A DNA stretch of 64,000 nt from Candidatus Latescibacterota bacterium (lineage in GTDB: Bacteria > Latescibacterota > UBA2968 > SICM01): assembly GCA_965217865.1 (NCBI GenBank), contig CBDCJO010000002.1, forward strand, positions 5,024,001 to 5,088,000, read 5' to 3'. The notes beneath the pieces are model-generated. The model ran no database searches and was not told where the DNA came from. It saw only the letters and a program-made list of their open reading frames with translations. Shown here one piece after another: positions 1 through 64,000 of the stretch; within the stretch, counting starts at the first letter, position 1; every line of letters starts with the position of its first letter. A program made the position numbers and the translations under genes.

Positions 1-425
1 TCCCGATCGGGAACGTGGGGACTGGGCCGCTCAACATCCTGGATATCACGTCGGGCAGCCCACAGGTTACGGTTTCGCAGACGAGTCTGATCATCTCTCC
101 CGGGGAGTCCCGATCCGTTACGGTTACTTACCGTCCGCAGACGAATCAGGCGCGATCGGGGAGCATCCGGATTACATCGAACGACTCCACGGTCATCGTT
201 CCCTGGATCGCAAAGGAACCTCTTGTAAAGATTGCTGATTTGACCGGGGACTTCGATGTGGATGGGGATGTGGATTTCGATGATTTCTTCCTTTTTGCCG
301 GGGTTTTCGGATCGCAAAGAGAAGATCCGGGTTTTGATTCCAGGTATGACCTGGACGACAGCGGGGGTGTCGGGTTTGACGACTTTTTCATTTTCGCCGC
401 TAATTTTGGGAGGGAGGAAAGTTAA
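1..425 (+). CDS. C-terminal part of a secreted protein: Ig-like (ASH/choice-of-anchor D-like) domain plus paired dockerin-like EF-hand repeats; 5' end outside the window
   Basis: Frame is open from the window start. NVGTGPLNI...ISPGESRSVTVTY...ITSND is Ig-like; it is followed by GDFDVDGDVDFDDFFLFA and DLDDSGGVGFDDFFIFA. Confidence 0.75.
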   Translation, partial: PIGNVGTGPLNILDITSGSPQVTVSQTSLIISPGESRSVTVTYRPQTNQARSGSIRITSNDSTVIVPWIAKEPLVKIADLTGDFDVDGDVDFDDFFLFAGVFGSQREDPGFDSRYDLDDSGGVGFDDFFIFAANFGREES

Positions 426-481
426 AAGCAGGCGGTTTAATTTCATGGCATACCGGCCATAATGACTGAGACCTTTTTCGC

Positions 482-510
482 TTGACGGCCCCTCCACGAT
501 TCTCTAACAT
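482..510 (+). promoter_or_regulatory. sigma70-type promoter for the GAF-PP2C gene
   Basis: TTGACG-N17-TAACAT. Confidence 0.5.
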
Positions 511-566
511 GAGGCGGAATTCGGAATCAGAAAAACGGGAGTACCATAGACAGAGGGAAAATAAGG

Positions 567-2093
567 GTGGCACGCACGGACCAAGACAAAACGAAACACG
601 GACCGGCTCCGGGCTCGATACGTCGAAAGACTCCCGACAGGCGAACCGAGGATTCCTTCACTATTGGGGGGTTCCAAGATCTCCTTCGTCCGGCGGAAGA
701 CCTGAGCTGGCTGAAGGAGATGATCGACAGCCAGCGCAATGCCCCGAAATCGAACGAACGGGGACTTCGGTGGGTGGTCTACGAGGATCAGGAAAAGGGA
801 GAACGGAGGTTCATGCGCGACCGCCGCCGGCTGGAAGATCGGAGAAGGCGGGGTTCTGCGATGTCGGCGCTGCTGAACGCCGGGATGTTGATCAACTCCT
901 CTCTTGAGTTCGACCAGGTGATCGCATCGGCCATCGAGGCCTTGTCTCCCGTCACGAGTGCAGAAGCGGGTTCGTTGATTCTCATCGACAAAGAGACCGA
1001 CGAACTCGTCATCGCCGAGGCGACCGGGCAGAAATCCGAAAGGGTTCGGGGTCTTCGTTTCAGAAAAGGACACGGGATTGCCGGTTGGGTCGCGGAAAAC
1101 GACCAGCCGCTAATCGTGCACGACGTACGAAGTGACCCCCGGTGGTTCGAGGGGATCGACCTCACTTCCGACTTCGAGACCTTTTCGATCATCTGCGTTC
1201 CGCTTCGAGCCCGTGAACGCCTCCTGGGCGTGGTGGAACTTTTGAATAAAAAGGGGGGCCAGAGGTTTGACGAATGGGACCTGAACATCCTTCAGGTTTT
1301 CGCGAACCAGGTGGGCATTGCGATCGATAACGCCCGACTCCATCAGGAAGCCCTTGAACAGAGACGCATCGAGACGGAGCTTTCTATGGCCAAACGTATC
1401 CAGGAAGGGCTTCTTCCCGAAACCCTGCCACAGCCAGAGGGGTTCCAGATGTCAGGGATGAGCGTGGCCTGCGAAGAGGTCGCCGGGGATTACTTCGACG
1501 CCATACCCCTGAAGGACGGGTGCATCGGCCTTGCGATCGCAGACGTGTCGGGAAAGGGGGTCCCGGCCGCGCTTTTGATGTCATCCCTCCGGACGGCCCT
1601 CCACGCCGAAGCACAAAGCGGCAATTCCCTTCCCGAGGTCCTTAACAAGGTCAGTGGGCTTCTTTACCGGGAGGGTTCGGGTATGTTTGCAACCTGCGTC
1701 TATTCGGTATTCGATCCCAAATCTTGCAAGCTGCGGATCGCTAATGCCGGACATAATTTCCCGCTCTTATTCCGGTCGGATGGCTCCTGCGAAAAACTGC
1801 CGAGTACAAGTTTTCCCCTGGGCCTTCTGCCCGAGGGGGTGAAATCGGTGAAGGACCAGGAGACGCCCCTGCATCCCGGGGATGTCCTGGTTTTTTTCAC
1901 CGATGGGGTCCTGGAGGCGTCGCGCGAGGACATGGAGCAGTTCGGGGAAGAACGCTTGGAGGAGCTGATCTCCAACAGCAGGGAACTCTCGGCCGACGAC
2001 CTCCGGAATCGGATTTACGAAGAGGTTCTGGACTTCATTGGAGATGCTCACCGGTCGGACGACATCACGTTGATGGTCCTGAAAGCGCTTTGA
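567..2093 (+). CDS. GAF domain plus SpoIIE/PP2C phosphatase (RsbU-like)
   Basis: GAF motifs (GHGIAGWVAE, SIICVPL, LLNKKGG, AIDNARL) and PP2C motifs (VAGDYFD, IADVSGKG, FFTDGV, DDITL). Confidence 0.9.
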   Translation: MARTDQDKTKHGPAPGSIRRKTPDRRTEDSFTIGGFQDLLRPAEDLSWLKEMIDSQRNAPKSNERGLRWVVYEDQEKGERRFMRDRRRLEDRRRRGSAMSALLNAGMLINSSLEFDQVIASAIEALSPVTSAEAGSLILIDKETDELVIAEATGQKSERVRGLRFRKGHGIAGWVAENDQPLIVHDVRSDPRWFEGIDLTSDFETFSIICVPLRARERLLGVVELLNKKGGQRFDEWDLNILQVFANQVGIAIDNARLHQEALEQRRIETELSMAKRIQEGLLPETLPQPEGFQMSGMSVACEEVAGDYFDAIPLKDGCIGLAIADVSGKGVPAALLMSSLRTALHAEAQSGNSLPEVLNKVSGLLYREGSGMFATCVYSVFDPKSCKLRIANAGHNFPLLFRSDGSCEKLPSTSFPLGLLPEGVKSVKDQETPLHPGDVLVFFTDGVLEASREDMEQFGEERLEELISNSRELSADDLRNRIYEEVLDFIGDAHRSDDITLMVLKAL

Positions 2094-2117
2094 GCCGGCG
2101 TATCACGGAATGCATAC

Positions 2118-2154
2118 AAAAAGGCCGACTGTCGCGTGTAACAGTCGGCCTTTT
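2118..2154. terminator. Bidirectional intrinsic terminator
   Basis: AAAAGGCCGACTGT-8nt-ACAGTCGGCCTTTT perfect stem with A/T tails on both sides. Confidence 0.85.
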
Positions 2155-2160
2155 ATGCCC

Positions 2161-2490
2161 TTGCCGGTAGGCAGCTGACCACAAAGTCCCCCCTCGATAG
2201 CCAGGGGGGTGGTGTGGCATCCCTGCTCTGCCCAAGACTTCCTTGTAGTGTTCCGTACATGGGGGCTGGTCGGAGAGACTTCCTCCCAGCGCCGCAGGGC
2301 AACAGGTTTGGCTATCGGGTCCAGGTTGGGTCCGGTGACCCGTTTTACTTCATCGGCAAATTTGAATGAGGCTTTAGTGTTTCTTTTCTAAGGGTTTGGA
2401 CTCTAGGAGCTGCTTTGCTTGCCCCATCAAGCGTCCCTAGAGTCGATTCCGTCCGTAAGGATGAAGCTGAAAGACAGGCCGCGATTCCTT
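2161..2490 (-). ncRNA. Candidate structured non-coding RNA, family not recognised
   Basis: About eight stems plus an 8-nt loop complementary to a distal segment. No credible ORF. Terminator lies directly downstream on the minus strand. Strand is inferred. Confidence 0.45.
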
Positions 2491-2497
2491 TAAGTAA

Positions 2498-3205
2498 ATG
2501 AATTACAATAACATGAGTGTGTTCGGGAAAATTAGGCGATGGTTTGAAAATGACCGATTCTTCGTCACAAGAAGGGTTCGAAGGCTTCGGATCCGATTCA
2601 AAATCGGTCTTTCAGCAACGATTTTTCTTGTAGGATGGTCCCTTGCTCCAATCTGGCTTCCGTTGGTCGCAGATCCGCTTGTTGCGGACTATGCCGGAAT
2701 GGTGACCGAAGCTGTGGTCGTAGAAGGATGGTTTGCTCTAGATATCAGGAAGGCCGAAGAGACTTCGCGTATCTACAACGGTCAACGGGTCTATGTCGTC
2801 GTGAATGAAAACGACGAGGATATCTACGGATTCGGACTGGATCGGCTCGGACAGTCCAAAACCAACCTTTTTCGTGCAGGGATCGATACGTCGAAGGCCT
2901 TCATGGTCCTGATTCCCGAAAGATCCAAGTCACCAGGTTACACCGCATTTAATGCGGACCGGGTGAGGGAGCGGCTTCTTCAGGATGGGATCCGGAGCTT
3001 CACCCTTGTCACAGATTCATTCCACAGCCAAAGATCAAGCCTGATTTACAATCGGGTCTTTAAGGGAACCGGGATCGTCCTGGACTGTTATCCCTCCCCC
3101 CAGGAATTCGATCGCACCAATTGGTGGCGTTATTCATCGGGAATTCAGTACCTGGTCAGGGAGTATTTAAAGTTGTGTTACTACCTGTTTCGAGGTTTTA
3201 ACTAA
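2498..3205 (+). CDS. YdcF/DUF218 (ElyC/SanA-like) membrane-anchored protein
   Basis: N-terminal TM segment, LVTDSFHSQRS motif, C-terminal WW...REYLKL; start codon uncertain. Confidence 0.75.
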   Translation: MNYNNMSVFGKIRRWFENDRFFVTRRVRRLRIRFKIGLSATIFLVGWSLAPIWLPLVADPLVADYAGMVTEAVVVEGWFALDIRKAEETSRIYNGQRVYVVVNENDEDIYGFGLDRLGQSKTNLFRAGIDTSKAFMVLIPERSKSPGYTAFNADRVRERLLQDGIRSFTLVTDSFHSQRSSLIYNRVFKGTGIVLDCYPSPQEFDRTNWWRYSSGIQYLVREYLKLCYYLFRGFN

Positions 3206-3263
3206 AGGGGTTGGGTACCTCCGGATTTCAGCCGGGATGGGTCCGGGAACTGTGGACCGATAT

Positions 3264-4655
3264 ATGGCATCTCAGGACCTTCATTTCCTGACCATCGCAG
3301 AGCTAGTGCCTTTGTTTCGGCGGGGAGAGGTTTCTCCCGTGGAGCTGACCGAGGCGGTCCTTGAACGAATCGATCGCCTGGACGGAGAACTGCGGTCCTA
3401 TATCACCGTGACCGAAGACCGGGCTCGCGTGGACGCAAAGAGCGCTGAGATCGCCCTCAGGGAGGGGAACGACCTCGGACCGCTTCACGGCATCCCCGTG
3501 GCATTGAAGGACCTTTGTGATACGGCTGGAATTCGGACGACTTCGGGGTCGAAGATCAGGGAGAACTTCGTCCCGACCACATCATCCGCTGTGGCCACGA
3601 AGCTCGCCCGGGCAGGGGCCGTGCTCCTGGGGAAGACGAATTTGGTCGAGTTCGCTTTCGGCCCTTATGGTCTGAACCCGCATTACGGCACACCGGCCAA
3701 CCCGTGGGATTTGGAGCGGGCTCCCGGGGGTTCGAGCAGCGGGTCGGGTGTCTCGGTCTCCACGGGCCTGGCCACTGCGGCCATTGGGACCGATACCGGG
3801 GGATCGGTACGGATTCCGTCGGCATTTTGCGGGATCGTCGGCTTGAAACCGACGGTTGGACGGGTGAGTACCGCCGGGATTACCCCCCTGAGCCGGACCC
3901 TGGACAGTGTCGGGCCGATGACAAGGTGCGTGGAAGACGCGGCCCTGGTCTACACGACGATCGCAGGACTGGATGGGGAGGAACCGGCACCTCAGTCCAG
4001 GGAGGGTGCGGAGGTCTTGAGGTCGTTGAAACGGGACGTGAAGGGGATGCGGACGGGCGTGGTACGGTCCCCCTTTTTTCAAAACGCTGAGGCCGATGTC
4101 GTGGCTTTGGTGGACCGCGCCGTTAAAGTCCTTGACGGCCTCGGCGTCCGAGTCGATGAGTTGGATTGGCCGGAGGCGGAATCGGTCGTGGAACAAGGGG
4201 AGGGTCTCCTGATCATGAAGGCGGAGGGTTTTGCGTTTCACCGTGAGAGCCTTGCCGGACAGCCTCAGGCCTTCGATCCGCGGGTCCGGGTCCGTCTTGA
4301 AGAAGGCGCAAAGATCCCCGCCCCGGACTATGTGCTGGCCCTGGAGCGACAGGCCAAGTTGAAAAGGTCTACTCAGCGTAGGCTCGAAGACTTGGACGCT
4401 GTTGTGGGGCCGACAGTGATCACACAAGCCCCGAGGGTCGGTGAAATTAGGGATGGACAACCGCCCAAGTTGACAACCCGGGTGGTGAACGTCCTGGGAC
4501 TCTGTTCGATTTCCGTTCCTTGCGGACTCACTCCGGAGGGGATGCCGGTGGGGCTCCAAATTATCGGAAAATCCTTCGACGAAAGTAAGATCCTCCGCCT
4601 GGCCTATGCCTATGAGCAGTCAACAGATTGGCACGTGCGTCATCCAATGCTATAA
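3264..4655 (+). CDS. Amidase signature family protein (GatA-like)
   Basis: GPLHGIPVALKD, PGGSSSGS, GTDTGGSVRIPS (Ser-cisSer-Lys triad motifs). Confidence 0.9.
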   Translation: MASQDLHFLTIAELVPLFRRGEVSPVELTEAVLERIDRLDGELRSYITVTEDRARVDAKSAEIALREGNDLGPLHGIPVALKDLCDTAGIRTTSGSKIRENFVPTTSSAVATKLARAGAVLLGKTNLVEFAFGPYGLNPHYGTPANPWDLERAPGGSSSGSGVSVSTGLATAAIGTDTGGSVRIPSAFCGIVGLKPTVGRVSTAGITPLSRTLDSVGPMTRCVEDAALVYTTIAGLDGEEPAPQSREGAEVLRSLKRDVKGMRTGVVRSPFFQNAEADVVALVDRAVKVLDGLGVRVDELDWPEAESVVEQGEGLLIMKAEGFAFHRESLAGQPQAFDPRVRVRLEEGAKIPAPDYVLALERQAKLKRSTQRRLEDLDAVVGPTVITQAPRVGEIRDGQPPKLTTRVVNVLGLCSISVPCGLTPEGMPVGLQIIGKSFDESKILRLAYAYEQSTDWHVRHPML

Positions 4656-4690
4656 TAATGAGGCATACAATCTGAACGATTGAGACTCGA

Positions 4691-5389
4691 ATGCTTTCTT
4701 TCATTTTCAAAGGAAGCCGGGATCGGGAGCAAACGGGAGGTGACGATCCACGTTTCCTAAAACAGCGTCAAATGATGGCTGAATCCCAGATATCCAGCCG
4801 CGGGATTTCGGATTCACGGGTGCTCAATGCCATGCGATCGGTCCCTCGCCACCTTTTCGTGCCGGAACATCTTCGCGATCAGGCTTATGACGACGGGGCC
4901 CTGCCGATTGGAGAAGGACAGACCATTTCCCAGCCGTATATCGTCGCGATTATGACTTCCCTCCTGGCCTTGAGAGGGCATGAGCGGGTTCTGGAAGTCG
5001 GAAGCGGATCGGGTTATCAGACGGCTATCCTTTCAATATTGGCCGGACAGGTTTACTCGATCGAGATTTTGGAAGAACTCTACCTCCGAGGAAAAAGATT
5101 ATTGGCTTCTCTGGGACACGAAAATGTCACGTTACGGAACGGGGATGGCTACTGGGGATGGGTTGAATACGCCCCCTTTGACGGCATCATCATCACAGCG
5201 GCTCCCGTCCAGGTGCCATATATCCTGCTGGATCAGTTGAAAGTAGGAGGCCGTCTTGTGGTTCCAGTTGGGGAAGCGGATCAGGAGCTTATGAAAGTCG
5301 TGAAGAAAGAGGACGGCGTTCATGAGGAAAAAGTGCTTCCCGTAAGATTCGTGCCGATGACAGGGGAAGTGAGGAAACGAGAGGGCTGA
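4691..5389 (+). CDS. pcm: Protein-L-isoaspartate O-methyltransferase
   Basis: VPRHLFV, GQTISQPY, VLEVGSGSGY, APFDGIIITAA, VRFVPM. Confidence 0.95.
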   Translation: MLSFIFKGSRDREQTGGDDPRFLKQRQMMAESQISSRGISDSRVLNAMRSVPRHLFVPEHLRDQAYDDGALPIGEGQTISQPYIVAIMTSLLALRGHERVLEVGSGSGYQTAILSILAGQVYSIEILEELYLRGKRLLASLGHENVTLRNGDGYWGWVEYAPFDGIIITAAPVQVPYILLDQLKVGGRLVVPVGEADQELMKVVKKEDGVHEEKVLPVRFVPMTGEVRKREG

Positions 5390-5414
5390 TGCCCGACTGC
5401 CCAGCCACTCCAGG

Positions 5415-5440
5415 GAATACAGAAGACAGAATACAGAAGA
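5415..5440. repeat. Short heptamer tandem array GAA(T/G)ACA
   Basis: GAATACA GAAGACA GAATACA GAAGA in the pcm-lptG intergenic region. Confidence 0.6.
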
Positions 5441-5495
5441 AGATCGAAATCAAGTGCTTTACTTCTAAATCCTCTATTCTTCGCGTGCCCTTCTT

Positions 5496-6566
5496 ATGCG
5501 CATTCTGAGTCGCTACATCATCCGGCGCTACGTTGTCAACCTGAGCATGGCCTTGACAGCCCTTGTCGCTATCTTCCTGGTGGTGGACTTGACCGACCGA
5601 TTGAGCGAATTTCTGGACCGCGACTTTGATACCCGAACCATTTTCGGTTTCTATCTATTTTATATTCCCTATATCATCATCCTCACACTCCCGATGGCCT
5701 CCCTCCTGTCCTGTCTGTTCGCGGTTGGAGATCTTTCCCGGCACCGGGAGTTAACTGCCATGAAGGCCGCGGGTGTTAGTTTGGGTCGCATCCTGGCACC
5801 TCTGTTCGGCGCGGCTTTCGTCCTGACCCTGATTGCCCTATTATTCAGCGACCTGGTTGTCCCCGGTGCCAACAGGCGCAGAGCGGAGATTGATCGCGGC
5901 GGTGCCCTGGAGATCCCTTTTTTCACCGTGAGGGAGAATCTTGTGTTGCTGGATGTGGACGGGCAAACCCTTTCGATCGGCCGGTATGAGGTGGGGACAA
6001 AGATCGGTCATGTTGTTATCCTGGATCGGTTCGAAGGCGAACGGCTTCAGAGCAGGATCACCGCCCGAACGATGCGCTGGGACGGCTACAGGTGGGAGTG
6101 GCAGGATGGAATCGACCGGGAGTTTGTGGGGGAGAGGGAAATGACCAGGCCGTTCGTGTCAAAGTTCCCCGAAGGGCTTACCCTACGCCCTGAAGACATC
6201 GAAAGGCCAAATCGCAAACCGGAGGAGATGAGCTACTCCGAACTCAGCAGACACATCGATCGAAGGGTCCTCAAAGGCATACAGGTCCGCAAGGAACGGG
6301 TCGAACTGAATCTCAAGCTGGCCTTTCCTTTTGCCCCCCTGGTCATGGTCCTGTTCGGTGCCCCGCTCATCTCTTCCCAATCCCATTCCGGCCGATGGGC
6401 GATCTTTGGAATCTGTCTGCTCCTCTCTTTCATCTATTATGGGGGAATTCGTGGGTGCCAGGCCATCGGTTGGAACGGTCTCCTTTCACCGGCCTTGTCG
6501 GCCTGGCTACCAAATGGGGTGTTCATCGGTGCCGGAGCCTTCCTTTTCAAAAGAGCGCATAAGTGA
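5496..6566 (+). CDS. lptG: LptF/LptG family LPS export permease (LptG-like)
   Basis: MRILSRYI start, ELTAMKAAGVS, 3+3 TM layout around a periplasmic beta domain, PEEMSYSEL, AWLPN. Confidence 0.8.
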   Translation: MRILSRYIIRRYVVNLSMALTALVAIFLVVDLTDRLSEFLDRDFDTRTIFGFYLFYIPYIIILTLPMASLLSCLFAVGDLSRHRELTAMKAAGVSLGRILAPLFGAAFVLTLIALLFSDLVVPGANRRRAEIDRGGALEIPFFTVRENLVLLDVDGQTLSIGRYEVGTKIGHVVILDRFEGERLQSRITARTMRWDGYRWEWQDGIDREFVGEREMTRPFVSKFPEGLTLRPEDIERPNRKPEEMSYSELSRHIDRRVLKGIQVRKERVELNLKLAFPFAPLVMVLFGAPLISSQSHSGRWAIFGICLLLSFIYYGGIRGCQAIGWNGLLSPALSAWLPNGVFIGAGAFLFKRAHK

Positions 6567-6612
6567 CGAGGAAATCCGTTCTACGGGGAGGATCCTGCGA
6601 GGGGAAAAGGAG

Positions 6613-8092
6613 ATGGATAAGGGAGACCTGAAATTCCTGGCTTTCGACCTCGGTGCGGAAAGCGGCCGAGGCGTGATCGGAGGATTTGATGGGAAGCGGC
6701 TCTCTCTCGAGGAGGTCCACCGTTTTTCGAACGGGGCGGTCCACCTCCCGGACGGCCTTCACTGGGATGTCTTGAGGCTGTTTGAGGAGATCAAACGAGG
6801 GATCGGATTATGCGTGAAACGTCACGGCCGGGGAATTTCCGCGATGGGGATCGACACGTGGGGGGTTGATTTCGCGTTGTTGGACTGCAGGGATGCATTG
6901 CTCGGGAACCCGCATCATTACCGAGACCCCCGGACGGATGGGATGCTCGAGGAGGCCTTTAAACGGGTTCCGAAACGGAAAATATTCGAAATGACCGGCA
7001 TCCAGTTTATGAAGGTCAACACGCTCTACCAGCTCGTCGCCATGTCCCTGGAGAAATCCCCGCTGCTCGAAGTTGCAGCTTCGCTGTTGACGATTCCGGA
7101 CCTGTTCAATTTCTGGTTGACCGGGCGTAAGGTCTGCGAGTTCACGAATGCCACCACAACCCAATTCTACGATCCGAGGCAGCGTGACTGGGCGCGGGAG
7201 CTTTTCAACCGCATGGCTTTGCCGACACGTATCCTCCAGCAGGTCGTCCAACCGGGAACCGTTCTCGGGCCCATCCTCCAAAAGGTGGGGGAGGAGACGG
7301 GAATGGGCGAAGTAACGGTCGTCGCCCCCGCCTGCCACGACACGGGTTCCGCCGTTGCGGCGGTACCGGCCGAAGTGAAGGATTATGTGTACATCAGTTC
7401 AGGGACATGGTCCATTTTGGGGGTCGAAGTCCCCGAACCCATCATTAGCGAGGCCGCTCTTGAATATAATTTCACGAATGAGGGGGGCGTTGGGGGAACT
7501 TTTCGCTTCCTGAAGAATATCATGGGGCTCTGGCTCGTTCAGGAGTGCCGCCGGGAATGGGGTCGCGGAGGGAGCGACTTGAGTTACGATGACCTAACGC
7601 GAACGGCCTCGGAAGCTTCTGCTTTCGGCCCCGTGGTCGAACCCGATGACGACAGCTTCATTGGGATGGGGGATATGCCGGGGAGGATCGTGAAGTTTTG
7701 TTCGAAGACGGGCCAGAAGCCTCCGGAAGGCGTGGGCGGAATCGTGAGGTGCGCCCTTGAGAGTCTGGCCTTGAAATATCGATATGTGCTGGAGCGCCTT
7801 GAGGAGATTCTGCAGAGAAGACTGGAGGTCATTCATGTCGTGGGGGGGGGGAGGAAAAAACCGCCTTTTATGCCAGCTCACGGCAGATGTGACCGGGAGG
7901 CCTGTGTTGACAGGTCCGGTGGAGGCCACGGCGATCGGGAATATCCTTGTTCAGGCCATGGCGACCGGCCACCTCGACTCTCTTGCCGACGCTCGATCCG
8001 TCGTCAGGCGATCGTTTGATGTTGAAACTTATGAGCCTAAAAGGGATGAGCGGTGGGACGAGACCTACGAACGGTTTGTTCAGTTGTTGTAG
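6613..8092 (+). pseudogene. rhaB: Rhamnulokinase (FGGY kinase) split by a +1 frameshift
   Basis: AFDLGAESGR, GIDTWGVDF, HDTGSAV, ISSGTWS, NIMGLW. Frame breaks at G10-AGG-A6 (7842-7860); removing one G or one A restores VGGGxKNRLLCQLTAD...GPVEATAIGN. Confidence 0.85.
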
Positions 8093-8230
8093 ACCCGAGG
8101 AGTGACAAACTTCGGCTCGATGATCCTTCCGAACAACAAAACCCTCCCGGAACGAAGAAAGGCGGAAAGCCTAGCAGCAACCCTTGAATCAGGCGCCAGA
8201 TGGTTTTCCGCCTTTTTGATGTTCGTCAGC

Positions 8231-9463
8231 CTACGCCCTTTTCCGTTTCATCGCCTGAAAATCGGTGAACTTCCCTTCGATGATTTCCTGTGTAATCAGG
8301 AATTCCTTGATGTTGGATTTGGAGGGGATTTCGAACATAAGGTCGACCATGATATTTTCCAGGACGGATCGAAGCCCTCGCGCACCGGTCCCTTTTTTTA
8401 TGGCGAGTTCCACGACCTTGTTTAGGGCATCGGGTGTAAATTCCAGCTTGACATCATCCATTTCAAAAAGCCTCTGGTACTGTTTGGTTGTGGCATTCCG
8501 CGGCTTCGTCAGGATGTCCATCATGGCCTGCGTATCCAGGTCATCCATGGTGCTTACGATTGGAAGCCGGCCCACCATTTCGGGAATCAATCCATAATGG
8601 ATGAGGTCGTCGGGTTGAATGTGAACGAGAATCTCCCCCACTTTTCCGTCGGCCGATTTTTCGACTTCGGCCCCGAACCCGATCGATTTCTTCCCGATTC
8701 GATTTTTAATAATATCCTCGATGCCCTCGAAGGCCCCACCGCATATGAAGAGGATATTCTTGGTGTTTATCTGGACGAGGGGCTGTTCCGGATGCTTCCT
8801 TCCGCCCTTGGGGGGGACACCTGATGTGGTACCTTCAAGGATTTTGAGCAGTTCCTGTTGCACACCCTCCCCCGATACGTCGCGGGTAATCGATGGGGTG
8901 CTGGACTTGCGGGATATCTTATCGATCTCATCGATATAAATAATCCCCCGCTCGGACTTGGAAACGTCGTAGTCGGCGGCATGGAGAAGCCTTACGAGGA
9001 TGTTCTCAACGTCTTCCCCGACATAGCCGGCCTCGGTGAGGACGGTGGCATCGACGATCGTAAAGGGAAGTTGAAGGATTCTGGCGAGGGTCTCCGCAAG
9101 GAAGGTCTTCCCGGTGCCGGTGGGTCCCACCAGGAGGATGTTGCTCTTGGTCAGCTCAACATCGTTGTCGACAACTTGAATCCGTTTGTAATGGTTGTAG
9201 ACGGCAACAGCCAGTGTCCTCTTCGCCCGTTCCTGACCGATGACGTGTTCATCAAGCCGCTTCTTGATTTCAATCGGCTTCAGAAGGGCACCCGTCTGGG
9301 GGAGGGTTCGTTCCCGCTTGTCTTCGACGAGGATGTCGTTGCAGAGCCGGACGCATTCATTGCAAATGTGAACGTATGGTCCGGTGATTATTTTTTCGAC
9401 TTGGCCGGGACCCTTTCCGCAGAATGAACATTTAGGCTCTATGCGCGATCGGCCTTTGAGCAT
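8231..9463 (-). CDS. clpX: ATP-dependent Clp protease ATP-binding subunit
   Basis: CSFCGK...ICNECV zinc finger, [24 protein letters not shown] loop, GARGLR. Confidence 0.97.
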
Positions 9464-9606
9464 TCAGGTTGTCCTCGCTAAAATTGTGACTCTGGAAGAA
9501 GCCTCGTTATAACTTAAACGGTCGGGTAGCGCCGGGGTTCCGGCGCAGATCTATGGAAAATGATAAATGAAACAAGAACCCGGAGTCAAGCAGAATTTAA
9601 TTTCCC

Positions 9607-10332
9607 CTATGGGGTACCGTTGGCCCCGATCTTCACAAAACCTTCGGCGAGTTTACAATCGGGAAGGCTTCCGATGATACGGGCTTCGATTCCCCGGAAG
9701 CGTGCACAGGCGTCATACATCCAGGGGAGGTCCGGCTGGGACTTGAGTTGTCGTAAGGCATCCATCTTACGGTCGAAGACTTTCTCTATGTCCACGTAGG
9801 TGTCCGGGAGAAATTGCGAAACAGGGGCCGTGCCCATGGTCGTCTCATAACAAAAAATGTCGGGTTTGGGGGTGGGGGAGTGTTCGGTCCGGATTCCGGG
9901 TGAGCCGGAATAGATACAGGCCCATAAAACGTTCTCCGCCGTGGTCACGTGGTCTGGATGTAAAATATCCTTTCGCCAATGCACCAGGACGACTTCCGGA
10001 CGGCGAAGCCGGATCGTGTCGATGATCCTCAATTTTCGGTCTTCGTCGATGATAATCGGGCTATCCCCAAAATCCAGACACTCGATCGTGGCACCCAGGG
10101 TGCCAGCTGCGTGTTCGATTTCGGATTTTCTGATCGCCTTCACTTCATCGAGGGGGATCGTTTTTCTCTCGGCGTAGATGGCGGGGGACTCACAGCGTTC
10201 ACCATACGTTAAATCGATGACGTGTACGCTCCCCCCGATATCGCTGTAGCGGGCGATTGCCCCCCCGGCACGGGAACAGAAATCGGCAGCGTGGGCGCTA
10301 AAGACGAGTACGCGTGCGTTGGGCGTGATCAT
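9607..10332 (-). CDS. PIG-L/LmbE family metalloenzyme, GalB (4-oxalomesaconate hydratase)-like
   Basis: SAHAADFCSRAGGAIA, TYGERCES and HPDH motifs. Confidence 0.75.
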   Translation of the reverse strand: MITPNARVLVFSAHAADFCSRAGGAIARYSDIGGSVHVIDLTYGERCESPAIYAERKTIPLDEVKAIRKSEIEHAAGTLGATIECLDFGDSPIIIDEDRKLRIIDTIRLRRPEVVLVHWRKDILHPDHVTTAENVLWACIYSGSPGIRTEHSPTPKPDIFCYETTMGTAPVSQFLPDTYVDIEKVFDRKMDALRQLKSQPDLPWMYDACARFRGIEARIIGSLPDCKLAEGFVKIGANGTP

Positions 10333-10811
10333 GCGGATTTCCCCTGAAGGAGTCTTTCATCGTTTTGAGGTACTTTCCCAGTATTCGTGTAACGACGGGT
10401 CTCCCGTTCCATTTCCCGCCAGGCGTCTTCGGTTTTGTGTTCGTAACCCGCAAGGTGCAGGATGCCGTGTATCGCCAGGTGCAGAACCTCTTTCTGCAGG
10501 GATCGCTTTCGTTTAATGGCCTGGCTTCGGGCCTGGGGCAGGGAGATGTAAATTTCCCCGAGGATACCTTCATCAGAAGGGCCGCGCAGATCGAAAGAAA
10601 GGACGTTTGTCGGCGCGTCGATCCCACGGTAAGACCGATTCAGGCGGAGCAACTCTTCGTCGCCGGTTAGAATCACGTTGACCCCTCCGCCTCGAAGGCC
10701 ATGCTGCAGCGCCGCCCTGTGCGCAATGCGGCGAAGTCCGTCCAGGTCGAGTCGGGGGGCCTTCGAACCCTCTTCGACGAGAAGGACCCTGAGGGTTAAC
10801 CGCTCAGACAC
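10329..10811 (-). CDS. ybeY: rRNA maturation endoribonuclease YbeY
   Basis: LNRSYRG.D.PTNVLSF, LGEIYIS, HGILHLAGYEH. Confidence 0.93.
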   Translation of the reverse strand: MSERLTLRVLLVEEGSKAPRLDLDGLRRIAHRAALQHGLRGGGVNVILTGDEELLRLNRSYRGIDAPTNVLSFDLRGPSDEGILGEIYISLPQARSQAIKRKRSLQKEVLHLAIHGILHLAGYEHKTEDAWREMERETRRYTNTGKVPQNDERLLQGKSA

Positions 10812-13086
10812 GGGGGGACTCCTTCTGGCGCTGCGAGGGATATGCCACCCGGGTGTGCATCATGCCTCTCAAAACCGGCAGGAATGCCTGTTCGATCTTG
10901 TGGAGGTCCCCAAGGGTCAGGGCACACTCGTTTAATTCCCCGGATGTAAACTTCCCTTCGATGATACTTCGAACCATTCCCTTAACCCGGCTGGGGGTCC
11001 GCTCCTTTAAGGACCGGACAGCGCTTTCGACCGAATCCGCAAGCATGATGATTCCCGCCTCCTTGGTCTGGGGCTTTGGACCCGGATACCGAAAATCTTC
11101 ATCGCGAATCTCTTCGCCACGCTCCAGAGCTCGATTTTTGAAATACGCGATCTCGCCTGTTCCCTGATGTTGGGGAATGATGTCGATGATGATCTTCGGC
11201 AGCCCCTCTTGCTCGGCCATCCGTATACCTTCTCGTACGTGTGAGATGAGGACCAGGGCGCTCATCCTCGGCTGGAGCTCATCGTGGGGATTTTCCCCAG
11301 ATTGGTTCTCGACGAAGTATTGTGGCCTCACCATCTTTCCGATGTCGTGATAGTAACAGCCGACCCGCGCAAGCAGGGCGTTGGCGTCGATCGCCTCCGC
11401 TGCCGTTTCAGACAGGTTCGCGACGATGACGCTGTGGGAGTAACTCCCGGGGGCCCGTGTGGCCAGGTTACGGAGAAGGGGCCGGTTCAGGTCGGACAGC
11501 TCAAGCAGGGTGATGGGGGTCACGATGCCGAACAGGTTCTCGAACATCGGAGAGAGGCCGAGGGTCAGGACCGGTGTGAGGATTCCCATCACGAGTCCGG
11601 GGATCAAATCCCGGGCAAGCGGGCCGAAAATGTCGGATGAACTGGAGTAGGTGAACCAGATGCCTTTGATAACCAGAATGACCAAGACGTATGATATGGT
11701 GAGGTAGATGATAGAGTAGTTGAAGTGCTGACGATTTCTTACCCGTCTGACCGAGTAACATCCAACCATGCCGCAGAGGGATGAGACGATCGTCGCGTGA
11801 AGGTCGTTCAAAGCAACCCCGCACAAAATAGCCGACATGACCGCCACAGTGATGCCCAATTCGATGTCGAGAAGGAGGGCCACCAGCATGGCGGATAGGG
11901 CGACCGGGACATACAGGGACGACACGTCGGCTGTCCCCGACAGGTAGGATGCGACCAGGGTGGGAATTATAAGAAGGATGCCGAAGAGGACCAGAATCTC
12001 GGTGCGACGGTAGAGTTCGTTTCGGAATGCGTAGAGGTATAGGAGGATCAGGCCAAGGACGAGTGAGGAGAGCAAAAAAGAGGCAAGGATCTGAAGATAT
12101 CCGGCATAGGGGGATTCACGGTGCCTAAGATATTTTGCTTCTGAAAGAGACCTGAGGATGTCTACGTGTTCAGAGGTCACCCTTTCGTGGGCATCGATGA
12201 TTTTCTGGTTTTCGAGAACGACATTTCGATTTTGAGAAACGGACTGGGCTGCGACTTCCCGACGGCGTTCGGTTTCGGCGGAATCGAATGTCAGGTTGGG
12301 AGAGATGAAGGCCTGAATCAGTTCATATAATGCCCGGGCAAGGGCAGGATGCGCCTCCGCCCAGCGTTCCTGGATCAGGTCCGGCAACACCTTATCTGAG
12401 ATTTCACCTGTGTCGTAGAAATGGCTCGAGGAGGCCAGGTTTTCTTCCTCATCCTTCCGCATCGTCACCCAGGTTGCCTTTTTCCCTTCGAAGGCCTGCT
12501 TGTCCGAAACGATTCCGCCGGTATACAAGTCGGTAAGAATTCTATAAGCCAGATTCTTAATTTCCTTTAACTGTTCTTCCGAAATGTATCCCTGCCCTTC
12601 GATGGGATCCGCTCCGATTAGAATGCGGAATGCGGGATCAGATATGGCCCGAAGGTTTCCTTCCCGGTTGAACCCGTCTCCAAGAAGAGAGTCCGCTAAG
12701 GAACTCCCCGAACGGCCAAGGAGGTCTTTGAACAGCGTGTCGAGGGAATCGACCTGTGCTCCACCCACCGCGGAGCTGAAGACAAGAAGAGGGGGGATGC
12801 GCCTGCGGGCGTTGGCCTGTTCCCGCTCGAAAACCGATGGACTTTTTTTGACCCAAAAAGTGAATGGGGTGACGATCCGTTCCCGGGCGACGGTACCCTC
12901 TCGCAGGTCACCGAATTCAGTTGCTTTTCGATGTCCCATCAGATAGGTCAGGACACACACAGTCGCCGCAACAACGCCCCACCGCAGGACTTGGGCAGGG
13001 CGGAAGATCTGAGAAGGCCCTTTGCCGACCCCTTTTGGCAGCCCCTTTTTTACTTGCTTTCTAAGGGCGAGAAATTTTGAAGGCAT
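10804..13086 (-). CDS. pgpH: 7TM-HD (HDIG) phosphohydrolase, PgpH-type cyclic-di-AMP phosphodiesterase
   Basis: Extracellular domain, 7 TM, LLELSDLN.PLL, APGSYSHS, YYHDIGK, FRYPGPKP, MLADSVE; lies between phoH and ybeY. Confidence 0.85.
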   Translation of the reverse strand: MPSKFLALRKQVKKGLPKGVGKGPSQIFRPAQVLRWGVVAATVCVLTYLMGHRKATEFGDLREGTVARERIVTPFTFWVKKSPSVFEREQANARRRIPPLLVFSSAVGGAQVDSLDTLFKDLLGRSGSSLADSLLGDGFNREGNLRAISDPAFRILIGADPIEGQGYISEEQLKEIKNLAYRILTDLYTGGIVSDKQAFEGKKATWVTMRKDEEENLASSSHFYDTGEISDKVLPDLIQERWAEAHPALARALYELIQAFISPNLTFDSAETERRREVAAQSVSQNRNVVLENQKIIDAHERVTSEHVDILRSLSEAKYLRHRESPYAGYLQILASFLLSSLVLGLILLYLYAFRNELYRRTEILVLFGILLIIPTLVASYLSGTADVSSLYVPVALSAMLVALLLDIELGITVAVMSAILCGVALNDLHATIVSSLCGMVGCYSVRRVRNRQHFNYSIIYLTISYVLVILVIKGIWFTYSSSSDIFGPLARDLIPGLVMGILTPVLTLGLSPMFENLFGIVTPITLLELSDLNRPLLRNLATRAPGSYSHSVIVANLSETAAEAIDANALLARVGCYYHDIGKMVRPQYFVENQSGENPHDELQPRMSALVLISHVREGIRMAEQEGLPKIIIDIIPQHQGTGEIAYFKNRALERGEEIRDEDFRYPGPKPQTKEAGIIMLADSVESAVRSLKERTPSRVKGMVRSIIEGKFTSGELNECALTLGDLHKIEQAFLPVLRGMMHTRVAYPSQRQKESPRV

Positions 13087-13125
13087 GTCATCCCCCCCAG
13101 ACCCCCGGAAGGTAAAACATCCAAC

Positions 13126-14106
13126 TCACATTTCACTTTCCGCAGCGTTAATTCCAATCTCTTTTTCATAGATCTCGTAAGCCTTGATGATCTGGCGAAC
13201 GAGTGGATGTCTCACCACATCCCGATCCGTCAAGTAGACGAATTCGATATCCTCGACCTGTCCCAGGATGGTCTGGATCTGAACGAGGCCGGATTGACTG
13301 GAAGACGGGAGATCGACCTGAGTGATGTCACCGGTGATGATGGCCTTTGCGTTTACGCCGAGGCGAGTCAGGAACATTTTCATCTGTCGAATACTCGTAT
13401 TCTGTGCCTCGTCCAGGATCACATATGCGTTGTTCAGGGTGCGTCCACGCATAAAGGCCAGGGGGACGATCTCCAGTGTACGTGAATCGGTGAGCTGGCG
13501 CATTCGGTCTTGAGGAACCATGTCCTGGAGCGCATCGTACAGCGGCCGGAGATACGGGTCGACTTTCTCCTGGATGTCGCCGGGGAGATATCCCAGGCTC
13601 TCCCCGGCTTCCACGGCCGGTCTGGTGAGTACAATATGATCGATCTCCCGACGTTTCAAGGCGGCCACCGCTGCCCCAACGGCCAGGTAGGTCTTGCCGG
13701 TACCCGCTGGTCCGATGCAAAATACGATATCCCGACTCTCCATGGCGGTCACATATCGGCCTTGGCCGGGCGAACGAGGTCGAATGGAGCCCTTTCGGGT
13801 GTTCAACAATACCTTTGCAGAATGCGGGGACTCGCCCATCTCCTTGAGGACGTCCTGCCCGGACCGGAGGAGATAACTCAGGTCGATCTCAACTCCGCCC
13901 CGGAGATGAGATACGACGTCGATGAGCACCTCACAAGCTTTTTCGACGTGGCCGGGCTCTCCTTCCACGAGGATGGATTCCCCCCGCGCTACAAGGTCGA
14001 CGCCGTATCGTTTCTCAAAGGCGATGAGATTGGCATCGTTGTGTCCATAAAGATGGAGTGGGTCGATCCCGTCGATCTCCACCCTTTGCGATATGCGTTG
14101 ACCCAA
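13126..14106 (-). CDS. phoH: PhoH family ATPase
   Basis: GPAGTGKTYLA, RPAVEAGE.LG.LPGD, FMRGRTL, LDEAQN, DVVRHPLV. Confidence 0.93.
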   Translation of the reverse strand: MGQRISQRVEIDGIDPLHLYGHNDANLIAFEKRYGVDLVARGESILVEGEPGHVEKACEVLIDVVSHLRGGVEIDLSYLLRSGQDVLKEMGESPHSAKVLLNTRKGSIRPRSPGQGRYVTAMESRDIVFCIGPAGTGKTYLAVGAAVAALKRREIDHIVLTRPAVEAGESLGYLPGDIQEKVDPYLRPLYDALQDMVPQDRMRQLTDSRTLEIVPLAFMRGRTLNNAYVILDEAQNTSIRQMKMFLTRLGVNAKAIITGDITQVDLPSSSQSGLVQIQTILGQVEDIEFVYLTDRDVVRHPLVRQIIKAYEIYEKEIGINAAESEM

Positions 14107-14174
14107 GCCTTGTGTCTTACTCCTTCCTGAATATCCCGCCCCCGCCGTTCTCCGAGCTTTCGGATCCTGTGCGT

Positions 14175-14217
14175 AAAAGAAAAAGCCCCCTTCCTCAAAG
14201 ATGAGAGGCCGAGAGCT
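14175..14217 (-). terminator. Intrinsic terminator or attenuator upstream of phoH
   Basis: Minus strand AGCTCTC-GG-CCTC-loop-GAGG-AA-GGGGGCT followed by TTTTCTTTT. Confidence 0.6.
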
Positions 14218-14299
14218 ATCCTATCTTTCAAAAATCAACGATTTTTCATCATTTCGGTGGCCCCTGGGTCATAGAAACGGGCTTATTAAACACAGTGTT

Positions 14300-14328
14300 A
14301 TACTAACATATCCCTCAGAAGGTGTCAA
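14300..14328 (-). promoter_or_regulatory. sigma70-type promoter between aspS and phoH
   Basis: TTGACA-N17-TAGTAT with extended -10 TG. Confidence 0.65.
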
Positions 14329-14352
14329 GGGGAAAAACGACCCGAAAGCGAC

Positions 14353-16128
14353 CTAAAGGATCTTCAATCCCAACTCCTGGAGCTGAGCGGGATCCACCCC
14401 GGAGGGTGCGTCGTCCATCAGGGAGACGGCGTTGTTCGTCTTCGGAAAGGCGATCACCTCCCTGATGGAACGCACACCCGCCAACAAGGAGACCATTCGG
14501 TCAAATCCGAAGGCAATCCCTCCGTGTGGAGGTGCTCCATATTCGAAGGCCTCAAGCAAGAACCCGAATTTCCGCTCCGCTTCATCGTGGGATATGCCGA
14601 GCAGATTGAACATTCTGTTCTGAACGTCCCGCCGGTATATCCGGATGCTTCCTCCCGCGATTTCGTTTCCGTTGAGGACCAGGTCGTAGGCGCGAGCTCG
14701 AACAGACGAAGGGTCGGACTCCATCTTCTCAAGGTCCTCTTCAACGGGAGCGGTGAAGGGATGGTGACAGGCCACATATCGTTTCTCCGTAGGGTTATAC
14801 TCGACCAGGGGAAATCGAACAACCCACAACGGGTTCCACACACGACCATCCAAGAGGCCTAAATCCCTCCCCAACCGGAGTCGGAGGTCGCAGAGCGTCG
14901 ACGCAACGAGAGCGGGTTTATCGGCCACGAAGAGGAGGAGGTCGCCGGGTTGGGCATTCATGCGCTCCGCCAGGCTCGTCTTGACAGCGGTTGGAAAGAA
15001 CTTGACGATTGACGATTCCAGACCCTTTTCGGTGACCTTAATCCAGGCCAGGCCCTTTGCCCCCAAATTGGTGGAGAAGGCAACCAGATCGTCGATCTGT
15101 TTGCGTGAGAGAGAGGCCTGACCCGTTGCGTTGATCCCTTTGACCCGTCCCCCTTCCTCTACGGCGTTCTTGAAAACCTGGAATTCGCTTTCGGAGGCCA
15201 GGTCGCTGATGTCTACGATCTCCAAACCGAATCGTGTGTCAGGTTTATCGGTACCGTAACGGTCGATGGCCTCCTGATACGTCATGCGCGGGAAAGGGAG
15301 GGAGGGTTGGTATCCGATCGTTTCCTTGAAAATGTGGGCTGTGAGTCCCTCCGCCATGCCAAGGACATCATCCTCTTCGACAAAGGACATCTCGATGTCG
15401 ATCTGAGTAAATTCCGGCTGACGATCCGAACGGAGATCCTCGTCTCGGAAACATTTGACGATCTGGAAATATTTCTCTAAACCCGCGACCATAAGGAGTT
15501 GCTTGTAAGTCTGAGGGGATTGTGGGAGTGCGTAAAAGTTACCCGGGCTTACCCGGCTTGGGACCAGATAGTCCCTGGCCCCTTCGGGTGTGCTCTTCAT
15601 CAGGAAAGGGGTTTCCACCTCGATGAATCCCTGTTGGTACAGGTGGCTCCGGGTTGCCTGATAGGCCCGATGGCGCAACCGGAGGTTCGCGAGCATGGAA
15701 GGCGTTCGGAGGTCCAGATAACGGTATTTGAGACGAAGTTCTTCGCTCGTCTCCTCGGCGGAATCGATTTGAAAAGGGGGTGTCTTGGCCTCATTCAGAA
15801 TTCTGAGATCTTGACAAAGCACGTCGATCGTGCCGGTGCTTAGTTTCAGGTTCTCCATTCCCGGAGGCCTCATTTCCACCAGGCCGCTCACTGCGATCAC
15901 ATATTCGGATCGGATGGATTCCGCCTTTTGATGCATTTCGGTGTTAACGTCGGGCTTGAAGACAACCTGCGTTTTTCCCTCGCGATCCCGGAGGTCGACA
16001 AAGATGACCCCACCGTGGTCCCGTCTTTTTGACACCCAACCCATCAAGGTGACGGATTTTCCCAAGTCCTCCTCACGAAGTTCCCCGCAATTGACAGTTC
16101 GTTTCCATCCGGACATCGGTTCAGGCAT
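14353..16128 (-). CDS. aspS: Aspartate--tRNA ligase, probably non-discriminating
   Basis: RRDHGGVIFVDLRD, EGARDYLVPSR, LPQSPQ, FRDEDLR.DRQPEFTQ, PPHGG.AFG.DR. The His in RRDHGG and Gly in RPPG fit the ND type. Alternative start at 16143. Confidence 0.95.
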   Translation of the reverse strand: MPEPMSGWKRTVNCGELREEDLGKSVTLMGWVSKRRDHGGVIFVDLRDREGKTQVVFKPDVNTEMHQKAESIRSEYVIAVSGLVEMRPPGMENLKLSTGTIDVLCQDLRILNEAKTPPFQIDSAEETSEELRLKYRYLDLRTPSMLANLRLRHRAYQATRSHLYQQGFIEVETPFLMKSTPEGARDYLVPSRVSPGNFYALPQSPQTYKQLLMVAGLEKYFQIVKCFRDEDLRSDRQPEFTQIDIEMSFVEEDDVLGMAEGLTAHIFKETIGYQPSLPFPRMTYQEAIDRYGTDKPDTRFGLEIVDISDLASESEFQVFKNAVEEGGRVKGINATGQASLSRKQIDDLVAFSTNLGAKGLAWIKVTEKGLESSIVKFFPTAVKTSLAERMNAQPGDLLLFVADKPALVASTLCDLRLRLGRDLGLLDGRVWNPLWVVRFPLVEYNPTEKRYVACHHPFTAPVEEDLEKMESDPSSVRARAYDLVLNGNEIAGGSIRIYRRDVQNRMFNLLGISHDEAERKFGFLLEAFEYGAPPHGGIAFGFDRMVSLLAGVRSIREVIAFPKTNNAVSLMDDAPSGVDPAQLQELGLKIL

Positions 16129-16139
16129 AGTCGTTTCCT

Positions 16140-17429
16140 TCATCCTTGATTCAGGATAAAACCAACCCATTTTTCCGTGGAGACATTCTCCTGCTTCCCC
16201 GTTTCCATGTCTTTGACGACGACTTCTCCCCGGTTTAATTCCTCATCGCCGATGATGACCACCCGGCGGGCGGAGGACGTGTTTGCCGCGCGCATCTGTG
16301 CCTTGAGGCTTCTGTCCCCGTATAGCGATGCCACGGATATCCCCCTCCTGCGAAGGTCGGCTCCAAGACCGATCGTACTTGCGCGGGCCGCTTCCCCCAA
16401 GGCCACAATAAAGACATCGGGCCCCGATTCGGAGTCCCCCCCGATCCCTTGTTCCCTCAAGGTGAGGATCGCACGTTCAATGCCGATGCCGAAACCGATC
16501 GCCGGGGTGGGAGGCCCGCCGAGTTCCTCGATAAGGCCATCGTAGCGGCCGCCGCCACCGACGGCGTTTTGCGCGCCGATCCCCTCGGTCCAGAGCTCGA
16601 AAATTGTCTTTGTGTAATAATCGAACCCCCGAACGAGCCGTGGATTGGGGGAAAAATCGATTCCAAGCGACTTCAAATGACCCTTCAAACCTGTAAAGTG
16701 AGTCGCACAATCGGTGCAAAGCCAACCTTCTATCGCAGGCGCATCCGCGATGACGGGCTGGCAGCCGGGCTTCTTGCAATCGAAAAGACGCAGAGGGTTT
16801 ATTTCGAGGCGTCGTTTACAATCGTCGCAAATTTCACCCACACGGCTGCGGTAATAAGCCGACACCTCTTTCAGATAATCCGATCGACATTTCGGACATC
16901 CGATGCTGTTGACCTGAAGGGAGAGTCCTGAAATTCCCAAACGGCGGTAAAAATCGAGGGCGAGGGAGATGATCTCGGCATCCAGGGTTGGATCGATCTC
17001 TCCGAAGGCTTCCACCCCGAACTGGTGGTGTTGCCGATAGCGGCCTGCCTGAGGCCTTTCATAGCGGAAGTTTGGGGCAACGTAGTAGAGTTTTACGGGT
17101 TGGGGGAGGGTCCGCATCCCGTGTTGCAGGTAGGCCCGAGCGATCGGTGCCGTACCCTCCGGTTTGAGCGTGAGACTCGAGTTGCCTTTATCCAGGAAGG
17201 TGTACATCTCCTTTTCGACGATGTCGGTTCCCTCCCCAACACCCCGCACAAAGAGGCTTGTCTCTTCGAACATCGGTGTAACGATCCGACGATAGGCGTA
17301 AAGGTGACCAAGATCGGTGATGACGGCGTTGATTTTCGCCCAAAAGGCCCACTCATCGGGCAGGATGTCCCGGGTGCCGCGGGGGGTCTGAAATTTCGTG
17401 AATTTCTCCTCATTAAGGGAGGCCGTCAA
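16140..17429 (-). CDS. hisS: Histidine--tRNA ligase
   Basis: PRGTRD, KEMYTF, PEGTA, FRYERPQAGRYRQHHQ, LVRGFDYY, GGGRYD. Confidence 0.97.
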   Translation of the reverse strand: MTASLNEEKFTKFQTPRGTRDILPDEWAFWAKINAVITDLGHLYAYRRIVTPMFEETSLFVRGVGEGTDIVEKEMYTFLDKGNSSLTLKPEGTAPIARAYLQHGMRTLPQPVKLYYVAPNFRYERPQAGRYRQHHQFGVEAFGEIDPTLDAEIISLALDFYRRLGISGLSLQVNSIGCPKCRSDYLKEVSAYYRSRVGEICDDCKRRLEINPLRLFDCKKPGCQPVIADAPAIEGWLCTDCATHFTGLKGHLKSLGIDFSPNPRLVRGFDYYTKTIFELWTEGIGAQNAVGGGGRYDGLIEELGGPPTPAIGFGIGIERAILTLREQGIGGDSESGPDVFIVALGEAARASTIGLGADLRRRGISVASLYGDRSLKAQMRAANTSSARRVVIIGDEELNRGEVVVKDMETGKQENVSTEKWVGFILNQG

Positions 17430-17598
17430 GTTCTTCAGAACTCAAAATGTCCCTAAGTAATGGACTTACCATAAAATACGATAGTGAGGCTGATCAATCA
17501 ATATAAAAAATCTATCGCGAATGAGCCCGTGCGGGTTGGAGCGCTCTAAAAAGGTCAACCGCAAAAGTCGGATCCCGAGTCTTTGGCTCAGGTTTTTT

Positions 17599-17614
17599 TG
17601 GCATCAGGTTTGCA
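17599..17614 (+). promoter_or_regulatory. Putative sigma54 (-24/-12) promoter
   Basis: TGGCATCAGGTTTGCA matches TGGCAC-N5-TTGCW with exact GG-N10-GC spacing. Confidence 0.6.
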
Positions 17615-17729
17615 AATTATTAACCCCCGAGGATGCGCAGGATTACAAGAACCCGTCCCCACAAACGAATTGTATAGACCACCGATTTCTTAGATGGCCA
17701 AATCTTTCAAACCCGGAAAGCGTTCTGAA

Positions 17730-19580
17730 ATGAATTTTCAACTTTCTACGCTGATCATCCTGCTGGCGGGGTTCTTGACAACGGCTCACGGGGAGGACGC
17801 TCTCGATCGATCCGTGGATGATGAAGAAAGACTATCCGAGGATATGGTTGCAGACTTGGAAGAACCATTTTTGGACTTGAATCGGGCTTCTGCCGTTGAA
17901 CTAGCGTCCCTTTCGGCCCTTTCATATTCGGATGCCGAAAAGATTGTGGCCTTTCGCGGCTCCCGGGGCCCCTTCCGAAACCCCCACGACCTTTTTTCTG
18001 TTGAAGGAATTCCGGAGTCCGTGGTTGAGGCCATCATACCCATGGTTACCGCGGGCACCCGATATCCGGTCGCATTGAACTCCCGGGCCCGGTTTATCCG
18101 GCGATCCGCGCCCACCCGAGGCGAATCGATTTTTATAGGGGCCAGCCTGCATACCCGAACCTCCTATTCGATCGGAGAAGTGGCGACGGTCTCCTTTACA
18201 ACTGACAAAGATCCGGGCGAGGGGAGTCCTCTAGAATTTACGGCAGGCTTTGTGGAAGTCCAATCGGAGGACTCCGGATGGCGTCTGATTTTAGGGGATT
18301 TTCGGCCCGGTTTCGCTCAGGGGTTGGTGTTCAGCCGATGGGGACGGGTGTACATGGGGATGGATCAGGTGGTACGCGTTTCCAGCCGACGTGTCGGTTA
18401 CCTGTCGACAGATGAGAACGGCGCCCTGAGGGGGGCCTATCTATCCGGGTTGAAGAATGGGTGGAGAATCTCCGGGTTCGGTTCGTCGTCGCGGTATGAT
18501 GCGACAAGGGATACCTCCGGCCTCGTGAACCGGCTTTCCGAGAGCGGAAGACACGTGACCCCGGGGGAGAAGCGGGGTGTGGACGCCCTGCACGAGGCAG
18601 CGTGGGGTTTGAGGGTTGAGCGGGGCCGTCGTGGAGGGGTGGGGATGGGAACCACGGTTCTGAACGCCAGGTTCAACCCTCCTTTTAATGGAAAGAGTCG
18701 GGCCCAAAATCCTCTGGGGTCGGCGACGATCATCGGCGTGGACGGCCATCTCTCCTTCGAAGGATTCCAGGTTGGGGGAGAAGCGGCGCAAGTCGTCTCA
18801 GGGACTCAGGCCTGGGTGGTCGGGGCCATCTACAAGCGCCGTGGGATGAAACTGGGGATCCAAGCCCGGGACTATGATGGGGGATTCCGATCGATCCACG
18901 GGGCCGGGACATCGACATTCGGGGACATCCAAAACGAGCGGGGTTTTGTTTCCGGTGTAAGGCTAAAGGCGCCCGGGATCAAAACTTTCGACCTGATGTT
19001 TGATCGTGCCTGGAGGCCGAACCCCACGGAAAGGTTTCCTGCCGGCTCGCGCAGATCGACGCTTACCTTTCGTGTGGAACAGATCCCCCTTCGAGGTTGG
19101 TTAACCGAATGGAAGGTTCGAGGAAAGTGGGACAAGCGATGGAAAGGGAAACGAATCGGACTGATGAATCATCGGGGGATTAACTTGCGGATCAACCTGA
19201 CGAAGAAATTTCGATCGAATTTCCGGGTAAAGACGAGGGGGGAAATCGTGCGAGCGAGGGTCGGGCCCCAACAGGCGTCAGGGATGGCGTTTTTCGGGGA
19301 TGTCGGCTTCGGCTGGCACGCCTTGAAGGCAAGAGGACGTCTCACCTATTTCGAGGCTCCGTCGTACGAAACACGGATCTTCGAGTGGGAAGACGGCCCC
19401 ACCGGGTTGATGGGAACCCGGACCTTGACGGGGAGAGGATTGAAAGGGTATATCCTGCTTTCCAAACCATTCGGTGGGAGCAAGGCGACAATAAGACTGT
19501 GGCGGTGGCACGCGTTCGATGGGCGTGAGCCGAAGACAGAAATCGTCGCACAATGGGACTGCAGCCTGAAGGGGCTTTGA
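17730..19580 (+). CDS. Exported ComEA-type helix-hairpin-helix protein with a predicted C-terminal beta-barrel
   Basis: Signal peptide MNFQLSTLIILLAGFLTTAHG; LDLNRASAVELASL...AEKIVAFR...GPF...DL..VEGI; then amphipathic strands with DKDPGE, LGDF..GFAQGLV, NERG. Confidence 0.75.
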   Translation: MNFQLSTLIILLAGFLTTAHGEDALDRSVDDEERLSEDMVADLEEPFLDLNRASAVELASLSALSYSDAEKIVAFRGSRGPFRNPHDLFSVEGIPESVVEAIIPMVTAGTRYPVALNSRARFIRRSAPTRGESIFIGASLHTRTSYSIGEVATVSFTTDKDPGEGSPLEFTAGFVEVQSEDSGWRLILGDFRPGFAQGLVFSRWGRVYMGMDQVVRVSSRRVGYLSTDENGALRGAYLSGLKNGWRISGFGSSSRYDATRDTSGLVNRLSESGRHVTPGEKRGVDALHEAAWGLRVERGRRGGVGMGTTVLNARFNPPFNGKSRAQNPLGSATIIGVDGHLSFEGFQVGGEAAQVVSGTQAWVVGAIYKRRGMKLGIQARDYDGGFRSIHGAGTSTFGDIQNERGFVSGVRLKAPGIKTFDLMFDRAWRPNPTERFPAGSRRSTLTFRVEQIPLRGWLTEWKVRGKWDKRWKGKRIGLMNHRGINLRINLTKKFRSNFRVKTRGEIVRARVGPQQASGMAFFGDVGFGWHALKARGRLTYFEAPSYETRIFEWEDGPTGLMGTRTLTGRGLKGYILLSKPFGGSKATIRLWRWHAFDGREPKTEIVAQWDCSLKGL

Positions 19581-19651
19581 CTGAAAAGAGGGGAAGATTT
19601 TGATGAAACCCAAAGTCCAAATCATAACCAGATGGTTTTCCCAAACGAAAG

Positions 19652-20671
19652 TTATCTCCTCAGGTACTGCCTCTCATAGTATGCCTTAAAGTCACTACCT
19701 TCTTTGATATTCCGCCACCAATCCTGATGTTCCAGATACCAGGAAACGGTCTTGCGGAGTGCGCTTTCGAAATCATACTGCGGCTTCCAGCCGAGTGCCC
19801 TGATCTTCGAGGTATCGAGGGCGTATCGCATGTCGTGTGCGGGGCGGTCCTTTACGAATTCGATGAGCCTCTCGGATTCCTCGACCAATTTCAGGATCTT
19901 TTTGGCAACCGTCTCCCCGTCCGCATCGTTATCGCCCCCAATGTTGTAGGCTTCGCCTGGAGTTCCTTTGTGGAGCACCACGTCGATCGCCTCGCAGTTA
20001 TCGGTCACATAAAGATGGTCCCGAACCGCGAGCCCCTTGCCGTAGACGGGGAGGGGCAGGTCCTCGATTGCGTTGGAGATGAATAACGGCACTCTCTTTT
20101 CCGGGTACTGAAAGGGCCCGATATTGTTCGCAGATCGAGTGATCAGGACCGGAAGGCCGTATGTCAACCCGAACGCCCGGGCCATCAAATCGCCTGCGGC
20201 CTTGCTGACCGAATAGGGATTTCGCGGGGCCATGGGCACGTCTTCCGACCAAGGGGGCTCACCAGGAGCAAGGCTTCCGTACACCTCGTCGGTAGAAATC
20301 TGTAATATCCGTTCGACGGGGTGTCGGCGCGCTGCGTCCAAAAGGGTGAAAACGCCCATCGTGTTGGACCGCATAAAGTCCTCGGCCTCCATAATGCTCC
20401 GGTCCACGTGGCTCTCGGCCGCAAAGTTCACCACCCCGTCGACGCGTTGCATCAGACGGTCTACCAATTCTCGGTCACAGATATCCCCCTGAACGAATTC
20501 ATAGCGTGGATTTTTCTCCACATCCCTCAGGTTGTCGAGGTTCCCGGCATACGTCAGCTTGTCCAGGTTGACCACCTCGTAGTCCTCGTACTTTTGGAGG
20601 AGGTGCCTGATAAAGTTGCTGCCGATGAATCCCGCCCCGCCGGTAACCAGAAATGTTTTCACGGATGCCAT
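19652..20671 (-). CDS. rfbB: dTDP-glucose 4,6-dehydratase
   Basis: LVTGGAGFIGSNF, DKLTYAGNL, FAAESHVDRS, STDEVYG, PYSVSKA, DRPAHDMRY. Confidence 0.95.
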   Translation of the reverse strand: MASVKTFLVTGGAGFIGSNFIRHLLQKYEDYEVVNLDKLTYAGNLDNLRDVEKNPRYEFVQGDICDRELVDRLMQRVDGVVNFAAESHVDRSIMEAEDFMRSNTMGVFTLLDAARRHPVERILQISTDEVYGSLAPGEPPWSEDVPMAPRNPYSVSKAAGDLMARAFGLTYGLPVLITRSANNIGPFQYPEKRVPLFISNAIEDLPLPVYGKGLAVRDHLYVTDNCEAIDVVLHKGTPGEAYNIGGDNDADGETVAKKILKLVEESERLIEFVKDRPAHDMRYALDTSKIRALGWKPQYDFESALRKTVSWYLEHQDWWRNIKEGSDFKAYYERQYLRR

Positions 20672-20694
20672 CCTGAGAAGAGCAGCCCGTTCGG

Positions 20695-21873
20695 TCAATT
20701 TGAGCTGTTTTGTTTGACAACCTCCACTTGGCCGGAGTCACGGCGGATGATCCTGTATGGCCTCCGGGCAAGCCTGGCTTTCCAGTCCCCCCGGGGAAAC
20801 GGCCAGGGGCATTCCGCCCATTCGATGTAAGGCGCCATGAGCGACGTGCAAAATCTGAAGGCCTGGGTAGCGTTCATGTTGGAACGGGGTTTTTCGGAGG
20901 GGCGGCAGATCCGGCTGCCGCACCAGTTAATCGGATCGGTCCCTTTCCGGGTGCTGGCAAATCCCCCATCCGGAATCTGGAAATCTTTGAAGGATTCGAC
21001 GATCGCACCAAGGACCGCGTTCAGATCCACCCTGCGATAATCCGAAATCTCCAAACAAATCAGGCAGAGTTCGGCCACATTGCGTGGAATCAGAATATTA
21101 TCCATGTCTTGAAAACTCCCATCGGCCCACCGTTTGATAAGGGTGTCGGCCAAACGATCGGTGTGTGGGAAGTTGAATCCGGTGTTCCAGAACGGACCGG
21201 CCATGATCTTGAAAGCACCCGACATCTGCTGTTCGAGGGGGATGTCGATCCGACCCCACATCCCGGTGTCGGGATTCTGATGAGAGAGGATGATCTCCAT
21301 ACCCTCGGTCAACGAGGGGATGACTTCCTCGTTCCCAAGGTTCAAATATTCAAAAAGCTCATTGGTCCTACCCGCCGCACCTGACCCCGTACCCCACGGC
21401 TGATCCCAGTCACCGTGCTTCAGATAATCGATGTAGGCCTGCCCGTCCGGATCGCCCCTTCCACCGGTTTTGGTGTAAGGGTAGCGAGGCTTGCTCCCCA
21501 ATTGATTCAGGAACATGGTCGCATACTTTGTGACGGCGTCACGGAATGTGCGACGTACTTTCAGATCCTCCCGCCCCTCCAGTCGCTCGTCCAGGTAGGG
21601 GTCTATAAAAAGGCCGGAATCGGGATCCTGGAACCCCTGGGCATAAGCGATGGTTTTTGTCAAAGCGGTAGAAGAATATCTCGGAAGCTTGGCCAGGGGG
21701 ATCGTTTCCTTGAGCAGCCAGAGACCCACCCCGCTGGCGGTCAGGCAGTGAGGCATTTCCGCATCCACGCAGTCCTTGAACAGGCCAAATCCTTCAGGGT
21801 CCATGACCGATATCAACCACGAATCGATTGCGGCCGGCGTTTCAAAAAGCCAGGATCGGGTTTCGGCTGTCAC
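20695..21873 (-). CDS. Hypothetical protein with prenyltransferase/squalene-cyclase-like QxxxGxW repeats
   Basis: QDPDSGLF, QNPDTGMWG and QIPDGGF in a 392-aa ORF between the rfbC-like gene and rfbB. Confidence 0.6.
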   Translation of the reverse strand: MTAETRSWLFETPAAIDSWLISVMDPEGFGLFKDCVDAEMPHCLTASGVGLWLLKETIPLAKLPRYSSTALTKTIAYAQGFQDPDSGLFIDPYLDERLEGREDLKVRRTFRDAVTKYATMFLNQLGSKPRYPYTKTGGRGDPDGQAYIDYLKHGDWDQPWGTGSGAAGRTNELFEYLNLGNEEVIPSLTEGMEIILSHQNPDTGMWGRIDIPLEQQMSGAFKIMAGPFWNTGFNFPHTDRLADTLIKRWADGSFQDMDNILIPRNVAELCLICLEISDYRRVDLNAVLGAIVESFKDFQIPDGGFASTRKGTDPINWCGSRICRPSEKPRSNMNATQAFRFCTSLMAPYIEWAECPWPFPRGDWKARLARRPYRIIRRDSGQVEVVKQNSSN

Positions 21874-21952
21874 GAGATCGAAGTCCTCTTTGTTCGGGAT
21901 TTGCTACAGGGGGAAGGCGGATTGGAGACCTCGACCGCCACCTATTTCCAAT

Positions 21953-22444
21953 CTATCGCATTTCGGTCGTCCAATCGAAACCAATGGAGGGGTCATCGTA
22001 GGGGATTCGCTGTTCGTCGGGGTCCTTCGGGTCGTAGGGTTGGCTCACGTGGTAGAGGAGGTAAGCCGGATCATTTCCGAGGACGCGATACCCGTGTGCC
22101 ACGCCTCGCGGAATGACCAGCAGGATCGGATTATGCTCTCCCATGCAGTAGACCTCGGTGAGCCCCCTGGTGGGGGAATCTTCACGAAGGTCGTGGAGGA
22201 CCGCCTGGGCCATTCCTTTTACGACAAACCACGCGTCATCCTGCCGCTTGTGCCAGTGGAAGGCTTTGATGACGCCCGGGTAGGACATGGTGATGCTCGT
22301 CTGGCCAAACTCAGCAAACCCCTTGCCGAAAAAGGGGTCGTCCGTCCTCAGGAGTTCTGCAAGAAAACCCCGGTCGTCTGCAAAGACAACCAATCGTTTC
22401 CCCCATACATCATCGATCCTGCCCGCAAAGAGGGTCTCGTTCAC
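21953..22444 (-). CDS. rfbC: dTDP-4-dehydrorhamnose 3,5-epimerase family cupin (RmlC/SpsL-like)
   Basis: DDRGFLAE, PGVIKAFHWH, DLREDSPT, IPRGVAHGY, YDDPSIGFDW. Confidence 0.85.
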   Translation of the reverse strand: MNETLFAGRIDDVWGKRLVVFADDRGFLAELLRTDDPFFGKGFAEFGQTSITMSYPGVIKAFHWHKRQDDAWFVVKGMAQAVLHDLREDSPTRGLTEVYCMGEHNPILLVIPRGVAHGYRVLGNDPAYLLYHVSQPYDPKDPDEQRIPYDDPSIGFDWTTEMR

Positions 22445-22466
22445 GGTAAGTTCCCTTCAGATGGGT

Positions 22467-23059
22467 TTAATAGAAGGCCATACTGGCATATGTGACTGCG
22501 GAATCGGTCTGCGGATCGACGGTTCGGTCATAGTTCAGGAGCCGGCCCTCGGAGGCATTCATCACCTGAAGCATCGTGTAGATGGAGGAGGTTCCGCAGA
22601 TCCGTCTGCGGTCGCCGTCCCTCTGAATCGTTTTAAAGAACCCATCCGCATCGAGGGTTTCAATCGCTTCGATGCGTTCCCGGTCCTCGGACGCAACCGA
22701 TTCGAGGAAGTCCGGCGGACCGGGGCACGGCGATAACCATCGAGAGCTTGTTGCCGAAGCTTTGAAACTCGGTTCCCCTCTAGAAAGAGCGCCTCGTCCA
22801 GCTGGTTTATGATCTCCCTTATCCTGTCACTCGGGATGACTGTCCCGAACTGTCGGGTATACGCGAGTGAGATGTCCGGAATGGAATGCCGGCCGTCGAA
22901 CATCGCGATAATATAGAAAAGTTCCGGCGGGACCATCACCGCACCTTCGGCCAGACCTTCGGGGTCTCTCAAACAGATAGAGGATCGACCCTGGATCTTG
23001 ACCGGATATGCCTCAACCGCACGAAGTTTGGGATAGTCCGAACCCATATTTTCCGCCAT
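22467..23059 (-). pseudogene. amrB: AmmeMemoRadiSam system protein B (MEMO1-like) with a large internal deletion and frameshift
   Basis: N-terminus PKLRAVEAYP...LRDPEG...LDEALFLE...YRRAPVR joins out of frame at ~22712-22717 to the C-terminus PDFLESVASEDRERIE...RRRICG...GRLLNY...AVTYASMAFY*. Confidence 0.75.
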
Positions 23060-23118
23060 CAGGAAATCCTCAACCATAAAGAGAAATCCCACAGGACTTT
23101 AAAAAGGTTATACAGGAT

Positions 23119-23147
23119 GTTATAGTAAAATTCACCTGAGTTGTCAA
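23119..23147 (-). promoter_or_regulatory. sigma70-type promoter for the amrB-rfbC-orf-rfbB unit
   Basis: TTGACA-N17-TATAAC. Confidence 0.6.
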
Positions 23148-23156
23148 CTTCAATTG

Positions 23157-23192
23157 AAAAAAATCCCCGCCTGGCAAAATCCAGACGGGGAT
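23157..23192 (-). terminator. Intrinsic terminator of the cold-shock gene
   Basis: ATCCCCGTCTGG-loop-CCAGGCGGGGAT followed by a T-run on the minus strand. Confidence 0.85.
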
Positions 23193-23220
23193 AGGATTCG
23201 AGTTGGATTTTCGGATAAGA

Positions 23221-23424
23221 TCAGTCCGATTTGGTGACGTTTGCGGCCTGGGGGCCCTTAGGTCCCTGGGTAATTTCGAATTCCACTTGTTGTCCCTCAC
23301 TCAACGATTTGAAGCCATCCTGTTCAATCGCAGAGAAATGAACAAAGACATCCTCACCATCATCCTGTTCAATGAAGCCATAGCCCTTGCTGTCGTTGAA
23401 CCACTTTACCCGACCAACCGGCAT
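23221..23424 (-). CDS. cspA: Cold-shock protein
   Basis: [44 protein letters not shown]. Confidence 0.95.
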
Positions 23425-23595
23425 GTATTATCACCTACTTTCTTTTCTGGATGGTTCGTCTTCTGACCTGTCAGAAAGAGAAAATAAAAACACCACAAAG
23501 CCTAAAACAAAGCCTTGTGGTCCGCGTGCGAATTGCATGTCAGATCGACACTTTGAATCAAGCTGCAATTATTTTTATTTTATTGTCGGATAAAA

Positions 23596-23624
23596 ATAAT
23601 AAGACGTGCCATACGATATGTCAA
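23596..23624 (-). promoter_or_regulatory. sigma70-type promoter of the csp gene, implying a ~165-nt 5' UTR
   Basis: TTGACA-N17-TATTAT. Confidence 0.7.
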
Positions 23625-23639
23625 GCATTTTTTGAAAAT

Positions 23640-24425
23640 TTATCGCGACGCAATTTTCGCAATCCAGATGCTGATCTCATAAAGAAAGCAGAGGGGGAGG
23701 GCAAGCATCAGCTGAGAGAACGGGTCCGGGGATGGCGTAGCGACAGCAGCGATGATGAAGACGCCCACGTAAGCATAAGGTCGATAGTGTCTCATGAACG
23801 GGGCGGTGAGGACACCCACTTTTGCGAGAAAAAAAGCAACCACGGGGAGTTCGAAGACCAATCCGAAGACTGCGACTGTGTAGATGATAAAAGTAATATA
23901 TTGTCGGACATCGAGCATGGTCTTGACATCGAGGGTCCCCATACCCACGAGAAATTTCAGCATCGTCGGGATGGCTCCGAAATAAGCCAGGGAGGCCCCG
24001 CATAAAAAACAGAAGAAGGTGGAGGAGACGACTCCCCACAGGTATAGACGTTCTGTTTTGTAAAGCCCGGGGGCCAGGAACAACCAGAACTGATAAACGA
24101 TCACGGGGAGGGCAAGGATCAAGCCGCCGATGAGAGCGGCGTTCATCCGCACCAGGAACATGCCCAGCGGATGGGTGTTGATGAATTGCACCGGCGGGTC
24201 CGCAACCCTGCCAGGACGCAGGATGATGTCGAGGAGGTTGTCGGAAAAGATACCGCATATAATGATTCCGACGAACAGGGCTCCCAAGGCCTTGATGATC
24301 CGCCAACGCAGCTCTTCGAGATGGTCGAGGAAGGGCATCGCCCTCTGGTCGGTTTCCGATCCTTCAGGATCCGCTTCGTGTTCGGCTGACAACTTTTCTA
24401 TGGATTGATCGGATTCTTCCGGCAT
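23640..24425 (-). CDS. tatC: Twin-arginine translocase subunit TatC
   Basis: MPFLDHLEELRWR, YQFWLFLAPGLYKTE, FELP, TPSPDPFSQ, LYEISI. Confidence 0.95.
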   Translation of the reverse strand: MPEESDQSIEKLSAEHEADPEGSETDQRAMPFLDHLEELRWRIIKALGALFVGIIICGIFSDNLLDIILRPGRVADPPVQFINTHPLGMFLVRMNAALIGGLILALPVIVYQFWLFLAPGLYKTERLYLWGVVSSTFFCFLCGASLAYFGAIPTMLKFLVGMGTLDVKTMLDVRQYITFIIYTVAVFGLVFELPVVAFFLAKVGVLTAPFMRHYRPYAYVGVFIIAAVATPSPDPFSQLMLALPLCFLYEISIWIAKIASR

Positions 24426-24537
24426 TTCATCCCAAAAGGAAATAGAATTTACAACAGGAGAATTTTAATCCGATGGGTGGTGTTGAAGAGGGAAGAGGGG
24501 GGTATGGCCTGCCCGCTGGAACCGATCAGTCGTTCCG

Positions 24538-25695
24538 TTAAGGAAGCGCCTTATCTATGATTCCCCCGCCCAGGACGAGGTCGCCGTCATAGAGCACCAG
24601 GGACTGACCGGGGGTTAGCGCACGCTGAGGACGATCAAATCGGAAGCGGATTCGATTGTTCTCCACCGGCAGGATCATCCCGGGGGCGGCATCGTGGCGG
24701 TAACGCATCTTGGCCCCGGCACATAATTCCGGCGGTGGGGACTCAAAGGCGATCCAGTTGGCGGATGACGCGAGGACTTCGCTGGCCAGAAGATCGTCCG
24801 GACTTCCGATCCGGATGGTGTTCGTGTCCGCGTCGATGGAGGTGACATAGCGGGGTGACGCTGCCGCAACACCAAGACCCTTTCGCTGGCCGACGGTGAA
24901 AAAAGCGGCTCCTCGATGCGTTCCAACCCTGGAACCATCGACGTCCAGTACCGGCCCGGGCCGGAAGGTTGATGGCGAAATTTCTTCGATCCGGGCCCGA
25001 TCTCGCATAAAACGCTCTACCTTCCGGTCCACGATAAAACAGATATCCTGGCTTTCCGGTACGTCAGCTGTCTTGAGGCCCGATTCGCGGGCAACACCTC
25101 TGACATCTTCCTTTGAGAGTCCGCCCAGCGGGAAGATCGTTCGCCGAAGCATCTCCTGAGAAAGACCCCACAGGACGTAAGACTGGTCCTTGCGTGGATC
25201 GGCGCTGCGCTTTAGGATGTAGCGGGAAAGTCCGTTTCCCCAGCTGGCTCGGGCGTAATGTCCGGTGGCGATCCGGGCGGCCCCAAGGGATTCCGCCTTT
25301 CGAAGGAGAGGATCCCATTTGACCTTATGATTGCACATCACGCAGGGATTCGGCGTCCGCCCATTGAGGTATTCGTCCACGAAATTCCGAATGACGGATT
25401 GGCCGAAGTCCTCACGCAGGTCGAAGACAAAGTGGGGTGCGCCAATTTGGTGACAGACGGCCCTCGCATTGTTGATCCCTTCCACCCCGCAACAGCTTCC
25501 CTTCCCGTGCGTCGGATCGCCCCCTACCTGGTCGTAACTCCACAGGTGCATTGTCACACCGATCACGTCGTAACCGCGGCGCTTCAGCAGGAAGGCAGCT
25601 ACGGAACTGTCCACCCCGCCGCTCATCCCAACCACAATACGGGGTTCTGAGTCGGGGGCTGGAATCGTCTCGAGAATTCGATTCAAATCGATCAT
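24538..25695 (-). CDS. mnmA: tRNA 2-thiouridylase
   Basis: MSGGVDSSVAA, GRTPNPCVMCN, IATGHYA, KDQSYVL, SQDICF, TVGQRKGLG, TPGQSLV. Confidence 0.96.
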   Translation of the reverse strand: MIDLNRILETIPAPDSEPRIVVGMSGGVDSSVAAFLLKRRGYDVIGVTMHLWSYDQVGGDPTHGKGSCCGVEGINNARAVCHQIGAPHFVFDLREDFGQSVIRNFVDEYLNGRTPNPCVMCNHKVKWDPLLRKAESLGAARIATGHYARASWGNGLSRYILKRSADPRKDQSYVLWGLSQEMLRRTIFPLGGLSKEDVRGVARESGLKTADVPESQDICFIVDRKVERFMRDRARIEEISPSTFRPGPVLDVDGSRVGTHRGAAFFTVGQRKGLGVAAASPRYVTSIDADTNTIRIGSPDDLLASEVLASSANWIAFESPPPELCAGAKMRYRHDAAPGMILPVENNRIRFRFDRPQRALTPGQSLVLYDGDLVLGGGIIDKALP

Positions 25696-25704
25696 AAGGA
25701 ATTG

Positions 25705-25733
25705 AATATAACCGGCTTCTGAAGAGTTGTCAA
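25705..25733 (-). promoter_or_regulatory. sigma70-type promoter of mnmA
   Basis: TTGACA-N17-TATATT, ending 9 nt before the ATG. Confidence 0.65.
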
Positions 25734-25789
25734 GGCGAAAGCTCCCCGTGATGAACCGGTCCCGGGCGGTTCCATCCCTCCGCTTTTGC

Positions 25790-25819
25790 TTGACAGACCC
25801 TGTCCGCCGGTTTTATACT
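25790..25819 (+). promoter_or_regulatory. sigma70-type promoter of bioF-A-D
   Basis: TTGACA-N18-TATACT; the small palindrome GACA-N5-TGTC overlaps the -35 box. Confidence 0.6.
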
Positions 25820-25896
25820 CACCGAGAATTTCACAAGAACTCGGGTCCGTTGGTGGACGGATCCCCCCCCTGTGCAACGGTTAGGAGGACTGCCCG

Positions 25897-27069
25897 ATGA
25901 GCGATCATCTGGCATTTATCGGCGACGAACTGAACGACCTGGAAAGAAGAGGGCTCCGCCGTTATCTCAGGGTCCTGGAGGGCGCACAGGGCCCCGTTGT
26001 GAGCGTTTTAGGTCGGACCCTGAAGCTTTTCTGCAGCAACGATTACCTTGGCCTGGCGAACCATCCGGCTCTCAAGGCTGCGGCGAATGCGGCTATTGAG
26101 AAATACGGATACGGAACGGGGGCCTCCCGGCTTGTGTCCGGGACGATGGAACCGCACGCCAAGCTCGAGGTGCAACTGGCCGATTTCCTAGGTTCGGAGG
26201 CCGCCCTTGTTTTTTCGTCCGGATACATGGCCAACGTCGGTACGATCCCCGCCCTCGTGGGAAAAGGAGACGCGGTGATCCTGGACCGCCTGGACCACGC
26301 CAGCATCGTCGACGGGGCCCGTCTGTCCGGAGCCAGGACATTGGTCTACGCTCACCGCGATGTCGAAAGACTTAAGGCCGTGCTGGAGCGTCACTCAGGC
26401 TACCGGCGGAGATTGATTGTGACGGATGGGGTCTTCAGCGTGGACGGTGACATCGCCCCGCTGAAGGAGATCCAGCGACTTTCACGTGAGCACGGGGCGA
26501 TCCTGATGTTGGACGATGCACACGGAACAGGTGTGCTTGGCGAGAACGGACGCGGAACCCTCGAACACCTGGGAGCCGAAGGGGTGGATGTCCTGATGGG
26601 CTCTTTGAGCAATGCCATGGGGGGCACGGGTGGATATATTGCTGCAAGCCGGCGGCTGATCGATTTTCTTATCAATAGATCGCGAACGTTCGTCTTCACA
26701 ACCGCTCTGCCCCCGGATGCCTGCGCAGTGGCCTCAGCCGCCATCGACCTGGTTGCGTCCGGTCCCGGGCTTCGAGATCGCCTTTGGGAGAAGGTGGGTC
26801 AGATAAAGAGGGAGTTGACGGGGATGGGTTATGACTTGATGGGCTCGGAGACTCAGATCGTACCTGTTTTGGTCGGGGAAGCCCAGAAGGCGAAGGAACT
26901 ATCCGATTACCTGTATGAAAGAGGGGTCTTCCTCTCTGCGATCCGTCCCCCGACCGTTCCGAAAGGCCAAAGCCGGTTGCGGTTGACCATCACCGCCGGC
27001 CATTCGGCCGAGGACATCGGGTTTCTGCTGGAGGCTATGAGGGAAGCTCGGAGGCGATTTTTTGAATAG
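25897..27069 (+). CDS. bioF: 8-amino-7-oxononanoate synthase with the PLP lysine replaced by Asn
   Basis: FCSNDYLGLA, GASRLVSG, HASIVDG, DDAHGTG, IRPPTVP. GSLSNAMG stands where GT/SLSKALG is expected. Confidence 0.9.
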   Translation: MSDHLAFIGDELNDLERRGLRRYLRVLEGAQGPVVSVLGRTLKLFCSNDYLGLANHPALKAAANAAIEKYGYGTGASRLVSGTMEPHAKLEVQLADFLGSEAALVFSSGYMANVGTIPALVGKGDAVILDRLDHASIVDGARLSGARTLVYAHRDVERLKAVLERHSGYRRRLIVTDGVFSVDGDIAPLKEIQRLSREHGAILMLDDAHGTGVLGENGRGTLEHLGAEGVDVLMGSLSNAMGGTGGYIAASRRLIDFLINRSRTFVFTTALPPDACAVASAAIDLVASGPGLRDRLWEKVGQIKRELTGMGYDLMGSETQIVPVLVGEAQKAKELSDYLYERGVFLSAIRPPTVPKGQSRLRLTITAGHSAEDIGFLLEAMREARRRFFE

Positions 27070-27088
27070 GGATATATCACCCGACGCG

Positions 27089-29136
<2,048 letters not shown>

Positions 29137-29158
29137 ATGTGGGATGAATGATGCAGAA

Positions 29159-30181
29159 TCACGTGGTATCCTCATATTGTTTCAACACCTGCTCCGGCGA
29201 AGCCGTTCCCGTTACCCCTACCTGTTGAACCGTGATCGAGGCGACCAGAACGCCGATCGTGGCCGCCTCGATATGGGTTGCCCCCCCACAAAGAGCGGAG
29301 ACGATCCCGGCCGTTGTGCTGTCACCCGCTCCCACCAGATCTAATTTTCCTTCGGCCCACACTCCGCGGATATGCTCGTTTCCCCCCTCTGTGATCAGGA
29401 GAAGGCCCTCTTCGCTCATCGTCAGGTAGATGGGCATCCGGGTTCTTTCGAATAACGTCCGTCCGCACCGTTCCGCCATCGGGCCGTCAACGTCGCCGTC
29501 CCATTCCGGGTGAATGGCCCTGGCGGCCTCCCGGCGGTTGGGCTTGAGGATGGCGTTTCGAAACTGGCCGATATGGGCTCGAGAATCGACGAAAAAACAT
29601 TTTTCCCTATATTTTCCCGCGAGTTCGGCCAACTCCGCCCGGAGCCTGGCCGTGATCACCCCGCATTCCGGCTCCTCCACCTGATCCGCGACGATGACCC
29701 CGTCAAATTCGGGGAGGACGCTCCGGAGTTTCTGGATGATCTGATCCTCTAAGTGGGGAGGTGTGGGGGTCCTGTTTTTGATATCGAGACGATTAATCTC
29801 GCGTTCCGTCCCCGTTTTATCCCTGGACATCGGCTTTGTGTAAGTTGGCGTCAAGCGGTCCGGGGTATCGATCAGGAGATCGACGTCGACGGAGATGTCC
29901 GTAAGGCCCTGTTTGAGTTCATAACCCTCACCGTCGTCTCCGATAAAACCCAAGGCGGCTGTCCTTACACCAAGAGCCCTGAGGTTGGACGTCACGGTCC
30001 CGGCGGCCCCGGGAAAACACCTTGCGTCTATCACCTGATACGCATCCAGCCCGGTCTCAAGAGAAGGCTCGTTCAGATCGGGATCGATGATCAGATATTT
30101 GTCGAGGAAGAAATCACCGAGAACCAGGACAGAGGTTTCTGGGAAGCGGCTCAGGAGGGATTCGAGGCGGGCACGGTTCAT
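29159..30181 (-). CDS. PfkB family sugar kinase (RfaE/HldE kinase domain-like)
   Basis: VLGDFFLDKY, PGAAGTV..NL, KPNRREA, DLVGAGDS. Confidence 0.85.
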   Translation of the reverse strand: MNRARLESLLSRFPETSVLVLGDFFLDKYLIIDPDLNEPSLETGLDAYQVIDARCFPGAAGTVTSNLRALGVRTAALGFIGDDGEGYELKQGLTDISVDVDLLIDTPDRLTPTYTKPMSRDKTGTEREINRLDIKNRTPTPPHLEDQIIQKLRSVLPEFDGVIVADQVEEPECGVITARLRAELAELAGKYREKCFFVDSRAHIGQFRNAILKPNRREAARAIHPEWDGDVDGPMAERCGRTLFERTRMPIYLTMSEEGLLLITEGGNEHIRGVWAEGKLDLVGAGDSTTAGIVSALCGGATHIEAATIGVLVASITVQQVGVTGTASPEQVLKQYEDTT

Positions 30182-30242
30182 GTTCCTTGTGTCGGACGTG
30201 GTTTCTGATTCGTCGTTCGTGATTTCTTCATCCGATCCCGAA

Positions 30243-31214
30243 TCACGAAAGACGATCCACGGATAAGATTTGTCTGTAGAGGTTCGGGAACGTTGCTTTA
30301 AGATCCCCCTGGATGTAGAAGCTCTCCCCGCCGTCCTGAACGGTTCGGACGAGGATCGTCTTGTATGGCCTGAAATAATAACGGGGATCGGTCTTCGGGG
30401 CCTCGACGCGATAGTCTCCATCCAGGGGAATAATATCAAAAACTGCAGTGGTGAATCGTTTTATATCGCGTCCCTCCTGACGGGCGACGTTTCGGGCCAT
30501 CGAAAGGGCTTTGAGATAGACTTCGGGCCCCATGACAGAGGACCCAATGTTGAGGAAAACGCCGCCTTCCAGTTGGGAAACGGTCTGGGTAAAGACCAGG
30601 AAATCGCGGTATGAGGTGTCTCCGGTCGTGGCGCCGTCACAATTCGGGTGTTCGTGGATGATGTCGTAGCCGATCCCGATGTGAACGGTGATCGGAATGC
30701 GAAGCCTGAAACCCGCGGCCAGGAGGCTTAGATCCCGGTGAGGGAATCCCTCCTCCTGGATCATCCTGCCGATCGCCTCACCCAGGCCTATGCCTTCCCG
30801 CTGTCCCAGTTTCGCTGCTTCGTTGATCCTTCCCGTCTCCTCCCAGAGTCCGAATTCCCCCGTCTGGATGTAACGCGCGACCTTCTCCGTCGTGGCTCCG
30901 ATCAGGGCCGTCTCGAAGTCGTGGATCGGTACCGCCCCGTTCATCCCAATGTGGGTGATGAACCCCCGGTCCATGAGATCGATGATCTGGCGGCAAAGGC
31001 CTGCCTTCAGGAGGTGGGCGCCCATCATGAATATTACCTGGCATCCCTTTCGCCGGGCGGAGACGACCTTTTCCGAGACGCTCAAGAGGTCCGGGTTTTC
31101 AAACGGAATCGGAATCTCTTCGACTTTCAGGAGGTCGGGGAGGTTCAGGTCGTGGCGGCGCTCAGACAGGGGCTTGAGTTTCAGTCTGCTACGATCGAAA
31201 GTCGGATAAGGCAC
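30243..31214 (-). CDS. Deoxyhypusine synthase-like fold hypothetical protein
   Basis: MMGAHLLKAGL, MNGA..IHDFE.ALIG.T.E, TVHIGIGYDIIH.HP, GSSVMGPEVYLKAL. Confidence 0.65.
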   Translation of the reverse strand: MPYPTFDRSRLKLKPLSERRHDLNLPDLLKVEEIPIPFENPDLLSVSEKVVSARRKGCQVIFMMGAHLLKAGLCRQIIDLMDRGFITHIGMNGAVPIHDFETALIGATTEKVARYIQTGEFGLWEETGRINEAAKLGQREGIGLGEAIGRMIQEEGFPHRDLSLLAAGFRLRIPITVHIGIGYDIIHEHPNCDGATTGDTSYRDFLVFTQTVSQLEGGVFLNIGSSVMGPEVYLKALSMARNVARQEGRDIKRFTTAVFDIIPLDGDYRVEAPKTDPRYYFRPYKTILVRTVQDGGESFYIQGDLKATFPNLYRQILSVDRLS

Positions 31215-31260
31215 TTTGGGGTCTCGAATATAAAGGATGAAGAAGCCTTCAGGCTGTTTC

Positions 31261-32349
31261 TTAAATGGACGTTTTCAATTTATCTTCCCTACGGTAGCGC
31301 TCGAGGGCGAGTTGAATCAGTCTGTCGATCAATTCAGTGTATGATATTCCGCTCGCCTTCAATAATCTCGGATACATGCTGATCTTGGTAAACCCTGGAA
31401 TGGTGTTGAGTTCGCTCACGAGGACCTCGCTGTCCCCCTTCAGGAAAAAGTCCACTCGCGCCATCCCTTCGCAACAGAGGGTTTTGAAGGTTTTGAGGGC
31501 CAAACGCTGAACTTCTTCAACAGTTTCCTTTGGGAGCCTGGCGGGGATTTCCGGAACGGCCCCGTTTTCGTCGAGATACTTTGCTTCGTAGGAATAATAA
31601 TCGTGACGGGGGATGACTTCACCTGGGATGGATGCGATGGGCTGGTCGTTCCCCAGTACCGAGCATTCGATTTCCCGGCCATCGATATTTTCCTCTACCA
31701 GAATTTTGTCGTCGTATTGAAAGGCGCTTTTTACGGCGGCGTCGAAATCCGCTCTGTCCAAGGCCTTGGTGACTCCGACGGATGAGCCCATGTTGGCGGG
31801 TTTGACAAACATGGGCACCCCCAATTGTTCCTTTGTTATTTCGAAGTCGATTTCATCGTGCCGGTTGAAGGACCGGAATTTTGGCGTAGGGATGCCTGCT
31901 TCTCTGAAAAGGCGCTTCATGACATCTTTGTCCATCCCCGCCGCCGAACCCAGAACACCCGGGCCGACAAAGGGGACGTTCGCAAGTTTCAGCAAACCCT
32001 GTACGGTACCGTCCTCTCCAAAAGGGCCGTGAAGTACCGGGAAGACCACGTCGACGGGTCCCAACGGGCCTTTTTGGCCTGAAATACCGACAAGCTTCTC
32101 ATCGGGATTTCCAGGAACCAGCGCAACGTTCTGGGCCGAAGGGTTTAGCCGGATCAGGCTGGGATCGTCAGAGTTCAAAAGGAACTCCGGCGAATCGTTC
32201 AAAGACCACCCGCCGCTTTTGTCGATGCCGATCAGGACGACCTCATATTTTTCCCTATCGATCGCTTCCACGATATTTTTCGCCGACTGAAGGGAGACTT
32301 CGTGTTCGGCTGATTTCCCCCCGAAGAGGATCCCGACCCGGATCTTCAT
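31261..32349 (-). CDS. ddl: D-alanine--D-alanine ligase
   Basis: FGGKSAEHEVSLQSA, LHGPFGEDG, KPANMGSSVG, YSYEAKY, ELNTIPGFT.ISMYP. Confidence 0.96.
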   Translation of the reverse strand: MKIRVGILFGGKSAEHEVSLQSAKNIVEAIDREKYEVVLIGIDKSGGWSLNDSPEFLLNSDDPSLIRLNPSAQNVALVPGNPDEKLVGISGQKGPLGPVDVVFPVLHGPFGEDGTVQGLLKLANVPFVGPGVLGSAAGMDKDVMKRLFREAGIPTPKFRSFNRHDEIDFEITKEQLGVPMFVKPANMGSSVGVTKALDRADFDAAVKSAFQYDDKILVEENIDGREIECSVLGNDQPIASIPGEVIPRHDYYSYEAKYLDENGAVPEIPARLPKETVEEVQRLALKTFKTLCCEGMARVDFFLKGDSEVLVSELNTIPGFTKISMYPRLLKASGISYTELIDRLIQLALERYRREDKLKTSI

Positions 32350-32541
32350 AACCGCATTTTCCTCTGTTGCAACTTCATTCCCATACGAATGAACCGATCG
32401 AGAAAATCGAAAGTAATAATCGAAAGTGTTAGGATGTTCAAATCAATAAATTTGGTTCCAGATCAATAAAGTTGATGCATCCCACGATCAATAGAAACCG
32501 TTAAAAGCCCAGCGGTATTGTGAGTGAATGGATTGTGTCCG

Positions 32542-33372
32542 TCAAGGCAGTTCCCCGAACAGGTAGGCCACCAACGTGTCTTGCTCCCGATAGTCCGGTA
32601 CGATTATGTCTGCGCCCGCATCGATCAAACGTTTCCGTTTCCACGCGTCGATTCCTTCCCGATTCACTTCATCCGAGGCTACCCCCACGGCGATGCCTCC
32701 GGCCTCTTTGGCATCGTGAATCTCCACGTAGCCGTCGCCGAACACCACGAGTCCACTGCCGCTCATATTGTGCTTACGCAGGATTTTCTCGATGAGCATT
32801 TTTTTTGAGAATTTTTCAAAATCGTCCTGAGCGCCGTAGATGCCCCCGTCGAAGATATTCGATACCCCGAGAGCATCCACCTCATGCCTCACGTAAGCTT
32901 CGTCCGTTCCGCTGGCAAGGTAGAGGCTAACGCCTTTTCCCCTGAGATTTTCGAGAAACTCGAAGACACCGGGAACCACGAAATGAGAAGGTGGGATGGA
33001 TCCATCCTTTAAGGCGGAAAGGCGTCCCGAGATGTGAGACAACAGCCGATCGTGGTAAATTTGTTTATAGGCGAGCGGTTCGAGGGGCGTCCCGCCGCGC
33101 TTTTTCACCTCCTCGACGAGGCGTATCATCTGATAGATCGTCTGCTGGCCGGTTAACAGGTCGACATAATCTGTGACCGCCGAAGTCAACTCCGACTCCG
33201 TCTCCCCAGTCTGAAGTGAAGACAGGATCTCCACCATCATAGGGGTCATGACTTTCTGCCAGCCTTCTCGGAGGAGGGAGATGGTTCCGTCGAAGTCAAA
33301 CAGGGCATGCCCGCGAACCGGAAGATCGCGGACGATCTCAATCTGGGTGTCGGCGAGTGATCGGGTTGTCAT
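32542..33372 (-). CDS. HAD family hydrolase
   Basis: FDFDGTISLLREGW, LASGTD, FGDGYVEI. Confidence 0.85.
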   Translation of the reverse strand: MTTRSLADTQIEIVRDLPVRGHALFDFDGTISLLREGWQKVMTPMMVEILSSLQTGETESELTSAVTDYVDLLTGQQTIYQMIRLVEEVKKRGGTPLEPLAYKQIYHDRLLSHISGRLSALKDGSIPPSHFVVPGVFEFLENLRGKGVSLYLASGTDEAYVRHEVDALGVSNIFDGGIYGAQDDFEKFSKKMLIEKILRKHNMSGSGLVVFGDGYVEIHDAKEAGGIAVGVASDEVNREGIDAWKRKRLIDAGADIIVPDYREQDTLVAYLFGELP

Positions 33373-34449
33373 CGGCTTTCTTCTTCTTCAATCGGGCCGA
33401 TGTCGATCATGCGGGGGCCTGAAGCGATGTAGTCTTCGGTCTTGAACACGTCCATGTTACGGAGACGCTTTGTGACCGCTGCGATGCGTTTGACCTGGCT
33501 TTCGATCTGACGGAGACGCTTTGCCGTCTTTTCGTCGACCTGACTGTTGGCCAAGCGAAGGAGCTGGGCATTCGCAAGGATGCTGGTAAGGGGGTTGTTG
33601 ATTTCGTGGTTGACGGTTATCACGAGTTCTCGGACGGCCTCGAGTTTCTCAGCTCGTATCTGTGTCGCTCGAAGATTCTCTTCCAGGCGGGTCCGATCGG
33701 TGACATCTTCTGAGACTTGGATTGCCCCGATGATCTCTCCCTTCTGTCCCTTCAGGGGGGTGATCTCGACGGAAAGTATGAGTTCTCCCTCGCCGGAGTC
33801 GTATACCTGGCGGGGATTTTCGTAAGACTCACCCCTCGTCAGAACCATTTGTTTGATTTCCTCCCATGTCTCCCCTGAGGGACTCGGCATCAAATCGGAG
33901 ATAGGAGTCCCGACGGCTTCGACGATGCTCACCCAGATGCCGAGGCGGCGGAGAAACTCCTCCTGTTTTAGGTTCCAGGATGTGATCTGCATCTCCCGAC
34001 CCATCACGACAACGCCGATCTGGATGTTGTCGAGGATGTCCTCCAGATATCGGGGCGTTTTGGAGGGTCTCTTCGATCCGAAACTGCTGGGTCACATCGT
34101 GGAAGATGAGCGTGAACACGGGTGGATCGGATTTTTCGAGGAGGGTAGCCGTTACGTCGTAAAAATGGCCGGATCGCTCCCACTTGAAATTCCCCTCATC
34201 ATCGAATGTTCGGAGACGGGGCGCTGTGGCCTCCCATTGTTCACGAAGCCCCCTATCTGATGATATGGTCCCGGCAAGTTCCGATAGGGCTTTCGAAATC
34301 CGGTCAGGCCGGGCGCGCAATCCGAAAATGGAAAACCCCTTTCTGCTGCATGAGAGGGGTTTCATATCTAGGTCGACTGTAAGGACCGCACCGGGAAAAT
34401 TCAACTGAATGGGGGGAAGCTCTTTCGATGGGAAGGAGGATCTTGGCAT
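33369..34449 (-). pseudogene. PAS-PAS-HisKA protein without an HATPase domain, split by a frameshift
   Basis: First PAS ends FHDVTQQ...ETLQNA. The frame shifts at GGGG 34052-34055 into RYLEDILDNIQIGVVV (second PAS)...EDVTDR, then the H-box VNHEINNPLT. No N/G1/F/G2 boxes. Confidence 0.75.
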
Positions 34450-34457
34450 CGAGGGAT

Positions 34458-35286
34458 TTATATCCTGATGATATCGGACAACTGATCGTTCATCGCATTC
34501 ATGATCTCCTGGATGTCTTCGACAGATAACTGAAGAAGATTGAGGGCTTCAGACGAGACCACCGGCACTTTCCTGTCGCCTCCGAACCCAAATCCCTCGG
34601 CGCGGACCAGGATATCGGCCAGATGTACTACCGCGGTCCGATCTGCATTTGTCCGAACGGGGTGGAATTCGTGATGATGAGAAATCGGCTCCCGGATCGG
34701 GGACGGAAGTTGCCATTTTTGCAGCAACCATCCACCGATGTTGGCGTGTGTGACGCCCATCACCTTCTCTTCAGCTTCGTAAAAAAGCATGTCGTCGTCC
34801 TTGACCAGTTTGGTGACCGCATCAATTTCCTCCGTGAGGTTCTCCTGCATGACGACCTTACCGAGGTCGTGCAGGAGGCCCGACACGCTGACTTCCTCCG
34901 GTTCCGGCATGTCCAGGTGTTTGGAGATAATTCCGCAGGTACGGGCGCATGCCAGAGAGTGCTCCCAGAGACCGACCATCGATTGCGACATCATGTCAAG
35001 CACGGAAGTGGTCAGAACCAGGGTCTTGACCACGTTGAATCCCAACAGGACCATCGCGTGCGGGATGGTCCTGTTGGGTTGGGAAAAACCGTAAAAGCCC
35101 GAGTTAACAAGCTTAAGGACTTTGGCGGAAAGGACCTGGTCTTTTGCGATCTCCTTTCCCACATCCGAGGCGGTGACATTCGGCGTTTCGAGCATGTGAG
35201 TGATGTGGGTGATGATACCGGGAAGCGTGGGGAGGGAAGTGATTTTCTCCACGACGCACGACGCGACGAAGATTTTTGCCTTCCAT
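34458..35286 (-). CDS. HDOD domain protein with its 5' end disrupted by a 7-bp duplication
   Basis: LPTLP, DQVLSAKVLKLVNSGFYG, LWEHS, GLLHDLGK, THANIG.WL..KWQLP. The original ATG at 35286 is out of frame; an internal GTG at 35252 remains. Confidence 0.85.
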
Positions 35287-35595
35287 CACTCGACCGCCTT
35301 CTCCCGTGCCAGGATATGATCTCGTGCAAACGACTTGATGCTCATCATTACAGGGTTTTTCTCCAAACCCGCAAACCGAATTTCGAGATCAGCCAGGAAT
35401 TCTTCGGTGGTCTTTGGGGGCGGGGCGGAAGGGTCGTGGCCTTCGATGGTGACTTCGTCGATGCCTCGGCGCCTCAGGCTGTCAACAGTGAAAATCGTCA
35501 ACCGGCCCCCTTTGGGCAAGATGACCATCCCCTTTTCGTTGGTGACCGGTTTGGCGAGTTGATCGCCCGAACGGACCTTATCGATGGATACAGTA
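35286..35595 (-). CDS. Small hypothetical protein resembling the N-terminal module of HD-GYP/DUF3391-type proteins; no clear start codon
   Basis: TVSIDKVRSGDQLAKPVTNEKG.VIL..G..LT...V..L.RRGI.EV.IEG; stop overlaps the HDOD ATG (TGATG). Confidence 0.6.
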
Positions 35596-36312
35596 TATCC
35601 CGAGCTCGGATCTTTTCCAGTAGCCCGAAAACTTACTCGTGAACCATTCCTGTGAGGACCGGATAAGGGCATTGAAACCGCCCCACGTCCATTGTACAAT
35701 TCGGTCCCTGCCGGTCAAATCCCTGAAGAACCATCCTCGGTCCACGGTAAGAGGCAAGGCGCGGCTGAGTTCAATCATGGCCCTGTCGTAGACCCCCCGT
35801 ATCATCAGATCGGCGTGGCGGGTGATTTGCTCGGGGTTGAGGACCCTGGATTTCGTGCAAATGGTTGTGGATTCGATCGCCAGAAAACCGTTGATCCATT
35901 TCACCGGGATTAAATCCTTATTCCGGTGGGCGGTTTTGAGGAGGTGTTCCTGTCTGAGGACACCGTAGGTCCGGCACGTGAGGGGACGTACGGGATGGAT
36001 GGCGCATTGTCCCGAATCTGTGAGAAAAGGGCATCTTGCCGGTCTCTCCTCGATCACGCCAAATACTCGATCTCGCTCCTCAGGCGGGAAGACCGCCTCT
36101 ACGTACTCAACGATATTGAGGTATTCGACGGCATAGAGGGGATACATCGTAGCGAAATCGGACCGCATCTCTTCGGGGGTCAACTCACAGCATTGGCCGG
36201 GACGGTCACATTCGCAAGAGGTGTTTGGAATCCCACTGTATATCTGGTTGAGCGTCGTCCTGAAATCTTCACCTTGGCGATGATTTTTTAAGTTAAGCAC
36301 GTTGTCGATCAT
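35578..36312 (-). CDS. YkgJ family cysteine-cluster (Zn/Fe-S) protein
   Basis: CECDRPGQCC, CPFL...G.CAIHPVRPLTCRTYG. Confidence 0.8.
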   Translation of the reverse strand: MIDNVLNLKNHRQGEDFRTTLNQIYSGIPNTSCECDRPGQCCELTPEEMRSDFATMYPLYAVEYLNIVEYVEAVFPPEERDRVFGVIEERPARCPFLTDSGQCAIHPVRPLTCRTYGVLRQEHLLKTAHRNKDLIPVKWINGFLAIESTTICTKSRVLNPEQITRHADLMIRGVYDRAMIELSRALPLTVDRGWFFRDLTGRDRIVQWTWGGFNALIRSSQEWFTSKFSGYWKRSELGIYCIHR

Positions 36313-36354
36313 TGTCAACTCATTTCAACCGACTTGCATCTAGAGGTGCATGTG

Positions 36355-37650
<1,296 letters not shown>

Positions 37651-37669
37651 TCAAGCGTGTATCTAGGGG

Positions 37670-38401
37670 TCACCCCGCCCTGAACATCTCGATCGCCTCT
37701 TTCAAGTCCACACGACCTTCATAAAGAGCCGTTCCCACGATTGCTCCATCCACTCCGACGTGTTCGAGGGTTGCTATTTCCTTAAGGTCGTCGATGGAGG
37801 AGATGCCTCCGGAGGCGATCACCTTTAATCCGGTGGCGATCGCGAGTTTTCCAGTGGCCTCCACGTTCGGCCCGGATAGCGTTCCGTCTGTAGAGATATC
37901 CGTGTAGATCACTCTCTCGATCCCAACGGCTTTCATATCCATGGCAAGGTTCACGGCACTCATTCTTGAGATTTCCACCCAACCCTCGACAGCGACGTGT
38001 CCGTCTTTCGCATCGACGCCGGCCAGGATCCGGTCGGGGCCGAATTCTTCGACCGCCGAGCGAACCGTATCGGGGTTTTGCACGGCCAGGGTGCCCAGGA
38101 TGACGCGATCAAGCCCCATTTCCAGCAGGTCGGAAATCGTCTTAAGGGATCGAACACCCCCGCCGAATTCGACGGGGATAGCGATGTTTCCCAAGATTTT
38201 TTTGACAACCGCTAGATTTTGAGATTGTCCCTCGAATGCCCCGTCCAGGTCCACCAGGTGAAGATAACTCGCTCCAAGTTCCTCCCATTGCCTGGCCACC
38301 GCAGATGGATTGTCGGAGTAGACGGTTTCATCCTCTTTTCGTCCTTGGCGCAACTGGACGCATCGCCCCTGTTTCAGATCCATGGCCGGGATGATGATCA
38401 T
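37670..38401 (-). CDS. hisA: ProFAR isomerase
   Basis: IIPAMDL..G.CV.L.QG, LHLVDLDGA, GGGVRS, YTDISTDGTLSGPN, IASGG. Confidence 0.95.
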   Translation of the reverse strand: MIIIPAMDLKQGRCVQLRQGRKEDETVYSDNPSAVARQWEELGASYLHLVDLDGAFEGQSQNLAVVKKILGNIAIPVEFGGGVRSLKTISDLLEMGLDRVILGTLAVQNPDTVRSAVEEFGPDRILAGVDAKDGHVAVEGWVEISRMSAVNLAMDMKAVGIERVIYTDISTDGTLSGPNVEATGKLAIATGLKVIASGGISSIDDLKEIATLEHVGVDGAIVGTALYEGRVDLKEAIEMFRAG

Positions 38402-38506
38402 CGAGGGCCGGAACGGAAGATGTGAGGTGGAAGAAGAGAGGTAAACACACCGAGCCGAAATAAAATCGCGCTTCGGAGGTCCGATTGGGCCTGTCCCGGT
38501 ACCGCG

Positions 38507-39109
38507 TTAAACCAACTCGGCGAAATTTTTCAGGATTCGCAATCCGATGTCCTGGCTCTTCTCCGGATGGAACTGGATTCCGAAGAGGCGGTTCCGGCCA
38601 ACTGTCGAGGCATATTCGATACCGTAATCGGTCATAGTCACGGTATCCTCGGGTTCCTCTGGATCTACAAAGTAGGAGTGGACAAAGTAGAAGAAGGCCG
38701 CGTCGGGGACACCTTCCAGGATCGGGACGGACTTCCGGATATGGACCTGATTCCAACCGATGTGCGGAACCCGCAGAGACGAGGGAAACCGACGGACCCG
38801 GCCGGGGAAGAGATCAAGGCCTTCGTGGGAGCCGTGTTCCTCACTCCGGGTGAAGAGAAGTTGTTGGCCCAGACAGATCCCAAGGAGGGGAACCTTTCGG
38901 TCCACCGCTGCAAGGATGGGATCGATCAAACCGGCCTTTCTCAGGTTGGACATGGCCTCACCAAAGGCCCCGACACCGGGCAGGACGAGTTTCCCCGCTT
39001 TTTCCAAATCCTCCGCGCGACTGGTGATGAAGGCGGGATTTCCTCCGTGCTCGAAGGCCTTCTGGACGCTGCGGAGGTTTCCCATCCCGTAATCGATGAT
39101 CGCGATCAT
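38507..39109 (-). CDS. hisH: Imidazole glycerol phosphate synthase glutaminase subunit
   Basis: IDYGMGNL.SV, LPGVGAF, GICLGQQ, PHIGWN, YFVHSY, QFHPEKS. Confidence 0.96.
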   Translation of the reverse strand: MIAIIDYGMGNLRSVQKAFEHGGNPAFITSRAEDLEKAGKLVLPGVGAFGEAMSNLRKAGLIDPILAAVDRKVPLLGICLGQQLLFTRSEEHGSHEGLDLFPGRVRRFPSSLRVPHIGWNQVHIRKSVPILEGVPDAAFFYFVHSYFVDPEEPEDTVTMTDYGIEYASTVGRNRLFGIQFHPEKSQDIGLRILKNFAELV

Positions 39110-39130
39110 GTGCTTGGCAGCACTCCCTCT

Positions 39131-39958
39131 CTAAGTCGAATTTGTGGGTTTTCCAAGTTCGATAGAACGACGGGTCGCGGCCTCCACCGCGGACATCAAT
39201 GCATCTCGAAAACCTCTTTTTTCGAGAGCCTGGAGGCCTGCGATTGTCGTTCCGCCAGGGGAGGTCACACTATCCTTCAATATGGCAGGGTGATCTCCGC
39301 TTTCGGCAACCATCCGGGCGGCCCCTAAGACGGTATGTGTGGCCAACTGAAGGGCAACCGATTTTGGGAGCCCCATGTTGACCCCGCCGTCGGCAAGGGC
39401 GTCGATAAGGAGATAGATGTAGGCCGGACCGCTTCCGGAGAGACCAGTCACGGCATCCATGTGCTTTTCCTCGACCCGGACGGTAGGCCCGGCCGAACCT
39501 ATGATTTTGCTCGCAGTCTCGACGTGTTCAGATGTGGCGTGGCGCCCGGGGCATATCGCAGAAATCGATGCTCGAATCTTCGCCAGGATATTGGGCATCA
39601 CGCGGACAACGGGGTTTGAGGATCCCAGCCCCGATTCGATCCTCTGCGTGGAAACCCCTGCCATAATGGAGATGATGAGACAATCGCTATTCAACCCCGG
39701 TGAGATTTCCCCCAGAATTATGGATGCTTCCTGAGGTTTGATACACAGTATGACGACTTCCCTTCCATCCGCTGCGGACCGATTATCCTGGACCGTCGAT
39801 ACCCCCCATTTTTCGGCCGCCGCCGTCAAGGCAGCCGGGTCGGAATCCGAGACAAAGATATTTGAAGAGGGAATGAGACCGGATTGGACAATGCTGCCGA
39901 TCATTGCCCGGCCCATGTTTCCGGCGCCGATCACGGCTATGCTTGTGTCTTGAATCAT
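39131..39958 (-). CDS. proC: Pyrroline-5-carboxylate reductase
   Basis: IGAGNMG, VRVMPN, TGLSGSGPAY, VTSPGGTT. Confidence 0.95.
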   Translation of the reverse strand: MIQDTSIAVIGAGNMGRAMIGSIVQSGLIPSSNIFVSDSDPAALTAAAEKWGVSTVQDNRSAADGREVVILCIKPQEASIILGEISPGLNSDCLIISIMAGVSTQRIESGLGSSNPVVRVMPNILAKIRASISAICPGRHATSEHVETASKIIGSAGPTVRVEEKHMDAVTGLSGSGPAYIYLLIDALADGGVNMGLPKSVALQLATHTVLGAARMVAESGDHPAILKDSVTSPGGTTIAGLQALEKRGFRDALMSAVEAATRRSIELGKPTNST

Positions 39959-40035
39959 GGCTTTCCTTGGGTCACACCACGGGTTAGAAAAAAGACGATC
40001 AGGTTTAAATCGACTATTCCAGAGGGGGACTTTGA

Positions 40036-40064
40036 AATATATCCAACCGATGGTCCAATGTCAA
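40036..40064 (-). promoter_or_regulatory. sigma70-type promoter of proC-hisH-hisA-eno
   Basis: TTGACA-N17-TATATT. Confidence 0.65.
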
Positions 40065-40067
40065 AAG

Positions 40068-40100
40068 AAAAAAGCGGAAGGTTCAGGAAACCTCCCGCTT
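40068..40100 (-). terminator. Intrinsic terminator after ilvE
   Basis: AAGCGGGAGGTT-loop-AACCTTCCGCTT followed by a T-run on the minus strand. Confidence 0.75.
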
Positions 40101-40123
40101 AAAAGGGTGGAAAAATCTGGGTT

Positions 40124-41053
40124 TCAGACCGGGGTCAGCCATCCGTAGCGGTCTTCAACCTCCCCCGACAGGATGGCGAAGAAGCCGTCCTGGACTTTCT
40201 TGGTGATTTCTCCCCGGACACCGTTTCCGACCGGGATATTATCGATCGTGCTTATCGGCGTAATCTCAGCGGCGCTCCCCGTAAAGAAGACTTCATCGGC
40301 GATATAGAGGGACTCCCTGGGGATCGACCGCTGTTCCACTCGAAACCCAAGGTCGCGAGCTATCGTGATGGCCGAGTGCCGGGTGATGCCCGGGAGTATG
40401 GAGTGTCCTGTGGAAGGCGTGTATATCGCGCCGTTCTTGATGATAAAGATGTTCTCTCCACTCCCCTCGCTCACATATCCCTGCGTATCCAGGGCGATGG
40501 CCTCGCTGTAACCACCGGCGAGAGCCTCCATCTTGATGAGCTGGGCGTTCATATAATTGCCTCCGGCTTTTGCCAGAGAGGGGAGGGTATTGGGGGCCAT
40601 CCGGTTCCAGGAGGAGGTGCAGACAGATACCCCTTTCTCAAGGGCTTCGGCTCCCAGATATTGGCCCCACTCCCACACCGCGATCACCACCTCGACCGGG
40701 CATTCGGCAGGATTCACGCTTAACTTTCCATACCCACCATATCCCCTGAAGACGATCGGCCGGACATAACAACCCCGAAGCCCGTTCACGCGGATGGTTT
40801 CGAGAATCGCGGAGGTTATGTCATCGGACGAATACGGAATCGGCATCCGATAGATTTTTGCAGAGTCGAACAAGCGACTGACGTGTTCCTTGAGGCGGAA
40901 GCATGCCGGGCCTATCTTTGTGTCGTAACAACGCATTCCTTCAAATACGCTTGAGCCGTAGTGGATGACGTGCGAGAGGACGTGGATTTTGGCATCGTCC
41001 CAACTGGAGAATTGGCCGTTGAACCAGATCTTGTGCTCTTTTGTTGATTCCAT
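40124..41053 (-). CDS. ilvE: Branched-chain amino acid aminotransferase
   Basis: [48 protein letters not shown]. Confidence 0.95.
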
Positions 41054-41093
41054 AATTCAGGCTCCTGTGATCGTTTTGATGTCCATAAACTTT

Positions 41094-42818
41094 CTACCGG
41101 AGGTCTTTCACCCTGAGCTGGATGGTTTTTTTACCTTTCCATTCGTTTTCATCTATGACGTAAGCGATATCGAGATTGGGTTCTCCGGGGTTGAGACGAT
41201 AGAGGAGATGGCCCATACCAAACCCGATACAGTCGAGAATTTTATTTTCCTGTCGTGCTTTGAAGCGCACGTGATTTTTCCCAACCACAGAAGGAGAACC
41301 GACCACTTCGACTCCGCGGGATGCAAGTGTGGGACGCAAGTTCAGAGGTCCGAATGGCGCGAAATCCTTCAAGGTGTTTACCAGCCGCTCATCGATCTGA
41401 CCGAGGGTCAATTCTTCGTCGATGACAATTTTGGGGGTCAGGTCATCAGGTGAGAGGGTATCGATAGCCACGTGTTTAAAGGCTTCCCTGAAACCGTCCA
41501 GCCTTTCTCGTTCAATCGTCAAACCCGCAGCATACTTATGTCCTCCGAAGGCAAAGAGATGGTCCTGACATTTCACGAGTGTTCCGAATAGATCGAAGCC
41601 GGGGATACTCCTCGCGGACCCCTTTCCCTTGGTGCCATCCATGGCGATCAGGATCGTAGGGAGGTAGACCATTTCGGCGATACGTGAAGCGACGATTCCG
41701 ATAACCCCCGGGTGCCATGTATCGGAGGCCAGGACGATCGCGTGATCCTTTTCGAGGTCTACCTCGTCATCGATCATATCGAGGGCCTCGGACAAGGTTC
41801 GGTCGTCTGTTTCTCTTCGAAGTTGGTTCTGGGTTTCGAGACGATGGGCAGCTTGAACGGCAATTTCAGGGTCATCCGTCGTGAGCATTTGAACCGCGTC
41901 GACCGCATTTCCCATTCGCCCGACCGCATTGATTCGTGGCGCCAGCACGAAGACCACCTGGCCTGTGCCGATGGTTTTTCCCTTCAGGCCGACATTTTCG
42001 ATCAGGGCTTTAAGCCCAACGTTACACGTGGTCTGCATACGTTCCAGCCCGTGTTTGACCAGGACGCGGTTTTCACTGATAAGGGGCACGATATCAGCCG
42101 CGCAACCGAGGGCAACCAGATCCAGGTCTTCGTAAAGTTGATTGTGGTCCAGACCCTGTCTTCTGAAGAGGGCATCCGAGAGTTTAAACGCCAGGGCCAC
42201 ACCCGACAGGTCCTTAAAGGGATACTCGCAGTCCTCCCGTTTGGGATCGATCACGGCTACCGCGTTGGGAAGGGATCCGGGCTGATGATGGTCGGTGACA
42301 ATGATATCGATTCCGTTCTGCCGTGCATATTCGATTTCCTGGCAAGCCGTGATACCACAATCGACAGAAATCACAAGCTTGACTTCCCGCCGAAGGGCCT
42401 CGTGGATTCCGACCTGGGAAATACCGTATCCCTCCTTGATGCGATGGGGTATGTAAAAAGAGACCTCCGCATTCAATCCTCTAAGGGCCCTGAGCAGAAC
42501 GGCCGTGCTGGTCACACCGTCCACGTCGTAGTCGCCATAGACCATGATCCGTTCACCCTTTTGGATCGCCTCAAAGATTCGATCCACGGCGGGCTCCATG
42601 TCGGTGAGCAGGAATGGGTCCAGAAGCTGGTCGAGGGAAGGGTTCAAGAAATCTTGTGCGGAGGCGATGTCCGTTATGCCCCTGTTGAGCAGGATTCTGG
42701 CAACGACGGAGGGAATGGATAGGTCCCGTTTCATCTGCCCCAGCAGGTGGGAATTCGTCTTTCCAGACAACACCCACTTGGGCTCAACATTTCGAGAAAG
42801 TATCCTTCTTCCTTCCAC
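41094..42818 (-). CDS. recJ: ssDNA-specific exonuclease
   Basis: YGDYDVDG, EGYG, VDCG, TDHH, APRINAVGR, GVIGIVASR, GGHKYAAG. Confidence 0.96.
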   Translation of the reverse strand: MEGRRILSRNVEPKWVLSGKTNSHLLGQMKRDLSIPSVVARILLNRGITDIASAQDFLNPSLDQLLDPFLLTDMEPAVDRIFEAIQKGERIMVYGDYDVDGVTSTAVLLRALRGLNAEVSFYIPHRIKEGYGISQVGIHEALRREVKLVISVDCGITACQEIEYARQNGIDIIVTDHHQPGSLPNAVAVIDPKREDCEYPFKDLSGVALAFKLSDALFRRQGLDHNQLYEDLDLVALGCAADIVPLISENRVLVKHGLERMQTTCNVGLKALIENVGLKGKTIGTGQVVFVLAPRINAVGRMGNAVDAVQMLTTDDPEIAVQAAHRLETQNQLRRETDDRTLSEALDMIDDEVDLEKDHAIVLASDTWHPGVIGIVASRIAEMVYLPTILIAMDGTKGKGSARSIPGFDLFGTLVKCQDHLFAFGGHKYAAGLTIERERLDGFREAFKHVAIDTLSPDDLTPKIVIDEELTLGQIDERLVNTLKDFAPFGPLNLRPTLASRGVEVVGSPSVVGKNHVRFKARQENKILDCIGFGMGHLLYRLNPGEPNLDIAYVIDENEWKGKKTIQLRVKDLR

Positions 42819-42859
42819 GGAAAGATTCCTCCTATTATTTCTACACGGAATTCGGGTCG

Positions 42860-43699
42860 TTATGAAACTTCCTGTACTGCCCTTGAGAGATTTTCGAATT
42901 CGGGGATGCTCATCGTCTCCGGCCGGCGCTGGAGATCGATACCGGAACGGGATGCGATCGCTTCCAATTGAGAAGGTCCCAGAGGGTGTCCCGGGAGACT
43001 ACGAAGGGTCCCTCGAAGCATCTTTCTTCGTTGGCCGAATGTCCATCGAACAACCTGGAAAAAGGTCCCTTTGATTGAGGGGGACAACGTATAAGCCGGC
43101 TGGCGCAAGTCGATATCCAGCAGGGTGGATCGGACCCGAGGGGACGGCCTGAAGGCATGGGGCTCAACATCGAACAGGCGTCGTGGGGTCGCACAAATCT
43201 GCACAGCAATAGAAAGAGAACCGTAATCCTTGCTTCCCGGATTTGCGATGATCCGAAGGGCGACTTCGCGCTGAACCATAACAACAACCTTTCGAATCCC
43301 GAATCCTCCTCCCGCGAACCGAAGGATCAACGGGGTCGCAATGTTGTAAGGGAGGTTTCCGACCACCAGTGCACCTGCGTGGTGGTGGTCCCGCGCGATC
43401 GCTCCAAAGTCGACCTCCAGGGCGTCGGCATTAAGGATGTGAAAGCCCTCTGCTGACCCGAAGCGATTCGAAAGGAGGTCGCATAAACCTCGATCGAGTT
43501 CGATTCCCACGACGTTTCGGCCCCGTTGAATCAAAAAGCGGGTAAGGGCTCCCTTGCCCGGACCGATCTCAATCACCAGATCCCCCTTTTGAATCCCCGC
43601 GGACTCCGCAATTCTCTGGGCCACACGGGTATCGGTGAGGAAATTCTGGCCGAGGCTTTTTTTGGGACGGAACCCGCGGTGGCGCGCCCCGGGGGTCAC
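42860..43699 (-). CDS. rsmA: 16S rRNA adenine dimethyltransferase (KsgA)
   Basis: KKSLGQNFL, IEIGPGKGALT, GNLPYNI, MVQREVA, QRRKML. Confidence 0.95.
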   Translation of the reverse strand: MTPGARHRGFRPKKSLGQNFLTDTRVAQRIAESAGIQKGDLVIEIGPGKGALTRFLIQRGRNVVGIELDRGLCDLLSNRFGSAEGFHILNADALEVDFGAIARDHHHAGALVVGNLPYNIATPLILRFAGGGFGIRKVVVMVQREVALRIIANPGSKDYGSLSIAVQICATPRRLFDVEPHAFRPSPRVRSTLLDIDLRQPAYTLSPSIKGTFFQVVRWTFGQRRKMLRGTLRSLPGHPLGPSQLEAIASRSGIDLQRRPETMSIPEFENLSRAVQEVS

Positions 43700-45639
43700 G
43701 AAACTTTCGATCCCGGCTCGGCAGGGCCATCTGTGGTAATCAGCGTCAGACCGCCTTCCCCGTGCGCGGCCAGGAGCATTCCATCGGACTCGATTCCCCT
43801 GATTCGAGCGGCTTTGAGGTTGGACACCACAACGATCTGTTTGCCGACAAGGGATTCGGGGGCGTATTCTTGGGCGACTCCGGCCACGATCTGGCGCTTC
43901 GAATCGCCAAGGTCGATCTGGAGCTTGAGGAGCTTGTCCGCCCCGGAGACACGCTCTGCGGTAAGGACCGTGGCCACCCGCAGTTTCAGTTTTTGAAATT
44001 CGGTGATATCGATTTGCTCCATATCCTTTTGCTCCGTTCGTTTTCCGCCATCCAATGACTTTGAACTTTGAGGTGCACTATGAACGGGGTTCGTTGTCCC
44101 CTCGATGCGGGGGAAAAGGGCCTTTGATTCTGCGAGTTGGGAACCGGATTGGATTCCCCCCCAAGTTTTGACGGCATCCAAACCCTCTTTTTCCAGATCG
44201 ATCCGAAGACCGATCTGTTTCCAGATCTCCGAGGCCTTTCCGGGCATAAATGGAGTGAGCAGGATGGACAGATAACGAAGTGTCTCGAGAAGGACGTAAA
44301 GAACGGTCTCCAGATCCTCCCGTCTGGATGGATCTTTCGCGAGGGCCCAGGGGGCGTGGACTTCGATATAGCGGTTGGCCTCCCTGACGAGATTCCATAT
44401 CGCGTCCAATATACCGTTCAGATTGAGCTCGGGAATTCCGCGCTCGATGATACGGACGGTTTCCAGAGCTACCTCGCGAAGGGGTGAGGTCAGATCCCGA
44501 TCCCGGGGAGCTGGGGGGACCTTCCCATCCGCGTAGCGATTCGCCATGACAATCGTTCGGTTGACGAGATTGCCGAGGTCGTTGGCAAGATCGGCGTTGT
44601 ATCGGTCGATGAAACGGTCCATCGAAAAATTTCCGTCCTCGGTCGTTGGAATTTCACGGAGGAGGTAATACCGGAGACTGTCTGTCCCGTATCTTCGTGA
44701 CACTTCGACGGGATCTATGACATTACCGGAGGACTTGCTCATCCTTTGTCCCTTGTGGTTGTTCACGAATCCGTGGATGAAAACGGACCGGGGGAGGGGC
44801 AGCCCCGCGGAAAGGAGCATTCCGGGCCAGATCACCGTGTGGAAGCGCGTAATATCCTTTCCGATGCAATGGAGGTCGGCGGGCCAGTACTTCTGAAAGA
44901 GGGTGGACTCTTCCGCGTAGTCGACAGCAGAGAGGTAGTTGGTGAGGGCATCTCCCCACACGTACACGGTCTGCTCCGGGTCTTCGGGCACGGGTATTCC
45001 CCAGGGCAGAGATTTCCGGGTACGGGAGAAGCTGATATCTTTCAAACCCTCCCGCAGAAGGTTCAAAACTTCATTTTTTCGAGTTTCCGGGATGATCCTG
45101 AGTTCGTCCGATTTGACCCGGGAAGCGATTTCTTCAGAGTACCGGGAAAGACGGAAGAAATAGTTCTCTTCGTGAATCGACTCCAGCTCGAGGGTCGGGT
45201 GGAGCGGGCACACGCCATCCAGGATATCTCTATCCGTAAGGAATTTTTCACAGCCTGAGCAGTAGAGTCCTTCGTAGTATTGTTTGTATATGTCTCCGGC
45301 CGCCGCCATCCCGCTCCATAATTTTCGGACCGAGGGCCAGTGTCGACCGCGGTCCATGGTCCGGATGTAATCATCGTAACGGATGTTGAGAAGCCGATTG
45401 AGTTCCAAGAAGGCAGCGGTATTCTCTTCCACGAGATCTTCGGGGGGAACGCCGAGGGCTTTGGCGGTACGGTAGAGTTTAATTCCGTGTTCATCCGCGC
45501 CAGTCAGGAAACGGACATCGTATCCCGCCAGACGGTGAAGGTGCGCGATGGCGTCGGCCTGGATAAATTCCAGTGCGTGACCTATATGGGGCTTCGCATT
45601 TACATATGCGATGGCGGTGGTAATGTAGAACTTTTTCAT
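43696..45639 (-). CDS. metG: Methionine--tRNA ligase with a C-terminal tRNA-binding domain
   Basis: YVNAKPHIGH, YVWGDALTNY, GKDITRFH, RMSKS, LANDLGNL, C-terminal RQIVAG...SDGMLL. Confidence 0.97.
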   Translation of the reverse strand: MKKFYITTAIAYVNAKPHIGHALEFIQADAIAHLHRLAGYDVRFLTGADEHGIKLYRTAKALGVPPEDLVEENTAAFLELNRLLNIRYDDYIRTMDRGRHWPSVRKLWSGMAAAGDIYKQYYEGLYCSGCEKFLTDRDILDGVCPLHPTLELESIHEENYFFRLSRYSEEIASRVKSDELRIIPETRKNEVLNLLREGLKDISFSRTRKSLPWGIPVPEDPEQTVYVWGDALTNYLSAVDYAEESTLFQKYWPADLHCIGKDITRFHTVIWPGMLLSAGLPLPRSVFIHGFVNNHKGQRMSKSSGNVIDPVEVSRRYGTDSLRYYLLREIPTTEDGNFSMDRFIDRYNADLANDLGNLVNRTIVMANRYADGKVPPAPRDRDLTSPLREVALETVRIIERGIPELNLNGILDAIWNLVREANRYIEVHAPWALAKDPSRREDLETVLYVLLETLRYLSILLTPFMPGKASEIWKQIGLRIDLEKEGLDAVKTWGGIQSGSQLAESKALFPRIEGTTNPVHSAPQSSKSLDGGKRTEQKDMEQIDITEFQKLKLRVATVLTAERVSGADKLLKLQIDLGDSKRQIVAGVAQEYAPESLVGKQIVVVSNLKAARIRGIESDGMLLAAHGEGGLTLITTDGPAEPGSKVS

Positions 45640-45807
45640 CGACTCAATCGTTTAGTAGGTTGATCAGGAACGTGAGATCCATTCGATACTTCCTTCACTT
45701 CAGTACGTTCGCTCAGGGAAAGACTTCGGCTTCGCCGCCAAGAGATGCAGCCCCAGGATAGGCCCTGGCTCTGCCGCCAACCCAGGACGGCGGAAGGAGA
45801 AGATGAA

Positions 45808-46902
45808 TTAATCCGAACTTTTCATGCGGGTGCGGCGGATCTGTGCCCATAAGGCCAACAGGATGAGGGATATGTTGACATTACGTCGATACATATCCCG
45901 ACATCTCTCGAGCTCCGCAAGCGTTTCAAACACCGCTTCCGGGTTCAAAGGGGGCGCCAATTTCTTTATATCCCGAATCCGGTCTTCGAATAGAAGACTC
46001 TGGGTGAAACCTTCCCTGAATAGAAATACATCCCGCAACCAGATCCCGATGGGCTCGAAAAGTTCTTCAATCGGATTTCGGTCTCTGGTCCATTTTTCGA
46101 TCAGGGGTACCACAGCCATGTCGTCCCTGAAGAGGCCGTCGTGCAAAAAGATATAGGCCTGGTTCCTGAGGTTTTCAACATCCTGGCCTTCCAGCTGGTA
46201 GGCTCTGGACAGACTTCCCTGGCAGAGTCTTGAAATGATGGGCAAACTGGCTTCCGGGATCTCTGTGGTGGCTCTCAGGGCCTTCCGGATATCCTCGGTG
46301 GAAAGCGGGTGGAACCTGATTCTTTGACACCTTGAAACGATGGTCGGCAATAGGGCATTGGGCTTTGAGGTGGCAAGAATCAAGATGGTATTTGGAAGCG
46401 GTTCCTCAAGAATTTTTAAGAGGGCGTTTGCGGACTCTCGGCGCATCCGCTCTGGTTCCAGGAAGATCGCCACCCGGCAGTCCCCTTCGTGCAGGCTCTT
46501 TGCCAGGTCCCTCTGCAGACGCCGGACGCGGCCAATCGGGATGGTATCAGAAAGCCCCGAACCGGGATATCGATACGGATCCCGGGAAAGTGCAGCCCTG
46601 ATTCGAACCTCCACCTCCGGATCGACATCTTCGTGCTCACCCCGTCCCCGTTTAGCAGGGAAGAGGAGGTGGACATCTGGATGTGTCAGTTTAATAATTT
46701 TTCCACAAGGAGGGCAGCTGCCGCACGGGTCCGGCCCCTCACTTTGGCAGTTGACGGCTCGAGCAAGGGCGAGCGCAAGGGGGGTCTTCCCGACACCTTT
46801 CGGTCCGGAAAACAGGAGGGCGTGCGGAATACGATGCGCCCGGACGGCTCGACGAAGGACCTCTTTGGCATGATCCTGGCCCAGTACGGAATCGAAGGAC
46901 AT
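45808..46902 (-). CDS. holB: DNA polymerase III subunit delta'
   Basis: HALLFSGPKGVGK, PCGSCPPC...HPD, ANALLKILEEP, LLPTIVSRCQ. Confidence 0.92.
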   Translation of the reverse strand: MSFDSVLGQDHAKEVLRRAVRAHRIPHALLFSGPKGVGKTPLALALARAVNCQSEGPDPCGSCPPCGKIIKLTHPDVHLLFPAKRGRGEHEDVDPEVEVRIRAALSRDPYRYPGSGLSDTIPIGRVRRLQRDLAKSLHEGDCRVAIFLEPERMRRESANALLKILEEPLPNTILILATSKPNALLPTIVSRCQRIRFHPLSTEDIRKALRATTEIPEASLPIISRLCQGSLSRAYQLEGQDVENLRNQAYIFLHDGLFRDDMAVVPLIEKWTRDRNPIEELFEPIGIWLRDVFLFREGFTQSLLFEDRIRDIKKLAPPLNPEAVFETLAELERCRDMYRRNVNISLILLALWAQIRRTRMKSSD

Positions 46903-47001
46903 TATATCTTATTCTTGTTCGCGAATGATTGAAGACACGTAATTTCGGATTGAACTTTCTTACATTGAAGCAGTGATGCGGGAAAAGTCACGTGGTTTAA
47001 G

Positions 47002-47030
47002 AAACTACTTTTGTCCACCGGGCGTGTCAA
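47002..47030 (-). promoter_or_regulatory. sigma70-type promoter of holB
   Basis: TTGACA-N17-TAGTTT. Confidence 0.5.
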
Positions 47031-47071
47031 GAGGGATGCGCTAATCGATATTAACTCAATAACCCGTCGAT

Positions 47072-47563
47072 TTACGGCCAGGGATCCTCGCTGATTCTCT
47101 TCAGCATAACGATCGCATCTTCCCCGGGATGGGCATAATAATTTTCACGTATGGCGATCTGCGAGAACCCGGCTTTTTCATAGAGGGCGATTGCCGGCGC
47201 GTTGGACATCCTAACTTCGAGCGTGATGAGCTTTGAACCCTCGTCCTTCACACGGTTCACTACGCTTGACAGGAGGAAAGTCCCCAACCCTTGGCACTGT
47301 ATATCGCGTCTGATGGCCAGGCTGGCAAGATGGAACTCCTGACGCACGAAAAAGCCCAGCGCGTAGCCGACCAGGAGATTCGAATTGTAAGCCACGATGG
47401 CGTACCCGTTGGGTTTATTCAGGACGTATTCGAAGTCGTCTCTTTTCCAGGGATGAGGAAAGGCTTCCTGCTCTATCTTCAACACCCTTTCAATGTGGTC
47501 AAAGGACATCGAAATGATATCGAGGGGAGGCTCGGGATTCATCTGTTCTGCGGCCTGGGACAT
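47072..47563 (-). CDS. rimI: Ribosomal protein S18 alanine N-acetyltransferase
   Basis: IEQEAF.HPW, QGLG..LL, LEVRMSN..AI.LY.K.GF, RENYY...EDAIVM; follows tsaB. Confidence 0.9.
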   Translation of the reverse strand: MSQAAEQMNPEPPLDIISMSFDHIERVLKIEQEAFPHPWKRDDFEYVLNKPNGYAIVAYNSNLLVGYALGFFVRQEFHLASLAIRRDIQCQGLGTFLLSSVVNRVKDEGSKLITLEVRMSNAPAIALYEKAGFSQIAIRENYYAHPGEDAIVMLKRISEDPWP

Positions 47564-47624
47564 AGCACATTCCTCTCCGGAAGGTAGAATTCTGAATTCA
47601 CAATCCAGGATAAACCAAAACTTT

Positions 47625-48356
47625 TCATTCTGAATTCTGCACTCTGACCGTTCTGACTCCTGATTTCCGCTTTTCTTTCGCTTTTAGTTCAGCTTCAGAT
47701 TTCCTGAGGTAAACGGGTTCGACCCTCACCAGGTCCTCGGACTCTCCACGCTTCAGTCTTTGAATACCCAGCAATGCCACAAAAGAGGCCGACGGCCTGT
47801 CAAGTGGAAGGGGGGCGAATCTTGCATTTTCTCCGAGTGCCGCCACAATTTCTTTGCGATAGCATCTCGCCCCTTCCCCGGCAAAAAAGACTGACCCCGT
47901 CAACTCCGCAAGAAACATGGTGGGGGGGACAGCGACCGGAGCGATCAGGGTTGTGGGTTCTCCGGATGAGGTGTCATACAACGCGGTATAGATCTCCTTT
48001 TTACGAGCGTCAAGTGCCGGGCAGACAGGTATTGCCGCGTGCTTGAATTGAGAGGCCATGGCTTCCAGGGTAGAAACTGTGAAGAGAGGCACGCCCGCCG
48101 TCCAGCAAAGAGATTTTGCGGTTGTTAATCCGATTCGGAGGCCCGTGAAGGACCCCGGGCCAATTGAGATTGCGATTCCATCAAGATCTCCGAGCTTCAG
48201 ACCGGTTTCATCCAGGACATCCCGGATCATCGGCAGGAGCCGCTCAGCGTGATATGTCCCTATATTCAGGCTGCGTTCGCATAGGATAATATCCGCGTGT
48301 GCGATGGCGACGCTGCAGACGGATGTGGCCGTTTCGATCGCTAAAATGGTTGGCAC
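47625..48356 (-). CDS. tsaB: tRNA t6A biosynthesis protein TsaB
   Basis: ILAIETAT, HAERL, GPGSFTGLRIG, DARKKEIY, P.YLRKSEAE. Confidence 0.93.
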   Translation of the reverse strand: MPTILAIETATSVCSVAIAHADIILCERSLNIGTYHAERLLPMIRDVLDETGLKLGDLDGIAISIGPGSFTGLRIGLTTAKSLCWTAGVPLFTVSTLEAMASQFKHAAIPVCPALDARKKEIYTALYDTSSGEPTTLIAPVAVPPTMFLAELTGSVFFAGEGARCYRKEIVAALGENARFAPLPLDRPSASFVALLGIQRLKRGESEDLVRVEPVYLRKSEAELKAKEKRKSGVRTVRVQNSE

Positions 48357-48465
48357 GTGAAATATCCGGATATAAACGATTGAGCGTTGCCCGAAGAGAA
48401 GCCTGGGCCCTGCTGTAGGACTGAATGATTGACCTTCCGTCCATACCTCATCCCGATGCTCATTA

Positions 48466-49584
48466 TCACAACAACCGGGCTTTCCGAACACAATCAGACA
48501 GGATCCGGATGCCTGTCTCGATTTCGTCGACGCTCGGGTATCCGAAGGCCAGTCTGACGTATTTCAGGTCGTGTCCGTAAACGTGGAAGGCTTTCCCGGG
48601 TGCGTATTCGACGCCTTTCGAGGATGCCAACTGCTGGAGAGCATCCATGTCGGTTTGCTCCGGAATCTCGACCCAGATGAAGAGTCCCCCGATCGGGTGA
48701 GACCAGGAGGCGATATCTCCCATGTGCCGCTGGAGGGAATTGATAACCGCATCGCGTTTTTTCTTGAGGATCCGACTGATTTTGGCGACATGGTCCCACA
48801 TATTCTCCCGGAAGTATTCCCCAACAATACAAGCAGCCAGGACACTGTTTCCCCCGTCGAACCGGCGTTCCAGGATGCGATCCATCAATGCCGGTCTTGA
48901 TAGAAAATAACCCAGACGTACCCCGGGGGCCAGGACTTTTGAGAGGGAACAGATATATATTACATTGTCGCTTCCATCCAGAGTGTAGAAGGCCGGTACG
49001 TGCCCGCCCCCGAATTTCACATCGGCGTAGCAGTTGTCTTCAACAATAATGGTGCCGTTTCGGTTTGCGATATTCAGGATCTGCTTCCTGCGTTCCAGAG
49101 GCATGACCGAACCGGTGGGGTTCTGATAAGTTGCCAGTATGTAAATGAATTTCGGCCGCCGATCTTCCGCGGCCAGTTGCCGGATCTTCGCTTCAAGGAG
49201 GTCCGGCCGCATACCATCCGCATCGAGGGGGATCCCCACCAGTTCTGCCCCGATCCTTTTGTAAGCACCGATGGTTCCGGAATAGGTGAATTCCTCCGTG
49301 ATGATGACGTCCCCGGGTTTTTCTGAAAACGTCTCGGCCATCAGGGTCACCGCCTGCATGGACCCTGTTGTCAGTGCGATATCATCCGGCGAGACGGTCA
49401 CGGCTTCACGTTTTGACTCCCGGGCAGCCATCACCTCCCGCAGTCCGACGTGTCCCCGGTCTCCCGGATAGAGGACGAAGTCGCCGCCGATCCTGGGGAT
49501 GGCGTGGATGGCGGCTTCAACGAGGCCTTCCGTGGGGAAGGAGCCTGGGTCAGGACGGCCGCTTCCGAATGGATATGTCTTCAA
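48466..49584 (-). CDS. PLP-dependent class I aminotransferase (MocR/LysN-like)
   Basis: YQNPTG, IVEDNCY, SLSKVLAPGVRLG, GGLFIW, RLAFG. Confidence 0.85.
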   Translation of the reverse strand: MKTYPFGSGRPDPGSFPTEGLVEAAIHAIPRIGGDFVLYPGDRGHVGLREVMAARESKREAVTVSPDDIALTTGSMQAVTLMAETFSEKPGDVIITEEFTYSGTIGAYKRIGAELVGIPLDADGMRPDLLEAKIRQLAAEDRRPKFIYILATYQNPTGSVMPLERRKQILNIANRNGTIIVEDNCYADVKFGGGHVPAFYTLDGSDNVIYICSLSKVLAPGVRLGYFLSRPALMDRILERRFDGGNSVLAACIVGEYFRENMWDHVAKISRILKKKRDAVINSLQRHMGDIASWSHPIGGLFIWVEIPEQTDMDALQQLASSKGVEYAPGKAFHVYGHDLKYVRLAFGYPSVDEIETGIRILSDCVRKARLL

Positions 49585-50412
49585 TGGACATCCGAAAATA
49601 GGGGTCAGGTGCCGGGGGTCGGAAATGATGTTTCTCCCGAAATTCTCTCTTTACTTTCCGTTAGGGACGGCTACATCCCATCGTAATTCAGGACGACTTT
49701 TATCGCCCCGTCGGTTCGTCGGGTGAATATCTCAAATCCTCGTTGCACACGGTCGAAAGGCAATTTGTGGGAGATGATGGGCGAGACGTTCACGCGTCCC
49801 TGAACGATCATGTCCATTGCCAGGGGAATATCGTTCTGCATCTCGGGACCGACCGACCCGATAAGCGTGAGGTTTTGGCGGTAGAACCGGCCAAAATCAA
49901 AACGGTATACCTCATCATCCGGCACGCCGAATGCCAATATCGTTCCCCCTCTCTTCACCAGGTGGAGGCACTGATTCAAAGTTTCCTGCTGGTGTCCGAC
50001 TATCTCCACCACGAGATCTGCCATTCGGCCTTCGGTTACCTCCCGGACTAATTCGATCGCATCTTCCTTGTCCACGTTGACCGTATGGGTGGCGTGCATC
50101 TGTTTCGAAACCAGGAGGCGATAATCAAGCTTGTCGAGGGAAACGACCGTCTTTGCGCCCAGGTTGCTGAGGACATGTGTCATCAAAAGGCCCATCGGCC
50201 CATGGCCCATCACAACGGTATCTTTTAATAGCATGTTGGGAAGTTTTCGACAAGCCCACAAGACTGTGCCCAGGGGTTGGGACAAAAGGAGTTGTTCCTT
50301 CTGTGGAACGGTGAGGAGGGGGACGGTTCTGCCTTCCGTTGTCAGAAAGTATTCCGCCAGGCCGTTTGACTCTTCCGGGATGGCGATGACCGGATCGCCC
50401 TCCTTGAGCCTA

Positions 50413-51940
50413 GCAGCCTGTTGAAAAAGTGCGTTTATGCCAAGATGACTGTTGTCTTTCCTTGTGGTTTGGTCCTATGATATATCAGGTTCAAACTGAG
50501 AAGGGAGGACGAGCAAATGGCAATGGGAAAACGAGGACGACAGAGACAGGAAAACCTGTTCATCGCATCGAACACTTTGGTGAAATCTCCGGGTCATCCG
50601 TTCTACGAGAAGCTGAATCAGGTATTGGGGGCGAACGGCTTCGACGAGTTCGTCGAGGGGCTTTGCCAGCGGTATTACGCTCCTCATATGGGTCGCAAGG
50701 GCATTCCGCCCGGGGTTTATTTTCGGATGCTTTTGATTGGGTATTTCGAGGGACTTGATTCGGAACGTGGGATCGAATGGCGTGTATCTGACTCGCTGAC
50801 GTTGCGCCGGTTTTTGGGGTATGCCCTTGACGAACAGACCCCGGATCATTCCAGCCTGTCTCGCATCCGGCATCGGCTTCCCTTGGAAGTTCACGAAGCG
50901 GTTTTCAAGTGGATCCTGAGGGTCTTGTGCAAAGCGGGTCTGGTGAAGGGGAAGACGTTGGGCGTGGATGCTACGACACTGGAGGCCAACGCCGCGATGC
51001 GCAGCATTGTACGCCGTGACACGGGTGAAGGCTACCAGGCATTCCTTGAGAATCTGGCCAAGGCCTCGGGCATTGAAACGCCTACCCGCGAGGACTTGTC
51101 CAAGATCGATAAGAAGCGACCGAAGAAGGGATCGAACCAGGACTGGGAGCACCCGCACGACCCGGATGCCAAGATCGCTAAGATGAAGGACGGTCGCACG
51201 CACATGGCGCACAAGGTGGAGCACGCGGTGGATCTGGACACCAATGCCATTGTGGCAGTGGCGTTGTCGGGAGCAGATGAAGGAGATACCGAGTCGTTGC
51301 CCTGGACGCTGCTCGAGGCGCAGCTCAATCTCAAGCAGGTCGCGAAGGACGAAAAAGCTGCCAAACGTTTGCACAGACAGCGTATACGGGAGGTGGTTGC
51401 GGACAAAGGATATCATAGCAACGATGTATTGACCAGTCTGAAGCAAGGCGGCATCCGGAGTTACATTTCAGAACCGGATCGGGGACGCCGCAAGTGGAAC
51501 GGCCGACGAGATGAGCAGGCCGCGGTATATGCGAATCGACGCCGGATCAAGGGAGATCGCGGCAAGGTCTTGCGCCGAAGTCGTGCAGAACGGGTGGAAA
51601 GAACCATCGCTCACACATATGATACCGGTGGCATGCGCAGGTTGCACTTGAGAGACCGCGGCAATATCCTCAAGCGTTTGCTGATCCACATCGGGGGCTG
51701 CAACCTGGCTCTGCTCATGCGCAAAGTGATGGGCGTAGGTACTCCGAAGGCCCTCCAGGACCTGGCCAAGGCCTTGCAGCGTCTACTGCTCGTCCTACAA
51801 TCACGTTTGCTGCCCTCGGTCACCTTTTTAACCTCTTATCAGCGTCTCCTGCTCAATCTCCTTACCTTGATTTATCTGACCCGCACTCCAGGCGTCTTTT
51901 CCGTTTATGTGCGTTGAAAGGTAGTTCTTCAACGGGCTGC
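50413..51940 (+). mobile_element. Complete insertion sequence (IS1182/IS5-type), 1528 bp
   Basis: Terminal inverted repeats GCAGCCTGTTGAAAAA and TTCTTCAACGGGCTGC, flanked by a TA duplication (could be read as CTA). Confidence 0.9.
50517..51917 (+). CDS. DDE transposase (DUF772 plus DDE_Tnp_1 architecture)
   Basis: TPDHSSLSRIR, GVDATTLEANA, VVADKGY, RVERTIAH. Confidence 0.92.
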   Translation: MAMGKRGRQRQENLFIASNTLVKSPGHPFYEKLNQVLGANGFDEFVEGLCQRYYAPHMGRKGIPPGVYFRMLLIGYFEGLDSERGIEWRVSDSLTLRRFLGYALDEQTPDHSSLSRIRHRLPLEVHEAVFKWILRVLCKAGLVKGKTLGVDATTLEANAAMRSIVRRDTGEGYQAFLENLAKASGIETPTREDLSKIDKKRPKKGSNQDWEHPHDPDAKIAKMKDGRTHMAHKVEHAVDLDTNAIVAVALSGADEGDTESLPWTLLEAQLNLKQVAKDEKAAKRLHRQRIREVVADKGYHSNDVLTSLKQGGIRSYISEPDRGRRKWNGRRDEQAAVYANRRRIKGDRGKVLRRSRAERVERTIAHTYDTGGMRRLHLRDRGNILKRLLIHIGGCNLALLMRKVMGVGTPKALQDLAKALQRLLLVLQSRLLPSVTFLTSYQRLLLNLLTLIYLTRTPGVFSVYVR

Positions 51941-52180
51941 TAAGGGACCTCGATGCAGAAATTACACCGATGCATTCATGGGCGGAGAGGCCCGGGGGGA
52001 ATGGATATTCGGTCGGTGGATGTTCGTAAGCGAACGTCGCGATGTCGGAACCGCAGATCCCTGCGAGTTCAACCTTAACGATGATCGCTCCCATGGATTG
52101 GGGGGCAAGGTTTGGCGCGGGTACATCCACGATCTCGAATCGTTTCGGGGCGACGAGTTGGGCGGCTTTCATGATAAAAC

Positions 52181-52215
52181 CGTGAATCGTGAATCGTTGT
52201 TCGTGGATCGCAAAG
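52181..52215. repeat. Degenerate heptamer array (CGTGAAT)n
   Basis: CGTGAAT CGTGAAT CGTTGTT CGTGGAT CGCAAAG. Confidence 0.65.
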
Positions 52216-52387
52216 TCAAGCGCGCGAGTCTCGGATTAAAACCGAGGCCACGAAGGACGACCATTCTTTGGTTGGCTGGCACCCGGTACTGATCCTTGGG
52301 ACCCTTCTCGGGTATAATCGAGGGCCAATAACTCTGGGACGTATCCATAGGACCACAAAATCGAACCGAGGATAAAATATTTACCTT

Positions 52388-53392
52388 TCATGTTTTCAGT
52401 TCGTTTGTAATGACCCGAATTGTGCTGGAGAGGGACGCACCAGGCTCCAGGACGATAAGGCCCGCATCGACACCCTTCGGCTGGAGGTTGAAGGCGTCGG
52501 TGGTACACGTATAGGGTTCGAAACAGATCGACGCGCGACCTGGAGGCGTGTAGACGACGACTTGGAAAAAAGGGCCGTCGGATTCGACGACGAGCTCCAC
52601 CCCTGCACCCCGGTCCGTCAGCGTAGACCGCAACAGACCGTCGGGGTCGTTGACGACGTCCGTGAACACCGCATCGAACGTGGCTCCGGCCATCGATTTG
52701 CCAGCGAGAAGGTTTAGTGCCCCGTCGGCGGGGAGCAGGCGACCTGTCGGGAGGAGATCGTCCAGTTCCCAGAGCTTTCGAACCGGAACCCGCACCGTAC
52801 ATAACGCAGGATCACCCCCGGGAAGGAGTGGGGCCAAGAAGTAGGGGTGGATGCCGTATCCGACGGGCATGCGTGACGTTCCGACGTTTTCTCCCTTAAA
52901 AGCGTGTGTCAGCACTCCCGCTTCGAGGCCGATCGTCAATTCCGCTCTAAAAGGGAAGGGGAACTGGCGGTGAACATCTGGATGATCGGCCGAGTCGAAC
53001 GACAGGGTCAGGGAAGCAAGACCCGAATCAACGCTTTCGAGGACCCTCCACGGGCGGTTGTTCACAAACCCATGGATCGTGTTTCCACCCGGTTCAGGGA
53101 CGTCCATCTGATAGTTCTTCCCTTCGAATTCGAAACGCCCTCCCCGGACTCTGTTCGGAAAGGGAAACAAGATCGGGTAGCCGAAGCCCGAGGGGTGATC
53201 GGACAGGGAGCGAGGATCGGGCGGTGGCTCGAGGATGTCGAAGCGACGGCCGGAGAACTCCCGGGAGAATGCGATACAATTCGCCCCGATCGATGGAAGG
53301 ATCTTCGCTTCGGTCCGGGTCTCATCGTCGCGAAGGAGGTAGATTGTTTCTCCTTCAAACAGACCCTGTTGGACGGTGTATCGGTTGGACAT
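52388..53392 (-). CDS. Aldose 1-epimerase family protein
   Basis: PILFPFPNRV, IHGFV, GIHPYF, ICFEPYT. Confidence 0.88.
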   Translation of the reverse strand: MSNRYTVQQGLFEGETIYLLRDDETRTEAKILPSIGANCIAFSREFSGRRFDILEPPPDPRSLSDHPSGFGYPILFPFPNRVRGGRFEFEGKNYQMDVPEPGGNTIHGFVNNRPWRVLESVDSGLASLTLSFDSADHPDVHRQFPFPFRAELTIGLEAGVLTHAFKGENVGTSRMPVGYGIHPYFLAPLLPGGDPALCTVRVPVRKLWELDDLLPTGRLLPADGALNLLAGKSMAGATFDAVFTDVVNDPDGLLRSTLTDRGAGVELVVESDGPFFQVVVYTPPGRASICFEPYTCTTDAFNLQPKGVDAGLIVLEPGASLSSTIRVITNELKT

Positions 53393-53427
53393 TTGACCAT
53401 TCCTCAAATAATCCGCATAGATCATTA

Positions 53428-53472
53428 ACGAATCACGAATCACGAATCACGAATCACGAATCACGAATCACG
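53428..53472. repeat. Perfect heptamer tandem repeat (ACGAATC)x6 plus ACG
   Basis: Read directly from the sequence; contains the stop codon of the upstream aminotransferase gene. Confidence 0.95.
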
Positions 53473-54637
53473 TGTTTAAGATTTCCAGCGCGGCTTTCAC
53501 GCCCGCACCTTCGTGAATTTTGGTCCCCTGGACCCGGATGGCATCCTCCAGGGCGGTGAGGCAGACGACGACATTGCGTGCCGAAGATGCGTGGCCCATC
53601 AGGCCAATTCGCCAAATTTTTCCCTTAAGGGGTCCCAAACCTCCTCCGATTTCGAGGCTGAAACGTTCAAGGAGATGCCGACGTACCTTAGCCTCATCGA
53701 TATTGTCGGGCACTCTCACGGTGTTAAGCGTCGGAAGTCGAAATGCCTTATCGACGAGCATCTCCAGGCCTAAGGCCTCCAGACCGGCGACCAGGGCCAG
53801 GTGGTGTTTCGTGTGACGGGCGATTCGATTGTCAAGCCCTTCCTCGTGGACAAGGACAAGGGCTTCGCGCAGGGCGTAGTTCATGGAAATGGGTGCGGTA
53901 TGGTGGTAGACTCGGGCTTCTCCCCAGTATTCCGAGATCATGGTGAGATCGAGGTACCAGGACTGAACCTTTGTCTTTCGATTCCGGACGATCTCCATCG
54001 CCCGGTCGTTGAAGGTTACGGGAGAAAGGCCCGGTGGGCAGCTCAGGCACTTCTGTGTTCCGCTGTAGGCCACATCGATGCCCCAATCATCAATCCTTAC
54101 ATCACAGCCCCCAAGAGACGTGACGGTATCGAGCAAGAGCAGGACTCCCTGGGAATCTGCAATCCGGCAAATGTCATCGAGCGGTTGGAGCACCCCGGTT
54201 GACGTCTCGGCGTGGACGATCGCGAGGAGTTTTGCCCCCGTTCCTTTTATCGAACCTTCAACATCCATAGGATTGATGGGCTGACCCCATGGGCATTCGA
54301 CGATGATCGGGGTTGCTCCACAGCGTTCGACAATGTCTTCCATCCTCGTTCCGAACACCCCGTTGATGCAGACTACGGCCTTGTCGCCCGGCTCAAGAAG
54401 GTTGACTATGCAGGTTTCCATGCCGGCACTTCCCGTCCCGGACATGGGGATGGTCAAGTCGTTTTTGGTTCGGAATACGAATCTTAGAAGATCCTTTACC
54501 TCCTCCATCATCTTCAGGTATTCGGGGTCGAGATGGCCCACGATGGGGGAGGCCATGGCGGTGTAGATCCGTGGATGGACATCCGAGGGGCCTGGACCCA
54601 TGAGGATGCGTTGTGAGGGATTCAGTTGGTCGTACAT
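53468..54637 (-). CDS. Alanine--glyoxylate/serine--pyruvate aminotransferase (class V)
   Basis: [47 protein letters not shown]. Confidence 0.92.
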
Positions 54638-54688
54638 AATTAGGCTCCTTGACCGGTGAAAAACTGAAATTCAGAATGAAATGGGAGT

Positions 54689-55536
54689 ATGAAAAAGTCT
54701 GATACCCCTTAGCAAATGACTGCAAGATAAGTAGGGCCTATTTTCGTGCAGCCCGTTGGGGTGGAAAAAGGCGATGTCCAAGCTGCGATTATCAGCGCAG
54801 GTTGCCCTTATTAAAAGACGATCGGTTCAGGTGTTCACGGTGTGGATATCGGTTTAAAGATTTCACGGGCACTTATCTTGAAAGGCTTCGAATTTCATTT
54901 GACGAGCTTGCCCATTTACTTTATCTGTTTGTATTGGGAGTGCCCTCTTACCGATCCAGGCACTACCTGTCCGTATCGCTGAAAACGGCTCAGCGGATTT
55001 ATACCACGTTTCGCCAGGCCATCTACGATCATAGCTTTACGGACCAGGTGCTTTGGGGTGAGATCGAGTTGGACGAGGCGATGTATGGAGGTCATCATAA
55101 GGGTAAGCGTGGATGGGGAGCAGCCGGAAAACACTTGGTTTTCGGGCTTTATCAGAGGAACGGAAAAGTCCTCACCTTTCCCATTCCGGATCGAAGTCGA
55201 AACACCCTTACACCGCTTGTGACCTCACACACCAAAGCAGGCAGTCTATACTACACCGATGACTGGCACGCCTACACTTGGCTGTCAGTCAAAGGTGACC
55301 ACGTGGTTGTTCGAAAAGAAGAAGGGGTGCCCAAAGGCAAAGGCCGACATCACATCAATGGCATCGAAGGCTTCTGGAGTTTTTCTAAAAATTGGCTATA
55401 TCAATACAGAGGAATCCCTCGACATCATTTCCATTTATACCTGAAGGAAACAGAGTTCAGATTCAACCAGGAAGACGAGGATCTCTTCCCAATTATTGCT
55501 TCATATCTGGTGAATCTGGTACCAATATCTTCCTAA
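54689..55536 (+). mobile_element. IS1595 family (ISXO2-like) transposase, 5' end apparently frameshifted; element ends not resolved
   Basis: CPSC...CSRC zinc ribbon, EIELDEAMYGG, YTDDWHAY, HINGIEGFWS, YLKETEFRFN. The ATG at 54689 (after GGGAG) is out of frame with the body. Confidence 0.8.
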
Positions 55537-55996
55537 TTACCTAAGATTAAAGAAGACCATTATCAGCGATCTTAAGCTCGGTGACTCACAAATCCGTTGG
55601 GTTGAAATATATCATACCCCCATCATCGGGGCAAGGGTGGTTTCAATTCGGACTGGATAAGAAGAATCTTCCTAGTTTTTGGTGGAAGCGAGGTTCTGTG
55701 AGGTGACGCATCAGCGGGCCAACGGTCAGCGATCCGGATCAATCCCACACATACCGTTCATCGTAGGCCACTCGATCAAATTGCTAAGATAGGGTCCATT
55801 ATATTCCACGGAGAGCCAAAATTTCAAATCGAGGCATGGGGGTCGGCCATATTCCCGGGGGAATGTGCCTAAGGCGTGGCTCACCGGATAAATCCACCCC
55901 CTACTCATCTCCTGCGATATTTTCCTTTTACTGCGGAAGGTATAGTTATATTTTTTTAACTCCTTTATTTGTATCCCATCAAGCCGGAGAGAATTT

Positions 55997-57199
55997 ATGG
56001 AGATGACTATGTTTCCACGGAAATTGGTGGTTGGAGCGATCGTTGTTTTCCTTATTTGGAACATAGAGGCGGCCCCCCAAACGGAAAGATCGGACTTCGA
56101 CGGAAACGGCAAAGTCGATTTCGATGATTTCTTCCTGTTTGCAGAAGCATTCAACACGGGTGAGGAACGGTTCGATCTCAACGGTAATGGGAAAGTAGAT
56201 CTCGACGGCTTCTTCCTGTTCGCTTCGGACTTCACAGCCGAAAATCCCCCAACGGAATCGAATTCAGATCCGGAATGGATGCGGGTCACCGCTACGAACC
56301 CGGGACCCTCAGCGAGATTCGATCATACCCTGGTCCACGATCCGGTTCGGGATCTCCTCGTGGTTTTTGGCGGGCGTACAACGGGGTCGCTCGGGGATAC
56401 GTGGATTTTCGACCTCAGCAGCAGCTCCTGGCGGGAAGTCCAGACGACGCCTTCCCCCGCACCACGCCACGGATATACGGCCATCTACGATGCACCGCGC
56501 ATGCGCATCGTTATCTTCGGAGGTCAGAGCCCAAGCGGCTTCTTCAACGATGTTTGGGCCTTCGACTCGGAGGGCGAAACGTGGGAGGAACTGACCGTAT
56601 CTGGAGATTCTCCGTCGACGCGATACGGGACATCAGCGATTTTCGACGCCCCGCGCGAAAGGATGATCATCTCGCACGGATTTACCTCCCAGGGGCGTTT
56701 TGACGACACCTGGGCATTCGATCTGACCCTTAACCGGTGGTCGGACATCACGCCGGCGAGCGGCTCCAAGCCGTTGAAACGATGTTTGCACGAGGCCGTT
56801 TACGATGCGACCAACGATCGCATGCTTCTATTCGGGGGTTGCTCTTCCGGTTTTGGGCCCTGCCCGCAGGGAGACTTGTGGGGTTTGGACTTGAAGGCGG
56901 ATATCTGGACCGAGCTGACTCCCTCAGGCGAGTCCCCGGCGTCCAGGAGCAACCCTGGCCTGGTCTACGATACGGGCGGTAAACGGGCGCTTCTGTTCGG
57001 CGGGGGAAATACGGACGACGACACCTGGAGTTTCGACGTGGCATCCGGAAATTGGGAGAAACTCATTTTTCAGGGGGCCACCCCTTCTCCCCGGCGCAGC
57101 CACGATATGACGATCGATCCGGAGAACGGGAGGCTCTTCATGTTCGGTGGCACGGGCTCAACGGGGATCACCGATGATCTTTGGGAGTTAAAATTTTGA
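55997..57199 (+). CDS. Secreted protein: paired dockerin-like EF-hand repeats plus a Kelch beta-propeller
   Basis: Signal peptide, SDFDGNGKVDFDDFFLFA and FDLNGNGKVDLDGFFLFA, then six PS.R..H...YD....LFGG...DTW.FD repeats. Confidence 0.85.
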   Translation: MEMTMFPRKLVVGAIVVFLIWNIEAAPQTERSDFDGNGKVDFDDFFLFAEAFNTGEERFDLNGNGKVDLDGFFLFASDFTAENPPTESNSDPEWMRVTATNPGPSARFDHTLVHDPVRDLLVVFGGRTTGSLGDTWIFDLSSSSWREVQTTPSPAPRHGYTAIYDAPRMRIVIFGGQSPSGFFNDVWAFDSEGETWEELTVSGDSPSTRYGTSAIFDAPRERMIISHGFTSQGRFDDTWAFDLTLNRWSDITPASGSKPLKRCLHEAVYDATNDRMLLFGGCSSGFGPCPQGDLWGLDLKADIWTELTPSGESPASRSNPGLVYDTGGKRALLFGGGNTDDDTWSFDVASGNWEKLIFQGATPSPRRSHDMTIDPENGRLFMFGGTGSTGITDDLWELKF

Positions 57200-57231
57200 G
57201 GAAGGCTGAGAACGGGAACGAGATGGACCCT

Positions 57232-58221
57232 TTAATGTTGGAAAAAGGTTTGAAAATCGACCACGCGTTTCTCGTCGGAGGATACCCCGACGGCTTCGAC
57301 GAGAGCCACAGTGATCAGATTCTGGTGGCCTCCGAAGTCGGGTTCCACTCCCTCGGCAATGTACCGGTAGAAGCCATCTAAAAGCACCGTCTCTCCAGGA
57401 GGAACCTCGTCCAGGGGAAGCCTTTCATCAATCTCTGTTCCGGGCCGTTGAAGGCGCAATTCCCTCCCGTCCGACTCCAAAGTTCCCCCTTCGAACTCAA
57501 TACGGAAATTCGTCCCCGGTTTATGGGCGCTGAATGTACAAAGGGCGCCGCAGGTTGCGCCCCCTTCAAACCCCACCCAGGCATAGGTCCCCGCCCCGTG
57601 ATCATACGGACTCCATTGAGGGTTGAAGCTGTGACCCCAAACGTGGGTCGGACGTGCGTCGAAAAGGGACCTCATTGTGTCGAAATCGTGGATGCCCCGC
57701 TCCCAGAGGTAAGAATGACGGACCTTACCGGAATGGTGCGTGCCTCTCCGCATACCGTACTTCGTCAGCAGGCCGAAGGAGGTTTTTCCGTAGGTGCCCT
57801 CCCGGACCAGCCGCCGGATCGTGACGGAAGAAGCTGAATATCGATCGTTCTGGCAAACCGCGACACGCAGGTCGCGGGAATCCGCCTCCTTCACGATTTG
57901 ACGGGCTTCCGAAAGATCCAAGGTAAAGGGTTTCTCGACCATCACGTGTTTTCCAGAACGTAGCGCCTCCATACACTGTTGGGCGTGAAGCTGCGGCGGT
58001 GTGATCACCACGATCGCATCGGCATCCACTTTGTCCACGGCCTCTTTCATGTCCCTGAAGCAGGCCGACTCGGGAAGCCCCGAGACCTCACGGGCAGCCG
58101 CCAGGTTTTCCTCGTTAACATCGACCAGGGCAACACTCTCAAAGTCCTCCCGTTCTGCGGCCCGACTTATGGGCCATTTCCCCCTACCACCGACCCCCAA
58201 GTGGATTAAACGAATCTTCAT
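57232..58221 (-). CDS. Gfo/Idh/MocA family oxidoreductase
   Basis: GVGGRG, ITPPQLH, GKHVMVEKP, GIHDFD. Confidence 0.88.
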   Translation of the reverse strand: MKIRLIHLGVGGRGKWPISRAAEREDFESVALVDVNEENLAAAREVSGLPESACFRDMKEAVDKVDADAIVVITPPQLHAQQCMEALRSGKHVMVEKPFTLDLSEARQIVKEADSRDLRVAVCQNDRYSASSVTIRRLVREGTYGKTSFGLLTKYGMRRGTHHSGKVRHSYLWERGIHDFDTMRSLFDARPTHVWGHSFNPQWSPYDHGAGTYAWVGFEGGATCGALCTFSAHKPGTNFRIEFEGGTLESDGRELRLQRPGTEIDERLPLDEVPPGETVLLDGFYRYIAEGVEPDFGGHQNLITVALVEAVGVSSDEKRVVDFQTFFQH

Positions 58222-59009
58222 TGCACTCCCTCGATATGAGCATCGGCTGAGCTCGTCCTCCGTCCACTGACTTCCATAAGAATACTCTCGATGAACGTCT
58301 GCATTCGCTGGTAGTGGGAACCCTTCCAGTATATGCGGTCACAATTGCCACAGATGTGAAATTCGTCATAGGTTTTCCGAGTCATGGGTTGGAGCCGATC
58401 GTCGATGGTTTCTTTCTGGACGAACTTTAAAAGTCCGTTGCAGCTCAGACATCTTTTAAAAGGCCTTACCGTCTCAGACAAGTCGAACCGAAGGAGCACC
58501 TCCCTCAGTTGGCATCGGGGGTTGGTTTCTCGAAGATAGTATCCGTGGGAGACGGAGCGACGTTTCAGGAGGCCAAGATCCCGGGTCAAAAGGGTCCGCC
58601 TTTGATCCCTTGAGATGAGGGCAAGCTCCTCATCCGGGTAATCATTCCGATACATGGTGTCGAACCCCAACATGCGGAGGTAGGAGGCCAACCTGCCCAG
58701 GTGCGTGTCCAGAACAAAGCGGGGTACTCGAAGGGGCCTAGGCCGGACCCGAAGGATGGGGGAGATATCGATGGCTTCAAAGGTGGGATAGACGGCGATC
58801 CGGTCACGAGCCTTTACCCGGTAGGAGAAATCCACTGATTCGCCGTTGGCCAGAATCAGATCGATTTCGGGATGGGGAACACCGAGGGATTCGATTATAT
58901 CTTTGACCGACGGTGTTCCCTCTGTTTGATGGGGAAATTCCACCATCCTTCGCTCGGATGGGAGGAAATCATTCAATTCGGCGTAGAACCGGAAAGAGGC
59001 CTGATTCAT
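58218..59009 (-). CDS. Ubiquitin-like plus Mut7-C (PIN) RNase domain protein
   Basis: FRFYAELNDFL, SVKD.IESLGVPH.E, FVLDTHLGRLA.YLRMLGFD, LLTRD, RC..CNG, C..C.RIYWKGSH. Confidence 0.9.
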   Translation of the reverse strand: MNQASFRFYAELNDFLPSERRMVEFPHQTEGTPSVKDIIESLGVPHPEIDLILANGESVDFSYRVKARDRIAVYPTFEAIDISPILRVRPRPLRVPRFVLDTHLGRLASYLRMLGFDTMYRNDYPDEELALISRDQRRTLLTRDLGLLKRRSVSHGYYLRETNPRCQLREVLLRFDLSETVRPFKRCLSCNGLLKFVQKETIDDRLQPMTRKTYDEFHICGNCDRIYWKGSHYQRMQTFIESILMEVSGRRTSSADAHIEGVQ

Positions 59010-59111
59010 TTGTTCAATACAATCTATGCCTTACAGCCGTTCCAAAAAAAGCCCTTCAGATGGAATTCCGCCGCGTTCATCACAAAACGCTTTAATGGCT
59101 TTTTTCACGGG

Positions 59112-59846
59112 TCACTTTTTAGCCACCCGACTGCAAAGGGCTTCGATTTTGCGGCCGCACTCGGCCCTGGCTTCGCCCAGTCCCTTTGGCGTGGGCGAAC
59201 CGCTCTTGAGGTGGTCTAGCACAATCTGTTCCGCTGCCACGTACTCTTCGCAGGCGTGGGCGACATCGGAGGCAATTTCATTTGGGATGGTGGTGACCCC
59301 GTTGGCATCGCCGTGTAGCAGGTCACCGGGAAAGACGGCGATTCCTCCGACGTGGACTGGAACGTGAATAGAGATGGTGTGGCAAAACCCGTGGGCGCAT
59401 ATGGCTCCGTTGCTGAAGGCGGGAAAACCGATCGCCCGGACCTGGTCCAGATCGCGCGCAGCCCCGCTGGTTACGAGACCTGCGGCTCCGAAGGTTTTGT
59501 ATGCGGTGCACATGACTTCACCAAAAGTTGCCGCTGCCGTAGGATCATCCAGGTCCTGGTAGACCACGATGGGGGGAGAGGGGATCTAAACAAACGCGGC
59601 GACCTGTTTATCCATGCTGGAGTATACGTCGCCGGCTCCCGGGAGCGCATAGGTTCGGAGCGTGGCCGTGGCCGCATAACCGACCATTGGGGGCATTTCC
59701 GGGAAGCAGGACCGGATCCGATTGTCCATGTAACCGGTGTTGCGAGACCGGACCTTGAAGACCTCGATCACATTGCAGATGGTCGGCGTGTCGAATTTCC
59801 GAAGAAGGTCGAGATCGGCTTGAGCGAGGCCTTTTTCACTCATCAT
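59112..59846 (-). pseudogene. RraA/HMG-aldolase family protein with an in-frame amber stop
   Basis: [39 protein letters not shown]; TAG at 59586-59588 with both halves in the same frame. Confidence 0.85.
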
Positions 59847-59925
59847 TAACTCCTTATATATAACTTAGGTTAGACGATTAGAAAAGGACCGATGCCACAG
59901 CGTGAAGCCTTGTAAAGAAGGGGGG

Positions 59926-59954
59926 AGTATAACACGGCTTTTAAGAGGTGTCAA
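59926..59954 (-). promoter_or_regulatory. sigma70-type promoter of the RraA-family gene
   Basis: TTGACA-N17-TATACT with extended -10 TG. Confidence 0.7.
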
Positions 59955-59975
59955 GCAAAAAGGCAGCCTTCAAGA

Positions 59976-61295
59976 TCATCTGGTGTAAGGAATAGCGCCC
60001 GTTTCATGGACTTTATACCCGAAGCGATCCAGGTACGCCCCTGATGGAAGCAATTCATCCCCCGGACCGCGAGCATCCGGTTCAGCAGGTGGTCAAGTTC
60101 TCTCTGCAAATCTCCAAACCGGGGTGAATCCAAAAGGTTTTCCAACTGGTAGGGGTCCTCACGGTTGTCGTAGAGGAGCCATGGGCCGTCGAGCTTCCGG
60201 ACATAGGTGTAGCGTCCGGCACGAACCCCCCGCCATGGTTCAAAACGAGGATCGGGAAAGGGGGCGATGGACATTATCAACGATGCCTCGTTCCCCTCAA
60301 AGGGCTCTCCCCTGATTTCGGGGGAATGGTCCAATCGATACCACTGTCGCAGGAACAGCTACTTCCGCGAGGCCGAGAAGGGTCGGAAGGATGTCCACCA
60401 CGTTGAATGGCTTTATGATCCTCATTCCGGGTTCAGATTGGTCGGGAGCCGTTAGAACGAATGGAACCAGGATGGATTCGTCCCAGGGGTGCTGTTTTGT
60501 CTGGACGTTCTGAGAGCCGAGCATATCCCCGTGGTCGGATGTAAAGCAGAAGATGGTATTTTCCATCAGCCCGTTCTCGTCCAGGGCCTTCCAAAGCCGC
60601 CCCAACTGATCATCCAGGGAAGAGACGTGGGCATAATAACCCCTAAGGTTTTCCCGGGATGGATGCGGACAGTTCGGGCGGACTTCCATCCGGCCCTCTG
60701 GAACCATGTCAAGATATCGCTGGGGTACTTTCCGATAAGGGTTGTGAGGGGGCCCCAGGAGAGGACGAGGGCGAAAGGCATCTTCCTGTCGTGGGACCGA
60801 ATAAAGTCGATTGCGGCGGTGGTCTTGCTCTTCCGCGTCGTAACCGTTCCAGTAGAGGGGTTCTGGGGTATCCCGGTAATAGATGGAATGGAAATAGTCG
60901 TGGGTGCAGTTCCCTACCATCCAGAAGTCGAATCCCTGACGACGGGGGCCGGGGGGTGTGAAGGCGCTGCGCTCAGGTCCGTCAAGATGCCATTTCCCGA
61001 TGTAACCCGTTTTGTAGCCTAGCCTCTCGAAAGATTGTGCCCAGGGTCGGGAACCCTCCCTGAGAGAGGAAGATCATTCAGGAAGATGCCGTTTGAGAGG
61101 GGGTACTGACCTGTTAGAAAGGCCGCACGCCACGGTGTGCATACGGGAATATTGGAGACCGTGTTTTCAAAGACGACCCCACGGTCAGCCATCCTATCCA
61201 TCGTTGGGAGTTTGAACTTGCTGGCATCCTCCGAAACCAGTAGTCTGGGCGCGGAGTTGGTCCGCAAATGCAAAGACGACGTTTGGACGGGCTAT
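59976..61295 (-). pseudogene. Formylglycine-dependent sulfatase with multiple frameshifts
   Basis: Fragments across frames: RPNVVFAFADQLR, CTPWRAAFLTG, GYIGKWHLDG, PPHNPY, FTSDHGDMLG, DILPTLL, LYD..EDPYQLENL. The probable start now reads ATA. Confidence 0.85.
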
Positions 61296-61411
61296 TGGAA
61301 TTTCCGGGAAGGATATGGGAATGTAGGAGAAGTCTTAGTGGAAAACTGTAACCCTGAGCCCAGTTTGTCAACAATATTCAAAGAGACAACAATTCGAACC
61401 TTCGGTTGCAC

Positions 61412-61439
61412 TTGACACGCGTCGATTTAATGCTATCAT
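61412..61439 (+). promoter_or_regulatory. sigma70-type promoter of the FIST gene
   Basis: TTGACA-N16-TATCAT with extended -10 TG. Confidence 0.55.
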
Positions 61440-61488
61440 GATCCCCGGACTTGGGGTTGAGATGATTGTCTAAACCGGAGGAACTCAC

Positions 61489-62694
61489 GTGGACTGGGCA
61501 TCTGCAGTCTCCCGGGAACGGGTGTTGTCCGCTGCGGTGGAAGAATTGGCCGAGGCCTTAACGAGTCAGCTCGGCGGCGAAAAGCCTAATCTGGTCTTGG
61601 GATTTATTTCCCCTGACCATCGCGACAACTATGAACAGCTTCCAGACCTGATCCACGATCGATTAAGCCAGAATGTATTTGTTGGGTGTTCGGCCATGGG
61701 GGTGATTGGAGGCGGCGAAGAGATCGAACACCAGGTTGGACTTTCGCTTACGGCGGCCTTTCTTCCCGGAGTCACGCTCCATCCCTTTCATATCGAGTCG
61801 AACCAGATTCCTAATCCGGATGCGGAACCCAAGGCGTGGGTTGAATCGCTGGAGGTTTCTCAAAGGCCAGCGGCTCACTTCATCATTCTTGCGGACCCCT
61901 ACACCTTCGACCCGAGGGCCCTCTTGATGGGTTTAGATTTTGCCTATAGCGATGGGGCCAAGATCGGTGGACTCGCATCGGCGCCGGATGGCAATGCCCT
62001 ATTCCTGAATCGGGATCTGTTCTCTTCTGGAGCCGTTGGAGTCGCCCTTCAAGGGAACCTCAAAATAGATACGGTTGTGGCTCAGGGTTGCCGCCCCATC
62101 GGGACACCTATGACGATCACAGGATGCCAGAACCATTACCTATTGGAAGTGGATGGCAAGAAGCCCATGGAGACCCTCGCGGAACTCTATGGGATACTTC
62201 CCCCGAAGGACCAGGAACTGGTAAGGCACTCCCTTCACATTGGGATTGCAAGCACTGAGCTTCAAGAGGAGTTCAAGCAAGGGGACTTTCTGATCAGGAA
62301 CGTCATGGGGGCAGATCAGGAAAAGGGGATTCTTGTCATCGGGGACAACTTGCGGAATGGCCAGACCATCCAGTTCCACGTTAGGGATGCAGATACCGCG
62401 GCTGAAGATATAGATCAGATGCTTTCTCTATATCGGGACGAGATTGGCGGAAGGTCACCCTCCGGCGCACTGCTCTTTTCGTGCGTGGGAAGGGGTGAGC
62501 ATCTTTATGGACAGTCCAACCACGACTCGAATGTGTTCAAAAGGAAACTCGGGAAGATTCCAATCGGGGGATTCTTCTGCAACGGAGAAATCGGTCCCGT
62601 CGTTCAATCAACCCATCTTCACGGGTTTACGAGTTCTTTTGGAATTTTCAGGCCGTTGGAGATAGAAGGCGTAGAACGTGAAACAGAGTCGTGA
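61489..62694 (+). CDS. Stand-alone FIST (FIST_N plus FIST_C) domain protein
   Basis: GCSAMGVIG, IGGLAS, VAQGCRPIG, FHVRD, LFSCVGRG, GFFCNGEIGP, LHGFT. Confidence 0.9.
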   Translation: MDWASAVSRERVLSAAVEELAEALTSQLGGEKPNLVLGFISPDHRDNYEQLPDLIHDRLSQNVFVGCSAMGVIGGGEEIEHQVGLSLTAAFLPGVTLHPFHIESNQIPNPDAEPKAWVESLEVSQRPAAHFIILADPYTFDPRALLMGLDFAYSDGAKIGGLASAPDGNALFLNRDLFSSGAVGVALQGNLKIDTVVAQGCRPIGTPMTITGCQNHYLLEVDGKKPMETLAELYGILPPKDQELVRHSLHIGIASTELQEEFKQGDFLIRNVMGADQEKGILVIGDNLRNGQTIQFHVRDADTAAEDIDQMLSLYRDEIGGRSPSGALLFSCVGRGEHLYGQSNHDSNVFKRKLGKIPIGGFFCNGEIGPVVQSTHLHGFTSSFGIFRPLEIEGVERETES

Positions 62695-62730
62695 ACCGTT
62701 TTAGGGGATGGGAATCGGAGGAGATTTTCG

Positions 62731-63330
62731 ATGAAAGAGATCTTGAAAGATATCTATACGTGGGCATGGTACTCGGAGATGAAGGGTTTTGATTTCAACG
62801 GATGGTTGATTCGCACCTCCGATGCGACAGTGATGGTCGATCCACCGATAATGACGGGTGATGAACTGGCTCGCATCGATGAGCTCGGATCTCCGAAACA
62901 TATCATCGTGACCAATCGGGATCACGATCGGGAGGTCGCCGATTATCGTGAACGTTTCGGAGCGGAGACCTGGATGCACAAACTGGATGCCCCCCTTGTG
63001 GACATCCGGATCGACCATACTTTCGAACACGGGAACGTGCTCCCGGGGGATCTTGAGGTCATTCATATTCAGGATAACAAATCCCCGGGAGAGTCAGCCT
63101 TGCTGCTTCACCGGATTCCCAACGTGCTTATATTGGGCGATGCTCTGATCGGAAACCCTCCCGGGAAGCTGACTCTTCTTCCGCCGGATAAGTACGCGGA
63201 AGTATCCAAGGCTCGAGAGGGCATCCGGATCCTTCTCGACTACGAATTCAGCCCAATCCTGACCAGCGACGGATCCTCCATCCTCGAAAATGGGCGTGCT
63301 GCGATAGATTTTTTTCTGAGCGATCCTTAA
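62731..63330 (+). CDS. MBL-fold hydrolase-like protein with a degenerate metal motif
   Basis: MVDPP, IIVTNRDHDR, KSPGE, LGDALIG. Confidence 0.7.
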   Translation: MKEILKDIYTWAWYSEMKGFDFNGWLIRTSDATVMVDPPIMTGDELARIDELGSPKHIIVTNRDHDREVADYRERFGAETWMHKLDAPLVDIRIDHTFEHGNVLPGDLEVIHIQDNKSPGESALLLHRIPNVLILGDALIGNPPGKLTLLPPDKYAEVSKAREGIRILLDYEFSPILTSDGSSILENGRAAIDFFLSDP

Positions 63331-64000
63331 CCCGATATGGCCTCCAGGACCATGTCCGTGTTCTCAAGCGTTTCAAATAGGTGATCGGCACCCCGTTCCT
63401 CGAGCTGTTGAATATCATAATTTCCGGTCGCCACAATCACGGTTCGGGCGCCGATATGTCTGGCACACCGAATATCGTTCGGTGTATCCCCGACCACCAC
63501 AACTTCCTCTCCTATAAACGTTCTGCCCGCGATTTCGCCCCCTCGCTGCACCGCGATTTCAGCCAGGACACATCGGTCGGGGTGATCATCACCAAATGCC
63601 CCGAATTCGAAAAAACCGTCCAATCCCACAGCATCCAGCTTAACGGATGCACCCGCCCGAATGTTTCCCGTCAACAGGCCGAGGAGTGTCCGTGGGTCAT
63701 CGTGCAATCTGTTGACGACTTCGCGAACGCCGGGATATAGCTTGGCCTCAAATCCGTTCGATAAACGGACCGCCATTTCAGATACATAAGACTCCCAAAC
63801 CCGGGGAAGCCTTTCGAGCACCTCTGTTTCCACCAGGCCCGCGGAGGACATCAGTTCGAGACAGATTTGCGTATCGGTCTTTCCGCTCATGGTGTACCCC
63901 TCGTGGGAAAAATCTCGACGAAAGACTTCCCTTAGAGCGAATAACAGAGAGCTTCCGCCCGCACCCCCGGAGCTCAGGAGGGTGCCGTCGATATCGAATA
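63327..64000 (-). CDS. HAD family hydrolase (phosphoglycolate phosphatase-like); start lies just outside the window
   Basis: FDIDGTL at the window edge, SGKTD, LLTGN, GAFGDD, VGDTPNDI, VATG. Confidence 0.88.
   Translation of the reverse strand, partial: FDIDGTLLSSGGAGGSSLLFALREVFRRDFSHEGYTMSGKTDTQICLELMSSAGLVETEVLERLPRVWESYVSEMAVRLSNGFEAKLYPGVREVVNRLHDDPRTLLGLLTGNIRAGASVKLDAVGLDGFFEFGAFGDDHPDRCVLAEIAVQRGGEIAGRTFIGEEVVVVGDTPNDIRCARHIGARTVIVATGNYDIQQLEERGADHLFETLENTDMVLEAISG

Follow-up and report, generated by a model that had tools for sequence, protein, structure and literature searches.

The window is a 64,000-nucleotide stretch of a Latescibacterota genome (G000 below), and all positions are given in its numbering. 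Between a gene whose product has Pfam GAF and SpoIIE domains (567-2093, plus strand) and a DUF218 gene (2498-3205, plus strand) lies an uncatalogued, conserved non-coding RNA gene on the minus strand, at about 2344-2118 (Table 1). It converges on the GAF-SpoIIE gene, and the two have in common a bidirectional intrinsic terminator that is 86% conserved and is kept in two other genomes, G001 and G002, and in two metagenome loci, L055 and L041. This terminator is absent from the terminator-scan output, yet it is real by sequence, as the original prediction of a terminator directly after the RNA had it; the scan does report a terminator-like stem at 2327-2342 on the plus strand. The RNA contains no conserved ORF, and a coding role was rejected since the reading frames that begin at the internal AUG differ among the homologues. 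With a conserved terminator, no conserved ORF and no Rfam family, the proposed free-standing minus-strand RNA stands. Its proposed size of ~200-380 nt agrees with the ~225 nt predicted here at the lower end; the upper size is unsupported, as the stems at 2399-2461 precede the promoter. We note that the 9-bp perfect stem at 2399-2444, upstream of the RNA promoter, has a single genomic copy, is absent from the homologue loci and may be part of the upstream region of the DUF218 gene.

Table 1. Features of the RNA locus (window numbering) and of the type III elements (numbering of their own loci)
Feature	Position	Strand	Remarks
Bidirectional intrinsic terminator	2118-2154	both	10-bp stem 2123-2132/2141-2150, flanking A-run and T-run
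Predicted non-coding transcript, ~225 nt	about 2118-2344	-	inferred start 6-7 nt past the -10 box; runs to the U-run of the terminator
Conserved 3' block GCUGCC-N-ACCGGCAAGGGC	2157-2175	-	18/19 positions invariant
Complementary arms	2161-2168/2352-2359		7 Watson-Crick + 1 G-U on plus; that pair is A.C on minus
Hairpin with loop GGCUAUCG (2195-2202)	2188-2209	-	longer lower stem to about 2177-2219
Stem of that hairpin	2188-2194/2203-2209		7 bp
Loop pairing	2195-2202/2310-2317		8/8 complementary
CsrA-type site 2, GCAGGGAUGC	2217-2226	-	within invariant 18-nt block, 4/4 homologues
Helix	2221-2226/2294-2299		complementarity present in window
CsrA-type site 1, ACAAGGAAGU (ACAGGGAAGU in three homologues)	2237-2246	-	resembles flagellin Shine-Dalgarno site ACAAGGAGG
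Hairpin, 3' strand includes first half of site 1	2241-2262	-	one two-sided change, A-U to G-C
Variable-length hairpin, GCUGG/CCAGC base	2265-2290	-	13 nt shorter in window than in G001
UUGCCC and GCGGC, predicted 5' strands of closing helices	2291-2302	-	candidate partners: GGCAA 2161-2165 or GGGCAG 2228-2233 (UUGCCC); GCUGC 2171-2175 (GCGGC)
CGAUAGCC, 5' strand of predicted long-range loop-pairing helix	2310-2317	-	invariant in 4/4 homologues
5' hairpin GGGUC/GACCC	2328-2341	-	4/4 homologues, loop varies
Further stems	2328-2332/2337-2341, 2399-2407/2436-2444, 2417-2421/2428-2432, 2452-2454/2459-2461		all present
Predicted sigma-28 -10 box GCCGATGA	2350-2357	-	overlaps 2352-2359; TGCCGAT invariant 4/4
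Predicted sigma-28 (FliA) -35 box TAAAG	2372-2376	-	window, L055, L041; TCAAG in G001
Type III element, L254 (G106)	about 960-1050	-	second hairpin doubles as terminator
Type III element, L245 (G057)	about 1490-1590	-	second hairpin doubles as terminator

The suggestion that the RNA belongs to no known class withstood the Rfam search. At the gathering score there is no match in the window; at E up to 10 the six matches in 2000-2700 are not credible, and at E up to 5 none in three homologue loci falls on the RNA. RNase P RNA, tmRNA and SRP RNA, which the original prediction had set aside, are indeed excluded, each lying elsewhere in G000 (ARAGORN finds none in the window). 6S RNA (RF00013) gives no match at E up to 10, and the predicted folds are branched, with no long rod and central bubble. 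Known riboswitches were rejected on the Rfam result, the terminator that directly follows on the minus strand and the varying plus-strand neighbours; a likeness to cobalamin or c-di-GMP-II riboswitch motifs is unsupported by Rfam. The Csr/Rsm families give no match at the gathering score or at E up to 5-10. Elsewhere, RF00013 has no match in 40 genomes of the class (G000 and 39 relatives), and the gap between zapA and what we take from its translation to be rny measures only about 60-85 nt (L179, L181, L182), too short for 6S. Searches of the open-access literature returned no published description of the RNA, and PMC13443453 gave nothing that bears on it.

One marine RNA run (X1) contains a 200-nt contig that matches 2172-2368 at ~94% identity and depth 8.1, and nothing else in 1900-2700. 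Its upstream end overshoots the predicted start by about 24 nt, and its variant sequence breaks an end pair of the 8-bp helix described below. Since X1 also covers coding regions within 1-20000, in pieces of 151-198 nt at depth 2-3.8, the contig is not evidence of a discrete transcript.

Homologues and conserved structure

There are four distinct homologues: the window, G001, L055 and L041. BLAST against 61 genomes gives matches in G000 and in G001, which represents another genus of the same family and is 75% identical over the RNA core; in G002 only the terminator is matched. Three of the 58 matches of a metagenome pattern scan are true homologues (L055, L041 and a copy identical to G001), the other 55 being chance, and none of 60 matches in a viral scan is homologous. 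A pattern scan of genome contigs returned only a G001-like record; its gap was set to 80-110, against 79 in the window, so short members could escape it. A model of the four sequences (R1) found only its own training genomes among 132 genomes of the class and 151 of the phylum, under strict filters with 14-16 candidates scored per genome, and it has no match in G002 either at the syntenic site or genome-wide. The RNA is restricted to one family and single-copy in each genome, with homologues across two genera, so that the expected conservation in related genomes was found. Identity between the window and G001 is 72% over the RNA, 71% over the coding end next to it and 47% in the upstream DNA, which puts the RNA on a par with the protein gene beside it in conservation.

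G001 and L041 keep the arrangement of the window, in which the RNA and the SpoIIE gene converge on a shared bidirectional terminator. The gene on the far side varies: DUF218 in the window, dehydrogenase-like in G001 and L055, and unrelated DNA in L041. The SpoIIE orthologue is itself family-restricted, so synteny leads to no further copies. In G001 the RNA and its promoter are flanked by 10-bp direct repeats GGGCGCAAAA (L002:1469-1478 and 1717-1726); G002 has one copy (L003:1530-1545), and the RNA is missing exactly between the repeat positions. Because two genera have the RNA at the same position, the G002 state reads better as a deletion, and on this sequence comparison G002 most simply appears to have lost the RNA by deletion between the repeats.

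Every complementarity of the original prediction is found in the window, including the tandem GA/GA mismatch in 2265-2290; pairing within 2231-2263 is limited to its base, 4-5 pairs. The most unusual of these, a hairpin whose whole 8-nt loop is exactly complementary to 2310-2317, is confirmed and rare by chance: when 2161-2490 is dinucleotide-shuffled, a 7-bp hairpin with an 8-nt perfect complement of its loop elsewhere turns up in 5 of 3000 sequences (75 and 245 of 3000 for 5-bp and 4-bp stems). Other elements survive in part. The arms of the proposed closing helix are complementary, but the helix as such is not supported, its 5' arm 2352-2359 being the predicted sigma-28 -10 box. The helix 2221-2226/2294-2299, thought to close a multibranch domain, pairs in the window and is lost in the homologues, where CCCUGC becomes CCCCGU or GCCCGU. 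The further stems are all present; those at 2399-2461 are unconserved and lie upstream of the predicted promoter, and 2390-2500 has 47% identity in a forced alignment and folds no better than shuffles (z -0.04, 94/200). Compared with dinucleotide-shuffled controls, all of 2150-2500 likewise folds no better (minus strand z -0.90, 22/100; plus strand z -1.53, 7/100), whereas the core 2157-2346 does so modestly on the minus strand (z -2.07, 6/200).

A structure drawn by hand across the four homologues has 56 pairs, of which 4 show two-sided changes, and pairing holds in 94.1% of its cells, support that is favourable but biased because the structure was drawn from the same four sequences. The local hairpins (the 5' one, the variable one, the stem under GGCUAUCG and GYGGY/GCUGC) have one- or two-sided changes and G-U pairs on the minus strand, and the bias to G-U rather than A-C in the homologue stems supports that strand. 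The GYGGY/GCUGC pairing is preserved through two one-sided C>U changes, and two further one-sided changes preserve pairs of the hairpin 2265-2290; in the predicted folds the partner of UUGCCC is ambiguous between its two candidates. The GGCUAUCG loop is invariant though its stem varies, and the lower stem has two two-sided changes.

For the pseudoknot or switch that had been proposed the outcome is mixed. The 8-bp CGAUAGCC/GGCUAUCG complementarity is kept in all four homologues, also while the L041 stem around the loop changes, but a covariation check of 2195-2202 against 2310-2317 yields none, the helix being invariant in all four. RNAalifold prefers these 8 bp as a nested helix that replaces the hairpin, and single-sequence and consensus folding gave no single agreed secondary structure. 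The predicted partners of the invariant block GGGCAGAGCAGGGAUGCC differ from homologue to homologue, which suggests, as far as the folding models go, that it is the sequence of the block that is kept and not its pairing.

Promoter, CsrA-type sites and flagellar context

All four homologues have T(A/C)AAG-N14-GCCGAT ahead of the RNA, at a fixed spacing and with a spacer sequence that drifts. We take this to be the sigma-28 consensus and checked it against flagellin genes of the lineage: TAAAG-N14/15-GCCGAT lies upstream of all seven that could be parsed (from eight loci; L139 is unparsed). A matrix made from these seven promoters gives the homologue promoters 16.5, 21.5 and 22.1 bits and ranks the RNA site 19th of the 183 sites above 13 bits in G000. 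The plain motif, with 35 sites in G000, is not enriched at this spacing, so the evidence for the promoter is its conservation at fixed spacing. Its placement makes the 5' arm of the closing helix a -10 box and predicts a ~225-nt transcript from about 2344. Two other strong sigma-28 motifs in G000 have no long ORF directly downstream (C2:2130660, plus strand, and C2:2884790, minus strand); the latter precedes a flagellin promoter by about 380 nt.

Exactly two CANGGANG motifs occur in each of the four homologues, at the same places, as ACARGGAAGU and GCAGGGAUGC, and the GGA-to-GGA period in the window is 20 nt. The original prediction had neither these sites nor the promoter. Each RNA has 5-9 GGA in total, two of them in these sites. 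CsrA prefers a GGA in a loop; in the predicted folds site 1 lies in a stem, and site 2 is paired into a long rod in G001, L055 and L041. In flagellin leaders of the lineage a hairpin site comes first, about 50 nt upstream, and ACAAGGAGG then covers the ribosome-binding site; this order is reversed in the RNA, and the leader of the G001 flagellin L140 contains a 10-mer, GCAGGGATGC, identical to site 2. When 30,000 random 200-nt segments of G000 were drawn, 0.25% had at least two CANGGANG motifs. That genome has 128 paired sites, and a sigma-28 motif lies at most 260 nt upstream of only two, the RNA and one flagellin gene; about 0.1 such combinations are expected by arithmetic from the 35 motif sites. 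For comparison, the SELEX consensus for CsrA is RUACARGGAUGU, CsrB has 22 GGA (PMC7652899), and the Campylobacter jejuni flaA leader has CANGGANG hexaloops at 21-nt spacing, with 18 nt as the optimum (PMC4894983). As a separate observation, the long leader of one flagellin orthologue has in all three genomes (L136, L137, L138) an extra AAGGAGGT, placed about 165 nt ahead of the start; after it come a TTG-NNN-TTC-TGA mini-frame, which is conserved, and a hairpin.

G001 has the complete set, flgK-flgL-fliW-csrA and fliA together with the RNA and flagellins. G000 (96% complete) has no csrA match, and no ORF of the G001 flgA-to-csrA stretch has a match there; fliA is over the cut-off in both genomes, and in G000 it looks intact, as do five flagellin-like genes. 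The early flagellar cluster of G000 (L142, C2:2185000-2204999) is broken relative to G001 and to G061, a genome of another family discussed below: fliI is truncated and runs into the 3' part of flgE; fliJ, fliK and flgD are missing; fliR is fused to a split flhA; IS elements lie inside; and no fliG was seen between fliF and fliH. The loss of csrA may therefore be real, and both CsrA-type sites persist nonetheless. G002, which is without the RNA, has no fliA or csrA match. In G061 the early cluster is intact, yet csrA has no match there either.

Elements of similar layout occur in sister families of the class. One, picked up in G042 by a motif search, is ORF-less and has a sigma-28 promoter, a pair of sites with a 20-nt period and a terminator; it folds, terminator included, with z -5.43. 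Motif-free BLAST from this element found relatives in G050, G040, G081 and G061 (5 of 41 genomes, counting G042). These type II elements (L248-L252) are about 200-230 nt long and follow genes that we take, from their translations, to be birA-coaX-like. All five keep a 9-10-bp closing helix, GCUUGUAUGU/CAUACAAG, and a site 2 in the form of a GC-ARGGAN-GC hexaloop in which N varies; site 1 fits CANGGANG in three of five, and the promoter fits the search expression fully in two and is degenerate in the rest. Type III, in G106 and G057, is likewise ORF-less and about 85 nt long, with a sigma-28-like promoter and two ACAGGGAUGU hairpin loops. Rfam has no match in six loci of these sister elements. 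In the window, G001 and L055 the type II model matches the two-site block, at E 1.7-1.8 only; R1 has no match to type II, and model R2 returns its five training genomes and one match at E 0.044. A csrA match was obtained in 7 of the 9 genomes that carry such an RNA, compared with 42 of 132 class-wide, a count in which kin are not independent and three finds came from a motif-based search; of seven carriers tested for FliA, six pass the cut-off and G042 has a partial match. Wider pattern searches gave mostly chance matches in coding regions, and only those with a -35 box were taken further. Two side finds are a sigma-28-like promoter and two CsrA-type sites that lead a conserved 55-59-aa ORF beginning MIYRVES or MINRIES (L255-L257 in G122, G033 and G123; L243 in G086), and five weak model matches at a period of about 125 nt in G036 (L189:2145-2662), which point to a tandem repeat array.

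Interpretation and relation to known systems

On balance, the RNA is probably a sigma-28-driven decoy of CsrA in a FliW-type lineage. When sigma-28 switches on the late flagellar genes the RNA would be made alongside them; it would bind one CsrA dimer through two CANGGANG sites patterned on flagellin mRNA leaders, and this titration would help FliW to release flagellin translation; the helices around the sites, and the 8-bp pairing of the loop, would lend stability or gate access to the sites. In favour of this are the promoter motif shared with flagellin genes at a spacing fixed in all four homologues; the paired sites, whose 20-nt period is near both the flaA spacing and the optimum; the joint presence of fliW, csrA and fliA in G001 and the joint absence of fliA, csrA and the RNA from G002; and the type II and III elements, which have the same logic of promoter, sites and terminator, together with the csrA matches in 7 of 9 carrier genomes. 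It is weakened by the missing csrA in G000 and G061 and the broken flagellar cluster of G000, by predicted folds that partly hide sites CsrA would prefer in loops, and by the small number of sites (two, with 5-9 GGA against 22 in CsrB). The 19th rank of the promoter and its unenriched plain motif also count against it, as do the X1 contig that overruns the predicted start, the X1 pieces on coding regions, and a cross-match between type I, the RNA described here, and type II that is no better than E 1.7-1.8. In G000 the RNA may be an orphan from a motile ancestor or have a CsrA-independent role.

Some of the same facts fit a sigma-28-dependent structured RNA with another main job, such as mRNA base-pairing or binding of another protein or a ligand through its pseudoknotted core, in which CsrA binding would be accessory or coincidental. 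We think this rather unlikely, while giving weight to the large invariant blocks outside both sites, to a fold more elaborate than a two-site decoy needs (type III manages without one), to the retention of the RNA with fliA in G000 and G061, both without a csrA match, and to the known sigma-28 base-pairing sRNAs (PMC10578931). Against it, an exact-match scan with five conserved blocks gave best perfect complements of 11-16 nt in G000, none of them at a flagellar gene start, and the core held in common with type II is the two-site block only. That the element is functionless today, either as a flagellin-type leader left behind by the loss of its gene or as a mobile insert, is improbable: conservation at the level of a protein gene across genera and two-sided changes in stems would not be expected, the position is the same in two genera, each genome has a single copy and no transposase lies nearby, the model has no match in the eight flagellin loci, and the site order is the reverse of that in flagellin leaders. 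It would account for the promoter and both site motifs being common to those leaders, for the decay of flagellar genes in G000, and for the direct repeats GGGCGCAAAA of G001 with a single copy in G002 that resembles an empty site.

Two further readings alter the extent or the strand of the RNA. A longer RNA that begins upstream of 2368 and is closed by a 5'-3' helix that takes in the GCCGAU box, for instance a divergent 6S-like RNA or sigma-factor decoy, would agree with the span of the X1 contig, with the ability of UGCCG and CGGCA to pair in all four homologues, and with a class in which a search of 40 genomes, G000 among them, turned up no 6S and the zapA-rny gap leaves no room for it. We hold it to be quite improbable, given the failure to match 6S at E up to 10, the branched fold, a distribution in one family only whereas 6S is missing class-wide, and a -35 box that is kept at promoter spacing, which pairing leaves unexplained. 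Least probable, and very much so, is a plus-strand element that regulates the downstream gene in cis, as a leader or riboswitch; the downstream genes differ among the homologues, the G-U bias favours the minus strand and Rfam finds no riboswitch, against which stand only the slightly better folding of 2150-2500 on the plus strand and the terminator-like stem at 2327-2342.

If the RNA is indeed a CsrA decoy, RNA control of CsrA extends past the Gammaproteobacteria, and a structured RNA family absent from Rfam is added. More tentatively, and as a possibility that we would not yet expect to hold in full, the class may have a sigma-28-driven CsrA-decoy system that coexists with FliW and comes in three architectures, pseudoknotted (225 nt), post-birA-coaX (200-230 nt) and minimal (85 nt), the present type being gated by a loop-to-bulge pseudoknot and alternative helices that hide or expose both sites. 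According to a 2020 review (PMC7652899), whether any species has FliW and sRNAs working together on CsrA "remains to be determined", and the occurrence of fliW shows an anti-correlation with the system driving Csr sRNAs. The joint presence of flgK-flgL-fliW-csrA, fliA and the RNA makes this question testable in G001.

Among known RNAs, 6S RNA (RF00013) resembles the present one in its length of about 200 nt and in ends able to pair, with no 6S detected elsewhere in the genome, and differs in the model match that is lacking here, the branched fold and the restriction to one family. The sigma-28-linked non-coding RNAs of the Escherichia coli flagellar regulon, UhpU, MotR, FliX and FlgO, are UTR-derived (PMC10578931), whereas ours is a stand-alone gene, with CsrA-type sites and a predicted pseudoknot. 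The dual-function sRNAs McaS and GadY, with at least two GGA motifs, are like it in having few CsrA sites and possibly another role (PMC7652899), but it has no homology to them and the exact-match scan found no clear base-pairing target for it. CsrB/CsrC and the Rsm sRNAs of Gammaproteobacteria are also free-standing and terminator-ended and carry CsrA consensus sites; they have many of these and are under BarA-UvrY control (PMC7652899), whereas the present RNA has two sites, a predicted sigma-28 promoter, a non-gammaproteobacterial host of fliW lineage and no sequence or model match in Rfam. By its few sites and the absence of a model match, the RNA appears to lie outside the CsrB/RsmZ families. 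The leader of the C. jejuni flaA mRNA, part of the CsrA-FliW network, is closer: it too belongs to a FliW-type lineage, has two CANGGANG-like sites about 20 nt apart, is made with the late flagellar genes and is a proposed CsrA titrator (PMC4894983). It differs in being an mRNA, the present RNA being ORF-less and branched, about 225 nt long, with its own terminator and with sites that are not both in predicted apical loops. By this analogy we lean, if only somewhat, to an RNA that works most like a CsrA-titrating flaA leader turned stand-alone gene.
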